Part shown: positions 1 through 64,000 of the stretch, piece by piece | Layout of the letters: each line of letters starts with the position of its first letter | Position numbering within the stretch: the stretch's first letter is position 1 | The notes under the pieces: model-generated | What the model saw: the letters and a program-made list of their open reading frames with translations, nothing else | The model's database searches: none | Told to the model about the DNA's origin: nothing | Assembly (NCBI GenBank): GCA_964509765.1 | Contig: CAZDYI010000011.1 | Span: 12,824 to 76,823, forward strand | Reading direction: 5' to 3' | DNA length: 64,000 nucleotides | Source of the DNA: an uncultured Gammaproteobacteria bacterium | GTDB taxonomy: Bacteria; Pseudomonadota; Gammaproteobacteria; Tethybacterales; Tethybacteraceae | Program-made: the position numbers and the translations under genes

Positions 1-509
1 CGATCGCCTCGCCCTGCGCGTAGCAGCGCTTTCACGGCGCATTCGCTTTCGGCGCGCAGGAGTTCGCGTTCACGCCGATGAAGCGCATCAGCGGCAGGTC
101 CGACCGCAGCTCCAAAGCGGTATCCCGTCCGACAGGTTGTTCAGACGGCCCATCACCGGATCCTTGAACATCATCACTGCGTCCCACAAGGCGGACGGTC
201 CGACGGTTCCTTGCGCTCGCTGTCCGGTGTGCCCATTCCTCATCCGGCCTCGCCCGGAACCGCTCCCGCGGGCAACTGCTCGAAGCCCGAAAGCTTGTCT
301 CACTTGCCCTCGTCCGGCCGGGCGCATGCGTCCTCGACCCGGGTGAAACTGGTCTGCGGCACCTATGCCTCCCTTGAGCTACGCTTGGCCGTGCGAGTCC
401 AATCTCATCACGTCTCAAACCGGCTTTTCAAGCTCTGGCAAGGCTTCTTCGGGGTAATTGATTGAGGTCCTATAAAGAGAAAACAATCAGATTGCAGCGG
501 AAATCAGGC

Positions 510-577
510 ATGTTGGAGAAAATCCAACATATTGGTGCAGTTGTAAGATTGTTGCGTGGCATTATCCAACATTGTGG
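510..577. promoter_or_regulatory. Perfect palindrome ATGTTGGA-gaaaa-TCCAACAT (510-530) plus a further TCCAACAT half-site (562-577), 20-85 bp upstream of the XRE/ImmA gene; candidate operator
   Basis: Inverted repeat read directly from the sequence; sits in an AT-richer leader just before the CDS start at 596. Confidence 0.4.
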
Positions 578-595
578 TATTATTAAACTCTGACC

Positions 596-1879
596 ATGGC
601 ACAACCCAATCCCGTCACACATCCGTCCGGGGCTGCACGGCCTGAGTCCCATGAGCTTGGCAGGCGCCTGCGTCTGGCCCGGCGGGCACTTGGCCTGAAG
701 CAATCAGAGGTTGCGGAGATGCTGGGAGTCCAGCGCACAGCGATCGGCGAGATCGAGCGCGGCAACCGCAAGGTTGCCAGCCATGAGCTGTCCAAGCTGG
801 CGGACATCTACTGCCGGGACTACGGCGATTTCCTGGAGGGCAGCGCAAGGGGTGATCCCATCGACGGGACTGATCCCCTGACATTGCTGTGCGGCAAGGA
901 GCCGGAGATCAGGCGGCATCGCGAGGCTCGGCAGCAAATGGGCCGGGACCTCAGCCTTTGCCGGACCGGGGAGGGCCTGAAGAGCATGCTGGGCCATCCC
1001 TACAACGCGTCGCCGCCGTCATACCGGATGAAAACCCCGGCCACGGTTGGCGAAGCCTTCCGCCAAGGCGAACGCCTGGCCCGCGACGAGCGCAGGCGCC
1101 TGAACCTCGGGATCAAGCCGGCAGGCAACGTGATCGACGTGATCCAGTCCCAGGGCCTGTGGGCCTCCTGCGTCAACCTGCCTCCTTCGGTCCTCGGAAT
1201 CTGCATCCCGCACCAAGCTGTCGGAAAGGCGCTGTTTGCCAACGCCGGAATCAGTCTCGAGCGCAGGCGCTTCGCCCTTGCGCATGAGTATGCCCATGCC
1301 CTGCTCGAGGACAAGGAAATCAGCGTTTCCGGCAAGACCGGCCCGCGCGACTTGCTTGGGATCCGGGCCGACAGCTTTGCCTCCGGTTTCCTGATGCCTT
1401 GGGAAGGCATTGCGGAGATCATGCTCAGGAACGTCTCCGCAGGCGGCATCAGCGACAAGGAGCTGTTCTTCGAGTCAGGGTCGGACGAGCTCCATAACGT
1501 TCGGCTGAAGAAAGCAACGGTGAAGGAAGGCAGCGCTTTCCAGGACGCTGTCAGGGTTGCGCACCGCTTCAAGGTGAGCTACCAGGCTGCGGTTGCCAGG
1601 ATGTCAAACCTTGGCCTCTTGACCAGCAAGGCAACCAACGAGCTCAAGAAGGAAAAGGAGGTGGGCAACATTTTCCTGGGCGAACTCGGCAGGTCCGGGA
1701 ACTGCGGGCTGCCGGACTGCGAGGGCAACAAGGAGCTGAGAAGCAAGTTCCTGCACCTGTCCGTGGAGGCCTACGCAAGGGAATGCATCTCGCAAGGCCG
1801 CCTGCTGAACCTGGGCAATGACATCGGGGTTGACGCAACGGACATCCTGAGACTGGGATATGTCTCAAGGAGGAACTGA
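596..1879 (+). CDS. XRE-family HTH fused to ImmA/IrrE-type Zn metallopeptidase (HEXXH = HEYAH)
   Basis: N-terminal 'LRLARRALGLKQSEVAEMLGVQRTAIGEIERG' is an XRE helix-turn-helix; central 'FALAHEYAHALLED' is an ImmA/IrrE HExxH motif. Confidence 0.75.
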   Translation: MAQPNPVTHPSGAARPESHELGRRLRLARRALGLKQSEVAEMLGVQRTAIGEIERGNRKVASHELSKLADIYCRDYGDFLEGSARGDPIDGTDPLTLLCGKEPEIRRHREARQQMGRDLSLCRTGEGLKSMLGHPYNASPPSYRMKTPATVGEAFRQGERLARDERRRLNLGIKPAGNVIDVIQSQGLWASCVNLPPSVLGICIPHQAVGKALFANAGISLERRRFALAHEYAHALLEDKEISVSGKTGPRDLLGIRADSFASGFLMPWEGIAEIMLRNVSAGGISDKELFFESGSDELHNVRLKKATVKEGSAFQDAVRVAHRFKVSYQAAVARMSNLGLLTSKATNELKKEKEVGNIFLGELGRSGNCGLPDCEGNKELRSKFLHLSVEAYARECISQGRLLNLGNDIGVDATDILRLGYVSRRN

Positions 1880-2393
1880 AGCGCCTGACAGGCGCGCGCC
1901 GGAGACCGTCGTCCTTGACACCTGCGTGCTGCTCAACTTCATCGTGGTCGGCCGCACGGACCTCCTCGGGAAGCTCCCCCTGGACTTCCTGATTCCTTCG
2001 GAAGTCTGGAAGGAGGTAAGGCAGCCGGCTGCGGCGGCAATTCTCGCACGTGCGATGTCGAGGCGCATCGTTGAGATTGCCTTGCTGAACGACGGCCGCG
2101 AGATGGAGTTGCTAGAGGAGCTTCTCGGTTTCGATAAGATTGACGAAGGAGAAGCCGCTGCGATGGCCATGGCGATATGCCGAAGTCATTCCTTTGCCAC
2201 GGACGACAAGCACGCAAGGAACGAATTCCGAAGATTGAGCTCACTCCGCGTGTACTCCACACAGGACTTGATGGCGCTGTCAATCGAGCAGGGACTCCTG
2301 GACGTTGAGACTGCTGACAGGATATTGCAGGAATGGAGGGATAAACGCTCTTTCGCATTGAAGATCAGAAGCTTCGCGGACCTCGGCCTGTAA
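1860..2393 (+). CDS. PIN-domain protein (VapC-like nuclease)
   Basis: 'VVLDTCVLLNF' N-terminal PIN motif with downstream acidic residues (E..., DEGE, TDDKH); start overlaps the ImmA gene by 20 nt. Confidence 0.65.
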   Translation: MSQGGTEAPDRRAPETVVLDTCVLLNFIVVGRTDLLGKLPLDFLIPSEVWKEVRQPAAAAILARAMSRRIVEIALLNDGREMELLEELLGFDKIDEGEAAAMAMAICRSHSFATDDKHARNEFRRLSSLRVYSTQDLMALSIEQGLLDVETADRILQEWRDKRSFALKIRSFADLGL

Positions 2394-2662
2394 GCGCCGG
2401 CCTTGTGAACTGCAGCAAGAGTCCGGAATGGAATGAGAAGGGACGGTGTGCGATTGCGGTCCTTGCCTGGATGATTCCCGGCTTCACTTCCCGACAAGCC
2501 TTGTTGCCGCATGCAGGACTTCCGCAGTCCTGACCCATGAATCGATCGTGGGCGCCTCAACATCTTCATAGTCAGACAGGGTTCATGGCTCACGACGACT
2601 TCTGATCGCGGCTGCACGTCATAGGAAGCCCTCCGCTGGACATGGAAGGCTACAATTGAAAC

Positions 2663-3439
2663 ATGAAACCCGCAGAGTGCAAGAAGCTGGTGTCAGGTTA
2701 CCTGGCATGGGTGCGCAAGGGCCTTACAGTGCACGAGCTGAAGAGGGGCGGGACGTGCGTGATCACAACCCCGTTCGTCAACCGCATCAACGACTGCCTG
2801 CAGGTCTTTGCGGAGCGCAAGGGGGGCATGGTCTGCCTTCACGACGGAGGGGACGTCCTCGCAGAGCTGAAGTTTCTCAGCATCGACTTCAAGTCTCCGG
2901 ACCAGAAGGACAGGCTCGAGATCATCCTCAACGACCTCGCGGTCCGCACTGACGGCAAAAGGCTCTTCGTCAAGGTGTCCGAGGAGGACGTGGGGCTGGC
3001 GCTGAACAACCTGATTCAGGCCATGCTTGCCGTGGGCGACCTGTACGTGTGGGCCACGACGCGGCGCCGCAAGTCGTATTTCGACGAGGACGTCTCGAGC
3101 TTCCTCAAGTCGAACTCGGTCAGGTTCAGCCACCGCGTCAACCTCACGGGAAGGTCGGGGTTCAAGCACTACATCGACTACCTGGTTCCGGACTCCGACT
3201 CGGCCCCCGAGCGAATCATCAAGGCCATCAACTCCCCGAACAAGAGCTCCATCAGCCACTACCTGTTCGCGCTCGAGGACATCAGGAAGGAAAGGAAGAA
3301 CGGGGTACAGACCCTGGCTCTGCTGAACGACTCCAGGGCGGAAGTGAAGGACGGGATATTCGGCGCCCTTGAGGCATACCAGGTCCAGCCCGTGCTGTGG
3401 TCGGAGCGCAAGAAGTTCGTCAAGCAGCTCGCTGCTTGA
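2663..3439 (+). CDS. Hypothetical conserved protein, 258 aa
   Basis: Balanced amino-acid composition with an ATG start; the antisense 301-aa ORF is low-complexity R/P/G-rich, so the + strand ORF is preferred. Confidence 0.5.
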   Translation: MKPAECKKLVSGYLAWVRKGLTVHELKRGGTCVITTPFVNRINDCLQVFAERKGGMVCLHDGGDVLAELKFLSIDFKSPDQKDRLEIILNDLAVRTDGKRLFVKVSEEDVGLALNNLIQAMLAVGDLYVWATTRRRKSYFDEDVSSFLKSNSVRFSHRVNLTGRSGFKHYIDYLVPDSDSAPERIIKAINSPNKSSISHYLFALEDIRKERKNGVQTLALLNDSRAEVKDGIFGALEAYQVQPVLWSERKKFVKQLAA

Positions 3440-3620
3440 CCCTGTTGCCGAACCGGAGGCGCCTTGCTTCCAAGCCGCGTCCTGACGGCGCGAAAAAGAC
3501 GGGCGCGGCAGCCCCTGTGAGCGGCGGCAGGATTGGCCTCTCTTCAGGGCCTTCGGAATCGGAAGCGCTCCTGCGCGCCAATCCGGCGCCTTGGGCATCG
3601 CGAAATTATGGGCGCCTCCA

Positions 3621-3740
3621 TTAAAGGCGCCTCTGTTTGTTCAGACCGAGCAGGGCTTCAATGGAAATCGGTTCAATATGCACAGCCTGTGTTGCATACA
3701 GACGTGGCTTGCGCGTCTTCTTTGGATTTAGAGAGGTGCC
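3621..3740 (+). repeat. ~120-bp imperfect direct repeat, copy A (partner at 5010-5130)
   Basis: By-eye alignment to 5010-5130 gives ~83% identity, including the shared core 'CCGAGCAGGGCTTCAA...GTGTTGCATACAGAC'. Confidence 0.7.
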
Positions 3741-3915
3741 TTCCTGTTGTTTGGCTCCTCTCAGCAGGAAAGATCCGGCGGTTTGTTCAGTGCCGGTCTT
3801 CATGTTGTGAGAATTATGGTTCTTTTTTCTGCATCTGTTTCAATCCTGACCTTGAACGAAGGCCTGGAGATCACGATGTAGGCACCGGAGGCCAGTGCGG
3901 CTTCTTCATCGCAAA

Positions 3916-4188
3916 TCAGATTTTCATCAGTTTTGTCTGATCACGGTGACTCACGCGCCCGTCAATCAGCACGATGCCCTTGTGGGGCAGCAGGTCTCTG
4001 AAGACCGGCTCCCCGAAGTCGTTGACATGCGTGATGAGCACGCGGTCCTGCTCAAAGGCCAAGGCAAGGATGTCTTCGTCCGAAGCCCCCGGAATCACGT
4101 CTTCCGCGAGCAACACGTCCTGTTGCAGGTCCAGCAGGGCTGTGACGAGATCGCCTGCTCTTACGCAGGCGTCGAGGAAGAACCTCAA
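3916..4188 (-). CDS. DUF5615 (Mut7-C/PIN-like) toxin-type protein
   Basis: 'MRFFLDACV...LITHVNDF...GIVLIDGR' matches the DUF5615 pattern; 4-nt overlap with the upstream DUF433 gene. Confidence 0.7.
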   Translation of the reverse strand: MRFFLDACVRAGDLVTALLDLQQDVLLAEDVIPGASDEDILALAFEQDRVLITHVNDFGEPVFRDLLPHKGIVLIDGRVSHRDQTKLMKI

Positions 4189-4484
4189 GCGGCAGGCTGT
4201 ACGCCTCTGTCCTTGCGTATCCCCTGTTTTTCAATGACGCGCTCTGCGTACAGCAGGCACGCCTGGATGTCCTCCGGCTCGAGACTGTCGTATTGCTCGA
4301 GCAAGGTGCGCACGCTCCAGCCGCCTGCCATCTTGTTCAGGACGTGCTCCACGGCAAAGCGCATGCCGCGGATGGTGGGACGGCCCCCGCAAACCCCGGG
4401 CTTGCGCTTGATGCGCCTCAGCAACTCCTCCTCGTGCGAGGCGGTCGCCTCCGCAGCTGCGGTGTCGCTGGCGAGAGTGGTCAT
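4185..4484 (-). CDS. DUF433 antitoxin-like protein
   Basis: 'KPGVCGGRPTIRGMRFAVEHVLNKMAGGWSVRTLLEQYDSLEPEDIQACLLYA' is a DUF433 signature. Confidence 0.7.
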   Translation of the reverse strand: MTTLASDTAAAEATASHEEELLRRIKRKPGVCGGRPTIRGMRFAVEHVLNKMAGGWSVRTLLEQYDSLEPEDIQACLLYAERVIEKQGIRKDRGVQPAA

Positions 4485-4551
4485 GATCGGGTTTCTGCCC
4501 TTGGGTGAAAATTATACGGTGTCCGGGATGAAAGCCAGCCGCTGTTCGCGG

Positions 4552-4839
4552 TCATTTGGAAGGCTCGCGGACAGTGATGTAGTCGTTCACGTTGTCGTAG
4601 GCGACGCTTCCGTATGCGTACACGAGGCAGGCCTGGATGTCCTCGGTGTTGAGGTCGGGAAGCTCCTTGATGATGTCCTTGGGCTCCTTGCCGTAGGCAA
4701 GCATGTGCAGGACCTTCCCCACTGGAATCGGCAGGTCCCGCACCACCGGCCTGCCGGACATGACGTCCGGATTGACGGTGATCAGCTTCAGGATGGAGGC
4801 GTCCTGCTCCAGTCCCGGATCATATTCGTGTTCCTCCAT
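4552..4839 (-). CDS. Second DUF433-family protein (tandem paralog)
   Basis: 'MSGRPVVRDLPIPVGKVLHMLAYG...EDIQACLVYA' is a DUF433 signature. Confidence 0.65.
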   Translation of the reverse strand: MEEHEYDPGLEQDASILKLITVNPDVMSGRPVVRDLPIPVGKVLHMLAYGKEPKDIIKELPDLNTEDIQACLVYAYGSVAYDNVNDYITVREPSK

Positions 4840-5009
4840 GAGTCAATTCTACAAGAAACCACCCGCAGCTTCAGACAGGGGACGGTCTCGAAGTTTGTTG
4901 GCCGGCGCTCTCCGGCTGAAACGCGCGAAGTCTCGGGGGGCATTCGGTCTTTGAATCATTCAATCTGAGTATCCCGTGGCGAAAGCAATCGCAGGATTAT
5001 TGGTGCGTG

Positions 5010-5130
5010 TTAAAGTCACCTCAATTTATTCAGGCCGAGCAGGGCTTCAACGGAAATTAGCTCAACATTCACAGCCCGTGTTGCATACAGACTTGGTTTG
5101 CACGTCATCTTTGGATTTTATTGATGTGCC
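5010..5130 (+). repeat. ~120-bp imperfect direct repeat, copy B
   Basis: Aligns to 3621-3740; together the two copies bracket the DUF5615/DUF433/DUF433 cassette. Confidence 0.7.
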
Positions 5131-5207
5131 TTTGAGCTGGTGAGGAAGGAGAAAATGGAGCTGGTCCTTATGCGCTGAAGAGCATGGCTTTAATGGTCCG
5201 GACTGGA

Positions 5208-6512
5208 CTATGCCGCATTGCATTCCCGCAGCCAAGGCCTGACCAGGCTTGCTATCGGCCACGCTTCGGTCCCGTCGCGGAACCTGACCGTCTCGTACCC
5301 GCCGTGGAAGAGGATCGCGCGCCTGCACCGGTTGCCGGCAAGCCTCTTGAACTCGACGAGGTCCTTTCTGTAGCGCGGGTGAGGCTCGTTCGAATCTGAC
5401 ACCTCGAACGCAATGAGCTCCGTGCCCAGGTCCAGGACGATTCCGACCTCGATGCCGTTCTTCTCGCCGTAGTATCGGAACTCGGATTCGAGGCTCGCGG
5501 AGCTGAGCTCTCTGTGCTTGCGCAGCTCGGACAGGACGAAGTTCTCGAGAAGGCGTCCCCAGCAAGGCGAGGACCGCAGGCTCTCTGCGTCCAGCTGCAG
5601 CATGGTTGTCGCGAGGCCGCTGTCGTTGACGTGCAGCTTGCACTTGCCCGACAGCTTCCTGCCTCTCAATGGCGCGCGGAGGTTCGGCAGCTGCTCGATC
5701 AGGTGGCTGCTATCCAGGAAGTCATGGACCAGCCCGGCGATTCGGTCGGATCCCCCGATCTCCTTTGCAAGCTCGGAATAGTTTCTCTGTTGCCCGATGC
5801 TGCCCGACAGCTTTGTCAACAGTCTCCTTCGTGAGTTCATGCCGGCAACCTTGCTCTTGTGCAGCGCGGCAACAACGATCTCCTCGAAAATGTACTCTTC
5901 CTTGATTCCCTTCATGTTTCCTGAGGCGCGTGCGTGCACTCGCGGGTATCCTCCTGTCGCGACGGCCTTCTCCAGCGAAACCGGTTCGAGCTTCTGCGGC
6001 GGACTCCGGCCTTCGATCACCGCATCGATGAGGTTGCCGCTCCCAGTCGGCTCCTCCCCGTGCTCTTCCGGTTCGGCTTCCGGCTGCAGGTCCGCGTTGA
6101 TCTCGTGCTGACTGCACGGGCGCATGTGCAGGCTTGCCTTCCTGCAGCCAAGCTCCTTGAAGGTTGCCTTCGTGCGGGTGCGGTCTCCTGTCCCGGTGAT
6201 CAGGAACAGGCCGTTGTCGCCGCGCTCGTCCGCGTGCGTGGTGACGGCCGGCGCCAGCTCCGGCATCATCCGGATCTCGTCTACGACCGTGAGCTGCGAG
6301 CCGTCGCCGACGAGGCGCGGGTTTTCTGCCAGCATTCTTCGCGTGTGCGGGTCGGCCAGCGTCAGGTAGCGGCCGTCCATCAGCTCGCAGACGCGCCTGG
6401 CCGCAACAGTCTTGCCTACGCATGCGGCCCCTTCCAGCACGACGACCTGGAAGTTGCGCAGCTTCCCCATGATTGCCGACTCGATGTGCCTCGTGACATG
6501 CCTTGCTCCCAT
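5208..6512 (-). CDS. AAA+ ATPase of the DUF4143 (COG1373-like) family
   Basis: Walker A 'LEGAACVGKT' near the N-terminus; ~430 aa with the C-terminal domain typical of DUF4143 ATPases. Confidence 0.7.
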   Translation of the reverse strand: MGARHVTRHIESAIMGKLRNFQVVVLEGAACVGKTVAARRVCELMDGRYLTLADPHTRRMLAENPRLVGDGSQLTVVDEIRMMPELAPAVTTHADERGDNGLFLITGTGDRTRTKATFKELGCRKASLHMRPCSQHEINADLQPEAEPEEHGEEPTGSGNLIDAVIEGRSPPQKLEPVSLEKAVATGGYPRVHARASGNMKGIKEEYIFEEIVVAALHKSKVAGMNSRRRLLTKLSGSIGQQRNYSELAKEIGGSDRIAGLVHDFLDSSHLIEQLPNLRAPLRGRKLSGKCKLHVNDSGLATTMLQLDAESLRSSPCWGRLLENFVLSELRKHRELSSASLESEFRYYGEKNGIEVGIVLDLGTELIAFEVSDSNEPHPRYRKDLVEFKRLAGNRCRRAILFHGGYETVRFRDGTEAWPIASLVRPWLRECNAA

Positions 6513-6599
6513 GGCATGTGCATGCTACCACCTTCCGGACCTGTAACGATTCTGGCTTGACCCAAGTTCAAGACAGATTCGCATTAAGTGCGAATTCAA

Positions 6600-6616
6600 T
6601 TTGAACTAAGTTCAAA
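6600..6616. promoter_or_regulatory. Perfect palindrome TTTGAACT-A-AGTTCAAA in a divergent intergenic region (extra AAGTTCAAG half-site at 6564-6572)
   Basis: Inverted repeat read from the sequence; lies between the - strand ATPase (start 6512) and the + strand gene at 6916. Confidence 0.35.
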
Positions 6617-6903
6617 CGGGATTTGAAAAAAGTTCTGTCTACTGACCTGTCCGCAATCAGCAGCCAGGCAGGGATTCAAGGGCAGGGCGTGTCCCTAGGC
6701 ACCGGAACGATTCCGCCCCGTCATGATCCCGTCATCTGGCCGATCATTGTTGCGTGTGCCTTTTTTTTTTCGCTGAATGGAGCTGGCGGTTGTTCCTTCA
6801 GCCCTCAGATGATGCTGAATTTCACCTGTATTTTCAAAATTCAGCCGTAGTCCCCGAAAAACTTCACCTGTTTTGGCATTATTCGCCGCAAGGAAATATC
6901 GTG

Positions 6904-6909
6904 TATAAT
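6904..6909 (+). promoter_or_regulatory. TATAAT -10 element 6 nt upstream of ATG 6916 (possible leaderless transcript)
   Basis: 'gtgTATAATttagttATG' with a T-rich tract upstream at 6760-6770. Confidence 0.3.
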
Positions 6910-6915
6910 TTAGTT

Positions 6916-9279
6916 ATGCCCAAGGAAGCCATGGCGAAAATCAGCGCCACCGAGGACGACATCCTCCTGGCGGTTCTCCCGAATTTGCTCGCCGTGAAGG
7001 TCAGCTTTCCGTTCGTTCCGGAAATCGCGAACCCCGCCTCGGCGGACAGCATCAGGAAGGCGCTCGGCGGGGACTACTCCTCGATCAGGCTCGAAAGCTC
7101 GCGGGACGGCGGTCCGTACAGGCATGGTTCGCCCTCGCCTGGGGGCGCGCCGCACGGCATGGTCTGGAGCCTGTCGGAACACGGCTGGGGCGTGGCCTGG
7201 AAGGCCGCGCTCACTCCGGACGGTGTGGAGCTCGAGGCCAGGGACTGCGGCAACGCGCCTGCGCTTCTCGACAGGCTCGCCGCGCTCGTGTCCAAGATCC
7301 GCGAGCTGTTCAGCCCGGGCTGCTGCAGCCGCGTCGGCATGCGCATGTTCTGCGAGACAACGGAGCGCGCTGCGGGCGGCATGGTCCGAACGGAGTGCCT
7401 GGGCCCTGCCTGGCCCGTGGGCGAGAAGCCCCTGCCGACGGTTGCGGCAATCGGGCCCTCGAGGTCGGAGACCGTGTTCCGGACCGAAGGGGGAACCGTC
7501 GTCAAGGGCAGGTGGGGACAGCTGTCCGACGGCGACATCGAGGACGCGGACGCGGCCGGAGCCGGCAGCGGGCGCGACTGGGCGCTCGACGTCAGCCTGC
7601 ACAGGAGCGAGGCGCTGCCCTTCGACGCCGGCGCGGTCCGCGCAGAGGCCGCGGGGATCTCATGCACGCTCTCGCAGTTTGTGTCGAGCCTGGTCACCGA
7701 CGGGTTCAGGATGAACAGGGGGCTTTTCCCCATGAGCCTGTTCCGGGAAGGAGAGGGAATCGAAACCGGTCCGCGCCCTGCAGGCGGCGGCCGCGACGGG
7801 CCGCTGGGCCCGGCCCGGACCGTCGCCGAGATCCGCCGCGTCTCGGGCCTGGTGTGGGAGGAGATCGCCGGGCTGTTCGGGGTCACCCGGCGCACCGTTC
7901 ACAACTGGGCCGGCGGAACGGGGATGACCAGGAGGAGGCAGGAGCAGGCGCGCAGGCTGCTGGATGCCATGAGGCGCATGGGCCGCGGAACGGACGGCAG
8001 CGCCCGGGAGCTGCTCATGCAGGCCGGGGCGCCCGGCGGCAGGACCAGGTTCGACCTGCTCAAGGAGGGCAGCTACGAGCAGGCCCTCGCAGGTGTAGAG
8101 GACCTCGGCGCCAGGCAGGAGGCTTCCGGGCTCGGAGGCGGTTCCGCGCTGGCGCCTGCGGAAGCCGACCGGCCTGAGGCGGCGCCGGATGCCATGCCGG
8201 GAGGCCCGGCCGGAGGGGACCGGGAGCCGGAGCCGGAGCGGAAGGGCGAGGAGGCGGAAGATCCGTTGCATCCCCTGGATGCCATTCTCGAGATTCGAAT
8301 CATGCCCGGCCTGACCTGGGAGGAGGTGGATGAGCTGTTCGGCGAGGATCCGAACACGGTCAGGGGATGGACCGGCGGAGAACCAATGACGGAAGAACAA
8401 AGGGCCTTGATGTACAGGATGCTTGCGGTCATGATGCACATGTACAGGGGATCGGGAATTGGGACGCGCGCCCTGCTCGATGAGGTCGAGCCGGAAAGCG
8501 GCATGACCAGGTTCGACCTGATGAAGGAAAGACGTTTCGACGAGGCTCTGTCAGGGGTGAGGAACCTGGGCGTCAAGAGGTACGTGAACCAAACCCCGGT
8601 CGAGGCCTCGGCGGCGCCAGTGAGAACGCCGATTGACGTGCAGCTCAGCCGGATCGACGATCCCCATCCCTTGTCAATCACGGGACAGAGGCTGACGGCG
8701 GAGAGGGTCGCAAAGGAACGGAAGAAGCTGGAAGAGGAACATGTCAAGGCCGGGGGCAAGCTGGCCCCGAGGCCCGAGTCGCTGGGGCAGGGGGAGGAAG
8801 ACATGTTGACGCCCCTGCAGATGATCTACGAGCTCCGCATAAACTCCGGCCTCGACAAGAAAGAGGTGGCCGAGCTGTTCGGAGTGCCGTGGACCACCAC
8901 GAGCAGGTGGAACGTAAGCTGCCCCCAGATGACGCTCGAGCAATGGGAGTTGATGGACAGGCTGCGGGCGACCATGATGCACATGTTCCGCGGCAGTAAA
9001 TACGCGACCCGCGAGCTGCTGATGGAGGTCGAGCAAAAAAGCTGCAAGTCCAGGTTCGAGCTGCTCAAGGAAGGCCGCTTCGACGAGGCCCTGGCCGGGG
9101 TCGAGGACCTGGGCCTCGCCCGGCGCATTTTTTACAACCCTCCCATAGACCCTACTGCCTTTCAGGACTATCTTGGCGTGCCTAGGCGGAAAGCAGACGG
9201 AAGCTATGAAGAACCGATAAGCAGACGCGGAGATCGCGGGAAAGCAGGAAAAAGGGACCCGGCGGAACTCGGCGAATGA
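6916..9279 (+). CDS. Large protein: ~330-aa unknown N-domain followed by three tandem ~100-aa repeats, each an XRE-like HTH plus an Xre/MbcA/ParS-antitoxin (DUF2384)-like segment
   Basis: Three repeats: 'ARTVAEIRRVSGLVWEEIAGLFGVTRRTVHNW...RFDLLKEGSYEQALAGVEDLG', 'PLDAILEIRIMPGLTWEEVDELFGEDPNTVRGW...RFDLMKERRFDEALSGVRNLG', 'PLQMIYELRINSGLDKKEVAELFGVPWTTTSRW...RFELLKEGRFDEALAGVEDLG'. Confidence 0.6.
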   Translation: MPKEAMAKISATEDDILLAVLPNLLAVKVSFPFVPEIANPASADSIRKALGGDYSSIRLESSRDGGPYRHGSPSPGGAPHGMVWSLSEHGWGVAWKAALTPDGVELEARDCGNAPALLDRLAALVSKIRELFSPGCCSRVGMRMFCETTERAAGGMVRTECLGPAWPVGEKPLPTVAAIGPSRSETVFRTEGGTVVKGRWGQLSDGDIEDADAAGAGSGRDWALDVSLHRSEALPFDAGAVRAEAAGISCTLSQFVSSLVTDGFRMNRGLFPMSLFREGEGIETGPRPAGGGRDGPLGPARTVAEIRRVSGLVWEEIAGLFGVTRRTVHNWAGGTGMTRRRQEQARRLLDAMRRMGRGTDGSARELLMQAGAPGGRTRFDLLKEGSYEQALAGVEDLGARQEASGLGGGSALAPAEADRPEAAPDAMPGGPAGGDREPEPERKGEEAEDPLHPLDAILEIRIMPGLTWEEVDELFGEDPNTVRGWTGGEPMTEEQRALMYRMLAVMMHMYRGSGIGTRALLDEVEPESGMTRFDLMKERRFDEALSGVRNLGVKRYVNQTPVEASAAPVRTPIDVQLSRIDDPHPLSITGQRLTAERVAKERKKLEEEHVKAGGKLAPRPESLGQGEEDMLTPLQMIYELRINSGLDKKEVAELFGVPWTTTSRWNVSCPQMTLEQWELMDRLRATMMHMFRGSKYATRELLMEVEQKSCKSRFELLKEGRFDEALAGVEDLGLARRIFYNPPIDPTAFQDYLGVPRRKADGSYEEPISRRGDRGKAGKRDPAELGE

Positions 9280-10220
9280 CGCATCCCATTCCGGAAGCGG
9301 AGCGGAAGCGGATCAACAAGGCGATGCAAGACTGGCGCCAGGGCGACATCGTGTTGGGAGACGACCTGGAGGCTGTTCACATGGCTGACCTGTCACTCGC
9401 GCACAGCCCTCAGTCCCGGGACTGCGTAAGGGAGCTTCTATTGCAGGGGCGGGTAGCGGAACCAGGGACGGTCCCGGTGCTGGACGACAATGTGCACGGG
9501 ATGGTCATGCTGAGCCATTCCTGCGAGATCGTGCGGGACTGCGTCAACCGTCCGTTCGTCGTGCTGGCGCCCTTGGTTCCGGTCAGCAAGGAATGGATGA
9601 GGGAAATCCGCCTCAGGAGAAGGCTGAGGTACATATTCGTCCCTGCAACGGAAGGGGAGCTCCTGGTCGGCGACCTTGAGAAGTCGACGATATACGAGAA
9701 GGCTTCGGTCGCGGGATGGAAGCGCACTCCCGGCTGGAAGGATGACCTGGAAGGCAAGGTCTTTGCCGACACGCTCGCCCACAAGTTCTCGCGCGTTGCC
9801 TTTCCTGACGACTTCCTGCAAGCCTGCAGCGCAATGAGCGACCACATAACTTCTGAGCACAAAAAGGATTCAGCGGAGGGGGCGATGCTCCGAAAACTGG
9901 ATGAGATCCTGGTGTGCCCGCGCCCTTCTTGGGACAGCGAAAAGGTGTCCCTCGACTGGTGGTTCGTCATCGGAGAATCCGTCAAGGAAGTGGACGCGGA
10001 CAAGTGGACGCGGCATCTCAACACGTGGGTTTCACTGTTTGACTGTTCAGGTCGTTACAGACTAGGAAAAAAGACTGCGTGCAAGCACACCCAGTTCACG
10101 GCAGACGACTACAGGAAGAGCTTCAGGCTCGACTTCGACAGCCTGTCCTTCCCGGATGGGCCGACTGGAGCCGGCGGCATGGATCAGAAAAAATCCGTCG
10201 CCGATGCTTCATCGCCGTGA
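9276..10220 (+). CDS. Hypothetical 314-aa protein coupled by ATGA overlap to the triple-repeat gene
   Basis: Start codon overlaps the upstream stop (ATGA); no recognisable motif, and no obvious RES motif. Confidence 0.5.
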   Translation: MTHPIPEAERKRINKAMQDWRQGDIVLGDDLEAVHMADLSLAHSPQSRDCVRELLLQGRVAEPGTVPVLDDNVHGMVMLSHSCEIVRDCVNRPFVVLAPLVPVSKEWMREIRLRRRLRYIFVPATEGELLVGDLEKSTIYEKASVAGWKRTPGWKDDLEGKVFADTLAHKFSRVAFPDDFLQACSAMSDHITSEHKKDSAEGAMLRKLDEILVCPRPSWDSEKVSLDWWFVIGESVKEVDADKWTRHLNTWVSLFDCSGRYRLGKKTACKHTQFTADDYRKSFRLDFDSLSFPDGPTGAGGMDQKKSVADASSP

Positions 10221-10272
10221 CTGAGCCTGAAGCCGGCGGCGCGGTCGCCTGTGTCAGAATGACCCGGCGGCC

Positions 10273-11472
10273 ATGAGCGAAACCGAGCGCGACCACCGCG
10301 ACCCCGGGGTCCTCAAGGACGAGGTCAGGGCGATCATGGACTTCTACCATCCGCGCTGCATGGACCTCGAGCGCGGCGGCTACATAAACCAGCTCACCGA
10401 CGACGGAACGGTGTTCGACCGCGACACCAAGCACCTCGTCGGCACCTGCCGGTTCGTTTTCAACTTCGCGCAGTCCGCCGGCGTTCTCGGCAGGCCGGAG
10501 TACCTTGCCTGCGCGAGGCACGGCCTCGACTTTTTGCGCGACGGCCACCGCCGTGCCGACGGCGGCTACGCCTGGGTGCTCGGCAAGGGCCTCGAGGTTA
10601 TGGACGGAACCCGGCACTGCTACGGCCACGCGTTCGTCCTGCTCGCCGCGGCCGCGTCGGCGCATGCGGGGGTCGAGGGAGCGTCCGGACTGATTTCCGA
10701 TTCGTTCGATCTCGTCGAGGAGCGCTTCTGGGAGGGGCGCCACGGCCTGTACGCGGACGAGATCGCCGCGGGCGACTGGTCCGCGGTCTCGCCGTACCGC
10801 GGTCAGAACGCGAACATGCACATGTGCGACGCGATGTTCTGGGCCTGGAAGGCGACGGGCGAGAAGCGGTACCTCGACCGCGCAGTCGCGCTCGCTCAGC
10901 GCCTGTGCGTGGACCTTGCGGACGAGGAGACCGGCCGGGTTTGGGAGCACTTCACCGAGGGCTGGGAGCCCGACTTCGGCTACAACCGCGACGACCCGAA
11001 GAACCTGTTCCGCCCCCACGGCTACCTGCCGGGGCACTTCGCGGAGTGGGCGAAGATCCTGCTCGCGCTCGAGCGTGCGAGGGCGGAGGACTGGATGCTG
11101 CCGGCCGCGCGGCGGCTGTTCGACGACGCCATGGACACCTGCTGGGACGGGCAGCGCGGCGGCATGCACTACGCCTTCGCGCCTGACGGGACCATCCTGG
11201 ACACCGACCGCTACTACTGGGTGTTCGCCGAGGCCGCCGCGGCCGCCGCGGCGCTTGCGGTGCGCACGGTCGAGGAGCGGTACTGGAAGTGGTACGCCCG
11301 CATCTGGGACTACGCGGACCGTCATTTCATAGACCGCGAGCGCGGAGGCTGGTACCGGGTGCTTGACGCCGACGGCAACAGGCACGATGACAGGAAGAGC
11401 CCGGCGGCGAAGACCGACTACCACCCGCTTGCGGCATGCGTGGAGATACTCGAGGTGATGGGCGAGGCTTGA
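10273..11472 (+). CDS. N-acylglucosamine 2-epimerase (AGE) superfamily isomerase/epimerase
   Basis: 399 aa with an (alpha/alpha)6-type AGE pattern: 'GGYINQLTDDGTVFD...KHLVGTCRFVFNFA...RHCYGHAFVLLA...ANMHMCDAMF'. Confidence 0.75.
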   Translation: MSETERDHRDPGVLKDEVRAIMDFYHPRCMDLERGGYINQLTDDGTVFDRDTKHLVGTCRFVFNFAQSAGVLGRPEYLACARHGLDFLRDGHRRADGGYAWVLGKGLEVMDGTRHCYGHAFVLLAAAASAHAGVEGASGLISDSFDLVEERFWEGRHGLYADEIAAGDWSAVSPYRGQNANMHMCDAMFWAWKATGEKRYLDRAVALAQRLCVDLADEETGRVWEHFTEGWEPDFGYNRDDPKNLFRPHGYLPGHFAEWAKILLALERARAEDWMLPAARRLFDDAMDTCWDGQRGGMHYAFAPDGTILDTDRYYWVFAEAAAAAAALAVRTVEERYWKWYARIWDYADRHFIDRERGGWYRVLDADGNRHDDRKSPAAKTDYHPLAACVEILEVMGEA

Positions 11473-11541
11473 GGCCCGGCCCCGGGCGGCGCCCGCCGCG
11501 TTTGTTAAAATCGCCCGTTTTAATTCCCCGGCGGACTGCGC

Positions 11542-12807
<1,266 letters not shown>

Positions 12808-12832
12808 GGCGGGCAGGGCCCGCCGCGAGCAG

Positions 12833-15619
12833 ATGCCGGCCTCGGAAGGGGAGAGCAAGGCAGGTTACGGCGACACCCTGAACCTGCTTTCGACGCCGTT
12901 CCCGATGCGCGGGAACCTGGCGAAGCGGGAGCCGGAGATGCTCCGGCGCAACCGGGAGACCGACCTCTACGGCCGGATCCGAAAGGCGGCCAAGGGCCGC
13001 CCGCGCTTCGAGCTCCACGACGGGCCGCCGTACGCAAACGGCGACATCCACCTCGGGCACGTGGTCAACAAGTGCCTCAAGGACTTCGTCGTCCGCTCGC
13101 GGTCGGCGCTGGGGTACGACGCACGCTACCGCCCCGGCTGGGACTGTCACGGCCTGCCGATCGAGCGCGAGCTCGAGAAGCTCGGCGTTCCCAAGGACGA
13201 CCCGACGGAGTTCCGGCGCCGCTGCCGCGAGTTCGCCGCCGAGCAGATCGGCCGCCAGCGCGAGGGCTTCGAGCGCCTCGGGGTCCTCGGCGACTGGGAG
13301 AACCACTACCGGACGATGGAGCCCGCGACCGAGGCCGGGATCGTCCGCGCCCTGGGCGCGCTCGTGCGCACCGGGCTGGTCTACCGCGGCCTGCGGCCGG
13401 TGCTGCACTGCCCGGTGTGCGAGTCCTCGCTCGCCGAGGCCGAGATCGAGTACGAGGACCGGACCTCGACCGCGGTCGACGTCGCCTTCCCCGCGGACGA
13501 GAAGGCCGTTGCCGAGGCATTCGGCCTGGACTCCGCCGAAGGCGCCGCCGCGGTCATCTGGACGACCACGGTGTGGACCCTGCCGGCGAACCGCGCGGTC
13601 GCCTTCAACCCGGAGATCGAGTACGCCGCGGTGCGCACGGAGCGCGGCCTGCTGCTCGTGGCAGCCGAACTCGTCGACCCGTGCCTGGAGAGGTACGGGA
13701 TCGAGGGCGAGACTTTCGCGACAGTTCCGGGAGAGAGGCTTTCCGGAATCTCCTGCCGCCACCCGTTCTATGACAGGGAGGCTCCGCTTCTGCCCGGGTC
13801 CCACGTGACGACTGAGGAGGGAACGGGGCTGGTGCACACCGCACCCGCGCACGGCGAGGACGACTTCGCGCACGGCGACGCACGCGGGCTGGACGCGGAA
13901 AGCCCGGTCGACGAAAAGTGCAGGTTCCGCGACTCGCTCGAGCTTTTCGGCGGCAAGGAGATCTGGGAGGCGGTCCCGGACATCGTCAGGGTCATGGAGG
14001 AAAACGGGACCCTGCTTAGGTCGGGCGACCACGTGCACAGCTATCCGGTCTGCTGGCGGCACAAGGTGCCGGTGATCTACCGCACCAGCAGGCAGTGGTT
14101 CATGGCGATGGACGAGAAGGGAACCGGCGACAGGACACTGCGCGAGCGCGGCCTGGACGCGATAGAAAAAACCGAGTTCTACCCGGCCTGGGGCAGGCAG
14201 CGGATGGCGGCGATGGTCCAAAACAGGCCGGACTGGTGCCTGTCGCGCCAGCGGATGTGGAACTCGCCGGTCGCGCTGTTCGTCGACAGGGAAAGCGGCG
14301 AGCTCCACCCGCGCACCGACGAGCTCGTCGAGAAGGCCGCGGAGAAAATCGAAAAGGGCGGGATCGATGCCTGGTTCGCAAGCAGCGCGGAGGAGTTCCT
14401 CGGCGACGAGGCCGGCCGCTACGAGAAGGTCGCCGACACGCTGGACGTGTGGTTCGACTCAGGGGTGACGCACCGCAGCGTGATGGGCTGGAACGGGGGC
14501 GACAAGAACCGCCCCGACATCTACCTCGAGGGCTCGGACCAGCACCGCGGCTGGTTCATGTCTTCGCTGATGACCGCCTGCGCGCTCCACGGCGAGGCGC
14601 CGTGGCGGCAGATCCTCACCCACGGCTTCGTCGTCGGCGGCGACGGCCGCAAGATGAGCAAGTCCGCAGGCAACGCGCTGCGCCCGGAAAAGCTCCTAGG
14701 CAGTCACGGCGCGGACATACTCAGGCTTTGGGTCGCGTCGTCGGACTACAGCCACGAGATAAAGCTGTCCGAGGACATCATCAAGACCGCCGTCGACAGC
14801 TACCGGCTGCTGCGCAACAGGATCCGCTTTTTGCTTGCGAACCTGTCCGACTTCGACCCGGAGCGCGACGCGCTCGTGACCGAGGACCTCGCTGAGCTCG
14901 ACCGCTACATGCTCGTCGTGGCCGAAGGGTGCAGGAAGAGGGTGGCCGAGGCATACGAGGCGTACAACTTCCTAGGCGCGACGCAGACTGTCCACGCGCT
15001 GTGCAACCAGGACCTCGGGCGCTTCTACCTCGACGTGCTCAAGGACCGCCTGTACACCCTGCCGGCGGATTGCCGCGCGCGGCGGTCGGCCCAGACCGCC
15101 ATGCACCGCATCGCAAGGCTCGTCCTGGTTTCGCTAGGGCCGACGCTGTCGTTCACGGCCGACGAGGCCTGGCAGGCGCTCACCGGCGACCCGGACGAAA
15201 GCGTCATGCTGCACGTTCTCGAGCCGGTTCCTCAGCCAGCCGACGCCGAGGCGCTTGAGAAGCGCTGGGAGTGCGTCCGCCGCTGGCGCGCGCGGGCGCA
15301 GAAGGCCGTTGACGAGGCGCGCGCCGCGGGGACCGTTGACTGTCCCGACGTCGAGCTGAAGGTCTCGCTTGCCGTTCCCGCCGACGACCATGCAGAGCTG
15401 TCGGCGCTGTCGGCTGCGGACCTCGCTGCGGTGCTGATCGTCTCCGAGGTCGAGCTTACAGAGGGCGACGGATCGGTAGAGGTCAGCAGGTCGTCGTTCG
15501 AAAAGTGCGAGAGGTGCTGGCGCCGGGCCGACGGAGTGGGAGCCGGCGGCGACAAGGGGATCTGCGAACGTTGCGAACAGGCGATTGCGGGTTCCGCGGA
15601 CGTCGGGCGGCAGGCGTAG
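12833..15619 (+). CDS. ileS: Isoleucyl-tRNA synthetase
   Basis: '[23 protein letters not shown]', HIGH-type '[11 protein letters not shown]', 'KMSKS' motif, and a C-terminal Zn finger 'CERCW'. Confidence 0.9.
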
Positions 15620-15698
15620 ACCCGGCCGTCACTCTGCGCGCCTCGTTTCTCACGCCGGCGGCCAGGTTAGCGGGTCGCTCAGGAAGTTCTGCATCAAG

Positions 15699-15713
15699 GC
15701 CGGCATTGCCGGC
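15699..15713. terminator. GC hairpin GCCGGCA-T-TGCCGGC between convergent ileS and gshB (a second, GCCGGC...GCCGGC, at ~15765-15790)
   Basis: Perfect 7-bp stem read from the sequence; no clear U-tract follows. Confidence 0.3.
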
Positions 15714-15783
15714 AACCGCCAACCTGAACAGCCGCGTTTCAATGCGGCCTTAATCAGAAATCCTCCAGCCTTCCGGCTTGCTG

Positions 15784-16770
15784 CTAGCCGGCCTGCCTCT
15801 TGGACTTCGGCGTCTTCCCCCTGTAACTCGGCCTGCCCCGGACGAACGACTCCTTGATCACGTCGTCCGCCAGGGAATGCCCGGTCTGGTCCCGCGCCGT
15901 GCGCAGGCCGGTGGGGCAGGTGATGTTGATCTCCGTGAGCTTGCCGCCGATGACGTCGATGCCCGCGAAGTAGATTCCTGCGGCGAGCAGGTCCTTGCCG
16001 ATCGCCTCTGCTATGCGCCTTTCGTCCTCGCCGAGGTCCATCGCCTCCGGCCTGCCCCCCGCGATCATGTTGCCGAGGTGCGATCCCTCGGCGGGGACAC
16101 GGTTGAGCATCGTCTTGTGCGGCCTTCCGCCTATGACAAACACGCGCCGGTCGCCGTCCTCGATCCCGGCGAGCCGCTCCTGGACGACGACGTGACCTCC
16201 GCCCTCGAGGAGCAGGGCGATCGCGACCCGGACGTTCGTGTCGCCCGGGCCGAACGAGAAAACGCCCTTGCCGCCCATCTGCCCGACCGGCTTGACGACG
16301 CAACCGGACGGAAGCGCAGCCGCGAACTCCGCGAGGGCATCAGGATTGCTCCCGACCATCGTCTCCGGTGCCAGGTCGGGGCGGAAGAGCGAGTGGACCT
16401 TCTCGTCGAGGAACGCGACCGAGCGCGGGTCGTTGGCGACCCTTACGTCGTACTCCTTTGCGATCTCGAGCATGGCGCAGACGTTGCGGAAGCCCTCGTC
16501 GACCGGCGGCTCGAGCCGCAGCGCTATGCCGTCGAGCTCGGATGCGTGCGCCTCCCGGCGCTCGCCGAGCCTGCACCACTTCCGGTCGTTTTCGCTCGGG
16601 ATAACCTGCCGGCCGCTCAGGCGCAGGCCGAAGCTCCCGCAGGAGACGCCGCGGCGCATCACCGCGATCACCTCGTCGCCGCGCCGGTGGTGGGCGCGGA
16701 TCAGCTCTACCGTGCTGTCGGTCGCCGCGTTGAGCCGCCCCGTCGGGTCCATGACGTATGCGACCCGCAT
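15784..16770 (-). CDS. gshB: Glutathione synthetase (ATP-grasp)
   Basis: 'MRVAYVMDP...DSTVELIRAHHRRGDEV' N-terminus and a 328-aa length match GshB. Confidence 0.85.
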   Translation of the reverse strand: MRVAYVMDPTGRLNAATDSTVELIRAHHRRGDEVIAVMRRGVSCGSFGLRLSGRQVIPSENDRKWCRLGERREAHASELDGIALRLEPPVDEGFRNVCAMLEIAKEYDVRVANDPRSVAFLDEKVHSLFRPDLAPETMVGSNPDALAEFAAALPSGCVVKPVGQMGGKGVFSFGPGDTNVRVAIALLLEGGGHVVVQERLAGIEDGDRRVFVIGGRPHKTMLNRVPAEGSHLGNMIAGGRPEAMDLGEDERRIAEAIGKDLLAAGIYFAGIDVIGGKLTEINITCPTGLRTARDQTGHSLADDVIKESFVRGRPSYRGKTPKSKRQAG

Positions 16771-16800
16771 GGCGGCGTTCCCAAGCCTTGCGGCCCGGGC

Positions 16801-17439
16801 TCAGAGCGTCCTGTCTTCGAGAACCTCGACGTTGACCAGGACCCCGACTGTGCGCTCGGGCTTGTACGGGAGCTCGCCGGTGAACTCCATCCCGTTGTAG
16901 TCGTAGGTCACCCGGTACTTGGTGATGACCTTCTTCGAGACGACGTTCTTGCCGCACTCGGACGCGAAGGTCTGCGGGCTGCGCGAGAGCTTGCCGGTCG
17001 CGAGCGCCGAGCCGAGCACCGCTCCCATCGCGGTCGCGGTTGTCTTTCCTGAGCCGTCGCCGACCTGGTTGCCGATGATCCCGCCCGCGATCGCGCCGAG
17101 CAGCTCCTCGCCGCTGACGTAGCTGTCGCCCGTTGCGACCTTGCTGCCGATGATCGCCCCGAGCGCGGCCGCGGCGTCCTGTCCGGAGCCCTTGCCGAAC
17201 TGCGCGCCGGCCACGCCTCCGAACGCCGCGCCGAGGATCGCGAGCGTCGGGTCGCTGCTCGCCGGCCGGCTGTACGCCGAGTGGCTGCAGCTCGCGGCGG
17301 GCGCGTAGAGCGTCTCGACGACGGGCTGGGTCGACAGGACTATGCCCGTGTCGATGTACTCTTCCGCGCCGGAAACAGTCAGCGGAATCAACGCGCAAAG
17401 CGCGACAGTTGAGGAGGTCAGGGCGGTTCTGATGTTCAT
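16801..17439 (-). CDS. Secreted glycine-zipper (SlyB/17-kDa-antigen-like) outer-membrane lipoprotein
   Basis: Signal peptide followed by repeated GxxxG zippers: 'GAAFGGVAGAQFG', 'LGAIIGSKVATG', 'IAGGIIGNQVGDG', 'MGAVLGSALATG'. Confidence 0.55.
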   Translation of the reverse strand: MNIRTALTSSTVALCALIPLTVSGAEEYIDTGIVLSTQPVVETLYAPAASCSHSAYSRPASSDPTLAILGAAFGGVAGAQFGKGSGQDAAAALGAIIGSKVATGDSYVSGEELLGAIAGGIIGNQVGDGSGKTTATAMGAVLGSALATGKLSRSPQTFASECGKNVVSKKVITKYRVTYDYNGMEFTGELPYKPERTVGVLVNVEVLEDRTL

Positions 17440-17499
17440 GGCGTCTCTGAGGATGGTTCACCTATATTATCAACTTAAGTGACAGGAATTTCAAGTGTT

Positions 17500-17560
17500 C
17501 GCCCCCAAGTGGGGGATTTTGTGGGAATTTGTGTTATGATAGTGTTCCATCGTGGGATAG
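17500..17560 (+). promoter_or_regulatory. mra promoter/operator region: palindrome CCCCCA-AG-TGGGGG plus repeated GTGGG(A) boxes (17509, 17521, 17552) upstream of mraZ
   Basis: GTGGG direct repeats spaced roughly one helical turn apart, as reported for MraZ-binding sites; palindrome read directly from the sequence. Confidence 0.4.
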
Positions 17561-17570
17561 AGTAAACAGG

Positions 17571-18026
17571 ATGTTCAGGGGGACCTACGCCGTCAAGCTC
17601 GACTCAAAGGGCCGGGCGGTGGTGCCGAGCCGCTTCCGCTCCGCGCTCGAGAGCGGCGGCCACGACAGCCTGGTGGTGACCGGCCATCCGGACGGCTACC
17701 TGCTGCTGATGCCCAGGGCGGGGTACGAGGCCCTCGAGCGCAAGGTGCGCAAGCTGCCCGACTCCGGCCGGCACGCGCTGTACTACAAGCAGACCCTGAT
17801 CGGCCTAGCCGACGACTCGATCTCGTTCGACAAGGCCGGGCGCATCCCGCTCGGATCGGAGCTGCGCTCGCACGCGGGGATGGACGCGGACGTGTCCGTC
17901 GTCGGCATGCACGACCACATCAGGCTCTGGAGCAAGGAGCGCCTCGACGAGCTCCACTCGAGCTACAGGGACAACGGCGACGGCGGGACGAACGTCCCCG
18001 AGGGCTGGGATGGGTTCACGGTCTGA
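17571..18026 (+). CDS. mraZ: Transcriptional regulator MraZ
   Basis: 'MFRGTYAVKLDSKGRAVVPSRFR' N-terminus; two-repeat MraZ fold; position at the head of the dcw cluster. Confidence 0.9.
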   Translation: MFRGTYAVKLDSKGRAVVPSRFRSALESGGHDSLVVTGHPDGYLLLMPRAGYEALERKVRKLPDSGRHALYYKQTLIGLADDSISFDKAGRIPLGSELRSHAGMDADVSVVGMHDHIRLWSKERLDELHSSYRDNGDGGTNVPEGWDGFTV

Positions 18027-18882
18027 GCTCCACGTTCCGGTCATGCGGGACGAGGCCGTCTCCGCGCTCGTCTCCAACACCAGCGGCATCTACCTTGATG
18101 CAACCTTCGGCGCCGGCGGCCACAGCCGGGCGATCCTAAATACCCTTTCCTCCTCAGGGCGCCTGATCGCCGCCGACGCCGATCCTCTGGCCGAGAAGGA
18201 GGCGGCGCGGATTGAGGACCCGCGGCTGTCCTTCGTCCGCTCCAACTTCGCCGAGCTCGACTCGGTCCTTGAGCGCTGCGGCGCGGGCGAGGTCGACGGG
18301 GTCCTCATGGACCTCGGGATGTCGTCGGCCCAGGTCGGCGATCCGGAGCGCGGCTTCTCGTTTTCCCACCCCGGTCCGCTGGACATGCGCATGGACTCCT
18401 CCGCCGGCGCAACCCTGGCGGACCGGCTGCGGCGGGTGAGCAGGCGCGAGCTCGCGCGGGTCCTGCGCGAGTACGGGGAGGAGCGCCACGCCCGGGCAAT
18501 CGCCGCGCGGATCGTCGAGCGCCGCGAGCGCGGCGCGCTGCGCACCACCGCCGACGTCGCCGCTGCCTGCGGCGGCGGCAGGGGCAGGAGGCACGCGGCA
18601 ACCAGGGTGTTCCAGGCGCTGCGGATCTGGGTAAACGCCGAGCTCGACAGCCTCGCGAAGGGACTCGCCAAGGCCGCCGAGGCGCTCAGGCGCGGCGGCC
18701 GACTCGTGGTGATCAGCTTCCACTCGCTCGAGGACCGGATCGTCAAGCGCTTCATCACCCCGCCGGCCGGCGGGGAGGGCCCGCTGCGCAGGGAAGGGCG
18801 GGCGCTGCGCCCGTCGAAAGGGGAGGTCGCGGCCAACCGCCGCGCCCGCAGCGCGATCATGCGCGTCGCGGTAAAGGCGTGA
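18010..18882 (+). CDS. rsmH: 16S rRNA (cytosine1402-N4)-methyltransferase
   Basis: 'GIYLDATFGAGGHS' SAM-binding motif; MraW family; synteny within the dcw cluster. Confidence 0.9.
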   Translation: MGSRSELHVPVMRDEAVSALVSNTSGIYLDATFGAGGHSRAILNTLSSSGRLIAADADPLAEKEAARIEDPRLSFVRSNFAELDSVLERCGAGEVDGVLMDLGMSSAQVGDPERGFSFSHPGPLDMRMDSSAGATLADRLRRVSRRELARVLREYGEERHARAIAARIVERRERGALRTTADVAAACGGGRGRRHAATRVFQALRIWVNAELDSLAKGLAKAAEALRRGGRLVVISFHSLEDRIVKRFITPPAGGEGPLRREGRALRPSKGEVAANRRARSAIMRVAVKA

Positions 18883-19217
18883 GCGAAGGCGGCGGGAAGA
18901 GGTCCGACGCCGCGAAGGCGTGGGCGGTTCTCGCGCTCGCGCTCGCATGCTGCGTGGCCGCGGTGATCCTCATCGAGGTCCGCTTCAAGGCCCGCAAGCT
19001 CCAGGCGCGCCTCGACGAGGTCGAGCGGCTCAAGACCGACCTGCGCGAGCAGAACAGCCGCTACATGATCGAGCTCACCTCGTTCTCGGACTACTCCGAG
19101 CTTTACCGCCGCGCGACGGACGAGCACGGCATGGCCTTCCCCGCCTACGAGGAGGGCTCGCTCGTCAACCTCGGGGCGGTCGCCGCCCTCCCGCGGCCGG
19201 AAGGGGAGCGGCGGTGA
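18879..19217 (+). CDS. ftsL: Cell division protein FtsL
   Basis: Small TM + coiled-coil protein between rsmH and ftsI; both flanking genes overlap it by 4 nt. Confidence 0.7.
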   Translation: MSEGGGKRSDAAKAWAVLALALACCVAAVILIEVRFKARKLQARLDEVERLKTDLREQNSRYMIELTSFSDYSELYRRATDEHGMAFPAYEEGSLVNLGAVAALPRPEGERR

Positions 19218-20971
19218 TCAAGCTCCGCGAGCGGCGCTCGGCCTGCGAGCCCTGGCGGGTGCGGCTGGTCGTCGCCGGCTGCCTGCTCGCGTTCGCCTCG
19301 CTGCTCGGCGGCGCGTCCTGGCGCACGCAGATGCAGGGCGACATGCTCGTGAGCGAATCCGAAAGCCGCTACATCGACAGGGTGACCCTCAACGGCGAGA
19401 GGGGCGTGATCTGGGACCGCAACGGGCGGCCGCTCGCAATGAGCTCGGTCGTGTACTCCGCGAGCGTCAACCCGATCCTCTACCGGCGCTGGGCGGCCAG
19501 GGCCGGAAGCAAGCGCAGCGAGAAGGCCGCGGCGCTCATGGGCGAGTCGCTCGGGGTCGGGCGCGAGAGGATCGACGAGGTCCTCGGCCGCGACGAGGGC
19601 TTCGCGTACCTGCGCCACAACATGTCCAAGGAGCGGATGCTCGGCGTGGCCGGCCTCGGGCTGCCGCACCTGAGCTTCGAGAAGCGCTACCGCAGGTTCT
19701 ACCCCTCCGCGCAGGAGGCCGCGCACGTCACGGGCTTCATCGACCGCGAGGGCATCGGCCGCGCCGGGGTCGAGGCCGCGTTCGACGGGACGCTCGCGCC
19801 GGTCGCGGGCGAGGGGCACGTCCTGCGCACGACCGCCGGAGACGTCCTCGAGCTGCTCGGCAAGACGCCGGCCGAGGACGGCGAGCAGGTCGTGCTCACG
19901 ATCGACTCGCGGCTGCAGTACTTCGCCTCGGTCGCGCTGTCGTGGACGCTCGACCGCCACGAGGCCGAGACCGCGTCGCTAGTGCTCATGGACGTGCGCA
20001 CAGGCGACATCCTCGCGCTCGCGAACGTCCCGACCTTCAACCCGAACAGTATCGGCGAGGAGGTCTCGGTCCGGCGCAACCGCGCGGTCCAGGACCTGAT
20101 CGAGCCCGGCTCGACGATGAAGCCGATCCTCGCCGCGGTCGCGGTCGAGCGCGGGGCGGTCGAGCCCGGAACCGTTCTCAAGACCGCGAGGCCGATCCGC
20201 TTCGGCAAGTACACGGTGCGCGACAAGAAGATCGACACCGACCTTACCGTCGCCGAGGTGATCATGCGCTCGTCGAACGTCGGCGCGGTGCGCATCTCCG
20301 AGCTCCTCGAGGACGCCGCGATGTGGGAGGGCTACTCGCGGTTCGGCTTCGGCGGCGGCGAGCTGCTCGGCCTGCCCGGCGAGCAGGCCGGCCTGCTGCG
20401 CGCCCACGAGAGCTGGCGCCCGGTCGAGAAGGCGACGATGACCTACGGCTACGGCCTTTCGGCCAACCTGCTCCAGGTCGCGCGCGCGTACGCAGCGCTC
20501 GGCAACGGCGGGATGCTTCCATCGCCGGGGCTCATGCACGGCGAGGAGCGCCCCGCGCCCGTCCGGGCGGTTTCCGCGGGCACGGCGCGCACGCTCATCG
20601 GCATGCTCGAGAACGTTGTCTCGACCAAGGGCACAGCTCCGAAGGCGGCGATACCCGGCTACCGGGTGGCGGGCAAGACCGGCACGACCAACAGGCGGCT
20701 CGAGGGCGCGAAGGGCTACGACAGCGAGGCCTACCAGTCGCTGTTCGTCGGGATGGCTCCTGCGTCCGCGCCGAGGTTCGTCTGCGCGGTGCTCGTCGAC
20801 AACCCGAAGGCCAACGGCTACTACGGCGGAACCGTGGCCGCGCCGGTGTTCTCCAAGGTCATGGAGCTCGCGCTGCTGATGTACGGCGTCCCGCCCGACG
20901 AGGGTGCGGGCGAGGGCGGGGACGGGACGGTCGTCGCGAGCGCCGGCGGAGCCGCGGCGGGAGGCGGCTGA
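19214..20971 (+). CDS. ftsI: Peptidoglycan D,D-transpeptidase FtsI (PBP3)
   Basis: GTG start overlaps the ftsL stop; STMK ('GSTMKP'), SXN and 'KTGT' motifs are present. Confidence 0.9.
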   Translation: MIKLRERRSACEPWRVRLVVAGCLLAFASLLGGASWRTQMQGDMLVSESESRYIDRVTLNGERGVIWDRNGRPLAMSSVVYSASVNPILYRRWAARAGSKRSEKAAALMGESLGVGRERIDEVLGRDEGFAYLRHNMSKERMLGVAGLGLPHLSFEKRYRRFYPSAQEAAHVTGFIDREGIGRAGVEAAFDGTLAPVAGEGHVLRTTAGDVLELLGKTPAEDGEQVVLTIDSRLQYFASVALSWTLDRHEAETASLVLMDVRTGDILALANVPTFNPNSIGEEVSVRRNRAVQDLIEPGSTMKPILAAVAVERGAVEPGTVLKTARPIRFGKYTVRDKKIDTDLTVAEVIMRSSNVGAVRISELLEDAAMWEGYSRFGFGGGELLGLPGEQAGLLRAHESWRPVEKATMTYGYGLSANLLQVARAYAALGNGGMLPSPGLMHGEERPAPVRAVSAGTARTLIGMLENVVSTKGTAPKAAIPGYRVAGKTGTTNRRLEGAKGYDSEAYQSLFVGMAPASAPRFVCAVLVDNPKANGYYGGTVAAPVFSKVMELALLMYGVPPDEGAGEGGDGTVVASAGGAAAGGG

Positions 20972-22407
20972 TGGACTCTGCGGCGGACTTCCTGGAGCCG
21001 TACTCAAGGCAGGGCGCTGCCCTGGCCGACGACTCAAGGCTCGTCGGAAAGGGCGACGTATTCGTCGCGCGGCGCGGCGGGACACATGACGGCTTCGACC
21101 ACGTCGAGGAGGCGATCGCCAAGGGCGCCGGCGGAGTCCTGCACGAGGAGGACTCGTCCTGGAACGAGAAGTGGAGCGTCCCCCACTGCGGCGTCGCGGG
21201 CCTGTCCGCGAACATCGGCGCGATCGCCGCGCGGTACTTCGGCTCGCCGAGCGAGGGGATGACGGTCGTCGCGGTGACCGGGACCAAGGGCAAGTCGTCG
21301 ACGTCCTACTGGTGCGCGCAGCTGCTCGGCTCGAAGGGCCCCTGTGGATACGTCGGCACGATCGGCAAGGGAGTCACCGGCGGGAAGCTGGCCAACACCG
21401 GGATCACCACTCCGAGCGCGGCCGAGCTGCAGGCCGAGCTCGCGCGGTTCGCCGGGGCCGGATGCGGGCATGCCGTGCTCGAGGCCTCCTCGCACGGCCT
21501 GGAGCAGGGCAGGCTCCTCGGCGTCGCATGCGACGTCGCGGTGTTCACCAACCTCGGCGTCGACCACCTCGACTACCACGACACGCCGGGCGAGTACCTC
21601 AGGGCCAAGGCGAGGCTGTTCGAGATTCCCGGCCTGCGCTGCGCCGTGATCAACGCGGACGACACGGCATCCAAGGAGGTCGTTGCGTCGACGACCGCAG
21701 GCGAAGTGACCCGGGTCGGACAGGGCGACGCGGCCGACCTGCGCTGGTCGCTGCTGCGCGATGAGGGCAAGGCGGCGAAAGCGCGGCTCGAGTCCGACGG
21801 AAGGGCCATGGAGTGCGCGCTGCCCGCGCCGGGCGCGCACAACGCGTCGAACCTCGCGCTAGCCGCGGCCGCGGCGATGAAGGCCGGCATGGCCTGGGAC
21901 GAAATCGAGGCGGCCGCGGGCAGCCTCAGGAGCCTGCCCGGCAGGATGGAGCGCGTCAAGGGCGGCGACGTCGCGGCCTACGTCGACTTCGCGCACACCC
22001 CCGAGGCGCTCGAGGCGGCGCTTGTCTCGCTCGCCGAGGAGCACCCGGGCTCGCGGATCACCTGCGTCTTCGGCTGCGGCGGCAACCGCGACCGGTCCAA
22101 GCGCCCTCTGATGGGCGAGGTCGCTGCGCGGCTCGCCGACCGGGTGATCGTCACCTCGGACAACCCCCGCGACGAGGACCCCGCGGACATCGCGGCCGAG
22201 GTCGCGGAGGGCGCGGGCGGAAGCGCCGAGACCGTTCTCGACCGCGCGAAGGCGCTCGCCGCGGCCGTGCGCGAGGCGGAGGCCGGCGACGTCGTTCTCG
22301 CCGCCGGCAAGGGCGACGAGACCGAGACCGTCGGTAAGGGCGGCAGCGCCGTCCCGTTCTCCGACGCGAAGGAGCTGCGCAAGGCGATCGGCGGGAGGGG
22401 AAAGTGA
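20971..22407 (+). CDS. murE: UDP-N-acetylmuramoyl-tripeptide--2,6-diaminopimelate ligase
   Basis: Mur ligase with 'VTGTKGKSST' P-loop; ATG overlaps the ftsI TGA. Confidence 0.9.
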   Translation: MDSAADFLEPYSRQGAALADDSRLVGKGDVFVARRGGTHDGFDHVEEAIAKGAGGVLHEEDSSWNEKWSVPHCGVAGLSANIGAIAARYFGSPSEGMTVVAVTGTKGKSSTSYWCAQLLGSKGPCGYVGTIGKGVTGGKLANTGITTPSAAELQAELARFAGAGCGHAVLEASSHGLEQGRLLGVACDVAVFTNLGVDHLDYHDTPGEYLRAKARLFEIPGLRCAVINADDTASKEVVASTTAGEVTRVGQGDAADLRWSLLRDEGKAAKARLESDGRAMECALPAPGAHNASNLALAAAAAMKAGMAWDEIEAAAGSLRSLPGRMERVKGGDVAAYVDFAHTPEALEAALVSLAEEHPGSRITCVFGCGGNRDRSKRPLMGEVAARLADRVIVTSDNPRDEDPADIAAEVAEGAGGSAETVLDRAKALAAAVREAEAGDVVLAAGKGDETETVGKGGSAVPFSDAKELRKAIGGRGK

Positions 22408-23765
22408 ACAACGTGTTCGGATCCGGACAGGAGGAAAACCCGAAGGTGGCCGCGATGGTCACCGGCGGACAGTGGAAGCGGGGGATGCCGGAGGCCTTCG
22501 GCGACGTCAGCTTCGACTCGAGGATCATCGCCCAGGGCGAGGTCTTCGCAGCGCTCAAGGCAGCGCGCGACGGCCACGACTTCGCCGGCGAGGCGACCGA
22601 GAGGGGCGCGTCGGCCCTGCTCGTCAGCCGCGAGGTCGACGTCTCGCTCCCGCAGCTGGTCGTCGCCGACACCTCGCGGGCGCTGCTCGACCTCGGACAC
22701 TGGCGGCGCGCGTCCTACGGCGGCGAGCTCGTCATGGTCACCGGCAGCAACGGCAAGACCACGACCAAGGAGATGGTCAGCTCGGTCCTGCGGAGGTTCG
22801 CCGGCGACGATGCAGTGCTCGCGTCGGAGCACAGCTACAACAACCACATCGGCCTGCCGGTCGCGCTTTCGCGGCTCCGCCCGCGCCACGGCTTCGCGGT
22901 CGTCGAGGCCGGCATGAACAGGGCGGGCGAGATCGCCAGGCACACGCGGCTCGCGCAGCCGACCGCGGGAGTGATCACCAACGCCGGCCGCGCCCACCTC
23001 GGGCACTTCAGGAGCGAGGAGGAGATCGCGCGCGCCAAGGGCGAGCTGATCACCCAGATCGCGACGGGCTCGCCGGTGGTCGTCAACGTCGACAACAAGT
23101 TCTTCCCGCTGTGGCGCTCGATGGGCACGCACACCGACCTGCACGGCTTCTCGCACTCCGGCGACCGGCACGCCTCGTGCCGGAGGGTGCCCGACCGCGA
23201 CTTCTTGTTCTCGTTCACCGGGAGCAACATGCTCCACGAGCTGTGCATGCAGGTCCCCGGCCGGCACAACGAGGAGAACGCTCTGGCCACCGCAACGGTC
23301 TGCTGGCTGCTCGGCGTCCCGGTCACGACGATCTGCGAGGGACTCGAGTCCTTCGCCGGCGTGCCCGGCCGCCAGGAGATCGTCCACGTCAAGGGCGGGA
23401 TCCTGATCAACGACTCGTACAACGCATCGCCGGAGTCCTTCATGGAGGCGCTCGACGGCCTGCGCAGCAGGCCGGAGTCGCACAAGGTCCTGATCATGGG
23501 CGACATGCTCGAGCTCGGGCAGCACTCGGCCGACATGCACACCCAGGTCGTGCGCAAGGCGCAGGAGCTCGGCGTGCGCGAGATACTCGCCTTCGGCGAG
23601 CACAGCTCCGAGGCCGCGGCGGCCGCGGGCGGAAACGGCTTCGACAGCAAGGATGACCTCGTCGCCGAGGCGCGCAAGCTCCTAGACGGCAGCTGCGTGA
23701 TGCTCATCAAGGGCTCGCGCGGCATGCACATGGAGGACGTCACCCGGGGGCTTTCGGGGAACTGA
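22404..23765 (+). CDS. murF: UDP-MurNAc-pentapeptide synthetase
   Basis: Mur ligase with 'VTGSNGKTTTK' P-loop; synteny within the dcw cluster. Confidence 0.9.
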   Translation: MNNVFGSGQEENPKVAAMVTGGQWKRGMPEAFGDVSFDSRIIAQGEVFAALKAARDGHDFAGEATERGASALLVSREVDVSLPQLVVADTSRALLDLGHWRRASYGGELVMVTGSNGKTTTKEMVSSVLRRFAGDDAVLASEHSYNNHIGLPVALSRLRPRHGFAVVEAGMNRAGEIARHTRLAQPTAGVITNAGRAHLGHFRSEEEIARAKGELITQIATGSPVVVNVDNKFFPLWRSMGTHTDLHGFSHSGDRHASCRRVPDRDFLFSFTGSNMLHELCMQVPGRHNEENALATATVCWLLGVPVTTICEGLESFAGVPGRQEIVHVKGGILINDSYNASPESFMEALDGLRSRPESHKVLIMGDMLELGQHSADMHTQVVRKAQELGVREILAFGEHSSEAAAAAGGNGFDSKDDLVAEARKLLDGSCVMLIKGSRGMHMEDVTRGLSGN

Positions 23766-23769
23766 GCGG

Positions 23770-24855
23770 ATGCTTTTCATGCTCGCCGAAAGGCTCACCG
23801 GAAGCTTCGGGTGGCTCAACCTGTTCACCTACGTCACCACCCGCTCGGTGTGCTCGGCGTTCACTGGCATGATCGTCGGCTTCCTCGTCTACCCGGGCTT
23901 CATCCGCTGGCAGCGCGAGGCCGCGGTCGGGCAGCACGTGCGCGACGACGGGCCCGCCAACCACCTCGCCAAGGCCGGCACGCCGACGATGGGCGGGGTC
24001 GTGATCCTGTTCGCGACGCTCTGCGCGACGATCCTGTGGGGCGACCTGTCGAACCTCACCCTCGTCGCGGTGATGATCGCGCTCGCGCTGTTCGCCGCGA
24101 TCGGCTTTCTGGACGACTGGCGCAAGTTCCGCCACGCGAACAGCAAGGGACTGTCGGCCGGCGCGAAGATCGCCCTGCAGACCGCGGCCGCGGCCGCGAC
24201 GCTCGCGATGATGTGGACGCTCACCCCGGTCGGCGAGCAGGGCGGGATACTCGTCCCGTACTGGAAGGACCTGGTCCTGCCGCTCGGCGTCGTCGGCTTC
24301 TTCGCGCTCGGCCTGCTATGCATCGTCGGCTCGTCCAACGCCTTCAACCTCACCGACGGGCTCGACGGCCTCGCGATCATGCCGGCGGTGATGATCTGCT
24401 CGGGACTCGGCGTTCTCGCGTACGTCGCCGGCCACAACGTCTTCGCCGACTACCTCGGCCTGCCGAGCATACCCGGCTCGCAGGAGCTCGTGATCTTCTG
24501 CGCGGCGCTCTGCGGGGCGGGACTCGGCTTCCTCTGGTACAACGCGGCCCCCGCGCAGGTGTTCATGGGCGACACAGGCTCTCTCGCGATCGGCGCCTCG
24601 CTCGCAGCGGTCGCGGTCGCGGTCCGCCAGGAGCTCGTCTTCGCGATCATGGCCGGGCTGTTCGTCCTCGAGGCCGCGTCGGTGATCCTGCAGGTCGGCT
24701 CGTTCAAGCTCACCGGCCGGAGGATCTTCCGCATGGCGCCGCTCCACCACCACTTCGAGGAGAAGGGCTGGCCGGAGAACATCGTCGTCGTGCGCTTCTG
24801 GATCATCACCATCGTTCTCGTGCTCATCGGCCTGTCGTCGATGAAGATAAGGTGA
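23770..24855 (+). CDS. mraY: Phospho-N-acetylmuramoyl-pentapeptide transferase
   Basis: Polytopic membrane protein, 361 aa, with the 'NLTDGLDGLA' MraY motif. Confidence 0.9.
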   Translation: MLFMLAERLTGSFGWLNLFTYVTTRSVCSAFTGMIVGFLVYPGFIRWQREAAVGQHVRDDGPANHLAKAGTPTMGGVVILFATLCATILWGDLSNLTLVAVMIALALFAAIGFLDDWRKFRHANSKGLSAGAKIALQTAAAAATLAMMWTLTPVGEQGGILVPYWKDLVLPLGVVGFFALGLLCIVGSSNAFNLTDGLDGLAIMPAVMICSGLGVLAYVAGHNVFADYLGLPSIPGSQELVIFCAALCGAGLGFLWYNAAPAQVFMGDTGSLAIGASLAAVAVAVRQELVFAIMAGLFVLEAASVILQVGSFKLTGRRIFRMAPLHHHFEEKGWPENIVVVRFWIITIVLVLIGLSSMKIR

Positions 24856-26240
24856 GCGACCGGGTGCTGGTCCTCGGGCTCGGCCTGACCGGGCTGTCGC
24901 TGGTCCGTCACTTCTCAAGGTGCGGGTGCGAGGTCGAGGTCGCCGACGAGCGCGACTCGCCGCCGCAGGCTGCGGCGCTGTCCGCGGAGTTCCCGGGCGT
25001 CAGGCTTCGCCGGGTCGACGGCTACGCAGAGCTTGCGGGCGAGGCGGACTCGTTCGGCACGGTCGCCGTCTCGCCGGGCATACCGCCGTCCGCCCTTCCG
25101 CAGGGGCTGGCCGACAGGGCCGTCGGCGACCTCGATTGCTTCCTCGACTCCTACCGCGCGCGGTGGCCGACGGACGACAGGCGCCCGACCCTCATCGCGG
25201 TTACCGGGACCAACGGCAAGAGCACCTGCGCTGCGCTTGCGGCGGGCATGCTCGGCGCCGCCGGCGAGAGCGCCGAGGCGGTGGGCAACATCGGCGTGCC
25301 GCTCCTCGACGCGATGGGCAGGTGGGAGGAGGACGGGGGGCCGCGGCATGTGGTCGCGGAGCTGTCGAGCTTCCAGCTCGCGCGGCTTTCGCGCCCGCTC
25401 GGCGCCGACGTCGCGTGCCTGCTCAACCTGACTCCCGACCACCTCGACTGGCACGGAAGCGAGGAGGCCTACGGCGGGGCGAAGGCCAGGGTCTTCGACG
25501 GCGCCGCGGTCGGCATCGTCGACGCGACCGACGGGTCCTGCCGCGCGCTCGCTGCCGCGGCCGCGACGATCTGCAGCTTCGGCCCGGACCAGCGCGGCGA
25601 GGGGCGCTGGTGCACAGACGGCGACTCGGTCGAGCTCGTCGGAAGCGACGGCGCGTCCGTCGCGGCCGGAACGCTGCTCGCCTCCGGCATCGTTCCCGCA
25701 ACCGCGTGCGCCGCGCTTTGCATTGCGGGATGCGCGACGGGCTGGCGCGACTGCGAGGGCGACCTTCGGTGGCTCGTGGGGACGGAAGGCCTTCCGCACA
25801 GGTTCGAGACGGTGTCCGAGGTGTCGGGCGTCAGGTACGTGAACGACTCCAAGTCGACCAACGAGGCGGCCGCGCGCGCGGCGCTCGCGGCGGTTGGCGG
25901 GAAGTGCGTGCTGATAGCGGGCGGCGAGGGCAAGGGCCAGAGCTTCCGCAGGCTCGCTGAGGCCGCGGCGGGAAAGGCCGCGGTTGCCGTGCTCATCGGG
26001 GCGGACGCTGAAGCGATGCGGGCCGAGCTCGAGGGCGAGGGCGTTCCGTGCAGGAGCGCTGGCGGAATGGACGAGGCGGTGGCCCTTGCGGCCGAGCAGG
26101 CGGACAGGCTCGGGGCGGACACGGTCCTGCTCTCGCCGGCGTGCGCGAGCCAGGACGGCTACGCCGACTTCGCCGAGCGCGGCGACGCGTTCAGGAAGTC
26201 CGTCGCGGGACTCGAGGAGCGGGAACGTGTCCGCGCCTAG
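24854..26240 (+). CDS. murD: UDP-N-acetylmuramoylalanine--D-glutamate ligase
   Basis: GTGA overlap with mraY; 'VTGTNGKST' P-loop. Confidence 0.9.
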
Positions 26241-27414
26241 GTTCCGCGTTAGGCTCCAGGTCCTGCGCGGCGACGTCGCGCGGGTAGACCGGGTGCTGCT
26301 TACCGCGACCGGCGCCTTGCTTACGATCGGCTTCATCGCGGTGTTCTCGTCGACGATCACCCACGACGGCGGGCAGGGCGCGTACGTCTTCCTCGCCAAG
26401 CAGATGGTCCACGCCGCGATCGGCGTCGCCGCCGGCGTCGCGGTGTGGATGTTCCTGCCGATGCGGCAGCTGCGCGACCGCTCGGCGCTCGTCGCCGGAG
26501 TCGCTGTGGCTTCGCTGCTGTTCGTCCACCTGCCGTTCCTCGGCGTCGCGACCGATCTCGGCGCGGCGCGCTGGATCGACCTCGGCGTGATGACCGTCCA
26601 GCCGGTCGAGATCGCGAAGATCGCCGTGATCGTCTACGTCTGCGCGTACTGTGCGGCCAACCGCGAGAACCTCGGGACGCTGGGGGGATTCCTGCGCCCG
26701 CTCGGGATGGTTCTCGCCGCGGACCTGTTCCTGATGACGCAGCCGGACTTCGGCTCGGTCGTCCTGCTCACCTTCCTCGCCCTGGCCGCGATGTTCATCG
26801 CCGGCGCCGGGCTCGTCTACTTCGCAGTCGCCGCAGGCTCGCTCGCGGCGCTTGCGGGTCTCGCCGCGGTCGCGGCGCCCTACAGGATGCAGAGGCTGCT
26901 CGCGTTCTCGGACCCGTTCGCCGACCCGCTCGGCTCGGGCTACCACCAGACGCACTCGCTGATGGCGATCGGCAGGGGAGGGTGGACCGGAAGCGGGCTC
27001 GGCCAGAGCGTCGAAAAGTGGGCGCACCTGCCCGAGGCGCACACTGACTTCATCGTCTCGGTGATCGCGGAGGAGACCGGCATGATCGGCTTCATCGTCG
27101 TCCTCGCGCTCTACGGGCTGATCATGCACCGCGCCTTCGACATCGCAGGCCACGCGGAGCGGTGCGGGAAGATGTTCGAGGCGCTGCTTGCGCGGTCGAT
27201 CGGATTGCTGCTGGTCGTGCAGTGCTTCATCAACGTCGGCGGCAACCTGTCACTGCTTCCGGTAAAGGGCCTGACGCTGCCGCTGATCTCGTACGGCGGG
27301 TCGAGCCTCGTCGCCTGGCTGGTCACCATCGCGCTCCTGCAGGTGATCGCCGCGGACACCGAGATGCTCGAGGAGCGGATACTCGACCGCGAGCGGGGGA
27401 CGGCAGCGGCGTGA
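26227..27414 (+). CDS. ftsW: Peptidoglycan glycosyltransferase FtsW (SEDS family)
   Basis: 10-TM SEDS-type protein between murD and murG. Confidence 0.85.
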   Translation: MSAPRFRVRLQVLRGDVARVDRVLLTATGALLTIGFIAVFSSTITHDGGQGAYVFLAKQMVHAAIGVAAGVAVWMFLPMRQLRDRSALVAGVAVASLLFVHLPFLGVATDLGAARWIDLGVMTVQPVEIAKIAVIVYVCAYCAANRENLGTLGGFLRPLGMVLAADLFLMTQPDFGSVVLLTFLALAAMFIAGAGLVYFAVAAGSLAALAGLAAVAAPYRMQRLLAFSDPFADPLGSGYHQTHSLMAIGRGGWTGSGLGQSVEKWAHLPEAHTDFIVSVIAEETGMIGFIVVLALYGLIMHRAFDIAGHAERCGKMFEALLARSIGLLLVVQCFINVGGNLSLLPVKGLTLPLISYGGSSLVAWLVTIALLQVIAADTEMLEERILDRERGTAAA

Positions 27415-28481
27415 GCGCCGGCGTGGTCATCTGCGGAGGGGGGACCGGCGGGCACATCAACCCCGGCCTGGCCGTCGCCGCCGAGCTTCGGGAGATGGGG
27501 ATCGCGGTCGACTGGCTCGGAACCAAGGGCGGGATGGAGGAGCGGCTCGTCCCCGAGGCGGGGCTACCCCTGCACACCGTGCGCTTTTCCGCGCCGAGGG
27601 GAGGGCTTGCCGGGCTCGCGGCCTGCCTTGCGCGCCTCGTGCCCGCGGCGCTGGCCGCAAGGAAGGTGCTGCGCGGGCTGGACGCGCGCGTCGTGCTCGG
27701 CATGGGCGGCTACCCGTCCCTGCCAGGGGTGTTCGCGGCGCTCGGCGGGCTCGCGCGGCGGCTCGTCCACGAGCAGAACGTCGTCCCGGGCCTGGCCAAC
27801 CGACTGCTCGCGCCGCTCGCGCACGGCGTGCTGACGAGCCATCCCGGGACGCTGTCCAAGCACGGACCGCAGCTGACGGGCAACCCGATCGGCAGCCGCT
27901 TCGCCGGGATTCCGGAACCCGCCGAGCGCTTCAGGTGCAGGGAAGGCAGGCTGCGACTCCTTGTGATCGGCGGCAGCCAGGGCGCGAGGGCGCTCAACGA
28001 AGGCGTTCCGAACGCGCTGAAGGGATCGGACGCCTGGAGCGTCGAGCATGCATCCGGCGAGTCGTCCGTCGAGTCGACGCGCGGCGCGTACGAAACCGCA
28101 GGGGTTCCGCACGAGGTCGGAGCGTACTTCGGCGACGTTGACAAGAGGATGGCGGACGCCGACCTCGTCGTCTGCAGGGCGGGGGCAGCGACGGTCGCCG
28201 AGATCGCGTGCGTGGGAGCGGCGTCGATCCTGGTTCCGTACCCGCACGCGCGCTCGCACCAGCGGCAGAACGCCGCTGCGCTCGTAAGCGCGGGCGCGGC
28301 GCTCGAGCTCGACGACTCCGATGCTGCCGACGGCAAGGCGCTCGCGCGGATGCTTGCGGACCTGGCGGACCGCGGCCGGCTGCTCGGGATGGCGCAAAAG
28401 GCAAGGGAAGGCGCGCGCCCGGACGCGGCGCGCGAGGTCGCGCTCGCCTGCGAGCGGGAGATGGAGAAGGGCGGTGTATAA
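27411..28481 (+). CDS. murG: UDP-GlcNAc:undecaprenyl-PP-MurNAc-pentapeptide GlcNAc transferase
   Basis: 'GGGTGGHINPGLAVA' N-terminal motif; GTGA overlap with ftsW. Confidence 0.9.
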   Translation: MSAGVVICGGGTGGHINPGLAVAAELREMGIAVDWLGTKGGMEERLVPEAGLPLHTVRFSAPRGGLAGLAACLARLVPAALAARKVLRGLDARVVLGMGGYPSLPGVFAALGGLARRLVHEQNVVPGLANRLLAPLAHGVLTSHPGTLSKHGPQLTGNPIGSRFAGIPEPAERFRCREGRLRLLVIGGSQGARALNEGVPNALKGSDAWSVEHASGESSVESTRGAYETAGVPHEVGAYFGDVDKRMADADLVVCRAGAATVAEIACVGAASILVPYPHARSHQRQNAAALVSAGAALELDDSDAADGKALARMLADLADRGRLLGMAQKAREGARPDAAREVALACEREMEKGGV

Positions 28482-29859
28482 GATCAAGCGCCTGCACTTC
28501 ATCGGCATCGGCGGCGCCGGGATGTCCGGGATAGCTGAGGTCCTCCACAACCTCGGCTACGAGGTAAGCGGATCCGACATCAGCGAGAGCGACGCGACGC
28601 GCTCTCTCGCGAAGACCGGGATCAAGCTGCGGATCGGCCACGACGCCGGAAACGTAAACGGCGCGGACGCCGTGATCGTCTCGTCGGCCATACCCGCCGA
28701 GAACCCCGAGCTGATCGCCGCGCGCAAGCAGAACCTGCCGGTCGTGCCGCGCGCGACGATGCTCAACGAGCTGCTGCGGCTGCGGCAGGGCATCGCGGTC
28801 GCGGGCAGCCACGGCAAGACGACGATCACGAGCATGATCGCAAGCGTCCTCCACGAGGGCGACCTCGACCCGACGTACGTCGTCGGCGGGCTCGTGCGCA
28901 GGTTCGGCGCGAGCGCGGGGCTGGGCACCGGCAAGTTCATCGTCGTCGAGACCGACGAGTCCGACGGGTCGTTCCTGCACCTCTCGCCGGTGATTGCGGT
29001 CGCGTCGAACATCGACGCCGACCACCTGCAGACCTACGACGACGACCTGCGCAGCCTCAAGCGCGCCTTCATCGACTTCTTCGAGAACCTGCCGTTCTAC
29101 GGCGTAGCGGTCCTGTGCCACGACGACGACGAGCTGCGCGATGTCGGCGCGCTGATCTCCAAGCGGACGATCAGCTACGGCGTCCGCGACCCGGAGGCGG
29201 ACTTCCACGGATACGACATCCGCGTCGGGCCCACCCACACCGAGTTCTCACTCAAGGCGCCGTACGGAACCGACAAGGTCCGCCTCAAGGCGATCGGCGA
29301 GCACAACGTGTCGAACTGCCTGTCGGCGTTCGCCGTCGCGCACGAGATCGGCATGGACGCGGACGACGTCAAGACCGCGCTCGAGAACTTCGCGGGAGTC
29401 GGCAGGAGGCTCGAGACCCACGGCAAGGTGCGCGTCGGCGACGAGGAGGTGCTGCTCGTCGACGACTACGGCCACCACCCGACCGAGATCGCCGCGTCGC
29501 TCGCCGCGATCCGCGCGGCGTACCCGCAGCGGCGGCTGGTGCTCGTGTTCCAGCCGCACCGCTACTCGCGGACCCGCGACCACCAGGAGGGGCTCGCGGA
29601 CGCGCTGTCGACCGCCGACCTGCTCGTGCTCACCGAGATCCACGCTGCCGGCGAGCGCCCGATCGAGAGCGTTTCCGGCGAGGCGCTCGCGCACGCGGTG
29701 CGCCTGCGCGGGCGCGAGGACGCGATCTTCGTTTCCGACCTCGGCGAGATAGCCGACCGCCTCGCGACGGTAGTGCGCGAGGACGACGTAGTCGTGACCA
29801 TGGGCGCCGGCTCGATCGGCAGCCTGCCTGCGCTGCTCAAGGGGGAGATGCCGTCGTGA
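28474..29859 (+). CDS. murC: UDP-N-acetylmuramate--L-alanine ligase
   Basis: 'IHFIGIGGAGMSGIAE' N-terminal motif; 'GSHGKTT' P-loop. Confidence 0.9.
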   Translation: MYKIKRLHFIGIGGAGMSGIAEVLHNLGYEVSGSDISESDATRSLAKTGIKLRIGHDAGNVNGADAVIVSSAIPAENPELIAARKQNLPVVPRATMLNELLRLRQGIAVAGSHGKTTITSMIASVLHEGDLDPTYVVGGLVRRFGASAGLGTGKFIVVETDESDGSFLHLSPVIAVASNIDADHLQTYDDDLRSLKRAFIDFFENLPFYGVAVLCHDDDELRDVGALISKRTISYGVRDPEADFHGYDIRVGPTHTEFSLKAPYGTDKVRLKAIGEHNVSNCLSAFAVAHEIGMDADDVKTALENFAGVGRRLETHGKVRVGDEEVLLVDDYGHHPTEIAASLAAIRAAYPQRRLVLVFQPHRYSRTRDHQEGLADALSTADLLVLTEIHAAGERPIESVSGEALAHAVRLRGREDAIFVSDLGEIADRLATVVREDDVVVTMGAGSIGSLPALLKGEMPS

Positions 29860-30755
29860 TGCCCGCGCGAAGCGACACCCCGCGCGGCAGGACCGTGACC
29901 TGCGCGCCGATGTCACGGTACAACTCGTGGCGCGCGGGCGGAAGCGCTGAGACCCTGTTCTTCCCGGAGGACGTAGACGACCTCGCGCTGTACCTATCGG
30001 GGATCGGCGAGGGCGAGGACGTCATGTTCGTCGGCCTCGGGTCGAACCTGCTCGTGCGCGACGGCGGCATCGGGGGGACAGTCGTGCGCACCGCGCCGGG
30101 GCTGTGCGCCCTGGAGGACGCAGGCAACGGAACCGTGCGCGCAGAGGCCGGCGTCGCGATGCCCAAGCTCGCGCGCTTCGCGGCCAAGTGCGGCCTCGGG
30201 GGCGCGGGCTTCATGGCCGGCGTGCCGGGAACGGTCGGCGGGGCCCTCGCGATGAACGCGGGCTGCTTCGGCTCGGAGACCTGGGAGTTCGTGCGCAAGG
30301 TCGCCGTCGCGGAGCCGTCCGGAGCCGTGCGCGAGCTGGTCGCGGAGGAATTCGAAATCGGATACCGAACGGTGAGGCACGCAGGGTTCGCCCCTCTGTG
30401 GTTCGTCGCTGCCGAGTTCTCCTTCCCGCGCAGGAAGGAGGGCGAAAACGAGGCCGACCGCGAGGTCATGAGAAGGCGCGACGAGACCCAGCCGATCGGG
30501 ACGGCGAACTCGGGGTCGGTGTTCAAGAACCCGCCGGGGGACTCCGCCGGAAGGCTGATCGAGGCGGCCGGGCTTTCGGGAAAACAGGTTGGAAACGCAA
30601 TGGTTTCCGAAAAGCACTGCAACTTCATAGTCAACACCGGCGGGGCGACCGCGGCGGACATAGAGGACCTCATCGATGAGGTTCGCGAAAAGACGAAAAG
30701 GCACAGCGGCGTCGGGCTCGAGCTTGAGGTGCGCATCGTCGGGGAGAGGGCGTGA
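29859..30755 (+). CDS. murB: UDP-N-acetylenolpyruvoylglucosamine reductase
   Basis: FAD-binding MurB pattern; position between murC and ddl; start overlaps the murC stop (GTG 29856 is also possible). Confidence 0.85.
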   Translation: MPARSDTPRGRTVTCAPMSRYNSWRAGGSAETLFFPEDVDDLALYLSGIGEGEDVMFVGLGSNLLVRDGGIGGTVVRTAPGLCALEDAGNGTVRAEAGVAMPKLARFAAKCGLGGAGFMAGVPGTVGGALAMNAGCFGSETWEFVRKVAVAEPSGAVRELVAEEFEIGYRTVRHAGFAPLWFVAAEFSFPRRKEGENEADREVMRRRDETQPIGTANSGSVFKNPPGDSAGRLIEAAGLSGKQVGNAMVSEKHCNFIVNTGGATAADIEDLIDEVREKTKRHSGVGLELEVRIVGERA

Positions 30756-31666
30756 GCAAGGACTTCGGCAAGGTCGCACTGCTGCAGGGCGGGACCTCGC
30801 CCGAGCGCGACATCTCGCTGCTGTCGGCGAAGATGGTCGGCGAGGCACTCGACTCAATCTGCGAGGAGGTCGTGCGCTTCGACACGAAGGAGCGGCCCGT
30901 GTGGGAGCTCGCCGACATGAAGGTCGACGCGGCCTTCAACATCCTCCACGGCGGCGAGGGCGAGAACGGCGTCGTCCAGGCGGCGCTCGAGCTCATGAAG
31001 GTCCCGTACACCGGCTCGCGGCACCTCGCCTGCGCGCTCGCGCTCGACAAGGACCTCTGCAAGACGCTCTGGCTCCACGAGGCGCTCGCGACGCCGATGT
31101 GGACCGTCGCGACCGACTCCGACGAGCGGACGGTCGACCGGATCCACCTCGAGCTCGGCCGCGACCTGTTCGTCAAGCCGAACAACGGCGGGTCGAGCAT
31201 CGCCACCCGCAGGGTGTCCGGGCGCGACGACCTCGCCGAGGCGATCGACCAGGTCGTCGACGCCGAGGGCGACCGCGCGCTCGTCGAGCAGAGCGTCGAC
31301 GGGGTGGAGATCACCTACGCGATCGTCGGCGACGAGATCCTGCCGGGGATCAGGATCGAGGTCGAGAGCGGCTTCTACGACTACGACGCGAAGTACGTCC
31401 TCGACACGACCGAGCTCATCTGCCCCCCGCAGCTCACGGGCGACCTCGACGAGGCAGCGAGGAGCCTTTCGCTCGAGGCCTTCAGGGCCCTCGGCTGCGA
31501 GGGCTGGGGCAGGGTGGACCTCATGGCGAGCGGCCGCGAGGTGTTCCTGCTCGAGGTCAACACCATACCCGGGATGACCGACCACTCCCTGGTCCCGCGC
31601 GCCGCGCGCGAGATGGGCTGGGACATGCCCGGGCTCTGCGGGCGGATACTGGGGCTCGCGCGGTGA
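30752..31666 (+). CDS. ddl: D-alanine--D-alanine ligase
   Basis: ATP-grasp protein, 304 aa; ATGA overlap with murB; synteny. Confidence 0.9.
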   Translation: MSKDFGKVALLQGGTSPERDISLLSAKMVGEALDSICEEVVRFDTKERPVWELADMKVDAAFNILHGGEGENGVVQAALELMKVPYTGSRHLACALALDKDLCKTLWLHEALATPMWTVATDSDERTVDRIHLELGRDLFVKPNNGGSSIATRRVSGRDDLAEAIDQVVDAEGDRALVEQSVDGVEITYAIVGDEILPGIRIEVESGFYDYDAKYVLDTTELICPPQLTGDLDEAARSLSLEAFRALGCEGWGRVDLMASGREVFLLEVNTIPGMTDHSLVPRAAREMGWDMPGLCGRILGLAR

Positions 31667-32370
31667 CGGAACCGGGGCTGGCGCTCAAGAGGATTGCGGC
31701 GCTCGCGCTGGCGCTCGCAGGGCTGGCGGTGTACGCCTTCGCCGGGCCCGTGTTCCACCTGCAGCGGGTGGACGTCACCGGAGACAGCTGGGCCGTGACC
31801 GAGGCCGACGTGCGCGCAGGGCTTTCCGAGAGCGGCAGGATGTCGCTGCTCACCGGCGACTTCGGCAGGCTCGCGGAGGAGGTGACCGGACTCGCGCTCG
31901 TGCGCTCAGCCTCAGTTAGCATGGACCTGCCCGACGCACTGCTCCTCGAAGTCAAGGCGCGCGAGCCGTACGCCCGCGCGGCCGACGGCGGGCTCGTCGA
32001 CAGCAACGGCGAGTGGTACGGCCACGAGAGCGACCTCGAGCTGCCGATCTTCTCGATGCCGCCCGCGCTGATGCCCGAGGCGGTCGCCTTCCACGCCGAC
32101 GCGGCCGCCATGCTTGACGGCAGCGGGCTCGCGATCACGCAGCTCCACCACGGCTGGGACGGCTGGCGGGTCTTCCTCGGCAACGGCTGGGTCGTCCTGC
32201 TCGGCGAGAACAAGAAGCGCGAGCGCCTCGGGCGCTTCGCAAGCGCGCTCGCGGACCTCCGCGGCGTCCTGCTCGCTGAGCGGGGCCTGAGGTTCGACAT
32301 GCGTTATCCCCACGGCCTGGCCATAGCCGGCTGGGCCGCACGCGAAACAACAGGAGAGGAAGATGGATAG
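31663..32370 (+). CDS. ftsQ: Cell division protein FtsQ
   Basis: Single-TM bitopic protein between ddl and ftsA; GTGA overlap with ddl. Confidence 0.8.
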   Translation: MTEPGLALKRIAALALALAGLAVYAFAGPVFHLQRVDVTGDSWAVTEADVRAGLSESGRMSLLTGDFGRLAEEVTGLALVRSASVSMDLPDALLLEVKAREPYARAADGGLVDSNGEWYGHESDLELPIFSMPPALMPEAVAFHADAAAMLDGSGLAITQLHHGWDGWRVFLGNGWVVLLGENKKRERLGRFASALADLRGVLLAERGLRFDMRYPHGLAIAGWAARETTGEEDG

Positions 32371-33604
32371 GAAAGAAACGGTCTGCTCGGTGACCCTCGG
32401 CGAGGACAAGTTCGTCGCGCTCGCGGCCAGGCGCAAGGGCGCGTCATTCGAGGTCCTCGGCTGCGGGACCGCGGCCTCCAAGGGCTACAGCAGGGGGATG
32501 ATCACCGACATCGGCGAGGCCGCCGGAGCGCTCGAGGGCGCCGTGCGCCAGGCCGAGGTCATGGCAGGGACCAAGGTCGACGGCAGCGCCGTCGCCGGGC
32601 TCTCCGGCGAGCACATCCAGGGCGTGGACCGCAACGCGCACGTCAAGATCCAGGGCGGAGCGGTGACCGAGGCAGACATCGACCTCGCGCTCGACACGCT
32701 GCAGGCCTTCCCGCTCCAGCCCGGGCAGGAGATCCTGCACGTGCTCGAGCAGGAGTTCGTCATCGACGGCCAGGCCGGTATCCGCCACCCGCTCGGGATG
32801 CGCGGGTCGCTGCTCGAGGCCGACGCGCACGTGGTCACCGCCGCGACCAACGCGGCCGCGAACCACCGCTCGGCGCTCGAGAAGGCCAGCGCCGCGCCGC
32901 GCAAGCTGATGTCGTCGGCGCTCGCGACCGGCGTCGCGGTGACGACCGAGGACGAGCGCGAGATGGGCGTGGCCGCGCTCGACTGGGGCGGCGGGACCTG
33001 CGACTGCATCACCTTCAGGCGCGGGGTCCCGCGCCGGATACTCTCGCTGCCGCTCGGCGGGGCGGACATCGACCGCGACGTCGCGAAGATCTTCCACATC
33101 CCGATGGCGAGCGCCGAGCGGATCAAGCGCGAGATCGGCAGCGCAGAGCAGGTCCAGGTAAGCGAGGACGAGAAGGTCACCGTCGACGCATCCGACAGCG
33201 ACCGCAAGGTCGAGATCGAGCCGCACGTGCTGTCGATGACGATCCAGCCGCGGGTCGAAGAGATGCTCGAGAAGATCCGCGAGGCGCTCGGGCCCAAGCT
33301 CGACAAGGAGGCGCTGCCGGCCGGCGTCGTGCTCACCGGCGGGACCGCGCGGCTGCGCGGCGTGGTTGCGCTCGCAAACGAGGTCCTGCACGTCCCGGTG
33401 CGGATGGGCAGGCCCCGCTACTCAGGCGTCAACGCCGACCTCGTCGAGGGGCCCGAGTTCGCGGCCAGCCTCGGCCTGCTCGAGCTGCTGGCGTCGCAGG
33501 AGGGGCACACCGAGGAGCCGCGCCGCGCGCCGGGACTCGGCGAGTGGCTCGCAAGGCTGTTCGGCGGCGGAAGCGCCGAGCCCAAGCAGCAGGGTAACGC
33601 CTGA
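32363..33604 (+). CDS. ftsA: Cell division protein FtsA
   Basis: Actin-like ATPase, 413 aa; RBS GGAGAGGAAG lies upstream. Confidence 0.9.
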   Translation: MDRKETVCSVTLGEDKFVALAARRKGASFEVLGCGTAASKGYSRGMITDIGEAAGALEGAVRQAEVMAGTKVDGSAVAGLSGEHIQGVDRNAHVKIQGGAVTEADIDLALDTLQAFPLQPGQEILHVLEQEFVIDGQAGIRHPLGMRGSLLEADAHVVTAATNAAANHRSALEKASAAPRKLMSSALATGVAVTTEDEREMGVAALDWGGGTCDCITFRRGVPRRILSLPLGGADIDRDVAKIFHIPMASAERIKREIGSAEQVQVSEDEKVTVDASDSDRKVEIEPHVLSMTIQPRVEEMLEKIREALGPKLDKEALPAGVVLTGGTARLRGVVALANEVLHVPVRMGRPRYSGVNADLVEGPEFAASLGLLELLASQEGHTEEPRRAPGLGEWLARLFGGGSAEPKQQGNA

Positions 33605-33623
33605 ACACAGGAGGAAAGCGAAA

Positions 33624-34778
33624 ATGGAAAAGAGCTCAATCGACTTCGTCGACGAAAGCAAGACGCAGGCCAAGATCAAGGTCATCGGAGTCGGGGGCGC
33701 GGGCGGCAACGCCGCGAACGCGATGCTCAAGGCATCCCTAGACGGGGAGGTCGCGATGCACGCGATCAACACCGACGCCCAGGCGCTCGGCCGGATGGGC
33801 GAAGCCTGCGGCAGGATGCAGATCGGCTACGAGCTGACCAAGGGCCTCGGCGTGGGCGGTGACTGGGAGACCGCGGCCAAGGCGGCCATGGGCGACATCG
33901 ACCGCATTGAGGACGTGGTCGCAGGGGCCGACATGGTGTTCATCGCAGCCGGCATGGGAGGCGGCACCGGCACCGGTGCGGCACCCGTGATCGCGCAGAA
34001 GTGCCGTGAGCTGGACATCCTCACCGTCGCCGTGGTGACCAAGCCTTTCGGTTGGGAGAACCGCAACGAGAACGCACAGATCGGAATCGAAAACCTCTCG
34101 AAGAACGTGGACTCCATCATCGTTGTGCCCAACGACCGCCTCAAGGAGGTGTACGGCTCTGATCTGCCCATCTCCGAGGCATTTGACAAGTCCGACGAGA
34201 TACTCACAAACGCCGTCGCCGGCATTTGCGAGATAATCTACTGTCCGGGCAAGGTCAACGTCGACTTTGCAGACGTCAAGTCGGTCATGTCGGAAATGGG
34301 CCAAGCGATGATGGGAACCGCGACCGAGTCGGGCATCGACCGGGCTGCGCGGGCCGCCCAGGCGGTGATCGAGTGTCCGCTGCTCGAGGGTATCAAGCTG
34401 TCGAACGCCCGCGGCGTGCTGGTCAACATCACGGTAGACCCTACCAAGCTGAAGTCAAGCGAGCTTGAGGAGGCGATGAAGATCATCCGCGACACGACTT
34501 CGAGCTCTGCAAAGGTCTTCTTCGGCCTTGTGGACCGTGAGGACTTCGGCGACGACATGCGGATCACCCTCGTCGCTACCGGCCTGCGCTCGGAATCCGG
34601 GGTGAAGAAGATCGACGGCGGCCCGGCTTCACCCGGAAAGTTAGCAAACGGTGGGTCGCCGATGTTCACTAGCAACCGCAAGCGAGCGGCCGCCATCGCC
34701 GAGCGCAACAACCAGGGTTCGCTCCTCGGCGGGGACAACTCGGACGTCCCGACCATGCTGCGCCGCCAGCACAGCTGA
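33624..34778 (+). CDS. ftsZ: Cell division GTPase FtsZ
   Basis: 'IKVIGVGGAGGNAANAM' tubulin signature; RBS GGAGGAAAG upstream. Confidence 0.95.
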   Translation: MEKSSIDFVDESKTQAKIKVIGVGGAGGNAANAMLKASLDGEVAMHAINTDAQALGRMGEACGRMQIGYELTKGLGVGGDWETAAKAAMGDIDRIEDVVAGADMVFIAAGMGGGTGTGAAPVIAQKCRELDILTVAVVTKPFGWENRNENAQIGIENLSKNVDSIIVVPNDRLKEVYGSDLPISEAFDKSDEILTNAVAGICEIIYCPGKVNVDFADVKSVMSEMGQAMMGTATESGIDRAARAAQAVIECPLLEGIKLSNARGVLVNITVDPTKLKSSELEEAMKIIRDTTSSSAKVFFGLVDREDFGDDMRITLVATGLRSESGVKKIDGGPASPGKLANGGSPMFTSNRKRAAAIAERNNQGSLLGGDNSDVPTMLRRQHS

Positions 34779-34807
34779 GGCGCGCTGCGGAGGCCGCGCC
34801 GGGAGAG

Positions 34808-35743
34808 GTGGCAACGCTGCTGCAGCGGACGCTCTCGGGGCCGAGCCCCGAGGTCTGCGGGGTAGGCCTGCACTCGGGCAGCGCGATCCGCATGCGGATC
34901 GTCCCGGCCGGCTGCGGGGAGGGCATCTCGTTCGTCCGCACCGACATAAACGGCGGCGCGAGGATCAGGCTGCGCGCCGGCAACGTCGGCGACACCATGC
35001 TCGCGACCACCATCGAGGAGGGCGGGGCGAAGGTCTCGACGATCGAGCACTTGCTGTTCGCCATGTGCATCTGCGGGGTGGACAACGCGACCGTAGAGAT
35101 AGACGGTCCCGAGGTGCCCATCATGGACGGCAGCGCAAGGCCGTTCGTGCTGGTCCTGCGGGACACTGGATTGGCCGAGCAGGAGCGCCCGAAGCGCTTC
35201 ATCAGGATCAAGAAGAGGGTGGAGGTCGGGCTGGACGGCGAGCCCGGCAGGCATGCCGCCTTCGAGCCCGCGCAGGCCCCGAGCTGGAGCGTGAGCGTCT
35301 CCTACCGCAACCCGGTGATCAGCCGCACCGCGCAGGACTTCGACCACGGGCTCGGCGACCACGCCGCGTCGGTCTCAAGGGTGGCAGGCGCGCGTACCTT
35401 CGGCTTCGTCCGCGACGTCGATCTGCTGCGTTCGAGGCAGCGCGCCTTGGGCGGGACGCTCGACAACGCAGTCGTCATAGACGGCGGCAGGGTGCTCAAC
35501 GCAGGCGGCCTGCGCCAGGACGACGAGTTCGTCGCGCACAAGATGCTCGACGTGATCGGCGACTGCTACACAGAGGGCAAGCTGGTCCTGGGCAGGTACA
35601 GCGCGAGCATGCCCGGGCATGCGCTCAACAACCGCCTGATGCGCGAGCTGCTCGCGGACGAGGAGAGCTGGGAGGATACGGAGGCGGACGCGATGGACGC
35701 GGACAGCCTGCCGGACTTCGGGCCGTTGCGGGCTACGCTCTAG
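34808..35743 (+). CDS. lpxC: UDP-3-O-acyl-GlcNAc deacetylase
   Basis: 'QRTLSGPSPEVCGVGLHSGSAIRMRIVPA' LpxC N-terminus; GTG start with RBS GGGAGAGG upstream. Confidence 0.9.
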   Translation: MATLLQRTLSGPSPEVCGVGLHSGSAIRMRIVPAGCGEGISFVRTDINGGARIRLRAGNVGDTMLATTIEEGGAKVSTIEHLLFAMCICGVDNATVEIDGPEVPIMDGSARPFVLVLRDTGLAEQERPKRFIRIKKRVEVGLDGEPGRHAAFEPAQAPSWSVSVSYRNPVISRTAQDFDHGLGDHAASVSRVAGARTFGFVRDVDLLRSRQRALGGTLDNAVVIDGGRVLNAGGLRQDDEFVAHKMLDVIGDCYTEGKLVLGRYSASMPGHALNNRLMRELLADEESWEDTEADAMDADSLPDFGPLRATL

Positions 35744-36028
35744 AGCATCGGGTTGCGTCAGAGCAACTAGGCGACTGAATCCATCGCAAGAATAATGAAA
35801 CCTTGGCAACACGGGCTAGGTCTACGCTGATATTAAATTACCCGTACCGGATCCAGCGATCTGGTGTGTTGCCAGGGCTAGTTTTCTGTTTGTGGATTGA
35901 CCGTTCCTTGTCAAAGTAGACTTGTGCAGCGAATAAGCTCACACAGCGTAAATTAATGCTGAATCAAGCATTCCTGTTTATCCTCCGCGTCCTGCAGACC
36001 ACTTTATGGTACAATAATCATTGCCGGC

Positions 36029-37534
36029 ATGAACTCCTCAAAGGAAAAAACAGAGCTGGAGGTCAAGGATTTTGGCCCGATTGCAGAGGCTAATCTGGAG
36101 TTGTGCCCGTTGACGATCTTCGTCGGACCAAGCAACTCCGGCAAGACTTATCTTGCCTACCTGATATACGCTCTCCACCAATTTTTTGGCGGAGCGGGGC
36201 TGTATGCCCGCTCTGGAAAGTCGCGGCCCCACACGTTTCGGGTCGACCAGAAGCTAAATCAAAAAGGAATCGAGATGGCCTCGAGCATTCTCCAAGGACT
36301 CGATAAAAAAGGAAAGAACAGCATCGATTCAAGGGTTAAAGTTTCTTTTCCCAAGGAATTCTCCAGATTCATAAAGAAATACCAAACTGAGAGGAAATAT
36401 CAGTTCGGCGACGCCATCCAGGAGTGTTTTGGCCAGAACGGAAGCGAAGAAATGTTGATTCGAAGAGGTCAGGAATCAACAGGCTCTCGGATAGTTCTTA
36501 AACGTCTCTCTGAAGAGAACAAGACGGTGTTCGAGCAACAATTCAAGATACATCATGATGATGTATCAACATCAGTGAAGTTATTGAATGAGATACCATT
36601 AGCAGTTGGCGCTGATGACGCTCATTATTTTCAACAAATTGTCGATCATTATAATTCTCCGGAACAGTTTACATTCGTTAACGTACTTTCGGTTGTCGAC
36701 AATCTCCTCATTCCTTCGTTGGTGAATCCGATGCACATGCCGGCATATTACCTGCCGGCAGACAGGACGGGGATAATGCACTCGCACAGTGCAGTGTCGG
36801 AAACACAAGTCGATCGAGACTACAATGCAGCAAAATCAACGGAGCAGGAAAGAGTCTCGCCATTGTTTTCCGGCGTGCTGTCCGATTTCATCAAGCATTT
36901 GATCAAATTGAATCCAAAGAATATCCGGCTTATCAAGCACAGGAGGGATGCTGCCGATTTAGGAACAAATATCGAAGAAGAAATTCTTGAAGGAACCATA
37001 AAGGTTACAGGTGTCACAGGATACCCGGAATTCAGATACACGCCAGCTGGATGGAAAGGTGAAAACAACAGTCTGTCAATGATGCATGCCTCATCCATGG
37101 TATCTGAGCTTGCTCCAGTGGTTCTGTATCTTCGATACTACGTGTCTCCGAACAACGTTTTGATAGTTGAAGAGCCCGAAGCCCACCTGCACCCGGAAAT
37201 GCAGATTAAGTTGGCGCAGCAACTGGCCGTCTTGGTCTCGAAGGGCGTCAGGGTAATTGTCACCACACATAGTGAATGGTTGATGGAAGCATTTGCGAAT
37301 ATCGTGGAACGATCAAAAACTGGCTCTCGCAATGATGGGTCCGAAGTCAGCCTGAACTCGCGAGATGTCGGAGCGTGGCTGTTCACGACAAAGCGAGGTC
37401 CCAAGCGATCCATAGTTCAGAGAATTAACATTGATGAAACATCTGGTTTGTACCCAACAGATTTTGAGCGTGTAGCGATTACATTGCACAATGAATGGGC
37501 CGACATCACCAGTGAAATAGAATCTAACCGATGA
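36029..37534 (+). CDS. OLD/ABC-type AAA ATPase (AAA_15/21-like), module A
   Basis: Walker A 'VGPSNSGKT'; 'LIVEEPEAHLHPEMQ' (the OLD-family EEPExHLHP motif); 'VTTHSEWL' H-loop; GC ~45%. Confidence 0.75.
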   Translation: MNSSKEKTELEVKDFGPIAEANLELCPLTIFVGPSNSGKTYLAYLIYALHQFFGGAGLYARSGKSRPHTFRVDQKLNQKGIEMASSILQGLDKKGKNSIDSRVKVSFPKEFSRFIKKYQTERKYQFGDAIQECFGQNGSEEMLIRRGQESTGSRIVLKRLSEENKTVFEQQFKIHHDDVSTSVKLLNEIPLAVGADDAHYFQQIVDHYNSPEQFTFVNVLSVVDNLLIPSLVNPMHMPAYYLPADRTGIMHSHSAVSETQVDRDYNAAKSTEQERVSPLFSGVLSDFIKHLIKLNPKNIRLIKHRRDAADLGTNIEEEILEGTIKVTGVTGYPEFRYTPAGWKGENNSLSMMHASSMVSELAPVVLYLRYYVSPNNVLIVEEPEAHLHPEMQIKLAQQLAVLVSKGVRVIVTTHSEWLMEAFANIVERSKTGSRNDGSEVSLNSRDVGAWLFTTKRGPKRSIVQRINIDETSGLYPTDFERVAITLHNEWADITSEIESNR

Positions 37535-38040
37535 CGCAACTCGTCGAGAAAATCGTCTCTGAAGTTCCCTGTGATTGCCTTGTGAAGGGCAAGCTAACCA
37601 AGAGCGGTTGCGACGTTCTGATGAATGAGGTGCCGACGCATAGCGTAGTAATCGATCTCGACAAGCACCCTTGCTTTGAAGGCAACAATCGGACACACTG
37701 TGACTACATTATGGTTGCGACCGACCTGGGAGATTTAAACATAATCGTCCCACTCGAGCTAAAAAAAGGCGATTTGGATCCCAGCGATGCCTTGAAGCAA
37801 TTGCAGGCTGGCGCGGATTTCGCCATGCGATTCATTACTGCCAAGGAGAAAGTAGAATTCCTGCCATATGCAGCGTCAGGAAATACGCGAAAACTAAGGA
37901 AGGAGGGCAAGAAAGTTTCAGACTATAAAATTAAAGTACGTGGCAAACTAATACCTCTACGACGAATCGAGTGCGGTGAAGCCCTTCCGCCAGCAATATA
38001 CCGCGTGCTAACAAAACTAGGATGGAAGATCAAATTCTGA
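37531..38040 (+). CDS. Small partner of ATPase A; putative PD-(D/E)xK-like nuclease with a Cys cluster
   Basis: ATGA overlap with the ATPase; 'HCDYIMVATDLGDLNIIVPLELKKG' gives a D...ExK arrangement; Cys at 14, 16, 26, 49 and 58. Confidence 0.45.
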   Translation: MTQLVEKIVSEVPCDCLVKGKLTKSGCDVLMNEVPTHSVVIDLDKHPCFEGNNRTHCDYIMVATDLGDLNIIVPLELKKGDLDPSDALKQLQAGADFAMRFITAKEKVEFLPYAASGNTRKLRKEGKKVSDYKIKVRGKLIPLRRIECGEALPPAIYRVLTKLGWKIKF

Positions 38041-38650
38041 AACGTGCGGATATTATGAGTCTCCAATCTGAAAAATCAGGCGACATGCAGTTCAGAGAGA
38101 TATTGCACTTGGACATCATCATCTAGTAGTTCAAGCGAATTCGAATCTGAAAAAATTGATGTTGAAGACTATCAGGCAGGCTTATCGGATAGTAGTGACA
38201 GGGACTTCACGATTAGAATCAATAGCTCGAGAAGCCCCAGCCTCTTATACTATGTAAGAGAACCTGTACACGGTCCAAGTTGCGTTGGGGTTGGAGGAGC
38301 CCCTGCCGCCAGGCTCGCTTTTGCAACCGTGCTTATCTGCAAGTCTGATTTCCAATTGCTGGGCTTGCTCCCTTGTGAGGCCGTCCATCAGAACCACCCA
38401 CTCGTAGATTTGCCCTGGGAGTTCTTTTTCCCATTGCTTCTGGCGGGCTTTGAGGTTAGTAGTCATTCCAACTACACAGGGCATAGTCCAACTCCAAGTC
38501 CGTATTGCGGGAAGATGATTCTACCATCAATGATCGCAGCAAATCAAGCTCGCAGCACGTCCACCCTACTTGTCGATTGTCTATTGAAGGTCCGAATGCG
38601 GACTTGTTTAGCCGGCTCATTAGCTTCCAATGACCGAACGCCAACAGACT

Positions 38651-40642
38651 TTAGGAGCCCGATCCATTAGCAAAATTGTCCAAGGCAGAGATCACCTTCT
38701 GAAGCGGCCTCAGCGCCTCCGTGTTTTCTTGAAACTCGGTGTACGCCTTTTCTGCGTTATGCAGCAACTCGCTGTAGGTGATGAACCTGGCATCTGCGGA
38801 ATCCAAGACATTGATCACTGTTTGCTGCCCGTCAGGCATGCTCCATTCCAACGGAGGCTCGCCCAACACGCAAATGATGTCGATTCTCTCGTTGGTTGCC
38901 TTGTTCTCTTCCAACGCCGACTTGATGCTGGCTCGATACCTGTTAACCTGCTTCGCGAGATCATATACAGAGACATTTATTCCAGGACGCTTCAGTTCAA
39001 CTATGACGTGTGTTCCAGTGGCTGTCCTGTACTGGATGTCGATTCTTGACCTGCGTTCCTCATCAGTCAGGTAGTCTGCATCCCCCTCCAAGATGGTGTT
39101 AATGGACCTCTCAAGAGTCTCAGACCCGATCGTCCTTTCCCATGCAGGGTCCAGCAGCCACAAGTGATCGAAGATGTACTCCTGGATCACTCTCTCCAGT
39201 GCCTTGGCCTCCACCTTGTTGCGAATGGTCTTGATGATTTCCAGGCGCTCCTTCACGATCTCGCCGTACAACACGATCTCAAGGCTGTCCATGTCAGCGA
39301 ACACAGCCAGAAGCTCCTCGATGTTTTCACCGCTGACTGCGTCCAGCGCCTCGAGGTTCTTGGAGGTTCGGTAAAACTCGAAGGCAATCGCAGCGTGCTT
39401 GATGAGCTGGTTCTTTTCTTGCTGGCTTGCTATGTTCAGCTGATTGATCTTCCCTATCCAGAGCTTGGCCTTGCCTTGTTGCTCTGAGGGAATGCTGTCA
39501 AGCCATTCATTGATTGCCGGTATCTTCACGGCCTGCTTGATTCCTTCCTTGGTTCTCAGTTCTGACCATTTCCCCTTGATGTGCTTCAGTTCCGTGCCGA
39601 TGAATTTTGACAGCGCGACATAGCGCGGGTCGTCCTCGACCAGACTTTGCCTGCCTGTGGTTGCTGAATCATCGTCCTCGTCGTCCTTGCAAGTCGCCGT
39701 GTCCAAACCGTCGACGCGCAGTTCGCCAACAAGGTAGCTCGCATAGACCCCTCTCTCGGAGAAATCACTAAGCAAGTCCTCCTGCGCCATCTTTCCGCGC
39801 ACGAAGATCGCAATGCGGTTGAGGTTTTCCCCACCCTCGACCTTGAGCTGGCTGCTTTCCTTCGCAGTGCCCAACCAGCCATTAATCGACAGCGAGCGAA
39901 TTTCCCCATCCCCGGCGCCCTCGCTTCTGTCAATGGCGTCTTCGTCCAAATTCCCGCACTGCCGGACTATCTCTGCTTGGTCTCCGTACGTCCAGATGTA
40001 CTGAAGCTTGTCATAGTACCCACGGTCTTCGGGCATGATCTGGCGGTCGTTGACGAACACGCTGAACTTTTCCTTCTCGCCGATTATGGAGAAGCGCCTT
40101 GCGAGCCTTTGCCGCAGCCAGTCGTCGCTTCGGGAGGTGAATTTCTTGCGCAGGTTGGACAGCGTGATCCTGGTGCCGTGCTGGAAGTCAATGCTGTCCG
40201 TCGGCAAGTCATCCGGGTAGTACTCCTTTCCGTTCGACTTGATCTCACTCTCAATCTTTTCCAAGCTGAGGCCCAGCGCTGTCTTGTTGCTGTCTTGCCG
40301 AGTTTCCACGACGATGTCCCTTGCTATGGACAGCAAGGACAGCTTCCCTATGCCCTTGCGTCCCATGGGCGACCTGCCCAGCTTTGTGGGCCCTGCCTGC
40401 TTCACCCTCCTTTGGTACCCGACAAGGAGGAAGCGGTCGATCACTTCGTCCCTTGTCATGCCGGTGCCATCGTCAGTGATGACGATCACGTCGCCGTTGA
40501 CGCTGATGCGCACGTTGTTTGCATCGGCGTCCCACGAGTTGGCGACGATCTCGGAGAGAACGGCCGGCACGTTGCTGTACAGGTTCAGCCCGAGATGCTT
40601 CAGGACATCCAGGCTCAGCTTCATAACCAGTTGCCTGCTCAT
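38651..40642 (-). CDS. MORC-like GHKL (HATPase_c) ATPase with a C-terminal PD-(D/E)xK-like domain; candidate ATP-dependent restriction component
   Basis: GHKL N-box 'EIVANSWDA', G1 'ITDDGTGMT', G2 'GRKGIGKLS'; C-terminal 'RIDIQYRTATGTHVIVELKRPG' gives a D...ExK arrangement. Confidence 0.7.
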   Translation of the reverse strand: MSRQLVMKLSLDVLKHLGLNLYSNVPAVLSEIVANSWDADANNVRISVNGDVIVITDDGTGMTRDEVIDRFLLVGYQRRVKQAGPTKLGRSPMGRKGIGKLSLLSIARDIVVETRQDSNKTALGLSLEKIESEIKSNGKEYYPDDLPTDSIDFQHGTRITLSNLRKKFTSRSDDWLRQRLARRFSIIGEKEKFSVFVNDRQIMPEDRGYYDKLQYIWTYGDQAEIVRQCGNLDEDAIDRSEGAGDGEIRSLSINGWLGTAKESSQLKVEGGENLNRIAIFVRGKMAQEDLLSDFSERGVYASYLVGELRVDGLDTATCKDDEDDDSATTGRQSLVEDDPRYVALSKFIGTELKHIKGKWSELRTKEGIKQAVKIPAINEWLDSIPSEQQGKAKLWIGKINQLNIASQQEKNQLIKHAAIAFEFYRTSKNLEALDAVSGENIEELLAVFADMDSLEIVLYGEIVKERLEIIKTIRNKVEAKALERVIQEYIFDHLWLLDPAWERTIGSETLERSINTILEGDADYLTDEERRSRIDIQYRTATGTHVIVELKRPGINVSVYDLAKQVNRYRASIKSALEENKATNERIDIICVLGEPPLEWSMPDGQQTVINVLDSADARFITYSELLHNAEKAYTEFQENTEALRPLQKVISALDNFANGSGS

Positions 40643-40743
40643 AATTTGGAAGTAAAGCGCTCTGCTCAGTTGCCAATCGCATAATTTACCATGACATCCG
40701 CCGAAATCCCGCCATCAGCATGGATATGGCCCGGTTCATGGGT

Positions 40744-41799
40744 TCAGCCCGATCCCGCCACGTGCCTGACTATGCTTCTTCCGATCGCAGCCCCGAGCAT
40801 GACGGGAACCGCATTGCCAACTATCCGGCTGATATCGAACTGGTTGACCTTCTCGCCAGGACGGACGAACTTGTACCGCTTGGGGAAGGTCTGCAGGATG
40901 GCCCCTTCCCGAAGCGATATCGCCCGGTCCTGATCGGGGTGTCCGAACCGTCCGTTGCCAAAACCACGATAGTTTGTGGTTATTGTCGGTGAAGGCTTGT
41001 CCCAGGACATGCGGTCATACACGTTCAGGTAGTTCTTGCCCACGCCACGAGTGTGGCAATCGGCGCGGATGGCCGGATCCCAGTCCTTCCAGGTGCCACC
41101 CGGAACGGATTGCCTGATGCGCTCCATGTTCCTTTCCGACAGGCCGCTGGAGCGGTGCACAGGGTCGGAAGCGTCAGCTTGCCCTGCATCCAGCTGGGGC
41201 ATGCCATGAATCGCCGACCTGACCGTCCTGCGCCTGCCAGCAGGGGTGGTCGGGCCGACCAGGGAGATCTCCCCCAGCCTCGAGGCCAGCAGGACCAGCC
41301 TGTTCCGGTGCTGGGGGACTCCGTAGTCGACGCAGTTCACGAGCTTGTGGAACACGCTGTAACCCTGCCTTTCCAGGCTTCGCACAAAGCCCTTGAACAC
41401 CTCCTTGTTCCTGAGCGGAGGGACGTTCTCCATGGACACCAGCTCGGGGCGGGTCTGCTCGACCAAGCGGCCGAAGTGGGACAGCAGATTCCAGTTGCCG
41501 TGGGACGGGCCCACCTCGCGGCGGTTGTAGGCGGAGAAGGGCTGGCACGGGGCGCAGCCGGCCAACAGCCTCAGCTTCGAGCTGTCAAAATACGACGACA
41601 GCAAGCTTGATGTCGTGTCCTCCACCGACTGCAAAAGGAACTTGGCCTTGTTGTTGGCCGAGTAGGGATAGGCGCAGGCAGGGTCGGCGTCGATCCCCAG
41701 CCTCATGTCGATCCCGGCCTGCTCGAGACCGCGGGTAAGGCCTCCTGCGCCGCAGAACAGGTCAATGCCGCGGATTGACTTTGCGGTTGAGTCATTCAT
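40744..41799 (-). CDS. DNA (cytosine-5)-methyltransferase
   Basis: Motif I 'DLFCGAGG', motif IV 'GCAPCQPFS', motif VI 'ENVPPL', motif X 'GNAVP'; start assigned to MNDSTAKS (ATG on the complement of 41797-41799) because the longer ORF extension lacks motifs. Confidence 0.85.
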   Translation of the reverse strand: MNDSTAKSIRGIDLFCGAGGLTRGLEQAGIDMRLGIDADPACAYPYSANNKAKFLLQSVEDTTSSLLSSYFDSSKLRLLAGCAPCQPFSAYNRREVGPSHGNWNLLSHFGRLVEQTRPELVSMENVPPLRNKEVFKGFVRSLERQGYSVFHKLVNCVDYGVPQHRNRLVLLASRLGEISLVGPTTPAGRRRTVRSAIHGMPQLDAGQADASDPVHRSSGLSERNMERIRQSVPGGTWKDWDPAIRADCHTRGVGKNYLNVYDRMSWDKPSPTITTNYRGFGNGRFGHPDQDRAISLREGAILQTFPKRYKFVRPGEKVNQFDISRIVGNAVPVMLGAAIGRSIVRHVAGSG

Positions 41800-42037
41800 T
41801 TGTCTTGAATGCTGACTTATATATTCTATTTGCCTGCTGGTTACAACTGCCGCAATAATTGCTTGCATTGTTGATAGCATAATGAAGTCCATGAGACACT
41901 GGCTAACATAATAGAGATGGTTGGAAGAGGTCTGAATCGTGGTCGATGAGAGCAAGGCAGAGGAGATCCTGCAAACGTTAGCGGAGTTCCAGCATTGCGG
42001 CAGCGGCGAGTCAATTCTGTTGTAAAATCTTCCATCA

Positions 42038-43389
42038 TGATGCGGGGCATTGACAGCATCAGAGTTCAGAAGTTCCGTTGCTTCAAGGATGAGCAACAGG
42101 CAACGATCCGCCCGATCACCATCCTGCTCGGTGAAAACAGCTCGGGCAAGACATCGTTTCTGCGGAGTTGCCAAGCCCTCAATCAAGTCCTGTCGGGCAG
42201 GGCGGTCAACTTCAATGAGCCCCCGCTTGACATGGGCTAGTTCTAGGACATCCGCAACGGACGGGGCGGCCAATTCAACATTGGTTATGACATTGTTCGG
42301 GCAAACAAAGTATGCAAAGTAACTCTTGCAATTGAGAGCAGCCCGTCCACTGGCTGCAGGCTGTTCTCAGTCTGGTTGAAAATTGACAACTCGACGCTAT
42401 TCAGCATAGACATCGCTGAAGAGGACATTATATTCGTCACTGTTCATAAAGTCGCTCAAATTGAGCTAATGCGAATCAAGGATTACGAAGGTCCGATCGA
42501 GCTGTCTTCAAGGCTGATATTTTCCTTGCTGGTAATTTCCTTGGAACAGAAAACCAGCGAGATCAGATTGTCGGAAAGACTAATAGAGATGGGTGCCGGC
42601 TTGAGTCGTAAGGAAATTCTGCAATTACATGAAGGTCTTTCTTCCGCTGGTAAGATGGATCTGATAGATGACTTCTTCGGCGAGCTACAACTCATGCCTA
42701 GCGCTAGGTACTCAAAATATAAAAAAGCCATGCAGAGAATTGCGGATGATTGTTGCGTAATTTCAAGCAGACACGGCCAGATCAGCGCATATGCTCCTTT
42801 CAGGACCAAACCCAATAGGATGTATGGCCAGATGTCTGGCGGCACCACGCCTGAGGGAGACCATGTCCCTAATATAATGAAGGATCTATCACTCAACGAT
42901 CCGCAGGAATGGGAGAGGATGCGCAGATTCTTGTTGCGTTATGGCTAGGATACCGGACTGTATTCCGGCATCTCCATCAAGGACATCAACGGAGAGTATG
43001 GGCTGTTCCAGCTGCAGGCCAAAGTCGGGAAATCTGCCAGAAACATCGTAGATGTCGGTTATGGAATCAGCCAAGTGTTGCCCGTTCTAGTTGAATTGCA
43101 TCAGCGCAGACGGGATGCATGCACATTCTTGTTGCAGCAGCCTGAGGTGCACATGCATCCAAGGGCGCAAGCGTCATTGACGTCTTTGATGACCCAAGCA
43201 GTCAATGAAACGAATTCGACGTTTATTGTGGAAACTCACAGTGACAGCATCATGGACAGGTTGCAGATCCTAGTGCGAAAGGGAACATTAGCTCCGGAAA
43301 AAATATCCATTCTGTTCTTCGACCCAAAAACCAGCGGCAACGTAAAGATACACAATATGAAGCTCGGAACGCGAGGAAACTTGCTTTGA
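42038..43389 (+). pseudogene. ATPase paralog of 46923-48353 kept in one reading frame but interrupted by three in-frame TAG codons (42238, 42244, 42946)
   Basis: Contiguous frame-0 translation aligns end-to-end with the intact paralog: 'IRPITILLGENSSGKTSFL', 'FNIGYD', 'SPEGDHVPNIM', 'VDVGYGISQVLPVL', 'LLQQPEVHMHP', 'VETHSDSIM'. Stops fall at paralog positions T, S and K. Confidence 0.6.
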
Positions 43390-43451
43390 GCTCCGAGACA
43401 ATACAGGGAATTCAAACTGAGGGAAATCAACACGAAATTGGGATTTGAATG

Positions 43452-43886
43452 ATGTGCATAATCATCGACGCCTCAACCATCGGCAAGTTCAACGACCCCG
43501 AAGACGAGGACGCCTCTCCGATCCGCTAATGGATTGAGAAGGGAAAGGGCTCCGTGGCTTTCGCTCCTTTCAAGGAGCTCGGGGACACGGCGATTGCCAA
43601 GATAAACGAGTACGACCTGACCGGCAAGCTGATTCTCTACAGCCTTGAGGAAGTTCGCTCGGAGCAACGCATACTCAAGAGGGAAGGTCACGAACTGAGA
43701 TCGAATGATCCCCACATGCTGGCTTTGGCCAGGATCAGCGGGGCCAGGCTTCTGTTTACCGCTGACAATAAACTGATGGATGATTTCAGGGAAAAGAGAA
43801 TTCTTGGCGGACGAAAGAGAGGGAAGATATATTCGAGCAAAGGCAACACTGACCTGTTGACTAACCGGGCATGCGCCAAGAAGTAG
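43452..43886 (+). pseudogene. PIN-like (DUF4411-like) paralog of 46498-46923, interrupted by an in-frame TAA at 43527
   Basis: 'MCIIIDAST...' then stop, then '...LRSNDPHMLALARISGARLLFTADNKLMDDF'; the intact copy reads 'MCIILDTNIF...LRSNDAHILALAKLSGARILYSRDRKLHQDF'. Confidence 0.55.
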
Positions 43887-43980
43887 GCATCTATCCGAAT
43901 TTCTTCTCCGAAGCTGACACCTGCATAGTGGGTTTATCTGGAAGACTGGATACGCCATTGACTTTAGCAGGCACCTCTTG

Positions 43981-45531
43981 TTAATTATTCGACGGAGTTC
44001 CTTGGTCAGCTAGGCTCTCCATTGCTTCGATCTCCCAAGAAATCAGGCTTCCCTCATTGTGAATCGCATTTGCCACATCATCAAATCCAGTCTGGTACAT
44101 TCCGGAATCGTCCATGGTGATTTCCTTGACTACTGAGCCCAAGGGTTTTTTCCTATGCTCAAACATCCATGCACCGACTTGATCATGGCGCAGAGAAACT
44201 CCCACGGCATCAACGTAGCGCGTTTTCTTGACTGTTGTGATCAGCGAGCGCCGCACGATGTTTGCCAATGCCTCTAGGAGAAACTCGCTGTGAGTGGTGA
44301 GAACGATCCTAATGCCTGAGTTGACAATAGCGGCAAGTTGCTCGATGAGCTCAACCTGCTGTTCAGGATGCAGGTGCGACTCCGGCTCTTCCAATATCAG
44401 GATGTCGCCCGGCATGACCTTGTTTCGCAGGAACAGCACCAGCGGCGCAAGCTCGGCCACCGCGGCCGAAGCTTGGATCAAGGGGAGGGCGGCCTTCCTT
44501 CCGTTCCACTTACTGGGCCTGAAGAAAAACTCGGGAAAGCCCACTGGCGACAGCTCGACCTCAATGTCTCCGTTAAGGATCCTGTCCTCAATTGCCTTGG
44601 CATGGCTCTCGCATCCGCCTCCGGGCAGGCTTTTCCCCGGCCTGTTGTCTTGCATGCTGATGATCCGGTCAATGAAGCCCGACACCACTCCTGTAAGGTA
44701 AGAGGAGCCGCTTGTTGCGCTGAGCCTTCCCATCGGAGCGCTTGCGAGAAGAGAGCTCAAGACCAACTTGTGGGTGCGCATCAGCCCGGTTCGGTCGGGG
44801 GGAAGGTAGTATGAGGAACTGTCCAGGGGACCCGCCAGCCGGCGGAGCATCAGGCGATGCAGCATGTCCAGGCAGTGACGGACGTTCACCCCCAGGTTCT
44901 CGCAGTTGCGGCCCAAGTCGTAGTCAAGGAGGCGCTGCGCATCGTCCTTACCAAGGGGCAGCGGAACCTTGCCGGGCATGGAGACCCTGACCGTCGCGTC
45001 GGACGGCGTGAAGCGCACCTCGTGCCCGAAGACAGCCTTGGTTCCGTCGAGCCTGTGCTCGAAGGAAACCCGGGCGGCCCTGCTTCCCCTGCGAACCAGC
45101 GAGTTGTCCCCCAGATCGGAGCCGTAGCAGTGCCTGAGCAGCTGCCGGAACGCGTCGCCCCTGGCCTCCAGGCGCTCGCCCAAGGTCCTCGTGATGCCGG
45201 CAGGAACGGTCACTTGCAGTTCGGATGTGTCCCCGTACAGCTGCCCGAATAGCTGCCGGAGGATCCTGTCGAGCGAGCTTGCCGCGAGACCGATCCCTGA
45301 GCGCAGGCCGCTGTCAGGCTGCTCGTCCGGCTCCCAGGGCAGGGAAGGCCCGAACAGGTGCGAGTTGCCCGCGTCGAAGAACCTGTGCAGTGCATAGACC
45401 AGGGTCGCCAGGTACGACTTGCCGGCGTTGCCGGAGCCGACAAGGATCGTCAGCGGGCGCAGGTCGAGCCTGGCCTCGACGATGGGGCCGAAGTTCTCCA
45501 CTTCAATATTGAGGGCGCCTTTTCCGCTCAT
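43981..45531 (-). CDS. OLD/ABC-type AAA ATPase, module B (paralog of module A)
   Basis: 'ALNIEVENFGPIVEARLDLRPLTILVGSGNAGKSYLA' and 'LILEEPESHLHPEQQ...VLTTHSEFLLEA'; start set at MSGKG to match the paralog's N-terminus. Confidence 0.75.
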   Translation of the reverse strand: MSGKGALNIEVENFGPIVEARLDLRPLTILVGSGNAGKSYLATLVYALHRFFDAGNSHLFGPSLPWEPDEQPDSGLRSGIGLAASSLDRILRQLFGQLYGDTSELQVTVPAGITRTLGERLEARGDAFRQLLRHCYGSDLGDNSLVRRGSRAARVSFEHRLDGTKAVFGHEVRFTPSDATVRVSMPGKVPLPLGKDDAQRLLDYDLGRNCENLGVNVRHCLDMLHRLMLRRLAGPLDSSSYYLPPDRTGLMRTHKLVLSSLLASAPMGRLSATSGSSYLTGVVSGFIDRIISMQDNRPGKSLPGGGCESHAKAIEDRILNGDIEVELSPVGFPEFFFRPSKWNGRKAALPLIQASAAVAELAPLVLFLRNKVMPGDILILEEPESHLHPEQQVELIEQLAAIVNSGIRIVLTTHSEFLLEALANIVRRSLITTVKKTRYVDAVGVSLRHDQVGAWMFEHRKKPLGSVVKEITMDDSGMYQTGFDDVANAIHNEGSLISWEIEAMESLADQGTPSNN

Positions 45532-45538
45532 GCCCGCG

Positions 45539-46024
45539 TCATTTCGCGAGGAAGCTGCTGAAAACATCATCGAAAGACATGCGCGCTGGCGCGCGTCTCT
45601 CGATGCACCCACCGTCAAGGATTTCCCTTTCGCGGGCGAGCTCGCGCTGGCTCTGCATCTCGTTGTGGTGATCCCTGATTGACTCACAGATGTTGATGTA
45701 GAACCTGACAAGCAAGAGACAGGCAACAAGCGTGACTGTCCCGCCGAAGCCCAGCATCGCTGCTGCCAGCCAAGCAGGCGCGGGAGTGACTATCGCGGCT
45801 GCCATCAGCTGCGTGCAGGCAAACACCAAGGCTGATGCCTTGAGGACGTTCATCCTTGCCCTTTTTGCAGGGGCGTCCATCAGCTCCCTGTCTGCGCCGG
45901 GGATGCCCTCAAGGGCATCGAACACATTGATCATCCCGAGGCAGGCTCCGCCCAACAAGATGATCATGTACAGGCAGGTGATCTCGATAATCGCGACCGA
46001 AAGGATAACTTGAACGGCTGTCAT
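45539..46024 (-). CDS. Small integral membrane protein (3-4 TM) immediately upstream of ATPase B; candidate effector/partner
   Basis: Hydrophobic segments 'VILSVAIIEITCLYMIILLGGACLGMI', 'ALVFACTQLMAAAIV', 'AAAMLGFGGTVTLVACLLLV'; stop lies 5 nt before the ATPase start. Confidence 0.5.
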   Translation of the reverse strand: MTAVQVILSVAIIEITCLYMIILLGGACLGMINVFDALEGIPGADRELMDAPAKRARMNVLKASALVFACTQLMAAAIVTPAPAWLAAAMLGFGGTVTLVACLLLVRFYINICESIRDHHNEMQSQRELAREREILDGGCIERRAPARMSFDDVFSSFLAK

Positions 46025-46497
46025 GGTCTTTCTGCCCTAGCGCAAGCGGACTTGCGGTCCAGGATGCGCAGGGATGCCGCATGTTATCACCAATCGAGCC
46101 GGAACCGTCGATCGGCCTCCGGAGCGAAAGGCAACCAGGCAGCCTGCGCAGTCCGGCGCACTGGGTTCAGGCTGCGCTGATTCAGGGAGCGCCGGCATCG
46201 GCACGGCCGACGTGCTAGTCCTTGGAGCCGGTCCGCCGGGTCGGATTACTCGGGAAGAAACCCCTTGGAGTTCCCGGCCGGAGCAGGGGTGTCCTGCTCC
46301 TCTGGGCACCTGAGGAGGTATTCCTCAAGCTGAGGTTACCAGCCATCCGCGATGTCGAAACAACAGCCCTTGCAGACCATCAAGCCACAGCCCCCGTCAT
46401 ACCGATCCCATGCGAAAGAGCAGGAGCAGATAAAATGCGCAGTCAAGCAATGGCAGAAAATTCACTCAATGCGAATGAACCTATGTGCCATGGCAAA

Positions 46498-46923
46498 CTA
46501 CTTCCTGCATGGATTCTTGAACAGCAACTTCCTCTGGTCCCATTTGGTGTATACCATGCCCCCGTCGATGATCGCCGGGTTCTTGAAATCCTGGTGGAGC
46601 TTCCTGTCCCTGGAATACAAGATCCGCGCGCCGCTCAGCTTGGCGAGCGCCAGTATGTGGGCGTCGTTGGACCTCAGGCGCAAGTCCGGGTTGCCAAGCA
46701 GCCTCCGGGTCTCCTTGCAGACCTCTGCAGGTGGAATCGTGATGAGAAGATCAACCCTGCTGTAGCCGAGAAACACCTCGAGAGGATAATTACTCCATTC
46801 CTCGATGGGAGAGTACACCACCCTCCCCTTTTCCTTCCTCAGCCATTCATGCACAACAGATGCGGTGCGGTTGGAAGTGTCCCGCATGTCCGCGAAGATG
46901 TTCGTGTCAAGTATGATGCACAT
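46498..46923 (-). CDS. PIN-like nuclease (DUF4411-like), partner of ATPase C
   Basis: 'MCIILDTNIF' PIN N-terminal motif and '...SNDAHILALA' conserved Asp; ATGA overlap with the upstream ATPase. Confidence 0.65.
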   Translation of the reverse strand: MCIILDTNIFADMRDTSNRTASVVHEWLRKEKGRVVYSPIEEWSNYPLEVFLGYSRVDLLITIPPAEVCKETRRLLGNPDLRLRSNDAHILALAKLSGARILYSRDRKLHQDFKNPAIIDGGMVYTKWDQRKLLFKNPCRK

Positions 46924-48353
46924 CAGTCGAACCCAAGGAGACGGTGGGTTTCAGCCAGGAAAAACTCCCTGTAGCTTGAAGGGGTCCCTTGCAAATTGCC
47001 TTGGGAATCCAGACTGATGTTGTAGATGTTCACGCCCCTGTTAGCATCCGGGGAGAAAAACAGGAACGACACATCCTTTGGATCAATTTTCTTCTTCCGC
47101 ACATCTATGCGAACCCTGTCAACGAAAAACTCACTGTGGGTTTCAACCAGAAACGAAGAGTTGTCTTTCTTGTACGACTCTAGCAATTGGGATGCAAGCG
47201 CCACCTGGCTCTTCGGATGCAGGTGTATCTCAGGTTGCTGGAGCAGGTACGTGTGTTCCTCAGAAGGATTGTGAAATATCTCGAACAGGATCGGCAGCGC
47301 TTGGCTGACACCATAACCTACGTCAATGAGATTGGTTTTTTTCGCGTTCCTGACCCCCACTTGGATCTTGAAAGGATCGGAGCCCGCACCGTATTTCTTG
47401 ATGTCAATCCCGGTGAACAACCCGGATTCCTTGCCGTAATTCGTCAACGACTCATTCAATTCCTCCCACCTTTCCGGGTCTGTCAGTTTCAGGTTCAACA
47501 GTTCCATGGGAGTGTAATCTCCCTCAGGGGAATTCTTTCCAGGCATGGGGTCATACGATCTTTTTGGTTCGGATCTAATTGGCGCAATTGCCTTAACATA
47601 ATCCTTTCCGTAACTTTTTGGAAATAGGCCTGCACCTATCCACAGCGGAAAAAACACAGACTTGGACTTGTGTAATTCGGACAGTGCCTTGTTGAACACC
47701 TTGTCGATCCTCTTCCACAGCGATTTTATTGTCATGCGCTCGTAAAGCGACCGCAACTCTTCATAATTGAACACATCGTTCAGCAACAAATATTCTATGG
47801 ATCGATTTTTTGCAGCATCCTTACGCTTAGCTTGTTTCCTTGATCTAGTTGAAACCAACAGCAATGACTGAAACAAATGATCCACTGTTTGGGCCAATGG
47901 ATAGTATCCAGCCGTTTTCGCAGTGACATGAACCTTCTCTTTGGTTGGCAAAGTGACCAGCACCTTGTCACTTGTTGTTTTAGAGAAAGTGAAGCACAGA
48001 TCATTGTCAATCACCACGCTAATTTCAGAAACCTCGATTTCTGTTTGTTGCGCTGTGAAGCTGAACTTTGCTTCCCTGGCAAAGCCGTCCCGCGTTTCCG
48101 AGTATCCGATGTTGAACACCGGGCCGCGGTTTTTGTAGACTATGTCGGAGAAGGTGCCCAGCTGCAGCGGAGGCAGGTTGAAGTCGATCTTTCCGCCGGA
48201 CAGGACTTGATTCAGCGCGCGATAGGCACCCAGGAACGAGGTCTTCCCCGTGCTGTTCTCTCCCAAGAGGATCGTAATCGGGCGGATTCTCGCTCGTTGC
48301 TCCTCTCCGAAGCAACGATAATTGTCCATCAGCAGATTGTCTATTCGCAACAT
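46923..48353 (-). CDS. OLD/ABC-type AAA ATPase, module C
   Basis: Walker A 'LLGENSTGKTSFL'; 'LLQQPEIHLHPKSQ'; 'VETHSEFF'. Confidence 0.75.
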   Translation of the reverse strand: MLRIDNLLMDNYRCFGEEQRARIRPITILLGENSTGKTSFLGAYRALNQVLSGGKIDFNLPPLQLGTFSDIVYKNRGPVFNIGYSETRDGFAREAKFSFTAQQTEIEVSEISVVIDNDLCFTFSKTTSDKVLVTLPTKEKVHVTAKTAGYYPLAQTVDHLFQSLLLVSTRSRKQAKRKDAAKNRSIEYLLLNDVFNYEELRSLYERMTIKSLWKRIDKVFNKALSELHKSKSVFFPLWIGAGLFPKSYGKDYVKAIAPIRSEPKRSYDPMPGKNSPEGDYTPMELLNLKLTDPERWEELNESLTNYGKESGLFTGIDIKKYGAGSDPFKIQVGVRNAKKTNLIDVGYGVSQALPILFEIFHNPSEEHTYLLQQPEIHLHPKSQVALASQLLESYKKDNSSFLVETHSEFFVDRVRIDVRKKKIDPKDVSFLFFSPDANRGVNIYNISLDSQGNLQGTPSSYREFFLAETHRLLGFD

Positions 48354-48449
48354 GAGACCATTATACTACGAAATTGCCCAACGGGCTCTCTCGTGCTTGT
48401 CCATGCAGGAAACCTGAAGTCCGACTTTGCTAGGGGACATTGCTCGGGA

Positions 48450-49739
48450 TCAGCCCTGCCGCGCGGTCTCCCTGAAGGCATCCGCCGCCGCGCCGACCGT
48501 GGCCTTGATAACCCCCTCGTCGTGCCCGAGTCCGACGAAGCAGGCCTCGTAGCGTGAAGGGGGCAGGAGCACGCCTCGCTTGAGCATCCCGTGGAAGAAC
48601 CTCCTGAACGCGCCCTCGTCGCAGGCCTCGACCTCGGGCAGGGTCCCTGGGACCCCAGGGGCGAAGTACAGCCCCGCCATGGCCCCGACGGCCTGCGCGC
48701 GGAAGGGAACCCCGGCATCCCTGGCCGCGGCCTCCAGGCCCTCGCAGAGGGCCTTGCAGGCGGCGAACAGGGTTTCATATGCATCGTCGTCGAGCAGCTC
48801 GAGGGTGGCCAGGCCCGCGGCGAGCGCGACCGGGTTGCCCGCGAGCGTTCCCGCCTGGAAGACGTCGCCGGTGGGTGACAGCCGCTCCATGAGCTCGCGC
48901 CGGCCGCAGACGGCCGCGGCGGGCAGGCCGCCGCCGATGACCTTGCCGAGGCAGACCAGGTCGGGCTCGGTCCCGAACAGGTCGCGGCAGGCCAGGCCCG
49001 GGGTCGCCCTGAAGCCGGTCATCACCTCGTCGGCTATCATCAGCGCCCCGCAGGAGTCGCAGCCCTCGCGGATCGCGCCGATGAAGCCCGGGTCGGGCAC
49101 AACCAGGTTCATGTTCCCCGCGATGGGCTCGACGATCACCGCCGCGAGCTCCTTGCCGCGCTCTTGAACGAGCTCCGCGACGCCGTCGGCTCCGTTGTAG
49201 GCCAGGACCGCAGTGTCCGCGGCCGCGCCGGCCGGCACGCCCGCGGAGGACGGCTTGCCGAGGGTCATCGAGCCGGACCCCGCCTCGACGAGCATCGCGT
49301 CCGTGTGGCCGTGGTAGCCCCCTGCGAACTTGGCGACGAGGCTGCGCCCGGTTGTCCCGCGCGCGAGCCTGACCGCGGTCATCGCGGCCTCGGTGCCCGA
49401 GCTGACCGCCCGGAGCATTTCGGTTCCGGCCCTCCTGCACACCTCCGCTGCGTACCGCTCCTCGGCATCCGTGGACATCCCGAAGCCGAGGCCGCCGCGC
49501 GCGGCCCTTTCGACGGCCTCGAGGACCGCGGGATGGGCGTGGCCGGCGATCACCGACCCCCAGCCCATCACGAAGTCGATGAGCTCGCTCCCGTCCGCGC
49601 GGAAAAGCCGCGCGCCCCTGCCGCCCGTCACGACGACCGTCCCGCTGTCGCCGCCGACCCCGCGCAGCGACCGCACCGGCGAGTTGACCCCGCCGGGCAT
49701 GAGCGCGTCCCGCGTTGCGGGACCGGATGGGGCTGTCAA
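48450..49739 (-). CDS. hemL: Glutamate-1-semialdehyde 2,1-aminomutase
   Basis: Class-III aminotransferase, 429 aa, with 'GGVNSPVR' and 'KFAGGYHGH' motifs. Confidence 0.9.
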   Translation of the reverse strand: MTAPSGPATRDALMPGGVNSPVRSLRGVGGDSGTVVVTGGRGARLFRADGSELIDFVMGWGSVIAGHAHPAVLEAVERAARGGLGFGMSTDAEERYAAEVCRRAGTEMLRAVSSGTEAAMTAVRLARGTTGRSLVAKFAGGYHGHTDAMLVEAGSGSMTLGKPSSAGVPAGAAADTAVLAYNGADGVAELVQERGKELAAVIVEPIAGNMNLVVPDPGFIGAIREGCDSCGALMIADEVMTGFRATPGLACRDLFGTEPDLVCLGKVIGGGLPAAAVCGRRELMERLSPTGDVFQAGTLAGNPVALAAGLATLELLDDDAYETLFAACKALCEGLEAAARDAGVPFRAQAVGAMAGLYFAPGVPGTLPEVEACDEGAFRRFFHGMLKRGVLLPPSRYEACFVGLGHDEGVIKATVGAAADAFRETARQG

Positions 49740-49764
49740 GGGGCCGGCGGCCGGCCGGGCCCGG

Positions 49765-51225
49765 TCAGAACTCGGGCCGCGGGAAGAGCGCCAGGCCCGA
49801 GTACAGGCCGTCGAAGGTCTCCGGAAGCGGGAACACGCCCGCGTCCCGCATCCTCTGGCCGAGCTCGCGGCGCGTGAGCCAGCCGACCAGGTCGTCGAAG
49901 TCGAACACCCTGCGGTTGATCGTTACGTTCTTGAGCGGGGCGGGCTTGGGCTCCCACTCGTGGATGGGCACCCGGGTCGTCGCGAAGACGTAGTTGTACG
50001 GGCGGTCCAGGCCGCGTATGATGTCGAAGGCCCTGGTCGAGTGGTTGCTTATCCTGGTCGGGTCCTCGTTCTGGACGATCTCGTCGTACGGGTAGCACGA
50101 GCCGAACAGGGCGTTGACCTCCTCGATGTCGATCGTGCTGTAAGTGAACGGCGGCATGGTCGGGGACGGGTAGCCCACGCACGTCCTGTTGGTTCCCTCG
50201 TAGGTCGCGGCGCCGAAGCGGTTGGGACCGTGCGAGATGATCACGAACGGGATCCCGTCGGTGACGTCGCGGACGTTGGGGTTGAGCAGGAAGTCCGCCA
50301 CGTACCTCGAGTAGTCGTCCGAATACTGGTCGAATGGGTTCTCGTTCGAGTGCAGGGTGGAGTTGTCGATGTTGTCCGTCGGCCGGCAGACGGTCGGGTC
50401 GGTGCCAGGGCCGGGGACGAGGTCCTCGGGCCTGCACACGACCATCGGCGCGGCCCCGAGCCTGCGGTCGCCGCGCTGGGCGAACGACCTGAGCTCGGAC
50501 AGGTGGGCCACAGCAGCGGTCTCGTAGAACGGGATGAAGGCCCCGGCCCTCGTGGCCTGGTCGAAGCCGTAGGCCGCGGTGGAGAACACCGGGTGCACGA
50601 CGTAGGTGAGCGCGGCGCCCCAGCTGTCGGTCGGCGGGAGCCCGAGCGTCGCCCACGGCAGGTCGCCGCGGACCTGCTCGCACACGCCGAAGGCGTGCTT
50701 GCCGGCGTTGTTCGCGGCCGAGCCATCGTCGAAGTCCTCGGCGAGGGGCGCGCGATCGCGGCCGATGCCGCCGTCTCCCCGCAGGGCAAACCTGTTGTCG
50801 GACCCTCCGCGCAGGCCGTCGGGCGCCGGGACCATCGGCACGTAGACCGCCGAGCGGTCCTCGATGCCGTCTCCGTTGACGTCCGGGCAGGGCAGGTACG
50901 GCCGGCCCTCGGGGACCCGGGCGATCCGGTGGCCATAATGTTCATACAGGTCTCGTGTCCCGGTGTTGCCGTTAAGGTTCAAGTAAAGGACGTTCATCCC
51001 GGGGCTGCGCCGCGAGGCGGCGTAGCCGACGACGGCGTCGATCGCGTCGGTTATGCGCTGTGACGTCCTGTCGTAGGCCTTGTCCTCGAGCTGCCTTCCG
51101 ATCGGGAGCACCGCGCCGCTCAGCAAAAGGCCGAGCACGGCGAGGACGATAGCAAGCTCGACGAGCGAGTACCCCTGCCTGCGCCCGCGCCGCGCCGCGG
51201 CCTGCGTCCCGGCCCTAGCAGGCAT
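49765..51225 (-). CDS. Large prepilin-type (class III signal) pseudopilin-like protein P3, 486 aa
   Basis: 17-aa basic leader then 'G|YSLVELAIVLAVLGLLL' (Glu at +5); shared motifs 'YLPCPDVNGDGIEDR', 'GVCEQVRGDLPW', 'SWGAALTYVVHPVF', 'ISHGPNRFG'. Confidence 0.7.
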   Translation of the reverse strand: MPARAGTQAAARRGRRQGYSLVELAIVLAVLGLLLSGAVLPIGRQLEDKAYDRTSQRITDAIDAVVGYAASRRSPGMNVLYLNLNGNTGTRDLYEHYGHRIARVPEGRPYLPCPDVNGDGIEDRSAVYVPMVPAPDGLRGGSDNRFALRGDGGIGRDRAPLAEDFDDGSAANNAGKHAFGVCEQVRGDLPWATLGLPPTDSWGAALTYVVHPVFSTAAYGFDQATRAGAFIPFYETAAVAHLSELRSFAQRGDRRLGAAPMVVCRPEDLVPGPGTDPTVCRPTDNIDNSTLHSNENPFDQYSDDYSRYVADFLLNPNVRDVTDGIPFVIISHGPNRFGAATYEGTNRTCVGYPSPTMPPFTYSTIDIEEVNALFGSCYPYDEIVQNEDPTRISNHSTRAFDIIRGLDRPYNYVFATTRVPIHEWEPKPAPLKNVTINRRVFDFDDLVGWLTRRELGQRMRDAGVFPLPETFDGLYSGLALFPRPEF

Positions 51226-52834
51226 CGCAGGTTCCGGGCGGGACCCATGCCTGGCCGGGCACGACCCCGAGCGCGCGCAGCTCGTTCATGAGCTGCTCGC
51301 CGCTCATGTGGACGAGCTCGTCGTCGAAGACGGAGGAGTCGGTGTCGTGGGCGGGCATGGATATGAAGGAGTGGCTGTGGGGAAAGCTCCTCCTGATGTT
51401 CATGCGGGGGTGCAGGTCGGTGCTCGAGCTCCCGCCGCAGAAGCTGTTCGGCGGGTAGTCGTTGTTCTCGTTCTCGGGATGAGTGCTAGGCCAGTCGATT
51501 ATCCCCGGCGGGAGGTTCGCGCTGCAGTTGACCCCTCCCCCGAGCGGGGAGGCGTAGTTGCCGCCGCCCTGGTGGGGGACGGCGCCGACGCCGTTGGGAC
51601 CGTGGGAGACCACGACGAAGGCCATGCCGTTGACCACCTCGTGCTGCTCGTAGACGCGGGCGACGGTGAGCCCCTCGAGGACGTCGAACAGCGTGAGGTC
51701 GGTCTCGGCGACGTCGTTGATCGTCCTGCCGACGAGCGTGATCACCGCGGGGTTCGCGGTCATCGAGCAGCCGATGTTCTGCGACTCGTACGCGGAGGTG
51801 CACACGAGGCCGGGATAGTCGTCCACGATCGGCCGGACGACCTCGCCGTTGATCGTGATTTCGACGCCGGCTTGCCATGCGTAGGTTATGTTCGATCCCG
51901 AGGCGGTGTCGTGGAGCCGCCTCTGGTAGGAGGCGAACTCCCGGGTCTCGACGGTCCGGCCCCCTGCGACCAGGTCGAGGTCCTCTCCGACGAGCGGGAA
52001 CCTGGGGTCGAACATGTCCGAGCGCGTCTCGGGCCCGATCCCGAGCACCTGGCTCGCGAAGACGGGGTCGACCCGGTAGGTGAAGCGGTTCCCCCACGGG
52101 TCGTGCGCGTGGGTGCCGAGCGTGCTCCACGGGAGCATGCCCTTGTCGGTCGCGCAGCCGCCCCGGGTGATCAGCTCGTTGTCGGACCTGTCGTCGGATA
52201 TCGCGACCGACATCGGGATGAACTCGGCGACCGAGTAGAGCAGCTGCAGGTTCGTCAGGTGGGAGAGCGGGTTGGGCGTCATGCCCGCGCCCGGCCGGAC
52301 CCCGTGCGTGTAGTAGAAGTGCGGGGTGACGTCGCCGGGCATCTCGAGCTCGTAGGTCCTCTGGGTGCTGTCGAGCGACCCGCCGACGTACGACCGGACC
52401 AGCAGGTTCATCCCGTCGATCACGCCGACGTTCCTCGTTGCGGGCCCGGTGAAGCCGCCGTCGGGGCCGACGTCGGCCGACGGGAGCGCGTGGCGGTCCT
52501 CGAGTCCGTCGCCGTTTATGTCCGGGCAGGGCAGGTACGGCCTGTTCGCAGGTATGGGAGCCCGGACGCCGGGGTTGGAGTCGAGGTAGGCCACCGCGCC
52601 GGGGCTGCGGTGGGTCGTGGCGTATCCGACGATCGCCCTGGATATGTCCGCGAGCTGGCCGCGCACCTCGTCGGCGCGCTCGGCGCGTATGCGCGCCCCG
52701 AGGGGGACGAGCGACATCCCGAGCAGCAGGCCGATCACGGCAAGCGCTATGCCGGCCTCGACCACGGTGTAGCCCCCCGCGCGGGCGCCGTTGCGCCCGC
52801 GCGCGGCGGCCTGCACCGTCGGTCTTCCCGCCAC
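51215..52834 (-). CDS. Large prepilin-type pseudopilin-like protein P2, ~540 aa
   Basis: GTG start set just after the upstream stop; leader then 'G|YTVVEAGIALAVIGLLL'; 'YLPCPDINGDGLEDR', 'GGCATDKGMLPW', 'DPWGNRFTYRVDPVF', 'VSHGPNGVG'. The longer ORF (to 53866) overlaps P1 and was trimmed. Confidence 0.7.
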   Translation of the reverse strand: MAGRPTVQAAARGRNGARAGGYTVVEAGIALAVIGLLLGMSLVPLGARIRAERADEVRGQLADISRAIVGYATTHRSPGAVAYLDSNPGVRAPIPANRPYLPCPDINGDGLEDRHALPSADVGPDGGFTGPATRNVGVIDGMNLLVRSYVGGSLDSTQRTYELEMPGDVTPHFYYTHGVRPGAGMTPNPLSHLTNLQLLYSVAEFIPMSVAISDDRSDNELITRGGCATDKGMLPWSTLGTHAHDPWGNRFTYRVDPVFASQVLGIGPETRSDMFDPRFPLVGEDLDLVAGGRTVETREFASYQRRLHDTASGSNITYAWQAGVEITINGEVVRPIVDDYPGLVCTSAYESQNIGCSMTANPAVITLVGRTINDVAETDLTLFDVLEGLTVARVYEQHEVVNGMAFVVVSHGPNGVGAVPHQGGGNYASPLGGGVNCSANLPPGIIDWPSTHPENENNDYPPNSFCGGSSSTDLHPRMNIRRSFPHSHSFISMPAHDTDSSVFDDELVHMSGEQLMNELRALGVVPGQAWVPPGTCDAC

Positions 52835-52836
52835 AG

Positions 52837-54177
52837 TCAGAACTCCGTCGCGTAGTAGCCGACCGCGGGCTTGGGCAGCGGGAAGATCCCGTCCGTCGTG
52901 AGCCTGCCTATGAGCGTGCCGGTCTTCATCCACACCAGGACGTCGTCGTAGCCCTCGTCCTCCGGCAGGACCGGAAGCGCGGTGGGCTGCGCGCGCACGA
53001 ACACGCCGGTCCAGGAGTCGTCGCGCCCGCATGCGGCCTGCAGGTCCGCGCCCGAGCAGCCGCCGGGGGCGATCTCGGCAACCTCGCAGGGGAAGGTCAG
53101 GCGGGCGTTGATCTTCTCGTGCACCCTCTCCCGGCTCGCGTAGCTCGCGAACGGCCTGCACAGGAACGGGTCGGACGGGCTGCGGCCGTGCTGGTACACC
53201 CGCCCGCCGAGGCCGTTGGGACCGTGGGAGAGGATCGCATACGCGATCCCGTTCGACACGAACGGGTAGGTCACGCCGGCCGCGGCGAAGTCGAGCTCGA
53301 CGCCCTGTCCGGCGCCGCCGCCGACGAAGCCGTACTCGAGGACGCTGAAGCGCGGGCCGTCTGCGGTGTTCGCGCTGCGGCGCTCGAAGCTCTGCCTGCT
53401 GATGTCCGTCCCGGAAACCTCGCCGGCGTGCACGATGTAGCCGTCGGGCGTGCCCGGCGCGCGCTCGAGCACGAGGCCGGGCCTGTAGAAGTACCGCAGG
53501 CTGCCGACGGACGGCGCGGCGTTGGCGTTGTGCCGGAAGGGGTACGACAGGACGTTGGCGGACTGCTCGAGCCGGACCGCGTAGTTCCTGTACACGGGGG
53601 TGGCCTTGGTGTCCTGGTCGAAGCCGAAGGACCCGTGGCTGAAGTTGCCGTCGACCCAGTATGTGTAGTGCTGCCCCCAGGGGTCGGCGGGCTGGGTCCC
53701 GAGGGTGCGCCAGGGAAGCAGGCCCTTGCTGTCTATGCAGCGCAAGGGGGTGTTGCCGAGGTCGGCGACGTACTCCGGCCGGGCGGTGATCGTGACGGTG
53801 AACAGCGTGGCCGGGTCGTCGGCCATGAACCGGTCCTCGAAGCCGTCGCCGTCGACGTCGGGACACGGCAGGACAGGCCTGCCCGACGGCGCGTGCACGG
53901 TTATCCGCACCTGGCCGCCGACGGCCCGGTCGCGGTAGGCGACGTCCGCGCCGCGGCTGCGGTTCTCGTTCGCGTAGGCGATCACGGCCTCGTGCACCGA
54001 GCCCATGTACTCCTGGACCCCTTCGCGCTGGTCGTTGCGGATCCAGTCCGAGAGGTTCCAGGCCGCGGTCGACGAGATCATCAGCAGGACGACGAGCACG
54101 AGCGCGATCTCGACGAGGGAGTAGCCGGAGGGGGCGGGCCTGCGCGCCCCCGTCCGGCCTCCGCTTCGTTTCGTCAC
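52837..54177 (-). CDS. Large prepilin-type pseudopilin-like protein P1, ~446 aa
   Basis: GTGA overlap with the giant gene's stop; leader then 'G|YSLVEIALVLVVLLMI'; 'VLPCPDVDGDGFEDR', 'LRCIDSKGLLPW', 'DPWGQHYTYWVD', 'LSHGPNGLG'. Confidence 0.7.
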   Translation of the reverse strand: MTKRSGGRTGARRPAPSGYSLVEIALVLVVLLMISSTAAWNLSDWIRNDQREGVQEYMGSVHEAVIAYANENRSRGADVAYRDRAVGGQVRITVHAPSGRPVLPCPDVDGDGFEDRFMADDPATLFTVTITARPEYVADLGNTPLRCIDSKGLLPWRTLGTQPADPWGQHYTYWVDGNFSHGSFGFDQDTKATPVYRNYAVRLEQSANVLSYPFRHNANAAPSVGSLRYFYRPGLVLERAPGTPDGYIVHAGEVSGTDISRQSFERRSANTADGPRFSVLEYGFVGGGAGQGVELDFAAAGVTYPFVSNGIAYAILSHGPNGLGGRVYQHGRSPSDPFLCRPFASYASRERVHEKINARLTFPCEVAEIAPGGCSGADLQAACGRDDSWTGVFVRAQPTALPVLPEDEGYDDVLVWMKTGTLIGRLTTDGIFPLPKPAVGYYATEF

Positions 54178-57100
54178 TGCTGCGACATCCTGCCGCCGAC
54201 CATGCGGAAGACGTCGTTCCCGGGGACCCCGGCGCGCGGCGAGCCGGAGCCGTCGGACCTGTGTATGTTGCCGAACAGGAAGTAGTCGTCCAGGTCGGTG
54301 TTCTCGGGGTCGTCGAGCAGCATGCACTTGTGCGCGTCGCCGACCTGGGTGGATTGCGGGTCGACCGGCCCGTCGGATCCCCACGGGGTGGAGTCGAGCG
54401 CGTTCTCGAGGCGCAGGAGGTCCGCTGCCCCGGGGCCGTCGAACTCGTAGGTGACGTCGAGCAGGTTCCTCCTGGTGATCAGCTCCCGCTGCTGGGAGAA
54501 CTCGATCACCTCGTCTGCCGACGCGCAGACCGCGTACTCGATCAGCGGCTCGGGGCTGTGCCCGATCAGGGCCTTGATGTTGGTGAACCGCACGGGACGC
54601 CCGCCGATGTGTATGGTGATCCCCTGCGGCAGCCGCGCCGCCGGCGGGGCGAACTCCATCTCGGTGCCGGTGTAGAGCGCGACCGAGCTGCGGGCGTTGA
54701 GCCTGATGTTGTCGCTGAAGTGCTGGATGTCGACCTCGGACGACGGCAGGTAGGTCCCGAGCAGCGGGTTGATCACCGAGTTGGCGGGTATGGTGAGGGT
54801 CACAGCATCGAGAACCAGCTCGACGTCGTCGAGCACCCGGACCCACATGTTCTGGTAGATGGGGTTCTCCATGGCGGTGAGGTCGTCGTTGAAGCCCAGT
54901 ATCTGCGTCCTCGACGTGTCGGTGAGGTCGGCGAACGGCGTTGTCACCGCGGGCTCGATCCTGCGGTCGATCACCATGCCGCCCACGTCGTACGCCATGG
55001 CGGGTCGGAAGCCGGCATCGGCGGACGTCGGCTCGTGCGGGTCGAGCGTGGTTCCCGCAAAGAGGGTGACCGAGCGCTGCGCATCGACCTCGGTCGGGTC
55101 GGTCAGGTCGGTGAAGTACCTGTGCAGGGTGATCTCGGCGTTCGCCGGGAATACGATCCTGTGCAGGTGGGGCGCAAACTCGTACTGGGGGTCCATCGCG
55201 AAGTTGGACGGGTCGAACGCGCTCGGGTCCGCGGCCTCGACATCCTCGTTCCTGAACACCGAGTCCATGGCCCTGGTGTCTAGCACGGCGGAGGTGAAGT
55301 TGGCGCCGCTCGGGAGGAGCTCGTCGGGAATCGCAAACCTGACGGTAAGCAGGCGGTAGTCTCCGAGCGCGGGAGTGGCGGTGTCGGTCACTATCCTGCC
55401 TCCCCTGAATCCAATGCCGTCCACCTCGTACTGAACTCTCCCGGAATTGATGCTTTCGTAAGGAGTGGTGGAACTCCCCAGTGATATCGCCACCGAAGTG
55501 GTGATCGCCGACGGGCGGGTGTATATCCCCGGCGAGCCGCCGCCGCCGCCTGCGACAACGTTGCCAACCGCCCCGTTCGCGCCGAGGGTAAGGACTATCT
55601 CAGGTCCGGAGGTTTGCTCAAGCCTCCTTGACGGCAGGGCCAGGCCGAGCTCCGGATAGACGATGCTGCCGCCGGGCAGGATCTCGGCGCCTATGGTGAC
55701 AGCGGGCGTGGGAACCTGGAGCCACAGGTTCCTTCCGGAGATGACAGGGTCCGACTCCGAGAACTCGACCTCGATCTCGTTGAAGATGGGATTCCTCTCA
55801 AGGTCCGCATGGGTGAGGATGCCTTCGGTGAGCTCCGGGTAGAAGCTGCGGAAGTCGACGATGTCCTGCTGCTCCGACAGGGGAAGCTGCCGGCGCTCGA
55901 TGTACAGCTGGCTCGCGTCCGTGGCCAGGAGCGGTATCCTGAGGTTTTCGTCAGGCGGTGCGCGCCTCGAGGGTGTCCAGTGGTTGTCAAAGCTTGCCGG
56001 GACGTCAACCGATATCCTCGTTGTCGCCGGCCACATCCCGACGCCCGGCTGCTTGTAGAAGGCTACAGGCGCGAAGAGGTCCATGTGCTGGCCGACCGTG
56101 AGCGTAGTGACTTGGTCTCCGAACCTTTGGAGGGTGAACCCTGTGAGCTGCGGCAGGGTGAACCTCGCTTCGCTGTTCAAGGCACCGCCGGAATAGTCGA
56201 TCACACGGAGGAAGGCCGTGTGGCTCGGCTCCGTGTCGGAGGGGGTGTGGTCGCCAGGGTCAAAGCCAAAGTCAACAGGGTTTCCGCCGTCGTCGAAGGC
56301 CCTGTTTTGGTGTCCGGAAAAGCCGTCCGTGGAGGCGGTGGACGGAAGCATGGCGGCGGTGGACCAAGCCCGCTGGTAACCGCTGTCCGTGGCCTGAACC
56401 CTGAATTCATTGAAAGTTCCCGAGCCCGAGGTGTTGACCAAGTCCTCAATGTCGTCACCATCAATCTGTACGGTGATGTTGACGTCGAAAAAGCCTTCGA
56501 TGTTGTTCCATGTGTTGCCGCCTTCGCGGATCTGGAACTGCGAGGCAACGTTCGTCAGCAGGATTTCAACGTCCACGTCGCCAATCTGGGAATTGGCGCC
56601 GCCGAGCTGCTGCAAGGTAAGGGTGAAGGGCACGCCGCAGAAAGGGCAGTAAACCGGAGGTCCCACAGGGAGGGCAATGGTGACGTCGGTGTTGTTCAGC
56701 GGATACTGGGTGCCCGTGTAGTCGGCGAGCCAGGCGTCGTCGTGGGTCTTGTTGTGCGGGATCGCCATGTTGAGCGGCAGCGCACGGGAGTGGGCCGGGT
56801 TTGGCACTGGCGAGAGGCCTGCAATTGTGACGGCGTCCAGCGCGAGGGCCGCAGTCTCGAAGTTGTGGTCGCGCAGTGCCATCCACCACTCCTCGCCCTC
56901 GCCGGTCGTCGTCTCGAATATCTGGCTCTGCGCCCGGACCCCGATGTCGGTCCGCGCCTCGATCGCTCCCTGCCAGGCGTAGCCCGGCGTGTCGAACTTG
57001 GCGACCTCGCCCGGGGCCAGGGTAACAACCTCGAACCGCGTGTCGGGGTCCTGCGCGCCCGCGGCGCCGTAGGTGGTGTCGACGGTGATTGTGGATGGTA

Positions 57101-60100
57101 TCGTGAGCGTCATGGTTGACAGGGGGTAGTTGGTGACGGCGTTCGGATGGGGGGCCGGGGGGACGAAGTCGGTGCCCGTGAGTGAGCACGGGAAGTTGAA
57201 CGGTGTCCAGATTCCCGTCAAGCCGGGGTACCCGCCCGTTGGATTGTAGGGGGGGCCAGCGGGGTCGAATGTCAAGGGATTGTTGGTGATTGCGGGATTG
57301 AGGGGGGAGGGATAGGCAGAGACTCCCTGTCTGTTCGCGCAGATGTTCAGCGGCACCTCGCCGAGGTCGACGACCCTCTGGAACGTCGATCCCGGCAGGA
57401 CCTCGGGCAGGGACAGCCCCGGGCCGGTCCGCACCGCGTCGCCCCTAACCGCCACCTCGAAGCCCGTCACCTCGTCGACGAGCCTCATGTCGCTGAGGTC
57501 GTATGTGTCGCTGCCCTCGACGTAGCTGCTGCCGGGGCCGAGGTCGATCGACACCGCCAGCCCCGCGGCCTCTACGTCGTCGTGCTCGGACACCGCAAGC
57601 TCGGTCCCGCCCCCGAGGTGCAGCGTTCCCGCCATCCGCGCCGTCACCCGGTAGGAGGACAGCGCCTCGTTGCCGAGCGTGTACCCGCCTAGGACCACTG
57701 TGACCGGCTCCTGGTGGCCGCGCGCGGTCGGGTCGTCCGGCTTCACCTCCGGCAGGTGGTAGGGCTGCGTCAGCCCCGGCTCCTCCTGCAAAAACTGCAT
57801 CCCTCGCGGGCCGGGGCGGATCACCACAGTCTGGCCCGGCGTCCCGAAGCTCGCGAACCCCGGGAAGGGCTCGATCGCGTTGACGTCGCTCGAGCGACGC
57901 ATCGCGCGGAGCCCGCCGCCTTCCGTGAACTGCACCCCGGCGACCGTCTGCGTCAGGCCCGAGCCGTCGACAACCTCGATGTCCGGAGGGACGATCCAGG
58001 ATCCCCGGTAGCCGTGCACGATCAGCCCCGCGAGCGGCGGCGAGGATTCCGGCAGCTGCACCGCCGCGCCCGGCAGCGCAAGGGCGTTCAGGCCCTCGCC
58101 TGCGCCTGAGGCGCAGTCCTCGTCCTCGACTCCGGCCCGGTCCTCGCGGCACTCGTCCGCAACCGCGTAGAACAGCGGGTTGTTCTGTGCGAAGACCAGG
58201 TCGTCGGGACGGAAGTCCGTGTGCTGCCAGTCGTTGTCCCTCTTGCTCCAGGATAGCTCGATCAGCGACTGCGCCCTGAGCCGGCCCAGCGGGTCGTAGG
58301 CCGAAGCCGAGCGCAGCCGGAAGATCTGGCCCTTGGTGACGGTCCCGCCGGCCCGCCTCGCCACGGCGCTGCCGCCCCTGACCGTGCTGACCACCTGGTA
58401 GCCTTCCGAATTGGCGACGAAGCTGAACGACAGGTCGGGGTCGTCTCCCGGAACCTCGTTCCCGCGGATCAGCAGGCTGTTGGATGGGTCTACCCAGCCG
58501 AAGTCCGAGCTGATGAACGCGACCGGCCCGTCGATGAAGGTGCCGTCGTGCAGCCATTCCACAGAGTCGCCGACCAGCACGATGTCGGAGTCGAGTATCA
58601 TCCCGGAGACCACCAGGTCCGTGTCGTTTGCCCCCATGCTGGCCGTCAGGGAAGTCACGTGCCTGCCGGCGTCTATGTCCCTTCCCGCCGGGATCAGCAG
58701 GCGCGGGTTGTTGACCGCAAAGCCCTCGGGGACTTCCCTGACGAAGTTCCGCTCGACTACCTGCGACATGTCGTTTCCGCGCCTGTACCGAAACCCCCTG
58801 CCCCAGGGGATTAGGGAGCGTCCGGAGTCGACGTTTGCGGAGTCGACCCACACGACGGAGACCCGGGCGGGCCCCGTGAACGAGTGCTGGTCCCTCGAGA
58901 AACGCAGGCCCTCCCTGCGGTCCCGGTCGGACGGCGCCCCGGACGGAATCGGCGAGAAGCCCACCCCGCGGAACACCCGCCCGCCGGGCGCGAAGTCGTC
59001 GCTGTAGACGCCCAGCGTTGCGAAGAACGGCGAGCTGGAGGTGAACGTGGTGATGTCCGCGACCAGCGCCGGGTTCGGGAGCATCCCGAACTCCGCCTTG
59101 CTGCCCTTCGGGACCAGCAGGCGGCGGAAGGGCTGGTCGTTGCTCTCGTACATCATCGCGTCGGTGTGGAAGTCGAACACCGCGCGCAGGCTGTCCGGCA
59201 GGCTCGAGCCGAGCGGCATCGTGTCGCTCGGGGCGAGCGAGGCGTCCTGGTAGCTGTCCCCGTAGGGGGCGATGTCCGTGGTCGGGTTGAGCCGGATCGC
59301 GAGCTCGGCCAAGTTCGGGTCGATGTAGGTGTCGGGGTTTCCGGATGTGCGGATCACGCTCACCAGCACGTTGGTCAGCTCGGAGCCGGCGAACAGCCCC
59401 CCGGGGTTGGCTAGGGCGGCGCCAGGCCGGAAGGGGGCGACCAGCGGCGTGGAGCTCTCCCAGTTGCCGAACTGGTTCAGCGCGACGTGCGAGTTCGCGA
59501 TGGTCACGGTTACCGACAGCGGGTCCGGCGTTGACGTGGTGAGCAGGCCCGGTATGCCCAGCGTGAGCTCGAGGGGCTCGGCTCCGAGGTTGATCCGCCC
59601 CGGGTTGGCCTGCATCAGGAAGCCGCCCTCGGCCAAGTCAATGTCTATCGTCTGGGCGACGATTCTGACCGTGAAGTCCGTGCCTAGGGCGGAGGCGCCA
59701 GGGTAAACCCTGCCCACAGTGAGGGTTGCTGCCGCGGTGTCCACCGGGACGATCGCTGCCGCTGACGTGTCGAGCTCCACCCCGACGCCCATCTCGTCCG
59801 TCAGGGCGTACGCCGAGAAGCCCACCGACGCAAGCGCCGCACGGTTGGGGGCGGGCTGCAGGGCTATGTTGTTGACCGCAAGCCGGTCCGGGTCGCCCAC
59901 GGCCTGGTAGCGCACGTCCAGCCTGCTGATCGGGTTGTCGATGAATGACACCGTCACGGTGTCGGCCGGGTTGAGCGGTTCGAACGACGGGGTCCTGATG
60001 GTCAGCGAAAGCAGGGTCATCTCGACGGGCGTGGTGCCCGCTATGTCTGCCTGTATGGTCACCGAGGCGGTGTCGTACCTCGCGAACGGACCCATCCTCC

Positions 60101-63100
60101 GCGACATCGGCACCACCATGTTGTGGTACGGGTATACGTGGAAGCCGTTGTGGTGCGGGTCATTCGTCAGGTTGGTCCGCACCCGGCTGCCGTAGACGAC
60201 TTGTGACGGGTTAGTCGGGGCGCCTGAGATTGTCTCTCTGAACGGGCTGGTGCAACTGGCGATCGTGCTCAATGGAAGGCCCGTGGAATCGTCTCCGACA
60301 TCGAAACCGCCCCAAACTATGAAGCCCGAGGGCAACGGAGTGACCGGATAGGAGGCGGGCAGGGGCACTGATATGCCGCGTCCGACATCGCACACCACGT
60401 AGTCCGTTCCCAGGAAGTTTACGATCCTGTCCCGCTCAACAACCGGCTGGTCCGTCATGTACGAAAGCAACAGGTCGTAAAGCGTGTCGCCCACCGGCTC
60501 CGGGAAGTCGTTCGGGCTAACCAGCCCCATCCCCATCGACTCGATCCTAAAGCCCGCCTGCCCCCAGGTCTGCGGGACCATCGAGAAATCGCCGTCGTCG
60601 TGGTGCAGCAGCTGCGAGTATCTCAGCTGCCCGCCGTTGACGAGCGTCAGGCGCGCGCGGACCTCTGTGCCCGACTGCTCGCTCCCGTCCGGAAGGATGA
60701 TGCCGTTGGCAACGTCGACGTTCTCGATCACCGCTCCCGGCGGCAGGTGCGCAACAGCGCTCCTGCCCGGCAGCGGGCCCGTGTTCGTCCCGTACAGCTG
60801 CGACGGCGGGCGCAGGCTCCTGGGCGCGTTGCGGTTGTAGAAGCCGAACAGCCTGCCGGTCGCCCCGTGGCTGAAGCGCTGCTCCCCGAGCGGGACCATC
60901 GCCCCCGCAGGGTAGTAAAACGTCGTGTCGTGCGGCATCGTGACCTTGCCCTCGAGCGTCAGCCTCGTCGGCGCGATCACCGATTCTCCGTCGCTGATCG
61001 GGTACGGGTGCACCGTCGCCAGGTACTCGCCGTCCGTGCCCTCTGACCCGATTATCCGCAGTCTCGCAGGGGATGTGATCTCCCTCGGGGCGTTCTCGTC
61101 CGGGTCCAGGTTGCGCGGCTGGTTGATGTTCCGGTCGAAGATCGGGTGCATGGTCACCTCTGCCGGGAAGTAGCCGTACGCCCCGTTCGGGTCGGTGATC
61201 ATCAGCACCTCGTGCTGCGTCCTGTCGATGTACTGCGGCGAGCCGATCGCCCGCCCGAACGGCCTCGGCAGGGTCCCGCCCCTGGCCGCGGAGTACTCGC
61301 CGAAGATCGGCAGCACCTCGTCGAACGGGTAGGGGTCGCTCTCGTAGTGGTTGAAGGCCACGGCAGAGTTCAGGAAGGGTATCTGGTTCGGCAGCGGCGG
61401 CGTCGGCAGCAGGCCCTGCGAGCCCGAGGCGATCGGCGTCATCGCCGGGACCGCAAGGTCGGGAATCACGGCCCCCGGAACGGTGATGTCCCCGAGGTCC
61501 CTTGTCACGCCGTAGCTGAAGAACGCGTCGTCGGACGGGATTATCGGGAATGCGTGCCTCGTGTCGATCGCTCGGGTGAAGACCGCCGGCATCCGTGGGT
61601 CGGGAGTGAAGATGCTGATCTGCCTGTCCGACCCGAAGATCGTGACCGCGACCGTCGTCTTGATGAACGTCCCCGCCGGCAGCCTGATGTCGTAACCCAG
61701 CTCCGCGAGGTTGCCGGCGTGTCCCGGGCGCAGGTCCGCGAACAGTGCGTTGAAGTCGCCGGAAAAGCTCCTGTAGTTGCTGTCGCCTCGCCCGGCGCTT
61801 GTCGCAAGCGTAAGCTCGTTGCTTATGAACGGAACCCGAAACGGTATGGTCCTCCTGCCGGTCTGGATCGGGTAGGTGGCTCCGGGAGCGCAGGCGGGCG
61901 GGGAACCTGTCGGGGCTACGGGGGTGCCCGCAGGGATGGGTATGCAATACTGAAACTCCTGGTCGACGGACTGGTCCGGGGGCGTGTTCCTGCCGATGTT
62001 AACCATGACCAATGTAGAGGTTGCGGGCACCTGTATTTCGAATGGAGGGCCGATCCGTGTGGTCATGATGACTGTCGCCGGGGCCGTGACAAGGGTGCTT
62101 ATGGTCCTCGTTCCCGTTGAGGAGAGGTTCGTCGGACGCTCGGGCGAGGTGTGCACCGGCGCCGCGAGCTGCAGCGGCGTGTTGGCCTCGATTACCGCTA
62201 TCCACTCCACCGGCCCTGATGACGTGGGCAGGGACATCTCTCCGTTCTCGTGGAACAACTCGCTGACCGGCGGTAGCTGGAAGTTGCCGATCGCTGACCC
62301 CATCCCGTCTTGGACTGAGACCCGGCCGGCAACCCAGTTAGGGACGTACACAGCCGGAACCTCGCCGGCAGGCAGCAGCCCGACCGCGCGCACGGAGGAG
62401 CCGATCTCTGCGTCGTAGTTGACTCCGTCCATGAAGGCCGGCGAGAACTCATACTGCACCCGCCCTCCCTGCAGGCGCTCGAAGTCCTCCATGTCGAACG
62501 GCGGGAAGAAGTTCGCTCCGAGGGGCACCATAATGTCGGGAGCGCCGGGGGGTGAGCCAGGAGGGGGTGGGAACGTTGCGTAATCCACCGGCCTACTGTC
62601 GTAAAGATGCCTGTTCACCCCCTTCGAAGGCCGACCGAAGCGCCTGATGATGTACTCCGAGTTCGACGACTCGAACGTCGCCGGGTCCGGCAGGTGCCGG
62701 TTGCGCTCGTAGAAGTCGCTCAGCGCCTGGCTTATCCCGTCCAGGTGCGGGTCCGCGTCCTGCCTCGAGAACGCATCCAGGATCTCCTCCCTGTGCACGT
62801 AAGCCACTTGGTCCATCGTCGCGTCCGCGTTGCCCGCGTTGTGCACGAAACGCCTGTCGCCGTCCTGGTTGTCCGGGTCCAGCGCGAACGCCGGGTTGGA
62901 TGCGTCCGGGCTGCCCAGGCTCGGCCTCTCGGTAAGGGATGGCCTGTACTCGTCCCAGTACCCCTCCTGCTGCCCCTCGTGCACCCCCGGCGAGATCACC
63001 ACCGCCGCCAGGCCGTCTATCGTCGTCGTGACCGTGTCGCCCGAGGGGTCGTGGGGATGGTCCACGATGTCCACCGAGAGCCAGTCGTCCAGCACCCGCG

Positions 63101-63806
63101 TCAGCTTGTAGTTGTTCAGCGGCCGCACCGTGTCCAGCAGGTTGTAGGACGCGGCGTACCAAAGCCTGTCGCCGTTGGCGTTGCGTATGTCGCCGGATCC
63201 GGCCCCCCTGATGAAGCTCGCGTAGTCGTTGTACTCGCGCCACGGAAGCCGGCCGAACGAGCTGTCGGTGACCAGCGGATCTGTCCTCGACCTGGAGGAG
63301 CACAGGACGAATGACGGGTCCGACACCCCGTCAAGGGACAGGTCGTTGAACGAGTCAAGGCCGTCGGGCACGTCCAGGGAACCCGCGCCGGTCTCGCTCA
63401 CGGCGAACGGGGAGACCAACTGGAAGTCCCCCACGTTGTCCGGGCACGGCAACTGCCCTGGCCGGAACGGAACCATCATGTCGTCGTTGAAGGTGCCGAC
63501 GACGTGCGCGTTGAACACGTTGTAAAGCGGCCTGATCGAGACGTTCCCGCTGAACTTGAACGGCGGGCTCGGCGGGTTGACCGCGTAGTCGATTATGGCC
63601 TTGCGGGCCTGGGAGAGGGCGGCGGGCGTCACCTTGGCCGCCTTGGCCTCCCGCTCGAGAATCTCGGACTGGAAGCTCACCACCCCGAAGGTGGTGATCC
63701 CGAACATGACGAGCACGAGCAGCAGGACCTGGACGAAGCCGCCCTGGGCTCCGCGGCGCCATGCGCCGCGCCTGCCCGCGCTTCCCGTGGTGGTCCTGTC
63801 GGTCAC
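54174..63806 (-). CDS. Giant (3210 aa) prepilin-like protein without Glu5 (GspK/tip-pilin-like) and with a huge non-repetitive G/P/T/S/D-rich C-terminal extension; candidate modular pilin/adhesin
   Basis: N-terminus 'MTDRTTTGSAGRRGAWRRGAQGG|FVQVLLLVLVMFGITTFGVV'; shares the head motifs 'LPCPDNVGD', 'VLCSS...GRLPW' with P1-P3; single uninterrupted 9.6-kb ORF. Confidence 0.7.
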   Translation of the reverse strand: MTDRTTTGSAGRRGAWRRGAQGGFVQVLLLVLVMFGITTFGVVSFQSEILEREAKAAKVTPAALSQARKAIIDYAVNPPSPPFKFSGNVSIRPLYNVFNAHVVGTFNDDMMVPFRPGQLPCPDNVGDFQLVSPFAVSETGAGSLDVPDGLDSFNDLSLDGVSDPSFVLCSSRSRTDPLVTDSSFGRLPWREYNDYASFIRGAGSGDIRNANGDRLWYAASYNLLDTVRPLNNYKLTRVLDDWLSVDIVDHPHDPSGDTVTTTIDGLAAVVISPGVHEGQQEGYWDEYRPSLTERPSLGSPDASNPAFALDPDNQDGDRRFVHNAGNADATMDQVAYVHREEILDAFSRQDADPHLDGISQALSDFYERNRHLPDPATFESSNSEYIIRRFGRPSKGVNRHLYDSRPVDYATFPPPPGSPPGAPDIMVPLGANFFPPFDMEDFERLQGGRVQYEFSPAFMDGVNYDAEIGSSVRAVGLLPAGEVPAVYVPNWVAGRVSVQDGMGSAIGNFQLPPVSELFHENGEMSLPTSSGPVEWIAVIEANTPLQLAAPVHTSPERPTNLSSTGTRTISTLVTAPATVIMTTRIGPPFEIQVPATSTLVMVNIGRNTPPDQSVDQEFQYCIPIPAGTPVAPTGSPPACAPGATYPIQTGRRTIPFRVPFISNELTLATSAGRGDSNYRSFSGDFNALFADLRPGHAGNLAELGYDIRLPAGTFIKTTVAVTIFGSDRQISIFTPDPRMPAVFTRAIDTRHAFPIIPSDDAFFSYGVTRDLGDITVPGAVIPDLAVPAMTPIASGSQGLLPTPPLPNQIPFLNSAVAFNHYESDPYPFDEVLPIFGEYSAARGGTLPRPFGRAIGSPQYIDRTQHEVLMITDPNGAYGYFPAEVTMHPIFDRNINQPRNLDPDENAPREITSPARLRIIGSEGTDGEYLATVHPYPISDGESVIAPTRLTLEGKVTMPHDTTFYYPAGAMVPLGEQRFSHGATGRLFGFYNRNAPRSLRPPSQLYGTNTGPLPGRSAVAHLPPGAVIENVDVANGIILPDGSEQSGTEVRARLTLVNGGQLRYSQLLHHDDGDFSMVPQTWGQAGFRIESMGMGLVSPNDFPEPVGDTLYDLLLSYMTDQPVVERDRIVNFLGTDYVVCDVGRGISVPLPASYPVTPLPSGFIVWGGFDVGDDSTGLPLSTIASCTSPFRETISGAPTNPSQVVYGSRVRTNLTNDPHHNGFHVYPYHNMVVPMSRRMGPFARYDTASVTIQADIAGTTPVEMTLLSLTIRTPSFEPLNPADTVTVSFIDNPISRLDVRYQAVGDPDRLAVNNIALQPAPNRAALASVGFSAYALTDEMGVGVELDTSAAAIVPVDTAAATLTVGRVYPGASALGTDFTVRIVAQTIDIDLAEGGFLMQANPGRINLGAEPLELTLGIPGLLTTSTPDPLSVTVTIANSHVALNQFGNWESSTPLVAPFRPGAALANPGGLFAGSELTNVLVSVIRTSGNPDTYIDPNLAELAIRLNPTTDIAPYGDSYQDASLAPSDTMPLGSSLPDSLRAVFDFHTDAMMYESNDQPFRRLLVPKGSKAEFGMLPNPALVADITTFTSSSPFFATLGVYSDDFAPGGRVFRGVGFSPIPSGAPSDRDRREGLRFSRDQHSFTGPARVSVVWVDSANVDSGRSLIPWGRGFRYRRGNDMSQVVERNFVREVPEGFAVNNPRLLIPAGRDIDAGRHVTSLTASMGANDTDLVVSGMILDSDIVLVGDSVEWLHDGTFIDGPVAFISSDFGWVDPSNSLLIRGNEVPGDDPDLSFSFVANSEGYQVVSTVRGGSAVARRAGGTVTKGQIFRLRSASAYDPLGRLRAQSLIELSWSKRDNDWQHTDFRPDDLVFAQNNPLFYAVADECREDRAGVEDEDCASGAGEGLNALALPGAAVQLPESSPPLAGLIVHGYRGSWIVPPDIEVVDGSGLTQTVAGVQFTEGGGLRAMRRSSDVNAIEPFPGFASFGTPGQTVVIRPGPRGMQFLQEEPGLTQPYHLPEVKPDDPTARGHQEPVTVVLGGYTLGNEALSSYRVTARMAGTLHLGGGTELAVSEHDDVEAAGLAVSIDLGPGSSYVEGSDTYDLSDMRLVDEVTGFEVAVRGDAVRTGPGLSLPEVLPGSTFQRVVDLGEVPLNICANRQGVSAYPSPLNPAITNNPLTFDPAGPPYNPTGGYPGLTGIWTPFNFPCSLTGTDFVPPAPHPNAVTNYPLSTMTLTIPSTITVDTTYGAAGAQDPDTRFEVVTLAPGEVAKFDTPGYAWQGAIEARTDIGVRAQSQIFETTTGEGEEWWMALRDHNFETAALALDAVTIAGLSPVPNPAHSRALPLNMAIPHNKTHDDAWLADYTGTQYPLNNTDVTIALPVGPPVYCPFCGVPFTLTLQQLGGANSQIGDVDVEILLTNVASQFQIREGGNTWNNIEGFFDVNITVQIDGDDIEDLVNTSGSGTFNEFRVQATDSGYQRAWSTAAMLPSTASTDGFSGHQNRAFDDGGNPVDFGFDPGDHTPSDTEPSHTAFLRVIDYSGGALNSEARFTLPQLTGFTLQRFGDQVTTLTVGQHMDLFAPVAFYKQPGVGMWPATTRISVDVPASFDNHWTPSRRAPPDENLRIPLLATDASQLYIERRQLPLSEQQDIVDFRSFYPELTEGILTHADLERNPIFNEIEVEFSESDPVISGRNLWLQVPTPAVTIGAEILPGGSIVYPELGLALPSRRLEQTSGPEIVLTLGANGAVGNVVAGGGGGSPGIYTRPSAITTSVAISLGSSTTPYESINSGRVQYEVDGIGFRGGRIVTDTATPALGDYRLLTVRFAIPDELLPSGANFTSAVLDTRAMDSVFRNEDVEAADPSAFDPSNFAMDPQYEFAPHLHRIVFPANAEITLHRYFTDLTDPTEVDAQRSVTLFAGTTLDPHEPTSADAGFRPAMAYDVGGMVIDRRIEPAVTTPFADLTDTSRTQILGFNDDLTAMENPIYQNMWVRVLDDVELVLDAVTLTIPANSVINPLLGTYLPSSEVDIQHFSDNIRLNARSSVALYTGTEMEFAPPAARLPQGITIHIGGRPVRFTNIKALIGHSPEPLIEYAVCASADEVIEFSQQRELITRRNLLDVTYEFDGPGAADLLRLENALDSTPWGSDGPVDPQSTQVGDAHKCMLLDDPENTDLDDYFLFGNIHRSDGSGSPRAGVPGNDVFRMVGGRMSQQ

Positions 63807-64000
63807 GTCAACGTGGTCCTTGCCTGCCCTGTGACAATGTAAAAGCGTGCCAAAGTGCGCCGTGCTGGCCGGGACGCAAAGGGCGTACCCGGTCAGCGGC
63901 GTATTCTATGCCATTGGCCGCCGAATTCGAGCGAGTAGCGGTTTTCCGATATCCAGGTCGGCCAAGACGAGTAATGGCGAAGACCGGAAGGTCCGGCAGG

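Follow-up and report, generated by a model that had tools for sequence, protein, structure and literature searches.

In the stretch analysed here (the window, 64,000 nucleotides), the core genes lpxC and hemL are separated by an insert at positions 35744–48449, where the GC content is 0.41–0.67 as compared with about 0.70 in the surroundings. Along the window, it falls from 0.69 at 35250–35749 to 0.41–0.50 across 35750–38250, stays at 0.44–0.67 over the rest of the island, and is 0.73 again from 48500, which bears out the low-GC insert between two core flanks described in an earlier note on this DNA. The left flank, which is 96% identical at the amino acid level to its counterpart in the related strain L167 (dN/dS 0.07), is the end of the dcw cluster ftsA-ftsZ-lpxC, while hemL is 88% identical, likewise at the amino acid level, to its orthologue in the related strain L007. 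As that note had also held, nothing of the integrase or tRNA kind marks the island: no integrase domain is present among the Pfam matches, and the tRNA search of the window found none. The Rfam search of the window gave no RNA match, and no direct repeats flanking the island were found. The insert comprises five units, namely A, a restriction-modification (R-M) system, D, B, and C (Table 1), and not the three modules that had been claimed, the R-M system, orf79, and the pseudogenised D module having been overlooked. The six genes of modules A, B, and C were all found where the earlier note had placed them.

Table 1. Features of the lpxC–hemL island and its flanks (window coordinates)
Feature	Position	Strand	Basis
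lpxC, left core flank	34808..35743	+	Pfam LpxC on called gene
A1, OLD-type ABC ATPase, 501 aa, candidate sensor/regulator	36029..37534	+	Pfam, PADLOC
A2, Cys-rich PD-(D/E)xK nuclease-like effector, 169 aa	37531..38040	+	overlaps A1 by ATGA
orf79, conserved 79-aa ORF	38245..38484	-	conservation in L167
Type II restriction endonuclease, BbrUII/HgiDII family, GHKL ATPase N-terminus	38651..40642	-	NCBIfam NF050001
C5 cytosine DNA methyltransferase, cognate to the endonuclease	40744..41799	-	Pfam PF00145, PADLOC
D1, pseudogene of C1-type (NsnB-like) ABC ATPase	42037..43452	+	identity to C1, stops
D2, pseudogene of C2-type PIN protein	43452..43886	+	identity to C2, stop
B1, A-clade OLD-type ABC ATPase without nuclease partner, 516 aa	43981..45531	-	PADLOC
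B2, 161-aa protein, three predicted TM helices, charged C-terminal tail	45539..46024	-	hydropathy
Non-coding spacer, C2 to B2	46025..46497	-	three-way DNA alignment
C2, PIN-domain protein, 141 aa, putative RNase effector	46498..46923	-	Pfam PIN 3.2e-07
C1, NsnB-like ABC ATPase, 476 aa, candidate sensor/regulator	46923..48353	-	PADLOC
hemL (glutamate-1-semialdehyde aminomutase), right core flank	48450..49739	-	Aminotran_3 on L007 orthologue

The A1, B1, and C1 ATPases alike match the Pfam families AAA_15/AAA_21 (E 1e-12 to 2e-23). The EEPExHLHP signature that had been assigned to all three is present in A1 and B1, while C1 reads QQPEIHLHP at this position (Walker-B). Similarly, the ATGA overlap given for both the A and the C pairs holds for A1/A2, while C1 and C2 share one base (TGATG). 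A1 and B1 are 36.5% identical over their full length, in line with the view that they are paralogous OLD-type ABC ATPases with unlike partners.

In module A, the A1 ATPase (AAA_15 1.8e-23, AAA_21 1.6e-13; dN/dS 0.18) matches the PADLOC profiles PD-T4-4_A (6.4e-35) and PDC-M47A (3.2e-29), and its nearest solved structure is that of the OLD nuclease 6p74, the match being limited to the Walker B/H-loop region. The D...ExK motif of A2 is conserved, and its structure model is confident, with restriction folds as neighbours. This supports the assignment of A2 as a nuclease, in agreement with the Cys-rich PD-(D/E)xK protein proposed in the earlier note. A partner of the A2 family is present in about 90% of 80 loci from many phyla. 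Taken alone, A2 matches PDC-M47B at just 5.6e-4 and none of the PD-T4-4_B HMMs; hhalign links it to a bona fide PD-T4-4_B.

Module A falls in the PADLOC candidate class PDC-M47 and is a remote homologue of PD-T4-4 and the WonAB class. It has their layout of a two-gene operon, in which the gene of an OLD-type ABC ATPase overlaps a downstream gene for a small PD-(D/E)xK protein built around a D...ExK core. The "OLD-ABC ATPase + novel REase" of Krishnan et al. 2020 is grouped with the same class. WonAB comes from the V. cholerae WASA-1 prophage and PD-T4-4 from Vassallo 2022. There are, however, differences from PD-T4-4: A1 matches the PD-T4-4_A profiles in two stretches only, whereas a true member, gp05 of Vibrio phage 1.202.O, scores 6e-185 over the full length, and the A2 family has four conserved Cys and a length of 150–170 aa, the only PD-T4-4_B partner looked at, gp04 of the Vibrio phage, having about 209 aa. 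By analogy with WonAB, the C-terminal extensions of an OLD-type ABC ATPase dimer would hold the small PD-(D/E)xK nuclease, and infection would lead to release or activation of the nuclease and thereby to abortive infection.

Downstream of module A lie orf79, which is 87% identical at the amino acid level to its L167 counterpart (dN/dS 0.15) and has no Pfam, PADLOC, or NCBIfam match, and a type II R-M pair of the usual kind, made up of a BbrUII/HgiDII-family enzyme and an m5C methylase. The endonuclease is a full-length NF050001 equivalog (3e-222; 739.8 bits, above the curated cut-off of 550) and additionally matches PADLOC REase_II (2.2e-90) and Pfam HATPase_c_3. The adjoining methyltransferase (PF00145 1.1e-48; MTase_II 2.3e-82) has an uncertain start, since its ORF is open to 42273 and PF00145 aligns from residue 168 of this long ORF onwards; on sister contigs, the gene is called with a length of 351 or 403 aa. 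There is nothing notable to set this pair apart from the known family. The window shows no avoidance of GTCGAC, the site to be expected for the pair, with 54 occurrences vs 60 expected.

Module C is a common conserved pair of an ATPase and a PIN protein, widespread in metagenomes, a gene of the C2 family lying directly downstream of the ATPase in 52 of 65 metagenomic C1 relatives. The residues D5, S84, D86, H88, D105, and D111 are invariant in the alignment of the C2 family (n = 30), and these residues together with the Pfam match uphold the PIN identity claimed for C2. The C1 ATPase, with a dN/dS of 0.26, matches NsnB (3.1e-40), PDC-M55A (2.8e-35), and HEC-03B (2.4e-27) in PADLOC. The two-gene layout of an ABC ATPase and a VapC-like PIN protein is that of HEC-03. 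However, C2 has no match to HEC-03A in PADLOC, and neither do 29 of its 30 relatives, one member of the 30 matching weakly, while C1 matches HEC-03B over residues 290–461 only and scores better with NsnB and PDC-M55A. Module C is therefore a separate sequence family that shares the HEC-03 architecture.

It also resembles the NsnB-NsnC core of Menshen (NsnABC), where NsnB is predicted to contact NsnC, with its C-terminal helices binding the PIN-like domain at the NsnC N-terminus (PMC12065111). In contrast to Menshen, the island has no NsnA (ParB/DUF262) gene, and C2 consists of nothing but a PIN domain, with its acidic catalytic residues kept, whereas the PIN-like domain of NsnC is inactive and fused to a separate toxin domain. 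In module C, the NsnB-like ATPase would control a stand-alone PIN RNase that looks catalytically intact. The D module (42037–43886) is collinear with C and carries five in-frame stops and no frameshift. D1 is 36% identical to C1 across 476 aa in one frame, interrupted by TAG at 42238, 42244, and 42946 and TGA at 43387, and D2 is 34% identical to C2 with a TAA at 43527; the D1/D2 junction is TGATG, as in C1/C2. D is a dead paralogue of C, and the closest intact homologue of D1 is only 60% identical.

The pairs share with Septu, PARIS, Gabija, and OLD the principle that an OLD-type ABC ATPase senses and gates a nuclease. The HMM matches to these systems are weak and at motif level only, in the Walker A and Walker B/H-loop regions, and the island pairs have no HNH protein (PtuB), no DUF4435/Toprim protein (AriB), no fused Toprim (GajA/OLD), and no GajB helicase. 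The claim that no module unambiguously matches a named system holds only in part, and the three differ in how well they can be placed: PADLOC puts A with PDC-M47/PD-T4-4 and C1 as NsnB-like, and C has the HEC-03 architecture. Both A and C belong to described classes or are variants of them, and only B, the ATPase with a membrane protein as its putative partner, is a new variant.

The related strains L167, L007, and L005 carry an island at the same lpxC–hemL site with other gene content. The R-M system, D, and the PIN gene are absent there, and two additional A-type pairs are present. The PIN gene has been cleanly deleted in all three strains; a three-way DNA alignment shows that L005 and L007 retain only ATGTG..TCAT of C2, rejoining about 120 bp upstream of B2, so that about 355 bp of the spacer (roughly 46143–46497) went with C2 and the 120 bp adjoining B2 were kept. 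Sequence comparison across the strains also shows that the ATPases are mosaic, the paralogues swapping their C-terminal ~110 residues. We consider it highly probable that the locus is a horizontally assembled, rapidly remodelled anti-phage defence island at a fixed lpxC/hemL hotspot in the chromosome of an uncultured high-GC bacterium; the earlier note had likewise suggested an inserted defence island. Its diversity would arise from whole modules being gained and lost and from recombination between paralogous ATPases, which may exchange the C-terminal part together with the partner gene or independently of it. The idea of effector swapping on a conserved ATPase gains support because the mosaics show effector/docking-domain exchange directly, and the A and B paralogues do have different partners. 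The C ATPase belongs to a different clade, however, and the island is therefore not a case of three effectors on one sensor.

In module B, B1 matches PD-T4-4_A (7.5e-32), no A2 remnant was found downstream of it, and it is chimeric: residues 1–390 are of B1 type (96% identical to L005 B1, dS 0.03), while residues 391–516 are of the nuclease-paired paralogue type (56% identical to L005 B1, dS 1.2, and 70% to L007_505). B2 lies 7 nt upstream of B1, not the 5 nt reported earlier, and shows hydropathy segments at about 3–35, 60–85, and 84–110; its AF2 model is all-helical with low confidence (pLDDT 60). Only 2 homologues were found among 5.8e9 proteins, and an HMM scan against 1.84e9 representatives gave 3. 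Module B may represent an A-clade ATPase that has lost its nuclease and become translationally linked to a three-TM orphan protein. For B2, the role of a membrane-damaging effector is the most likely one, although we put it forward tentatively.

We have also considered that module B is no system at all, with B1 being an orphaned ATPase that is decaying or uses A2 in trans, and B2 an unrelated neighbour. This is a possibility of some weight, though a doubtful one. Some 90% of the B1 relatives have an A2-family gene and none a TM partner, while B2 homologues exist without an ATPase (in L169; in L170, an unknown 310-aa protein precedes the homologue instead). In the window, B1 ends in a C-terminus like that of a nuclease-paired paralogue, so that its partner could be a nuclease acting in trans. 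However, A2 is only 27–34% identical between paralogous modules, suggesting that the partners are specific. The 7-nt gap is kept in L005, L006, L007, and L167 (B2 end 13118, B1 start 13110), but the B-carrying contigs all come from close relatives, and conserved synteny therefore weighs little. The dN/dS values are high in both genes (0.5–0.77 at dS 0.17–0.4; 0.52–0.73 for B2 and 0.74–0.77 for the N-terminal part of B1 vs L167), and B2 is frameshifted in L007. Nonetheless, neither ORF is broken in the window, in L005, or in L167, where several stops would be expected under neutrality; this speaks against decay and in favour of an arms race.

A composite operon C1-(C2)-B2-B1, in which the membrane protein is flanked by two different ABC ATPases and the PIN is optional, is unlikely. 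The four genes are co-oriented, C1 lies immediately upstream of B2 in all B-carrying contigs, and C1 remains under purifying selection between the PIN-less strains (dN/dS 0.28). But this synteny is seen in closely related contigs, C1-type ATPases pair with PIN alone in 52 of 65 unrelated loci and A/B-type ATPases with A2 alone, and the divergence histories differ (dS 0.5–0.6 for C1 vs 0.03–0.4 for B2-B1). Similarly improbable is that the pairs serve mainly to stabilise the island, as addiction modules of the toxin-antitoxin kind, and not to defend against phages. PIN and PD-(D/E)xK toxins restrained by a partner are formally of this type, the Pfam title of AAA_21 is "putative AbiEii toxin, type IV TA system", and a Rosmer-like TA pair is present in the same genomes. 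The tested relatives, however, are defensive: WonAB (PMC12137116), PD-T4-4 (PMC9519451), and HEC-03 (Payne et al. 2024, bioRxiv 10.1101/2024.01.29.577857) all protect against phages in experiments and need both genes. Moreover, the modules are easily lost, as the deletion of PIN and the pseudogenised D show; this is not expected of strong addiction.

Nearly all members found of the module A subfamily are from MAGs, many of these belonging to taxa regarded as sponge-associated (Poribacteria, Caldilineaceae, Dehalococcoidia, and Cenarchaeum). The taxa of the ATPase relatives, for the most part known from marine sponges, suggest a sponge-related habitat.

The GC trough that the earlier note had placed between lpxC and hemL is borne out by the GC profile of the window: 0.69 just left of 35750, 0.41–0.67 across the island (0.41–0.50 over 35750–38250 and 0.44–0.67 through the remainder), and 0.73 from 48500. 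As had also been noted, neither a tRNA nor an integrase marks the island, the window containing no tRNA and the Pfam search returning no integrase domain. The window has no Rfam RNA, the island is not flanked by att-like direct repeats, and promoter and terminator scans stay at chance level. The six ORFs named earlier (the ATPases A1, B1, and C1 and their partners A2, B2, and C2) are all located as listed in the table. The three modules A, B, and C are present as noted, but a restriction-modification (R-M) pair, the small gene orf79, and a dead module, D, had been missed.

Features of the lpxC–hemL island, its flanks, and other loci of the window
Feature	Position	Strand	Description
RmrA-like gene	596-1879	+	HTH + Peptidase_M78 protein (PADLOC 8.7e-20)
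PDC-S70-like gene	1860-2393	+	177-aa protein (6.4e-12), overlaps RmrA-like gene
Left flank			dcw cluster, last genes ftsA-ftsZ-lpxC
A1	36029-37534	+	module A ATPase
A2	37531-38040	+	Cys-rich PD-(D/E)xK protein
orf79	38245-38484	-	79-aa gene, kept beside module A in window and L167
REase	38651-40642	-	type II restriction enzyme, BbrUII/HgiDII family (NCBIfam equivalog NF050001)
Methylase	40744-~41800		C5 cytosine methylase, upstream of REase gene (PF00145 1.1e-48)
Module D	42037-43886	+	pseudo-module, collinear with C
D1	42037-43452	+	pseudogene ATPase
D2	43452-43886	+	pseudogene PIN
B1	43981-45531	-	module B ATPase
B2	45539-46024	-	161-aa 3-TM protein
C2	46498-46923	-	PIN protein
C1	46923-48353	-	module C ATPase
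Right flank			hemL
Prepilin-like gene	49765-51225	-	486-aa protein, directly past hemL

The content of the site differs from strain to strain, which is what defines a defence island or integration hotspot. The window carries A, orf79, the R-M pair, D, B, and C. The island of a relative was reconstructed by combining contigs L167 (LpxC 96% identical) and L007 (HemL 88% identical). It reads lpxC, A1′ and A2′, orf79, a degraded Rosmer-like pair (a truncated PDC-S70-like ORF and a split RmrA-like HTH/M78 peptidase), B1′, B2′, C1′ without PIN, two extra ATPase–nuclease pairs (ATPase505 with a 169-aa and ATPase508 with a 163-aa nuclease), and hemL; neither the R-M pair nor module D occurs in it. On L005, a third contig, the order is hemL, C1′, B2′, B1′, and an RmrA-like gene. 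Because related strains carry other gene content at this site, the lpxC–hemL site is a stable hotspot whose cargo is not core, and the possibility raised earlier that the region is conserved core genome is discarded.

On a further contig, L170 (SRR23238410 contig, 1–1965), the 3′ end of hemL is found at both contig ends (1–115 and 1880–1965), and between them lies a 310-aa gene without known family that overlaps the gene of a B2-like 141-aa membrane protein. Such an arrangement could reflect an assembly loop or a cassette with a copy of the hemL 3′ end on either side; the cassette, if true, would hint at site-specific insertion into the end of hemL. In the ORF list of the window, the protein directly past hemL has a type IV prepilin-like N-terminus (…GYSLVELAIVLAVLGLL…).

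The three large ORFs are ATPases as proposed, A1, B1, and C1 all having AAA_15/AAA_21 matches in Pfam. A1 and B1 align over their full length with 36.5% identity, in agreement with their suggested paralogy, and C1 can be aligned to them around the Walker B/H-loop only. Some details of the earlier description have to be corrected. The "EEPE" signature ascribed to all three ATPases does not extend to C1, which reads QQPEIHLHP, the ATGA overlap holds for A1/A2 but is a one-base overlap (TGATG) in C1/C2, and the B2–B1 gap is 7 nt instead of 5. The view that the modules match no named system stands for Septu, PARIS, Gabija, Menshen, and HEC-03, but not for module A, which is placed in the PDC-M47/WonAB class. 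Septu, PARIS, and Gabija are excluded by Pfam and PADLOC, as the island contains no PtuB HNH, AriB DUF4435-Toprim, GajA Toprim fusion, or GajB helicase; the matches of the island ATPases to these systems are weak and at the level of motifs.

In module A, the best PADLOC matches of A1 are PD-T4-4_A (6.4e-35) and PDC-M47A (3.2e-29). The PD-T4-4_A profile also finds B1 (7.5e-32), placing it in the A clade, each of the two ATPases being matched in two partial stretches; a genuine member, gp05 of Vibrio phage 1.202.O, scores 6.4e-185 over 1–469. For the partner A2, a search of 5.8 billion proteins detects only 31 homologues, and their alignment shows invariant D42, D44, C57-D58, E76-L-K78, and QLQAG together with four conserved cysteines, a D...ExK signature of the restriction fold. 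No match to PD-T4-4_B at E ≤ 0.01 is obtained for A2 and 22 relatives, and PDC-M47B matches A2 at 5.6e-4 and 13 of the 23 family members, the best at 5.6e-6. An M47A ATPase adjoining an M47B partner, the latter weakly matched, is thus found in module A only. When the A2 family profile is aligned to gp04 of Vibrio phage 1.202.O (PD-T4-4_B), hhalign gives 80.7% probability (E 1.3e-5) over the catalytic core, which points to remote profile homology only.

PD-T4-4 is a validated defence system of E. coli (PMC9519451). In WonAB, from the WASA-1 prophage of V. cholerae, the partner of an OLD-type ABC ATPase is a small PD-(D/E)xK nuclease. The system works by abortive infection and depends on both genes as well as on their catalytic residues, and the C-terminal extensions of the dimerised ATPase are the predicted docking site of the nuclease (PMC12137116). 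Module A has the features of this class, namely, ABC ATPase motifs and a small PD-(D/E)xK-fold partner with a conserved catalytic Lys. The P2-like Vibrio phage 1.202.O (NC_048066.1; L171 2498–4529) has a full PD-T4-4 pair, gp05-gp04 (A 6.4e-185, B 6.5e-18), between repressor and integrase, labelled in the record merely as "AAA family ATPase" and "hypothetical protein"; WonAB is described at the corresponding position in WASA-1.

A scan for A/B-clade ATPases with one genome per species gives 79 loci (L008–L086). An A2-family gene lies directly downstream in about 50 of them, typically with an overlap of 1 or 4 nt, and about 7 have none within 600 bp. The hosts of the pair, bacteria and archaea, are almost all MAGs and include Poribacteria, Caldilineaceae, Dehalococcoidia, Rhodothermales, Cenarchaeum/Nitrosopumilaceae, and Tectimicrobiota, which we take to be sponge-associated; the taxon names suggest that the pair has spread within one habitat. 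On the basis of the HMM placement, the link to PD-T4-4, the conserved pairing, and the experimental precedent, module A is assigned from its sequence to the known ABC-ATPase/nuclease class as a new subfamily member.

The PADLOC matches of C1 are led by NsnB of Menshen (3.1e-40), PDC-M55A (2.8e-35), and HEC-03B (2.4e-27), the last covering only residues 290–461. Nothing was found in the literature under the names PDC-M47 and PDC-M55. Pfam identifies C2 as a PIN domain (3.2e-7), and it looks catalytically competent, because the acidic residues D5, D86, D105, and D111 are invariant in its family. A metagenome scan with the C1/D1 profile gives 80 loci, 65 of them with a near-full-length ATPase; in 52 of the latter a C2-family PIN gene lies within −8 to +7 nt after the ATPase, and in most of the others the contig ends there. 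At E ≤ 1e-10, the C/D-type ATPase family is large, with at least 720 members, one relative being named Candidatus Spongiihabitans.

HEC-03 is a validated ABC-ATPase–PIN defence system that needs both genes (10.1101/2024.01.29.577857). Module C shares this architecture but constitutes a separate sequence family: the HEC-03 PIN profile does not match C2 and reaches one of 30 relatives (0.0054), and with the ATPase match being partial, membership is rejected. Menshen is a three-gene operon of NsnA (ParB-DUF262), NsnB, and NsnC (inactive PIN plus toxin), in which the PIN-like N-domain of NsnC, itself inactive, is predicted to be held between the C-terminal helices of NsnB (PMC12065111). Of these, module C has only the NsnB-like part. 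It is not a Menshen system, as the island has no DUF262 gene, and hence no NsnA, and C2 is a stand-alone PIN that keeps its acidic residues. By analogy, module C looks like the NsnB–PIN core of that system, with NsnA absent and the PIN active. We therefore describe it, at the level of sequence, as a known architecture in a separate and common family.

The PIN gene can be lost while the ATPase is maintained. In L005 and L007, C2 is cleanly deleted together with ~355 bp downstream, leaving ATGTG..TCAT, and in L167 C1′ and B2′ are likewise direct neighbours. Between the PIN-less strains, C1 has a dN/dS of 0.28, indicating that purifying selection continues. Module D, collinear with C, is a pseudogene module. 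The identity is 36% between D1 and C1, all in one frame, and 34% between D2 and C2, and the stop/start junction is TGATG as in C1/C2. Over ~1.85 kb there are five in-frame stops (TAG 42238, TAG 42244, TAG 42946, TGA 43387, and TAA 43527), no frameshift, and otherwise fully intact ATPase and PIN motifs. The stops are probably not assembly errors, because the gene calls are also broken there on sister contigs from two other runs. At the four stops of D1, homologues carry G/A, R/S, K, and G, which points to transversions or multiple steps and speaks against simple C-to-T (methyl-cytosine) deamination; the nearest intact homologue (P0039) is only 60% identical.

The R-M pair is ordinary. The REase matches NF050001 at 3e-222 with 739.8 bits (curated cut-off 550) and the adjacent C5 methylase exceeds the TIGR00675 cut-off, as expected of a BbrUII/HgiDII type II system. 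GTCGAC is not avoided in the window (54 observed, 60 expected).

The comparison of strains reveals that the A/B-clade ATPases are mosaics. Between the window and L005, residues 1–390 of B1 are 96% identical (dS 0.03) and residues 391–516 only 56% (dS 1.2), the latter being 70% identical to the C-terminus of ATPase505, a nuclease-paired paralogue. Similarly, A1 of the window and of L167 share 79% identity in the N-part and 62–64% in the C-part, and their A2 partners 34%. The C-terminal ~110 residues thus co-vary with the partner and have been exchanged between paralogous ATPases at a sharp breakpoint. In C1 the variable part is instead the middle (residues 150–250, 52–56% identity), the C-terminus being 86–98% identical to L005. 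From the differing N- and C-part identities of A1 and B1, the exchange unit of the A/B clade is this C-terminal part of ~110 residues, whether or not the partner gene moves with it. In the WonAB and Menshen models, the effector-docking surface is the C-terminal region of the ATPase (PMC12137116, PMC12065111), and by analogy we infer that the A/B ATPases dock their effectors through this part. Since the exchanged part coincides with the modelled docking region, the effector swapping suggested by the earlier note gains a concrete recombinational footing.

In module B, the A-clade ATPase has a candidate partner of another kind. The B2 sequence contains three hydrophobic segments and ends in a charged tail, is not matched by the PD-T4-4_B profile, and gives a low-confidence structure model (pLDDT 60). 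In L005, L006, L007, and L167 the B2 gene directly precedes a B1-type ATPase gene, again with the 7-nt spacing, and neither the window nor L005 or L167 has an A2-type gene or a remnant of one after B1. The reading we prefer, somewhat tentatively, is that B2 is a membrane effector in place of the nuclease. The main rival, nearly as likely, is that B1 is an orphan ATPase beside an unrelated membrane protein, perhaps with a nuclease in trans. Homologues of B2 are few, a word-indexed search finding two and an exhaustive HMM search across 1.84 billion representatives three; the one in L170 follows the overlapping 310-aa protein with no ATPase after it, and a distant one in L169 has no ATPase nearby.

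The dN/dS of B1 and B2 is 0.5–0.77 (at dS 0.17–0.4), compared to 0.07 for lpxC, 0.18 for A1, and 0.26 for C1, and B2 of L007 is split by a frameshift. Both genes are open in three lineages, while the ~175 substitutions in the N-part of B1 would by our estimate give several stop codons if neutral; we therefore read the pattern as diversifying selection and not decay. Building on the membrane-effector reading, a functional B2–B1 pair in which a PD-T4-4/WonAB-clade ATPase gates a 3-TM holin-like effector, with the C-terminal ~110 residues as plug-in adaptor, is less likely than not. Paralogue recombination inside one island could then couple the same sensor to a nuclease, a PIN protein, or a membrane effector, and B2 would be the first membrane effector of this ATPase class.

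Pairs of an ABC ATPase and an effector, as in Septu, PARIS, Gabija, Menshen, WonAB, and the HEC systems, belong to the most common architectures in defence, and the re-coupling of their sensors to new effectors, on which the locus bears, is poorly understood. At one hotspot, the locus provides a natural strain-resolved series in which modules have been acquired or lost, have decayed to pseudogenes, or have shed their effector, and in which one ATPase is linked to an orphan membrane protein. Two sizeable candidate families are also delimited, the A2-type nuclease pair (MAGs of many phyla) and the C2-type PIN pair (JGI metagenome contigs). The earlier interpretation is right in part. Modules A and C add new members or sequence variants to ABC-ATPase/effector classes already described; what is new is module B, with its orphan 3-TM protein, and the strain-resolved C-terminal shuffling among paralogues. 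Because most of the content fits described classes, the value is incremental and not conceptual, unless module B is functional.

The small gene orf79, 87% identical to its L167 counterpart at the amino acid level, has a dN/dS of 0.15, in line with purifying selection. Pfam, PADLOC, and NCBIfam assign it to no family; on visual inspection, its sequence (…VGMTTNLKARQ…) is faintly reminiscent of small GIY-YIG proteins. About 33 kb from the island, the RmrA-like and PDC-S70-like genes are classed by their profile matches as a Rosmer-like toxin-antitoxin/defence pair. A 77%-identical copy, split and truncated, lies within the L167 island (9845–11301), and a copy also adjoins B1 in L005.

Follow-up and report, generated by a model that had tools for sequence, protein, structure and literature searches.

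Cassette genes and their genomic setting

The four genes studied here (the cassette) lie on the minus strand of the window, i.e., the whole 64-kb stretch of DNA that was analyzed, and encode a very large protein (the giant) followed by three prepilin-type proteins (P1, P2 and P3). In window coordinates, the genes, the parts of the giant referred to below and the downstream neighbor were as follows:

54174..63806, minus strand: giant gene, GTG start, 3210 aa, computed mass 345 kDa, pI 4.6 (ORF listing and translation)
63666..63806, minus strand: N-terminus of the giant (aa 1–47), with an Arg-rich leader up to Gly23, then F24-V-Q-V-L28 and a hydrophobic helix
62607..63806, minus strand: head of the giant (aa 1 to ~400), related by homology to the P family and the short X proteins described below
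54177..54566, minus strand: C-terminal module of the giant (last ~130 aa), with a motif conserved in 10 giants
52837..54177, minus strand: P1, GTG start, 446 aa, prepilin-type
51215..52834, minus strand: P2, GTG start, 539 aa, prepilin-type
49765..51225, minus strand: P3, ATG start, 486 aa, prepilin-type
48450..49739, minus strand: hemL, glutamate-1-semialdehyde aminomutase (from its translation), a conserved downstream neighbor outside the system

The ORFs, their translation and their GC3 agree with the preliminary description in that these are four real genes, intact, tightly packed and of host-like composition: GC3 is 0.88–0.93 (0.88 in the giant), like that of the neighboring dcw genes. 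The overlaps of 4–11 nt reported earlier were found at the giant/P1 junction (4 nt, GTGA) and at the P2/P3 junction (11 nt), but P1 and P2 are separated by a spacer of 2 nt. The earlier figure of 3.2 kDa per 10 aa for the giant is meaningless and is replaced by the mass given above. A promoter/terminator scan of the locus was uninformative. The other genes of the window were distributed as follows:

0.6–10 kb: HTH/peptidase and AAA genes
10–17 kb: housekeeping genes
17.5 to ~30 kb: dcw genes, Pfam-annotated
~30–35.7 kb: ddl, ftsQ, ftsA, ftsZ and lpxC, assigned only by ORF pattern and synteny with locus L002
39.8–48 kb: low-GC island with AAA_15, PIN, methylase and HATPase genes
48.4–49.7 kb: hemL

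As had been noticed at the outset, no type IV filament ATPase, platform, prepilin peptidase or secretin was found in the 64-kb window, the ORFs at ~30–35.7 kb and ~36.0–38.0 kb being outside the scan. The genes of type IVa pili are normally scattered, and a cassette without a nearby machine is unremarkable there; likewise, the minor-pilin operon of type II secretion systems (T2SS) or type IVa pili can sit apart from the machine genes. In the lineage of the window, the cassette adjoins hemL and the dcw cluster, apart from any machine. The Aminotran_3 gene (hemL) occupies the same position in Logan contig L001, which begins inside its copy of the giant, and in L002, from a relative with 75% IleRS identity. 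The order giant, three pilins, hemL, dcw is conserved in L002; this synteny and the base composition are those of vertical inheritance, and they speak against a recent horizontal transfer of the cassette, which the preliminary description had likewise dismissed from the GC content.

The gene order of the cassette is repeated in at least six other genomes. Carriers include OZ244940.1 (Ca. Amphirhobacter sp.), OZ244916.1, the Amphimedon queenslandica symbiont AqS2 (on MEIE01000006.1), the ENA entries ERZ25070769, ERZ25069315, ERZ26694059 and ERZ25073846, and one 130-kb NCBI contig. The IleRS of the window is ~52% identical to those of its nearest named relatives, in Burkholderiales and Neisseriales, which gives a coarse placement. 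Judging from sequence relationships, the lineage of the window is related to the Tethybacterales sponge symbionts. A metagenome-assembled genome (MAG) of this order has been reported to carry a T4aP system (PMC12625764); the literature found on Tethybacterales pili amounted to one TXSScan statement.

Sequence features of the pilins and the giant

Cleavage/methylation sites of the form G|Y(S/T)(L/V)VE with Glu at +5 had been assigned to P1–P3, and translation bears them out (...APSG|YSLVE in P1, ...RAGG|YTVVE in P2 and ...RRQG|YSLVE in P3, with Glu5 in all three). In the 66-member alignment A2, P2 included, Gly-1 (G18) and Glu+5 (E23) are invariant, and Glu5 occurs in ~95% of 227 P-family members. 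Such sites suggest that P1–P3 would be processed by prepilin peptidase. The N_methyl model was matched at E ≤ 0.1 by 62 of the 66 P-family members. With regard to model thresholds, P3 scored above them for PF07963 (24.4 bits, cut-off 21.2) and TIGR02532 (22 bits, cut-off 16.3), P1 fell below them (14.1 and 12.4 bits), and P2 and the giant matched neither model; P1 showed also a weak T2SSG match at residues 161–188. The HMM comparison with minor-pilin families suggested earlier gave the N_methyl/TIGR02532 motif for P3, but no homology of P1–P3 to GspH/I/J or PilV/W/X. An AF2 model of P3 (pLDDT 70, pTM 0.78) displayed a helix at residues 21–71 followed by beta strands; a Foldseek search of this model against the PDB returned nothing.

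Each pilin has its counterpart at the same position of the cassette in other genomes. P1 is orthologous to the first pilin gene of L002 (351 bits) and of AqS2 (198 bits), to be compared with 69–103 bits against P2 and P3, while P2 and P3 are orthologous, respectively, to the second (398 bits) and third (419–454 bits) pilin genes of L002. On these comparisons, P1–P3 are best described as ancient, position-conserved orthogroups, not as recent duplicates. Across genomes, the pattern of three Glu5 subunits and one subunit without Glu5 is conserved.

The leader of the giant reads ...AQGG|FVQVL, with Leu28 at position +5, so Glu5 is absent. Residues G23, F24, V27 and L29 are invariant in alignment A3 (9 giants), and the motif (Q/R)RG|F(V/I)(H/Q)V(L/M)L is found also in the giants of L003, L004 and L005. 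The lack of Glu5 in the giant, stated in the preliminary description, is a conserved trait: in all 13 homologous giants whose N-terminus was read, and likewise in three of the short X proteins, (Q/R)RG precedes a hydrophobic run that contains no Glu. The Kyte–Doolittle average exceeded 1.6 only in 19-residue windows starting at positions 19–29, i.e., there is a single hydrophobic stretch at ~19–47. An AF2 prediction of the giant head from 9 sequences placed a helix at 22–76 with low confidence (pLDDT 43.5), and the model was unusable. The head is marked by the motifs RPGQLPCPD, FGRLPWREY, GDIR..NGDRLWYAAS, AAVVISPG and LPDPATFE. In profile comparisons with hhalign, giant heads matched the P family (96.5%, E 8.3e-10) and the 435-aa X protein of L010 (98.3%, E 1.8e-14), and many metagenomic X proteins matched the giant by BLASTP only at residues ~13–400. 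The earlier proposal that all four proteins share one head is thereby upheld. Neither the giant nor its first 127 aa matched T2SSK, PilX_N, N_methyl or the NCBIfam GspK model (E up to 5–10), and three short X proteins likewise gave no GspK-type match within these limits. With its pilin-like N-terminus devoid of Glu5, which is to be expected of K-type apical pilins only, the giant head is of the K type.

Between the head and the C-terminal module there is a body of ~2,700 aa, non-repetitive. A repetitive adhesin stalk is ruled out as the nature of the giant, since self-BLAST gave no internal repeats. The giant contains no other hydrophobic segment than the N-terminal one, and 14 Cys residues in 7 near pairs; the single N-terminal hydrophobic segment, the paired cysteines and the acidic pI fit an extracytoplasmic protein and a filament-tip reading. 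At E ≤ 1 the giant matched nothing in Pfam or NCBIfam, and PDB sequence searches with the giant alone or with a profile of 9 giants returned nothing; the PilY1/PilC beta-propeller, in particular, did not appear in either the family searches or the search with the 9-giant profile.

The C-terminal module displays the motif ...SP.P...C...GDAH.CMLLD.PENTD.DD.F.F...(15–22 aa)...ND.FRMVGGRM, in which C, EN, D, F, N and GG are invariant in 10 giants. Short X proteins end in a sequence (YLE..EN...D..F......ND.φ.φφ.P, where φ is hydrophobic) that aligns in register with it, although the profile-profile match is weak (E 3.7e-4, probability 36%) and hhalign against single short X sequences was not significant. 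For this reason, the module is presented as a candidate closing strand that might return to the head, an idea derived from motif conservation. A shared tail in giant and short X fits the model of C-terminal beta-strand complementation put forward for GspK, PilY1, MshQ and CpaL (PMC12918778).

Concerning the size of the giants, full-length homologues of 3201 and 3162 aa were found in other assemblies at 64–66% identity, and more distant ones of 2111–3369 aa at about 32–37%. Those of Ca. Amphirhobacter sp., AqS2 and one gammaproteobacterial MAG have 3329–3337 aa, and other related giants reach 3971, 4142 and 5636 aa, so that lengths run from 2.1 to 5.6 thousand residues across the lineage of the window. 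Taking together the lack of nearby machinery, the Glu5-less giant, the shared head and the vertical inheritance, the reading given in the preliminary description is supported.

Short homologues at the end of a nine-gene filament operon

The short form of X (~400–600 aa) lacks Glu5 and that of Y (~220–300 aa), the counterpart of P1–P3, contains it. The short X–Y pair forms the end of a conserved, nine-gene, MSHA-like type IV filament operon, an arrangement which is new here. The operon starts with an MshL-like secretin, a TPR protein, an ATPase whose c-di-GMP-binding domain is of the MshE type and a GspF-like platform; three envelope proteins without annotation come next, and X and Y close it. 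The complete arrangement was seen in L010 and L013, where the envelope proteins are of ~505, ~210 and ~160 aa. Of 19 metagenome loci in which the sequence extends 8.5 kb or more upstream of X, 17 had secretin, ATPase and platform in the same order; of 26 in which it extends 5.5 kb or more, 23 had ATPase plus platform. The X–Y operon occurs widely in metagenomes from soil, sediment and groundwater.

The secretins of L010 and L013 obtained their best score as MshL (TIGR02519, 237.6 bits against a cut-off of 250.2), and their ATPases contain MshEN with the MshE-type c-di-GMP motif. The best scores of the X–Y-linked machine were with GspE (510.6 bits) and GspF (315.7 bits), below the equivalog cut-offs. 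A MshM-like gene was not found in the L010/L013 operon, in which MshI/J/K-like genes were unrecognized too; nor were GspC, GspL and GspM homologues recognized in the X–Y-linked operon. Three short X proteins and three I/J/K-like proteins gave no match to Pfam, and the X of L010 gave none to NCBIfam either. Near many X–Y loci there is a probable GspG-like major pilin of ~200 aa with a GspG-like N-terminus; the pilin near X–Y machine loci reads GFTL(I/V)EIAIVLVIIGLLLGG.

The relationship of Y to the P family extends to the full length (hhalign probability 100%, E 4e-47, with the 277-aa Y of L010), and the alignment of this Y with the 486-aa P3 runs from terminus to terminus. The extra mass of P1–P3 consists of insertions across the family core, alignment A2 having 935 columns for 424 profile positions. 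The P/Y family comprises at least 242 clusters at 50% identity in public data. Beyond the N-terminal motif, no Pfam or NCBIfam model was found for the P/Y and X families; Y and P proteins display the GspG-like motifs D.WG..Y and S.G.NG, with weak matches to T2SSG, TIGR01710 and TIGR01708. X has a median size of ~459 aa; some members have 860 and 1031 aa, and in the lineage of the window the size rises to 2111–5636 aa. By these comparisons, the cassette is probably an enlarged version of the terminal X–Y pair of a widespread, undescribed pilus operon, and the absence of nearby machinery appears as a derived state of the lineage of the window.

Proposed function and alternatives

The interpretation that we favor, with somewhat better than even confidence, is that the four genes constitute the tip (initiation) module of a type IV filament, with the giant in apical position. 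The giant, with a class III-type signal peptide devoid of Glu5, as in GspK, PilX, PilK and CpaL, would be the first subunit, because no subunit would stand above it to form a salt bridge. P1–P3 would be stacked below it and link the giant to the body of the filament. The module would descend from the last two genes of the nine-gene operon: X would have gained ~2,700 residues, inserted after the pilin-like head and ahead of the short, conserved tail at the C-terminus, Y would have been triplicated long ago, with each copy enlarged to 446–540 aa, and the cassette would have split off from the machine. The machine, the prepilin peptidase and the ~200-aa major pilin would then be encoded at other loci of this genome. 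We infer that these proteins sit at the tip of the filament; the tail of the giant could fold back onto the head, and its body could bind a host or a surface, as hinted by the sponge-symbiont relatives.

The number of subunits, three Glu5 pilin orthogroups and one Glu5-less subunit, equals that of known tip complexes. Some observations speak against the tip reading. No filament machinery, peptidase or major pilin was seen in the 64 kb of this genome that were covered. P1–P3 belong to one family, and only one Y is present in the ancestral operon, hence the analogy with a four-subunit complex is just one of count. In addition, the N-terminus of the giant matches no PilX_N, T2SSK or N_methyl model, and the match of its tail is weak (36%). 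We know of no precedent for the passage of a 345-kDa non-repetitive subunit through a secretin.

Among the alternatives, the one that deserves most attention, although we regard it as unlikely, is that the cassette encodes the pseudopilus tip of a type II secretion-like machine, i.e., a periplasmic piston or gate, with the giant acting as a plug, a scaffold or a secreted cargo. The best scores of the X–Y-linked machine with GspE and GspF, the GspG-like motifs and weak type II matches of Y and P, and the GspG-like N-terminus of the probable major pilin go in this direction. However, all those scores are under the equivalog cut-offs, the secretin is best scored as MshL, the ATPase bears the MshE-type c-di-GMP domain, GspC, GspL and GspM are unrecognized, and a 345-kDa subunit is hard to fit in a short periplasmic pseudopilus. 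The MshE-type c-di-GMP domain is typical of adhesive MSHA pili. It is less probable still that P1–P3 are the major subunits of a thick heteropolymeric filament whose assembly is merely primed by the giant. The cassette is indeed devoid of a major pilin gene, and Y is the only Glu5 pilin beside X in the ancestral operon, but a separate ~200-aa GspG-like pilin accompanies many of these operons, and filament bodies are not typically built from subunits of 45–57 kDa that bear large and variable insertions.

A similarly low probability is given to the view that the N-termini are ordinary signal anchors or Sec signals of inner-membrane or periplasmic envelope proteins that never polymerize, the pilin motif being a relic. 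The Arg-rich leaders, of 15–23 aa instead of the 5–8 aa of classical type IVa pilins, the scores of P1 and P2 under HMM thresholds and the machine not found in the window would be in line with it; against it, Gly-1 and Glu+5 are invariant, and Glu5 would be useless in a plain membrane anchor, the short homologues lie inside filament-machine operons at nearly all testable loci, and genome after genome keeps three Glu5-bearing subunits alongside one that lacks this residue. Finally, apart from the extreme length and the lack of known domains, nothing suggests that the giant ORF is a pseudogene in decay or an artefact of assembly or annotation. Such an artefact had been considered in the preliminary description, and it is excluded since the ORF is kept at full length in other assemblies (2111–3369 aa). 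The frame is unbroken over 9.6 kb with the GC3 quoted above, eight homologues of comparable length come from independent assemblies with motifs conserved over the whole length, and at least six further genomes share the gene order; accordingly, the probability of this explanation is negligible.

The tip-module reading can be compared with known systems. In GspK/PilX/PilK with GspI–J (PilV–W), as in the cassette, one Glu5-less subunit is encoded with Glu5 pilins, and it is the largest one and has an insertion. On the other hand, there is no HMM-level similarity of the cassette to T2SSK, PilX_N or GspH/I/J, the GspK tip complex is made of four families whereas the four proteins of the cassette are one family, the giant is ~10 times larger than GspK, and its partners have 446–540 aa versus 120–250 aa. 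The Tad pilus of Caulobacter has a minor-pilin-like tip protein, CpaL (~600 aa; PMC12918778), which, like the giant, consists of an N-terminal pilin-like domain, a large middle part and a C-terminal end for which a return to that domain has been proposed. The middle part looks dispensable in CpaL and is ~6 times longer in the giant; CpaL belongs to a Tad/T4c filament, in contrast to the MSHA-like one here, no sequence similarity was detected, and the fold-back of the giant tail, unlike that of CpaL, derives from motif conservation only.

A big protein beside minor pilins occurs also in Vibrio cholerae MSHA (MshQ, ~1,200 aa, with MshD-O-P) and in the PilY1/PilC systems. The likeness to MSHA extends to the MshL-like secretin and the MshE-like ATPase of the X–Y-linked machine, and the tip-adhesin role is presumed. 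MshQ and PilY1 have been set apart from the pilin-family tip subunits, with a C-terminal strand proposed to dock on a K-type pilin, MshP or PilX (PMC12918778). In contrast to this docking on a separate K-type pilin, the giant holds the K-type head and the large body in a single polypeptide. The beta-propeller of PilY1 was not detected in the giant, and the X–Y operon is without recognizable MshM, while MshL, MshE, MshG and MshM are counted, with the pilins, as mandatory MSHA genes (PMC6668835).

The parallel with the modular pilins PilB and PilC of Streptococcus sanguinis, drawn earlier, stands as a conceptual likeness, a pilin module with extra mass for display on the filament, but their defining features are lacking. 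Modular pilins have Glu5 and recognizable grafted domains, and the giant (3,210 aa, with relatives up to 5,636) has neither; the insertions of P1–P3 lie inside the pilin fold instead of being C-terminal grafts, so that the likeness is functional only, and the definition (an IPR012902 module plus a recognizable linked domain) does not cover the giant or P1–P3. In a census of over 1,200 modular pilins, the most extreme multi-domain case had 860 residues (PMC8179133). As to size and number, the cassette resembles the Verru_Chthon cassettes (NCBIfam TIGR02596–TIGR02600), repeated four-gene sets from a different phylum that encode prepilin-type proteins, one of them very large. Membership was rejected, since P3 scored 15.5 bits against cassette protein D (TIGR02596, cut-off 70) and the giant gave no match.

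How type IV filaments start their assembly and what their tips carry is an active question. A 2026 study proposes that assembly is licensed by the C-terminal strand of a large tip protein or of a K-type pilin (PMC12918778). The cassette would be a natural extreme of this licensing-strand model, with a K-type head and a 2,700-residue body fused in one protein, relatives reaching 5,636 residues, and an ancestry traceable to ~450-aa forms within a complete machine operon. The expanded form is kept at a fixed core-genome site in relatives of AqS2 and Ca. Amphirhobacter, which makes it a candidate host-interaction structure for this group of sponge symbionts, and the cassette may be how these bacteria show a huge protein on a pilus tip. 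More tentatively, and with doubts outweighing confidence, the nine-gene operon could represent a distinct, undescribed branch of type IV filaments, whose apical subunit has become in a sponge-associated clade a non-repetitive protein of 0.35–0.6 MDa, exported and displayed or delivered by the filament. If this were true, these would be the largest pilin-type subunits known, and they would imply a route by which non-fibrous cargo of megadalton scale gets through a secretin or past it, possibly for the sake of attachment to the host or of vertical transmission.

Organization and genomic surroundings of the cassette

Four closely spaced genes fill the minus strand of the window between 49765 and 63806:

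54174..63806, minus strand, giant (GTG start, 3210 aa, from the ORF listing and translation)
52837..54177, minus strand, P1 (446 aa)
51215..52834, minus strand, P2 (539 aa)
49765..51225, minus strand, P3 (486 aa)

The overlaps of 4–11 nt that the preliminary description placed between all genes were found at the giant/P1 (4 nt, GTGA) and P2/P3 (11 nt) junctions, whereas P1 and P2 are separated by a 2-nt spacer. The composition of the cassette was host-like, as described, with a GC content of 65–71%, in line with the window core, and GC3 values of 0.88–0.93, the same as in the adjoining cell-division genes. The giant ORF is a genuine gene, since eight homologs besides the window copy are 2111–3369 aa long and conserved motifs are spread over its entire length. 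Only ~190 nt upstream of it lie inside the window. The other features are:

0.6–10 kb, HTH/peptidase and AAA genes
17.5 kb (mraZ) to ~30 kb (murC), dcw cell-division cluster, confirmed with Pfam
to 35.7 kb, dcw end ftsQ/A/Z-lpxC, inferred from ORFs and synteny with the homologous locus L002
beyond dcw, housekeeping genes (IleRS, isocitrate dehydrogenase)
36000–48400, low-GC island (GC 47–60%) past hemL, between it and lpxC: two AAA_15/AAA_21 ATPases, PIN protein, DNA methylase, HATPase_c_3 protein
directly downstream of the cassette, hemL

The statement that no assembly machinery is nearby was borne out: in a Pfam scan of the window apart from the ORFs at ~36–38 kb and the dcw tail, neither an ATPase or platform of a filament system nor a peptidase or secretin was found. 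In the relative ENA ERZ25070769, whose IleRS is 75% identical to that of the window, the same order occurs (giant of 2847 aa, then 455, 493 and 480 aa, hemL and lpxC/ftsZ), with the island absent and housekeeping genes on either flank, which argues that the cassette locus is inherited vertically and that the low-GC island is a later insertion.

This low-GC region resembles an insertion of the defence or mobile type; in L002 it is missing and hemL adjoins lpxC. The stretch 600–10200, of reduced GC (58–65%), is possibly a second such mobile or defence region, and contains one gene with HTH and Peptidase_M78 (ImmA/IrrE-like) domains as well as genes for a DUF1828/DUF1829 protein, for an AAA_14/DUF4143 ATPase and for a protein of 841 aa in which an HTH_23 motif was recognized. 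At 16801–17439 (minus strand), flanked by mraZ and the gene for glutathione synthetase, a protein of 212 aa is encoded that has a glycine-zipper 2TM (Rick_17kDa_Anti) domain.

Pilin-like features of P1–P3 and of the giant

The N-termini of P1 (APSG↓YSLVE), P2 (RAGG↓YTVVE) and P3 (RRQG↓YSLVE; the arrow marks the prepilin-type cleavage site) carry the canonical G↓Y(S/T)(L/V)VE sites recognized earlier, and Gly-1 and Glu+5 are present without exception in a 66-sequence alignment of the P family (P1–P3 and homologs), together with the motifs RPYLPCPD.DGDG.EDR, C...KG.LPW.TLG....D.WG...TY, SHGPNG and a C-terminal FDD..W. The pattern G↓(Y/F)xxxE occurs in ~95% of 227 members, and an N_methyl match in 62 of the 66. 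Against PF07963 and TIGR02532, P3 scored above threshold and P1 below it, and P2 gave no match. A PDB search with the family profile matched type IV pilin N-termini only, and the AF2 model of P3 (pLDDT 70, pTM 0.78) shows a helix at 21–71 followed by beta strands. The signal motif, HMM and PDB profile matches and this model are evidence for P1–P3 being prepilin-type proteins.

The family is genuine and sizeable, since an exhaustive profile search yielded 242 representative clusters with E≤1e-30, and 2,772 when the limit was E≤1e-10; yet no Pfam or NCBIfam model corresponds to it apart from the N-terminal motif. P1–P3 are paralogs across their full length. In BLAST comparisons, P1 paired with the first pilin gene in both L002 and AqS2 (a sponge-symbiont relative), P2 with the second and P3 with the third. 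Since these positional orthologs scored 198–454 bits and paralogs 69–116, P1–P3 are ancient and differentiated rather than recent copies. The profile search also returned P0232, of 2,276 aa, which begins with a P-family head of ~450 residues whose Glu5 site is normal (G↓FTIVE); therefore, very large Glu5-bearing members exist too.

The giant has a computed mass of 345 kDa, a pI of 4.6, a single hydrophobic segment (residues ~19–47) and 14 cysteines arranged as seven near pairs. No internal repeats were found in it, and it matched nothing in Pfam, NCBIfam or PDB, singly or as a nine-sequence profile. Its N-terminus (AQGG↓FVQVL) lacks Glu5, in agreement with the preliminary description, and the homologs whose N-terminus was read start (Q/R)(R/G)G↓F(V/I)(H/Q)V(L/M)L; Glu5 is thus absent in every one of them. 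The head reported as common to all four proteins was recovered: over residues 1 to ~400, the giant showed homology to the P family in hhalign (96.5%, E 8.3e-10), and the aligned part takes in the LPCPD and LPW/D.(W/Y)G motifs besides the N-terminal helix. For the giant head, AF2 gave an unusable model (pLDDT 43.5). The last ~50 residues of the giants are a conserved end, G(D/H)A.xC.L.D..EN(T/S)D.D..F...ND.(F/M)R(M/L)(V/I)GG(R/K)(M/L).

Short relatives in a filament-machine operon and the expanded form

Two loci reached through short P3 relatives contain short relatives of the giant head (X, without Glu5) and of P1–P3 (Y, with Glu5). In the first, L010 (NCBI GCA_964384915.1), the genes are:

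gene 1, MshL-like secretin (TIGR02519, 237.6 bits against a cut-off of 250.2)
gene 2, TPR protein
gene 3, GspE/PilB-family ATPase with MshE-type c-di-GMP domain
gene 4, GspF-like platform
genes 5–7, three unannotated proteins (510, 206 and 177 aa)
gene 8 (X), 435 aa, start KQRG↓AALMLLLLL, no Glu5
gene 9 (Y), 277-aa Glu5 pilin

This X proved to be a homolog of the giant head (98.3%, E 1.8e-14), and Y could be aligned with the P family from one end to the other (100%, E 4e-47). L013 repeats the complete arrangement and a Thiobacillus MAG part of it. Three X proteins used as seeds in a metagenome scan led to 65 loci. Of the 19 loci that extend 8.5 kb or more upstream of X, 17 had secretin, ATPase and platform in identical order, and of the 26 that extend 5.5 kb or more, 23 had ATPase plus platform. 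One Y of ~220–300 aa almost always follows X, and many loci encode a pilin of ~200 aa whose N-terminus is GspG-like, plausibly the major subunit. Complete X ORFs had a median of ~459 aa (outliers 860 and 1031 aa), and their BLASTP matches were confined to giant residues ~13–400. Their extreme C-termini read YLE..EN...D..F......ND.φ.φφ.P; this profile aligned in register with that of the giants' C-termini (E 3.7e-4, probability only 36%), and the giants' motif had no significant match to single X sequences.

Three conserved genes (~505, 210 and 160 aa) lie between platform and X (L010 6015–8694, L013 6114–8730, and matching positions in at least 17 metagenome loci among L019–L076). Their products had no Pfam match, nor the L010 copies any in NCBIfam; judging by their location and membrane topology, these could be PilM/N-, PilO- and PilP-like (MshI/J/K-like) alignment proteins. 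L013 and L041, the latter an X-Y pair with no upstream machine, both come from GCA_016307145.1 (JADMIO010603948.1, JADMIO011294142.1), whose more than 1 million contigs suggest a host (eukaryote) or bulk assembly with bacterial contigs inside.

Expanded loci have a giant followed by three or four large pilins. Giants measure 3337 aa in Ca. Amphirhobacter sp. and 3329 aa in a gammaproteobacterial MAG, both followed by large pilins, and 3329 aa in AqS2, followed by a 454-aa protein named prepilin-type N-terminal cleavage/methylation domain protein in UniRef; several ENA chromosomes (1.8–4.1 Mb) encode giants of 3971, 4142 and 5636 aa. Wherever the flank was visible, no machine genes were found within 10 kb. 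The giant with its large pilins is a lineage trait. The window IleRS is 60–78% identical to proteins on other cassette-bearing contigs and ~52% to those of named Burkholderiales and Neisseriales, which supports, short of proof, a position close to the sponge symbionts of the Tethybacterales. For one Tethybacterales MAG, a T4aP system is reported on the basis of TXSScan (PMC12625764).

In L008 (1–15531; ENA ERZ25069315 contig_1), where the giant call is 5,636 aa long, the second and third pilin genes are separated by an L-serine dehydratase gene. The gene after the pilin cassette is one for endonuclease III (nth, HhH-GPD) in three different genomes (L009 11397–12038, L015 12945–13583, L016 9416–10054) and hemL in the window and L002; L016 has just two pilin genes and no giant.

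Proposed arrangement and relation to known systems

The giant resembles an X protein with ~2,700 residues inserted between head and C-terminal tail. K-type pilins lack Glu5 because no subunit sits above them (PMC12918778); on the model of GspK, PilX and PilK, the giant, which lacks Glu5, would be the apical, first-assembled subunit, with P1–P3 stacked below, joining it to the filament body. Processing by a peptidase, a position at the tip, the folding back of the tail and an adhesive or host-directed function are what we infer. In physical terms, the chief difficulty is passing a 345-kDa, non-repetitive subunit through a secretin. The layout of pilin-like head, inserted middle and C-terminal tail is like that of CpaL (~600 aa), in which the extreme C-terminus comes back to the pilin-like domain, while the middle is dispensable for assembly (PMC12918778); for the giant, such fold-back is presumed.

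Membership in specific families was not borne out, no cassette protein reaching the threshold of the T2SSK, PilX_N, PilY1 propeller or Verru_Chthon models. The machine linked to X-Y may be of the MSHA type: its secretin is MshL-like and its ATPase has the MshE-type domain, but every score fell under the equivalog cut-offs and MshM, mandatory for MSHA according to Denise et al. (PMC6668835), is absent. The cassette is a known kind of system, that of minor-pilin tip complexes and cargo-carrying pilins. The most extreme multi-domain case singled out in a census of modular pilins has 860 residues (PMC8179133). Specialists would be surprised by how large the putative apical subunit is and by its non-repetitive, fold-unknown character, and also by five unannotated components in one whole filament operon type.

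What the first reader, a model, noticed from the sequence alone, without database searches (positions are those of the whole stretch)
49765..63806. Conserved LPCPD-(V/I)(N/D)GDG-x-EDR loop and paired cysteines define the shared head domain of the four pilin-like proteins
Directly after the N-terminal helix, all four proteins carry LPCPD. In P1-P3 this is followed by (V/I)(N/D)GDG(I/L/F)EDR, an acidic D-x-N/D-x-D-G-x-E-D loop resembling EF-hand/dockerin/thrombospondin-type Ca2+ sites. A second invariant Cys lies ~40-60 residues later ('GVCEQVRGDLPW', 'GGCATDKGMLPW', 'LRCIDSKGLLPW', 'VLCSS..GRLPW'). These are followed by 'G.LPW.TLG...DPWG..YTY.VD'. P1-P3 also share '(V/I)SHGPN.(F/V/L)G' near the C-terminus. 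Two conserved Cys bracketing a loop recall the disulfide-bonded D-region of type IV pilins. A calcium site in a pilus tip module would parallel PilY1-type Ca-dependent regulation.
Basis: seen in the sequence. Interest (0 to 1): 0.6.

Follow-up and report, generated by a model that had tools for sequence, protein, structure and literature searches.

The report
New pilin family with giant member
Four adjacent genes encode subunits of a hair-like bacterial surface fibre (type IV pilus) from an undescribed family that shares a cysteine-clamped, probably calcium-binding loop. One subunit is a 3,210-residue giant that probably caps the fibre as an adhesin in relatives of sponge symbionts.

Summary
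All four minus-strand genes (P4 54174-63806, P3 52837-54177, P2 51215-52834, P1 49765-51225) encode prepilin-type proteins with LPCPD, a second Cys, G.LPW and a (D)xWG..Y.Y-like block (degenerate DRLWYA in P4).

The motifs are conserved far beyond chance. LPCPD occurs in 133 of 139 cluster representatives (clusters at 50% identity), and D-x-[DNTS]-x-D-G-x-E-[DN]-R in 125 of those 133. Both Cys are present in 261 of 261 members.

P4 also has the loop (DLSLDGVSD, aa 155-163), displaced by an insertion. Its first ~350 residues are a complete homologue of the pilin module (hhalign 98.5%, helix removed).

Short (~235 aa) relatives in free-living Betaproteobacteria sit at the end of MSHA-type pilus assembly clusters. 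In the sponge-symbiont order Tethybacterales and related uncultured genomes, the pilin is triplicated and enlarged. There it is paired with a 2,100-4,559 aa Glu5-less giant and sits away from the machine genes.

The Cys pair clamps the alpha-beta loop, so it is not the C-terminal D-region. The loop fits the Dx[DN]xDGxxD calcium motif, but calcium binding is untested. It resembles GspG's structural calcium more than PilY1's regulatory site.

The head has no Pfam or NCBIfam model and no significant PDB neighbour. It is a new variant of a known kind; moderately interesting.

The parts
54174..63806 (-). P4: 3,210-aa giant pilin-like protein. It has a class III-type leader ending in GG, then FVQVL with no Glu5, an N-terminal LPCPD pilin module and a ~2,850-aa non-repetitive extension.
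   Evidence: ORF and start. No Pfam or NCBIfam hit over the whole length. 14 Cys in seven local pairs and no internal repeats by self-BLAST. Only 9 homologues of 2,111-3,369 aa in the word-indexed search; a 4,559-aa syntenic giant is annotated at L003.
62757..63737 (-). P4 pilin module (about aa 24-350), homologous to the whole short LPCPD pilin.
   Evidence: hhalign with the helix removed: probability 98.5%, E 3.9e-15, 153 columns, covering positions 8-168 of the 174-column short-pilin profile. Alignment shown.
63438..63452 (-). P4 LPCPD (aa 119-123; first invariant Cys is C121).
   Evidence: RPGQLPCPD is present in all 9 giant homologues.
63318..63344 (-). P4 displaced calcium-type loop DLSLDGVSD (aa 155-163), lying between C121 and C169.
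   Evidence: It is the only D.[DNST].D[GN]..[DE] match in 3,210 aa. 6 of 8 giant homologues and 4 of 7 free-living P4-like proteins keep Dx[DNS]xDGxx[DE] at this place.
63240..63302 (-). P4 second invariant Cys (C169) through GRLPW (aa 185-189).
54186..54989 (-). P4 C-terminal ~270 aa (aa 2940-3207). Among the most distant giants this is the only part matched here (their N-terminal ends lie outside the loci fetched).
   Evidence: tblastn hits at 26-34% identity at the ends of the giant genes in L003, L007, L009, L010, L012, L014, L016, L017 and L041.
52837..54177 (-). P3: 446-aa Glu5 pilin-like protein (G|YSLVE), the first paralogue after the giant.
   Evidence: Weak T2SSG match at aa 161-188 (E 0.16).
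53833..53871 (-). P3 LPCPD plus loop DVDGDGFED (aa 103-115).
53710..53739 (-). P3 second Cys (C147) through GLLPW.
51215..52834 (-). P2: 539-aa Glu5 pilin-like protein (G|YTVVE), the second paralogue.
52496..52534 (-). P2 LPCPD plus loop DINGDGLED (aa 101-113).
52127..52156 (-). P2 second Cys (C227) through GMLPW.
49765..51225 (-). P1: 486-aa Glu5 pilin-like protein (G|YSLVE), the third paralogue.
   Evidence: Pfam N_methyl 24.4 bits against a cut-off of 21.2. AF2 model has pTM 0.75 and a confident core.
50857..50895 (-). P1 LPCPD plus loop DVNGDGIED (aa 111-123).
   Evidence: pLDDT is 95 for aa 111-120; D115 and R124 are beta-bridge residues.
50653..50682 (-). P1 second Cys (C182) through GDLPW.
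50212..50238 (-). P1 ISHGPNRFG block. The equivalents are P2 51584-51610, P3 53206-53232 and P4 VVISPG 62985-63002.
   Evidence: S331, H332 and G333 are invariant or near-invariant.

Best explanation
The four genes form one operon encoding subunits of a type IV filament. They belong to an undescribed pilin family, called here 'LPCPD pilins'.

Each protein has a short basic leader ending in Gly and a hydrophobic N-terminal helix that would pack into the fibre core. Each also has a globular head whose alpha-beta loop starts at LPCPD, contains a Dx[DNT]xDGxED-type loop, and is closed by a disulfide between the LPCPD Cys and a second invariant Cys just before G.LPW.

The loop most likely binds one Ca2+ and, together with the disulfide, rigidifies the exposed head. 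This would be a structural role like the calcium site of the type II secretion pseudopilin GspG.

P4 lacks Glu5 and carries about 2,850 extra residues. It is most likely the first subunit incorporated, so it would sit at the distal tip as a giant modular pilin or adhesin. P1-P3 keep Glu5 and form three conserved, position-specific paralogue lineages. They would sit beneath P4 as a priming or tip complex.

The ancestral form is a pair (a P4-like protein of about 300-900 aa plus one pilin of about 235 aa) at the end of MSHA-type pilus clusters in free-living Betaproteobacteria. In Tethybacterales sponge symbionts and related uncultured genomes the pair was expanded and moved away from the machine genes.

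Shown here: homology, motif conservation, Cys co-occurrence, gene context and taxonomic distribution. Inferred: the disulfide, calcium binding, tip location and an adhesive role.
For: Pilin nature:
- Leader-Gly-[FY]xxxE followed by a hydrophobic helix in P1-P3.
- N_methyl matches 88/90 family members at E<=1 and exceeds its cut-off in P1.
- PDB profile hits are all type IV pilins or GspG, through alpha1 only.
- AF2 models show a 50-residue helix plus a beta-rich head.
- The best, though non-significant, Foldseek hits of the compact model are type IV pilins.

Shared head:
- (see the observation check).

Disulfides:
- C113/C182 are present in 261/261 members.
- C264/C280 are both present in 222 and both absent in 23.
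- C349/C377 are both present in 185 and both absent in 57.
- The Cys count is even in 233/261.
- P4 has 14 Cys in seven local pairs.

Calcium-type loop:
- The motif fits Dx[DN]xDG plus an acidic residue two positions after the Gly (PMC3123361).
- In both models it is a high-confidence hairpin loop.

Machine link:
- In about 35 loci the short pilin follows homologues of the Thiobacillus MshL-type secretin, TPR protein, MshE-type ATPase and GspF-type platform protein (tblastn).
- In Thiobacillus denitrificans itself the secretin scores 251.9 bits against the 250.2 cut-off, and the ATPase carries the MshEN domain.
- In Azospira a Glu5-less P4-like protein directly precedes the pilin.

Expansion in symbionts:
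- Synteny of a giant plus three pilins is seen in L002-L004, L010-L013 and L016 (three paralogues each); L006 and L014 carry a shorter first copy, and L007 and L009 show two copies within the fetched stretch.
- Hosts are named.
- Three position-specific paralogue clades appear in the tree.

Other support:
- A type IVa pilus machine was reported in a Tethybacterales genome bin (PMC12625764).
- The modular-pilin concept and its inferred tip location come from PMC8179133.
Against: - No assembly ATPase, platform protein, secretin or prepilin peptidase lies in the 64-kb window or within 10 kb of any symbiont locus. Assembly in this organism is therefore unproven.
- Position 3 of the loop is Thr in 46/133 representatives and Ser in P4, both atypical for Dx[DN]xDG.
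- The most conserved residues after the Gly are E8 and R10, not the D9 ligand. An Arg next to a calcium site is unusual.
- Neither the Cys-Cys distance nor the Asp geometry could be measured, because model coordinates are not returned.
- Thiobacillus clusters have the short pilin but no P4-like gene, so the pilin does not need a giant partner.
- Tip placement rests only on the missing Glu5 and on size.
Confidence: 0.6

Rival explanations
1. The D-x-[DNT]-x-D-G-x-E-D-R loop is not a calcium site. It is instead a conserved structural turn held by an E8/R10 salt bridge, a subunit-subunit or ligand contact surface, or a site for another cation.
For: E8 (128/133) and R10 (128/133) are better conserved than the presumed ligands at position 3 (D 53, T 46, N 22, S 8) and position 9 (D 114, N 14). 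No EF-hand, dockerin, FG-GAP or TSP3 profile matches; TSP3_bac hits 1 of 90 members at E 0.59.
Against: D1, D5 and G6 are near-invariant, and the D9 spacing is exactly that of documented calcium blades. Giant and free-living P4-like proteins independently keep Dx[DN]xDGxx[DE] although the rest of the loop differs and E8/R10 are absent. That points to selection on the calcium-ligand pattern rather than on the E/R pair.
Confidence: 0.3
2. P1-P3 are not a tip or priming complex. They are major subunits that co-polymerise into the shaft of an unusually thick heteropolymeric filament, with P4 only occasionally incorporated.
For: The cassette contains no other pilin gene. All three keep Glu5 and the same head. 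Heteropolymeric pili with two major pilins are known (PMC8179133).
Against: In free-living relatives a separate, typical major-pilin-like gene is linked to the same cluster (223-268 aa, GFTLIE, C-terminal Cys pair). The LPCPD pilin is the one adjacent to the assembly genes. Heads of 350-590 aa with long disordered insertions would be unusual for shaft packing. Three ancient position-specific lineages resemble minor-pilin sets.
Confidence: 0.2
3. The proteins are GspG-like pseudopilins of a type II secretion-type machine. They would form a periplasmic endopilus that exports proteins, rather than a surface pilus.
For: Database names for some relatives are 'type II secretion system protein'. The DxWGN-Y-Y, SHGxNG and DD..W blocks are colinear with GspG's DPWGNDY, SAGPDG and DDITNW. 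Pfam T2SSG hits 5/90 members, best E 2e-4.
Against: T2SSG and TIGR01710 scores are far below their cut-offs. Helix-free hhalign against E. coli GspG gives only P 0.004 and probability 8%. GspG ranks 21st in Foldseek with E 8.9. The linked secretin in relatives is the MshL type and the ATPase carries the MshEN domain. A 3,210-aa subunit cannot fit in a periplasmic endopilus.
Confidence: 0.1
4. One reading: the two Cys form the equivalent of the type IV pilin D-region, and the calcium site regulates pilus dynamics as in PilY1.
For: There is a conserved Cys pair bracketing a loop, and a 9-residue DxNxDGxxD motif with the spacing given for PilY1 in PMC3123361.
Against: The pair lies in the alpha-beta loop, upstream of the first conserved beta block (G.LPW, xWG..Y.Y), not at the C-terminal end of the pilin domain. 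There is no PilY1/PilC domain. The loop is present in every subunit and in short pilins of systems without any giant. That fits a structural role better than a tip-specific switch.
Confidence: 0.1

Closest known systems
Minor-pilin / tip complexes of type IV filaments (GspH-I-J-K of type II secretion; FimU-PilV-W-X of type IVa pili)
   Same: Both are four pilin-like proteins encoded together. One member is larger and lacks Glu5, as GspK does (own knowledge: Korotkov and Hol 2008). The set is proposed to initiate the fibre and cap its distal end (PMC13081927).
   Different: Here all four share one homologous head rather than four different folds. There are no profile matches to GspH/I/J/K or PilV/W/X. 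The Glu5-less member is 10-fold larger than GspK. The cassette is unlinked to machine genes.
Modular pilins (Streptococcus sanguinis PilB/PilC; ETEC CofB)
   Same: P4 has an N-terminal pilin module followed by additional sequence. Its size is predicted to be compatible only with a tip location (PMC8179133).
   Different: The largest modular pilin in that survey had 860 residues; P4 has 3,210 and a relative 4,559. The extension has no recognisable domain and no repeats. P4 lacks Glu5.
GspG major pseudopilin (Pfam T2SSG PF08334) and its structural calcium site
   Same: Both have a class III signal peptide and colinear DPWGN-Y / S-GP[DN]G / DD..W blocks. A metal-stabilised pilin head is a plausible shared concept.
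   Different: GspG's calcium site is near the C-terminus and replaces a disulfide. Here the calcium-type loop is in the alpha-beta loop and coexists with disulfides. Scores are below all family thresholds, and the heads are 2-4 times larger.
PilY1 / integrin 'calcium blade' Dx[DN]xDGxxD loops
   Same: The linear motif and the spacing of the extra acidic ligand are identical, and the loop sits between two beta elements.
   Different: The loop is not in a beta-propeller and there is no FG-GAP or PilC/PilY1 domain. It is present in each pilin subunit. Position 3 is often Thr or Ser.
MSHA-type type IV pilus clusters (MshL secretin, MshE c-di-GMP-binding ATPase)
   Same: Short family members in Thiobacillus, Azospira, Methylophilaceae, Gallionella and others are encoded directly after homologues of MshM, MshL, a TPR protein, MshE and GspF.
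   Different: The window cassette has no such neighbours. Whether the symbionts use an MSH-type or a type IVa machine is unknown. No similarity to named Vibrio MshB/C/D/O/P/Q proteins was tested or found.

Membership tests
Type IV pilin / class III signal peptide proteins (PF07963 N_methyl, TIGR02532) | Short basic leader ending in Gly, followed by about 20 hydrophobic residues. | tested here: met
   P1 RRQG|YSLVELAIVLAVLGLLL, P2 RAGG|YTVVEAGIALAVIGLLL, P3 APSG|YSLVEIALVLVVLLMI, P4 AQGG|FVQVLLLVLVMFGITTF.
Type IV pilin / class III signal peptide proteins (PF07963 N_methyl, TIGR02532) | Glu at position 5 of the mature protein. | tested here: inconclusive
   Present in P1-P3 and absent in P4, where position 5 is Leu. 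It is absent in all 9 giant homologues and in free-living P4-like proteins. Absence is known for tip subunits such as GspK (own knowledge).
Type IV pilin / class III signal peptide proteins (PF07963 N_methyl, TIGR02532) | Profile score above the curated cut-off. | tested here: inconclusive
   P1 scores 24.4 bits against 21.2 (met). P2 and P4 have no hit, and P3 scores 12.4 against 16.3 for TIGR02532. 88/90 family members match N_methyl at E<=1.
Type IV pilin / class III signal peptide proteins (PF07963 N_methyl, TIGR02532) | Encoded with, or dependent on, a type IV filament machine (prepilin peptidase, PilB-type ATPase, PilC-type platform). | tested here: inconclusive
   Not in the window or within 10 kb in symbiont loci. 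Met for short relatives in about 35 loci. Cleavage and assembly are not testable with these tools.
GspG / T2SSG (PF08334, TIGR01710) | Profile score above the cut-off over the globular domain. | tested here: not met
   P3 scores 12.5 bits against 21, and TIGR01710 scores 12-13.6 against 88.85. 5/90 members hit at E<=1. 0/10 short members hit.
GspG / T2SSG (PF08334, TIGR01710) | Profile or fold similarity of the head once alpha1 is removed. | tested here: inconclusive
   hhalign helix-free P 0.0043, probability 8%; only DxWGN aligns confidently. Foldseek places GspG 3g20_A at rank 21 with E 8.9.
Dx[DN]xDG calcium-binding loop (calcium-blade spacing) | Linear motif D-x-[DN]-x-D-G. | tested here: met
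   P1 DVNGDG, P2 DINGDG, P3 DVDGDG. P4 has the variant DLSLDG with Ser at position 3. Across the family, position 3 is D 53, T 46, N 22 and S 8 of 133.
Dx[DN]xDG calcium-binding loop (calcium-blade spacing) | Additional acidic side chain two residues after the Gly. | tested here: met
   D at position 9 in all four proteins, and D 114 / N 14 of 133 in the family. The criterion comes from PMC3123361.
Dx[DN]xDG calcium-binding loop (calcium-blade spacing) | Ligand geometry and measured calcium binding. | not testable with these tools
   Only pLDDT and DSSP are returned. The loop is a confident 8-residue hairpin with D1 and R10 in beta-bridges. No coordinates and no ion modelling are available.
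Type IV pilin D-region | Disulfide linking the last beta-strand(s) to the C-terminal segment of the pilin domain. | tested here: not met
   The invariant pair (P1 C113/C182) lies between alpha1 and the first conserved beta block.
PilY1 / PilC tip adhesins (PF05567) | C-terminal PilC/PilY1 propeller domain. | tested here: not met
   No Pfam or NCBIfam hit anywhere in P4 or P1-P3 at E<=1.
Modular pilins (as defined in PMC8179133) | Complete N-terminal pilin module fused to extra module(s). | tested here: met
   P4 aa ~24-350 aligns with the entire short pilin, followed by ~2,850 residues.

The most novel reading that the evidence does not exclude
The cassette encodes a new type of pilus-tip machine specific to Tethybacterales sponge symbionts. 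A 2,100-4,559-residue Glu5-less pilin would be presented by three dedicated, anciently diverged partner pilins and would replace PilY1-type adhesins. Its non-repetitive, domain-less extension would mediate recognition of the animal host, and the calcium- and disulfide-clamped LPCPD head would be the signature of an unrecognised branch of type IV filament subunits.
Probability: 0.3. Interest if true: 0.75.

Novelty: new variant of a known kind. Interest (0 to 1): 0.55.

Why it matters
Type IV filaments gain their functions largely through minor and tip pilins, yet most such proteins are unannotated.

This family has 617 clusters (at 50% identity) at E<=1e-30. It has no Pfam or NCBIfam model for its head and no mention in the searched literature.

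It combines a disulfide and a calcium-type loop in the alpha-beta loop, a place where neither has been described to my knowledge.

Its giant member is about four to five times longer than the largest modular pilin in the published survey. The cassette takes about 14 kb of genomes that, among relatives, are only 1.6-2 Mb, which argues for a strongly selected role. Host attachment in a very old animal-bacterium symbiosis is the obvious candidate.

The short Thiobacillus and Azospira homologues occur in cultivated strains, so the calcium and disulfide predictions are directly testable.

Tried and rejected
Look-ups that failed:
- Exact look-up of P4 and P0089 to get upstream DNA: not on record.
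- The Logan contig carrying P1 stops inside P4.
- Scan of GTDB representative genomes with the P4 N-terminus: nothing.
- The first alignment was too diverse for that scan; a trimmed alignment worked.

Structure searches:
- Foldseek against PDB with the P1 model gave no meaningful hit.
- With a compact homologue model it gave only weak pilin hits.

GspG membership, considered and rejected:
- hhalign of the full family against E. coli GspG aligns only alpha1.
- The short family extends the alignment to DPWGN, but the score is carried by the helix.
- The helix-free comparison is insignificant.
- Pfam on ten short members gives no T2SSG hit.

Other family memberships rejected:
- EF-hand, dockerin and TSP3: no profile support.
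- PilY1: no domain.
- D-region analogy: rejected on position.

Other negatives:
- The literature search for 'LPCPD' found nothing relevant.
- There are no RNA genes in the window.
- There is no pilus machinery in window 1-18 kb and none by tblastn anywhere in the window.
- The third homologue search and the metagenome scan were not used, because they would not have answered the open questions (machine genes, metal binding).
Full report
**What is there**

The interval holds four co-directional minus-strand genes:
- P4, 54174-63806, 3,210 aa
- P3, 52837-54177, 446 aa
- P2, 51215-52834, 539 aa
- P1, 49765-51225, 486 aa

The P4 stop and P3 start overlap (GTGA). P3 and P2 are 2 nt apart, and P2 and P1 overlap by 11 nt, so this is one tightly coupled operon. 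hemL follows downstream at 48450-49739. The window ends 194 nt upstream of P4.

Each product starts with a short Arg-rich leader ending in Gly, then a hydrophobic stretch: G|YSLVE (P1, P3), G|YTVVE (P2), G|FVQVL (P4). P1-P3 therefore have the prepilin cleavage site with Glu5, and P4 has Leu at position 5.

Pfam and NCBIfam recognise only the N-terminal methylation motif, which is above its cut-off in P1. Nothing at all matches in the 3,210 residues of P4.

**Checking the observation**

They are conserved far beyond chance:
- The first homologue search returned 88 proteins, nearly all with GRPYLPCPD-x-x-GDG-x-E-[DN]-R.
- An exhaustive profile search of 1.84 billion cluster representatives found 617 clusters at E<=1e-30.
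- Of 139 new representatives, 133 have LPCPD. Of those, 125 have D-x-[DNTS]-x-D-G-x-E-[DN]-R.

- The Cys-Cys spacing is 69, 124, 42 and 48 residues.
- LPCPD follows the helix directly only in short homologues. In P1 a hairpin is inserted first.
- Two further Cys pairs are conserved and are lost together. C264/C280 are both present in 222 members and both absent in 23. C349/C377 are both present in 185 and both absent in 57.
- P4 does have a calcium-type loop, DLSLDGVSD at aa 155-163. It sits between its two Cys and is separated from LPCPD by an insertion. It is the only such motif in the whole protein.
- 6 of 8 giant homologues keep Dx[DNS]xDGxxD there. In four free-living P4-like proteins the loop follows LPCPD directly, for example PCPDLNDDGVAE.

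**One head shared by all four**

I aligned giant N-termini with free-living P4-like proteins, removed the helix, and compared the result with the short pilin family.
- hhalign gives 98.5% probability and E 3.9e-15 over 153 columns.
- The alignment spans the entire globular part of the short pilin, including the C-terminal DD..W / DR..I.R.E block.

P4 is thus a complete pilin module (about aa 24-350) followed by about 2,850 further residues.

That extension has no internal repeats by self-BLAST and no domain hits. It has 14 Cys in seven local pairs. In the most distant giants, only its last ~270 residues are matched within the loci fetched here.

**Fold**

AF2 models of P1 and of a compact 280-aa homologue both show a roughly 50-residue helix, then a beta-rich head.
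- P1 model: pTM 0.75, with 169 residues at pLDDT >=90.
- Homologue model: pLDDT 79, pTM 0.78.

In both, the loop after LPCPD is a confident 8-residue hairpin, and its first Asp and the Arg at position 10 are beta-bridge residues.

**Relation to GspG**

The blocks DxWGN-Y-Y, SHG[PK]NG and FDD-V-W are colinear with GspG's DPWGNDY, SAGPDG and DDITNW. hhalign places LPCPD in GspG's alpha-beta loop.

The evidence does not reach membership:
- T2SSG and TIGR01710 scores are far below their cut-offs.
- Only 5/90 members hit T2SSG at E<=1.
- None of ten short members does.
- The helix-free comparison gives P 0.004 and probability 8%.

I treat this as a distant resemblance, not membership.

**Genomic and taxonomic context**

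A scan of one genome per GTDB species found 63 loci.

Full-length, multi-copy forms occur in:
- Candidatus Tethybacter, Amphirhobacter, AqS2, Persebacter and Zeuxoniibacter
- several unnamed 1.6-2.0 Mb 'Gammaproteobacteria' chromosomes

The named genera include members of the sponge-symbiont order Tethybacterales (PMC8546597; PMC12625764).

In these genomes the arrangement is the giant followed by LPCPD pilin paralogues, three in most loci where the whole cassette is visible. It is flanked by housekeeping genes. No pilus ATPase, platform protein or secretin lies within 10 kb.

A neighbour-joining tree groups the paralogues by gene position within each symbiont clade. This indicates an old triplication with differentiated copies.

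Short forms (about 235 aa, with all blocks and 2-6 Cys) occur in Thiobacillus (including T. denitrificans DSM 12475), Azospira sp. I13, Methylophilaceae, Gallionella, Rhodocyclaceae and others.

In about 35 loci the short pilin closes a conserved cluster (tblastn). In Thiobacillus denitrificans the members were characterised directly:
- an MshM-like ATPase
- an MshL secretin (251.9 bits against a cut-off of 250.2)
- a TPR protein
- an ATPase carrying the MshEN c-di-GMP domain
- a GspF/PilC-type platform protein
- two or three unannotated proteins

In Azospira and some other lineages a Glu5-less P4-like protein of about 300-900 aa directly precedes the pilin. Thiobacillus lacks that gene. A separate, ordinary-looking pilin gene lies a few kb downstream in most of these loci.

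**Mechanism proposed**

1. The four proteins are processed by a prepilin peptidase and inserted into a type IV filament through alpha1. This is inferred from the signal-peptide anatomy and from the machine linkage of short relatives. A type IVa machine has been reported in one Tethybacterales genome bin.

2. The LPCPD Cys and the second invariant Cys form a disulfide closing the alpha-beta loop. This is inferred from invariance, from members that have only these two Cys, from the co-loss pattern of the other pairs and from even Cys counts.

3. The enclosed Dx[DNT]xDGxED loop binds Ca2+ and stiffens the exposed head. This is inferred from the exact match to the calcium-blade pattern and from the hairpin prediction. 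It is weakened by Thr or Ser at position 3 and by the unexplained invariant Glu8 and Arg10. The closer analogy is the structural calcium of GspG (PMC13081927), not PilY1's regulatory site.

4. P4, which lacks Glu5 and is far too bulky for the shaft, is incorporated first and ends up at the tip. P1-P3 lie beneath it. This is inferred by analogy with GspK and with modular pilins.

**Comparison and novelty**

The kind of thing, pilin-like subunits and a modular tip pilin, is known. The following appear undescribed:
- the head family itself
- the combination of a disulfide and a calcium-type loop in the alpha-beta loop
- the four-homologue cassette
- the size of P4, 3,210 aa here and 4,559 aa in a relative, against 860 aa for the largest modular pilin in the published survey

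A full-text search for the motif found nothing relevant.

**Limits**

- Machine genes were not located for it.
- Metal binding, the disulfides and filament location are predictions.

Noticed in passing
window 36000-48400: Low-GC (47-60% against about 69%) defence island between the cell-division gene side and hemL. It holds three ABC-type defence ATPases (NsnB/AriA-like at 46923-48353; PD-T4-4_A-like at 43981-45531 and 36029-37534) and a type II restriction-modification pair (C5 methylase 40744-41799, endonuclease 38651-40642). In relative L004, hemL is directly followed by lpxC-ftsZ, so this is an insertion.
   Followed up: partly
window 54174-62756 (P4 aa ~351-3210): About 2,850 residues with no Pfam or NCBIfam hit, no internal repeats by self-BLAST, 0.6% Lys and six local Cys pairs. 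This is unlike typical giant adhesins, which are built of repeats. In the most distant giants only the last ~270 aa are matched within the loci fetched.
   Followed up: partly
window 596-9279: A region of lower GC (58-65%) with mobile-element or defence-like genes: an HTH plus Peptidase_M78 (ImmA/IrrE-like) protein, a DUF1828/DUF1829 protein, an AAA_14/DUF4143 ATPase, and an 841-aa protein with only a weak HTH_23 hit.
   Followed up: no
L060:7481-10037, L040:4674-7351 (free-living relatives): Between the platform gene and the LPCPD pilin, the MSHA-type clusters carry conserved proteins of about 500, 199 and 180 aa with no Pfam or NCBIfam match. By position they are presumably the alignment-complex (PilM/N/O/P-like) components of this machine.
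   Followed up: no
L018:1770 onward (CBDBMS010000003.1); protein P0226: Some genomes carry a giant LPCPD pilin that keeps Glu5 (FTIVEMAIVL..., about 2,250 aa; P0226 has 2,276 aa with the full head at aa 25-481). Gigantism is therefore not restricted to the Glu5-less lineage.
   Followed up: no
window 51157-51174, 52757-52774, 54109-54126: P1-P3 have Tyr rather than the usual Phe or Met as the first mature residue. Tyr at this position is common in the symbiont paralogues and rare in the free-living short pilins, which have Phe.
   Followed up: no
L040:10823-13907; L060:10725-12461: In the free-living clusters, signalling genes lie between the LPCPD pilin and the downstream major-pilin-like gene. 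L060 has a histidine-kinase-like protein (HATPase_c). In L040 I read a cyclase-like and a kinase-like protein by eye from the translations, without a profile search. This hints at second-messenger control, in line with the MshEN-type ATPase.
   Followed up: no
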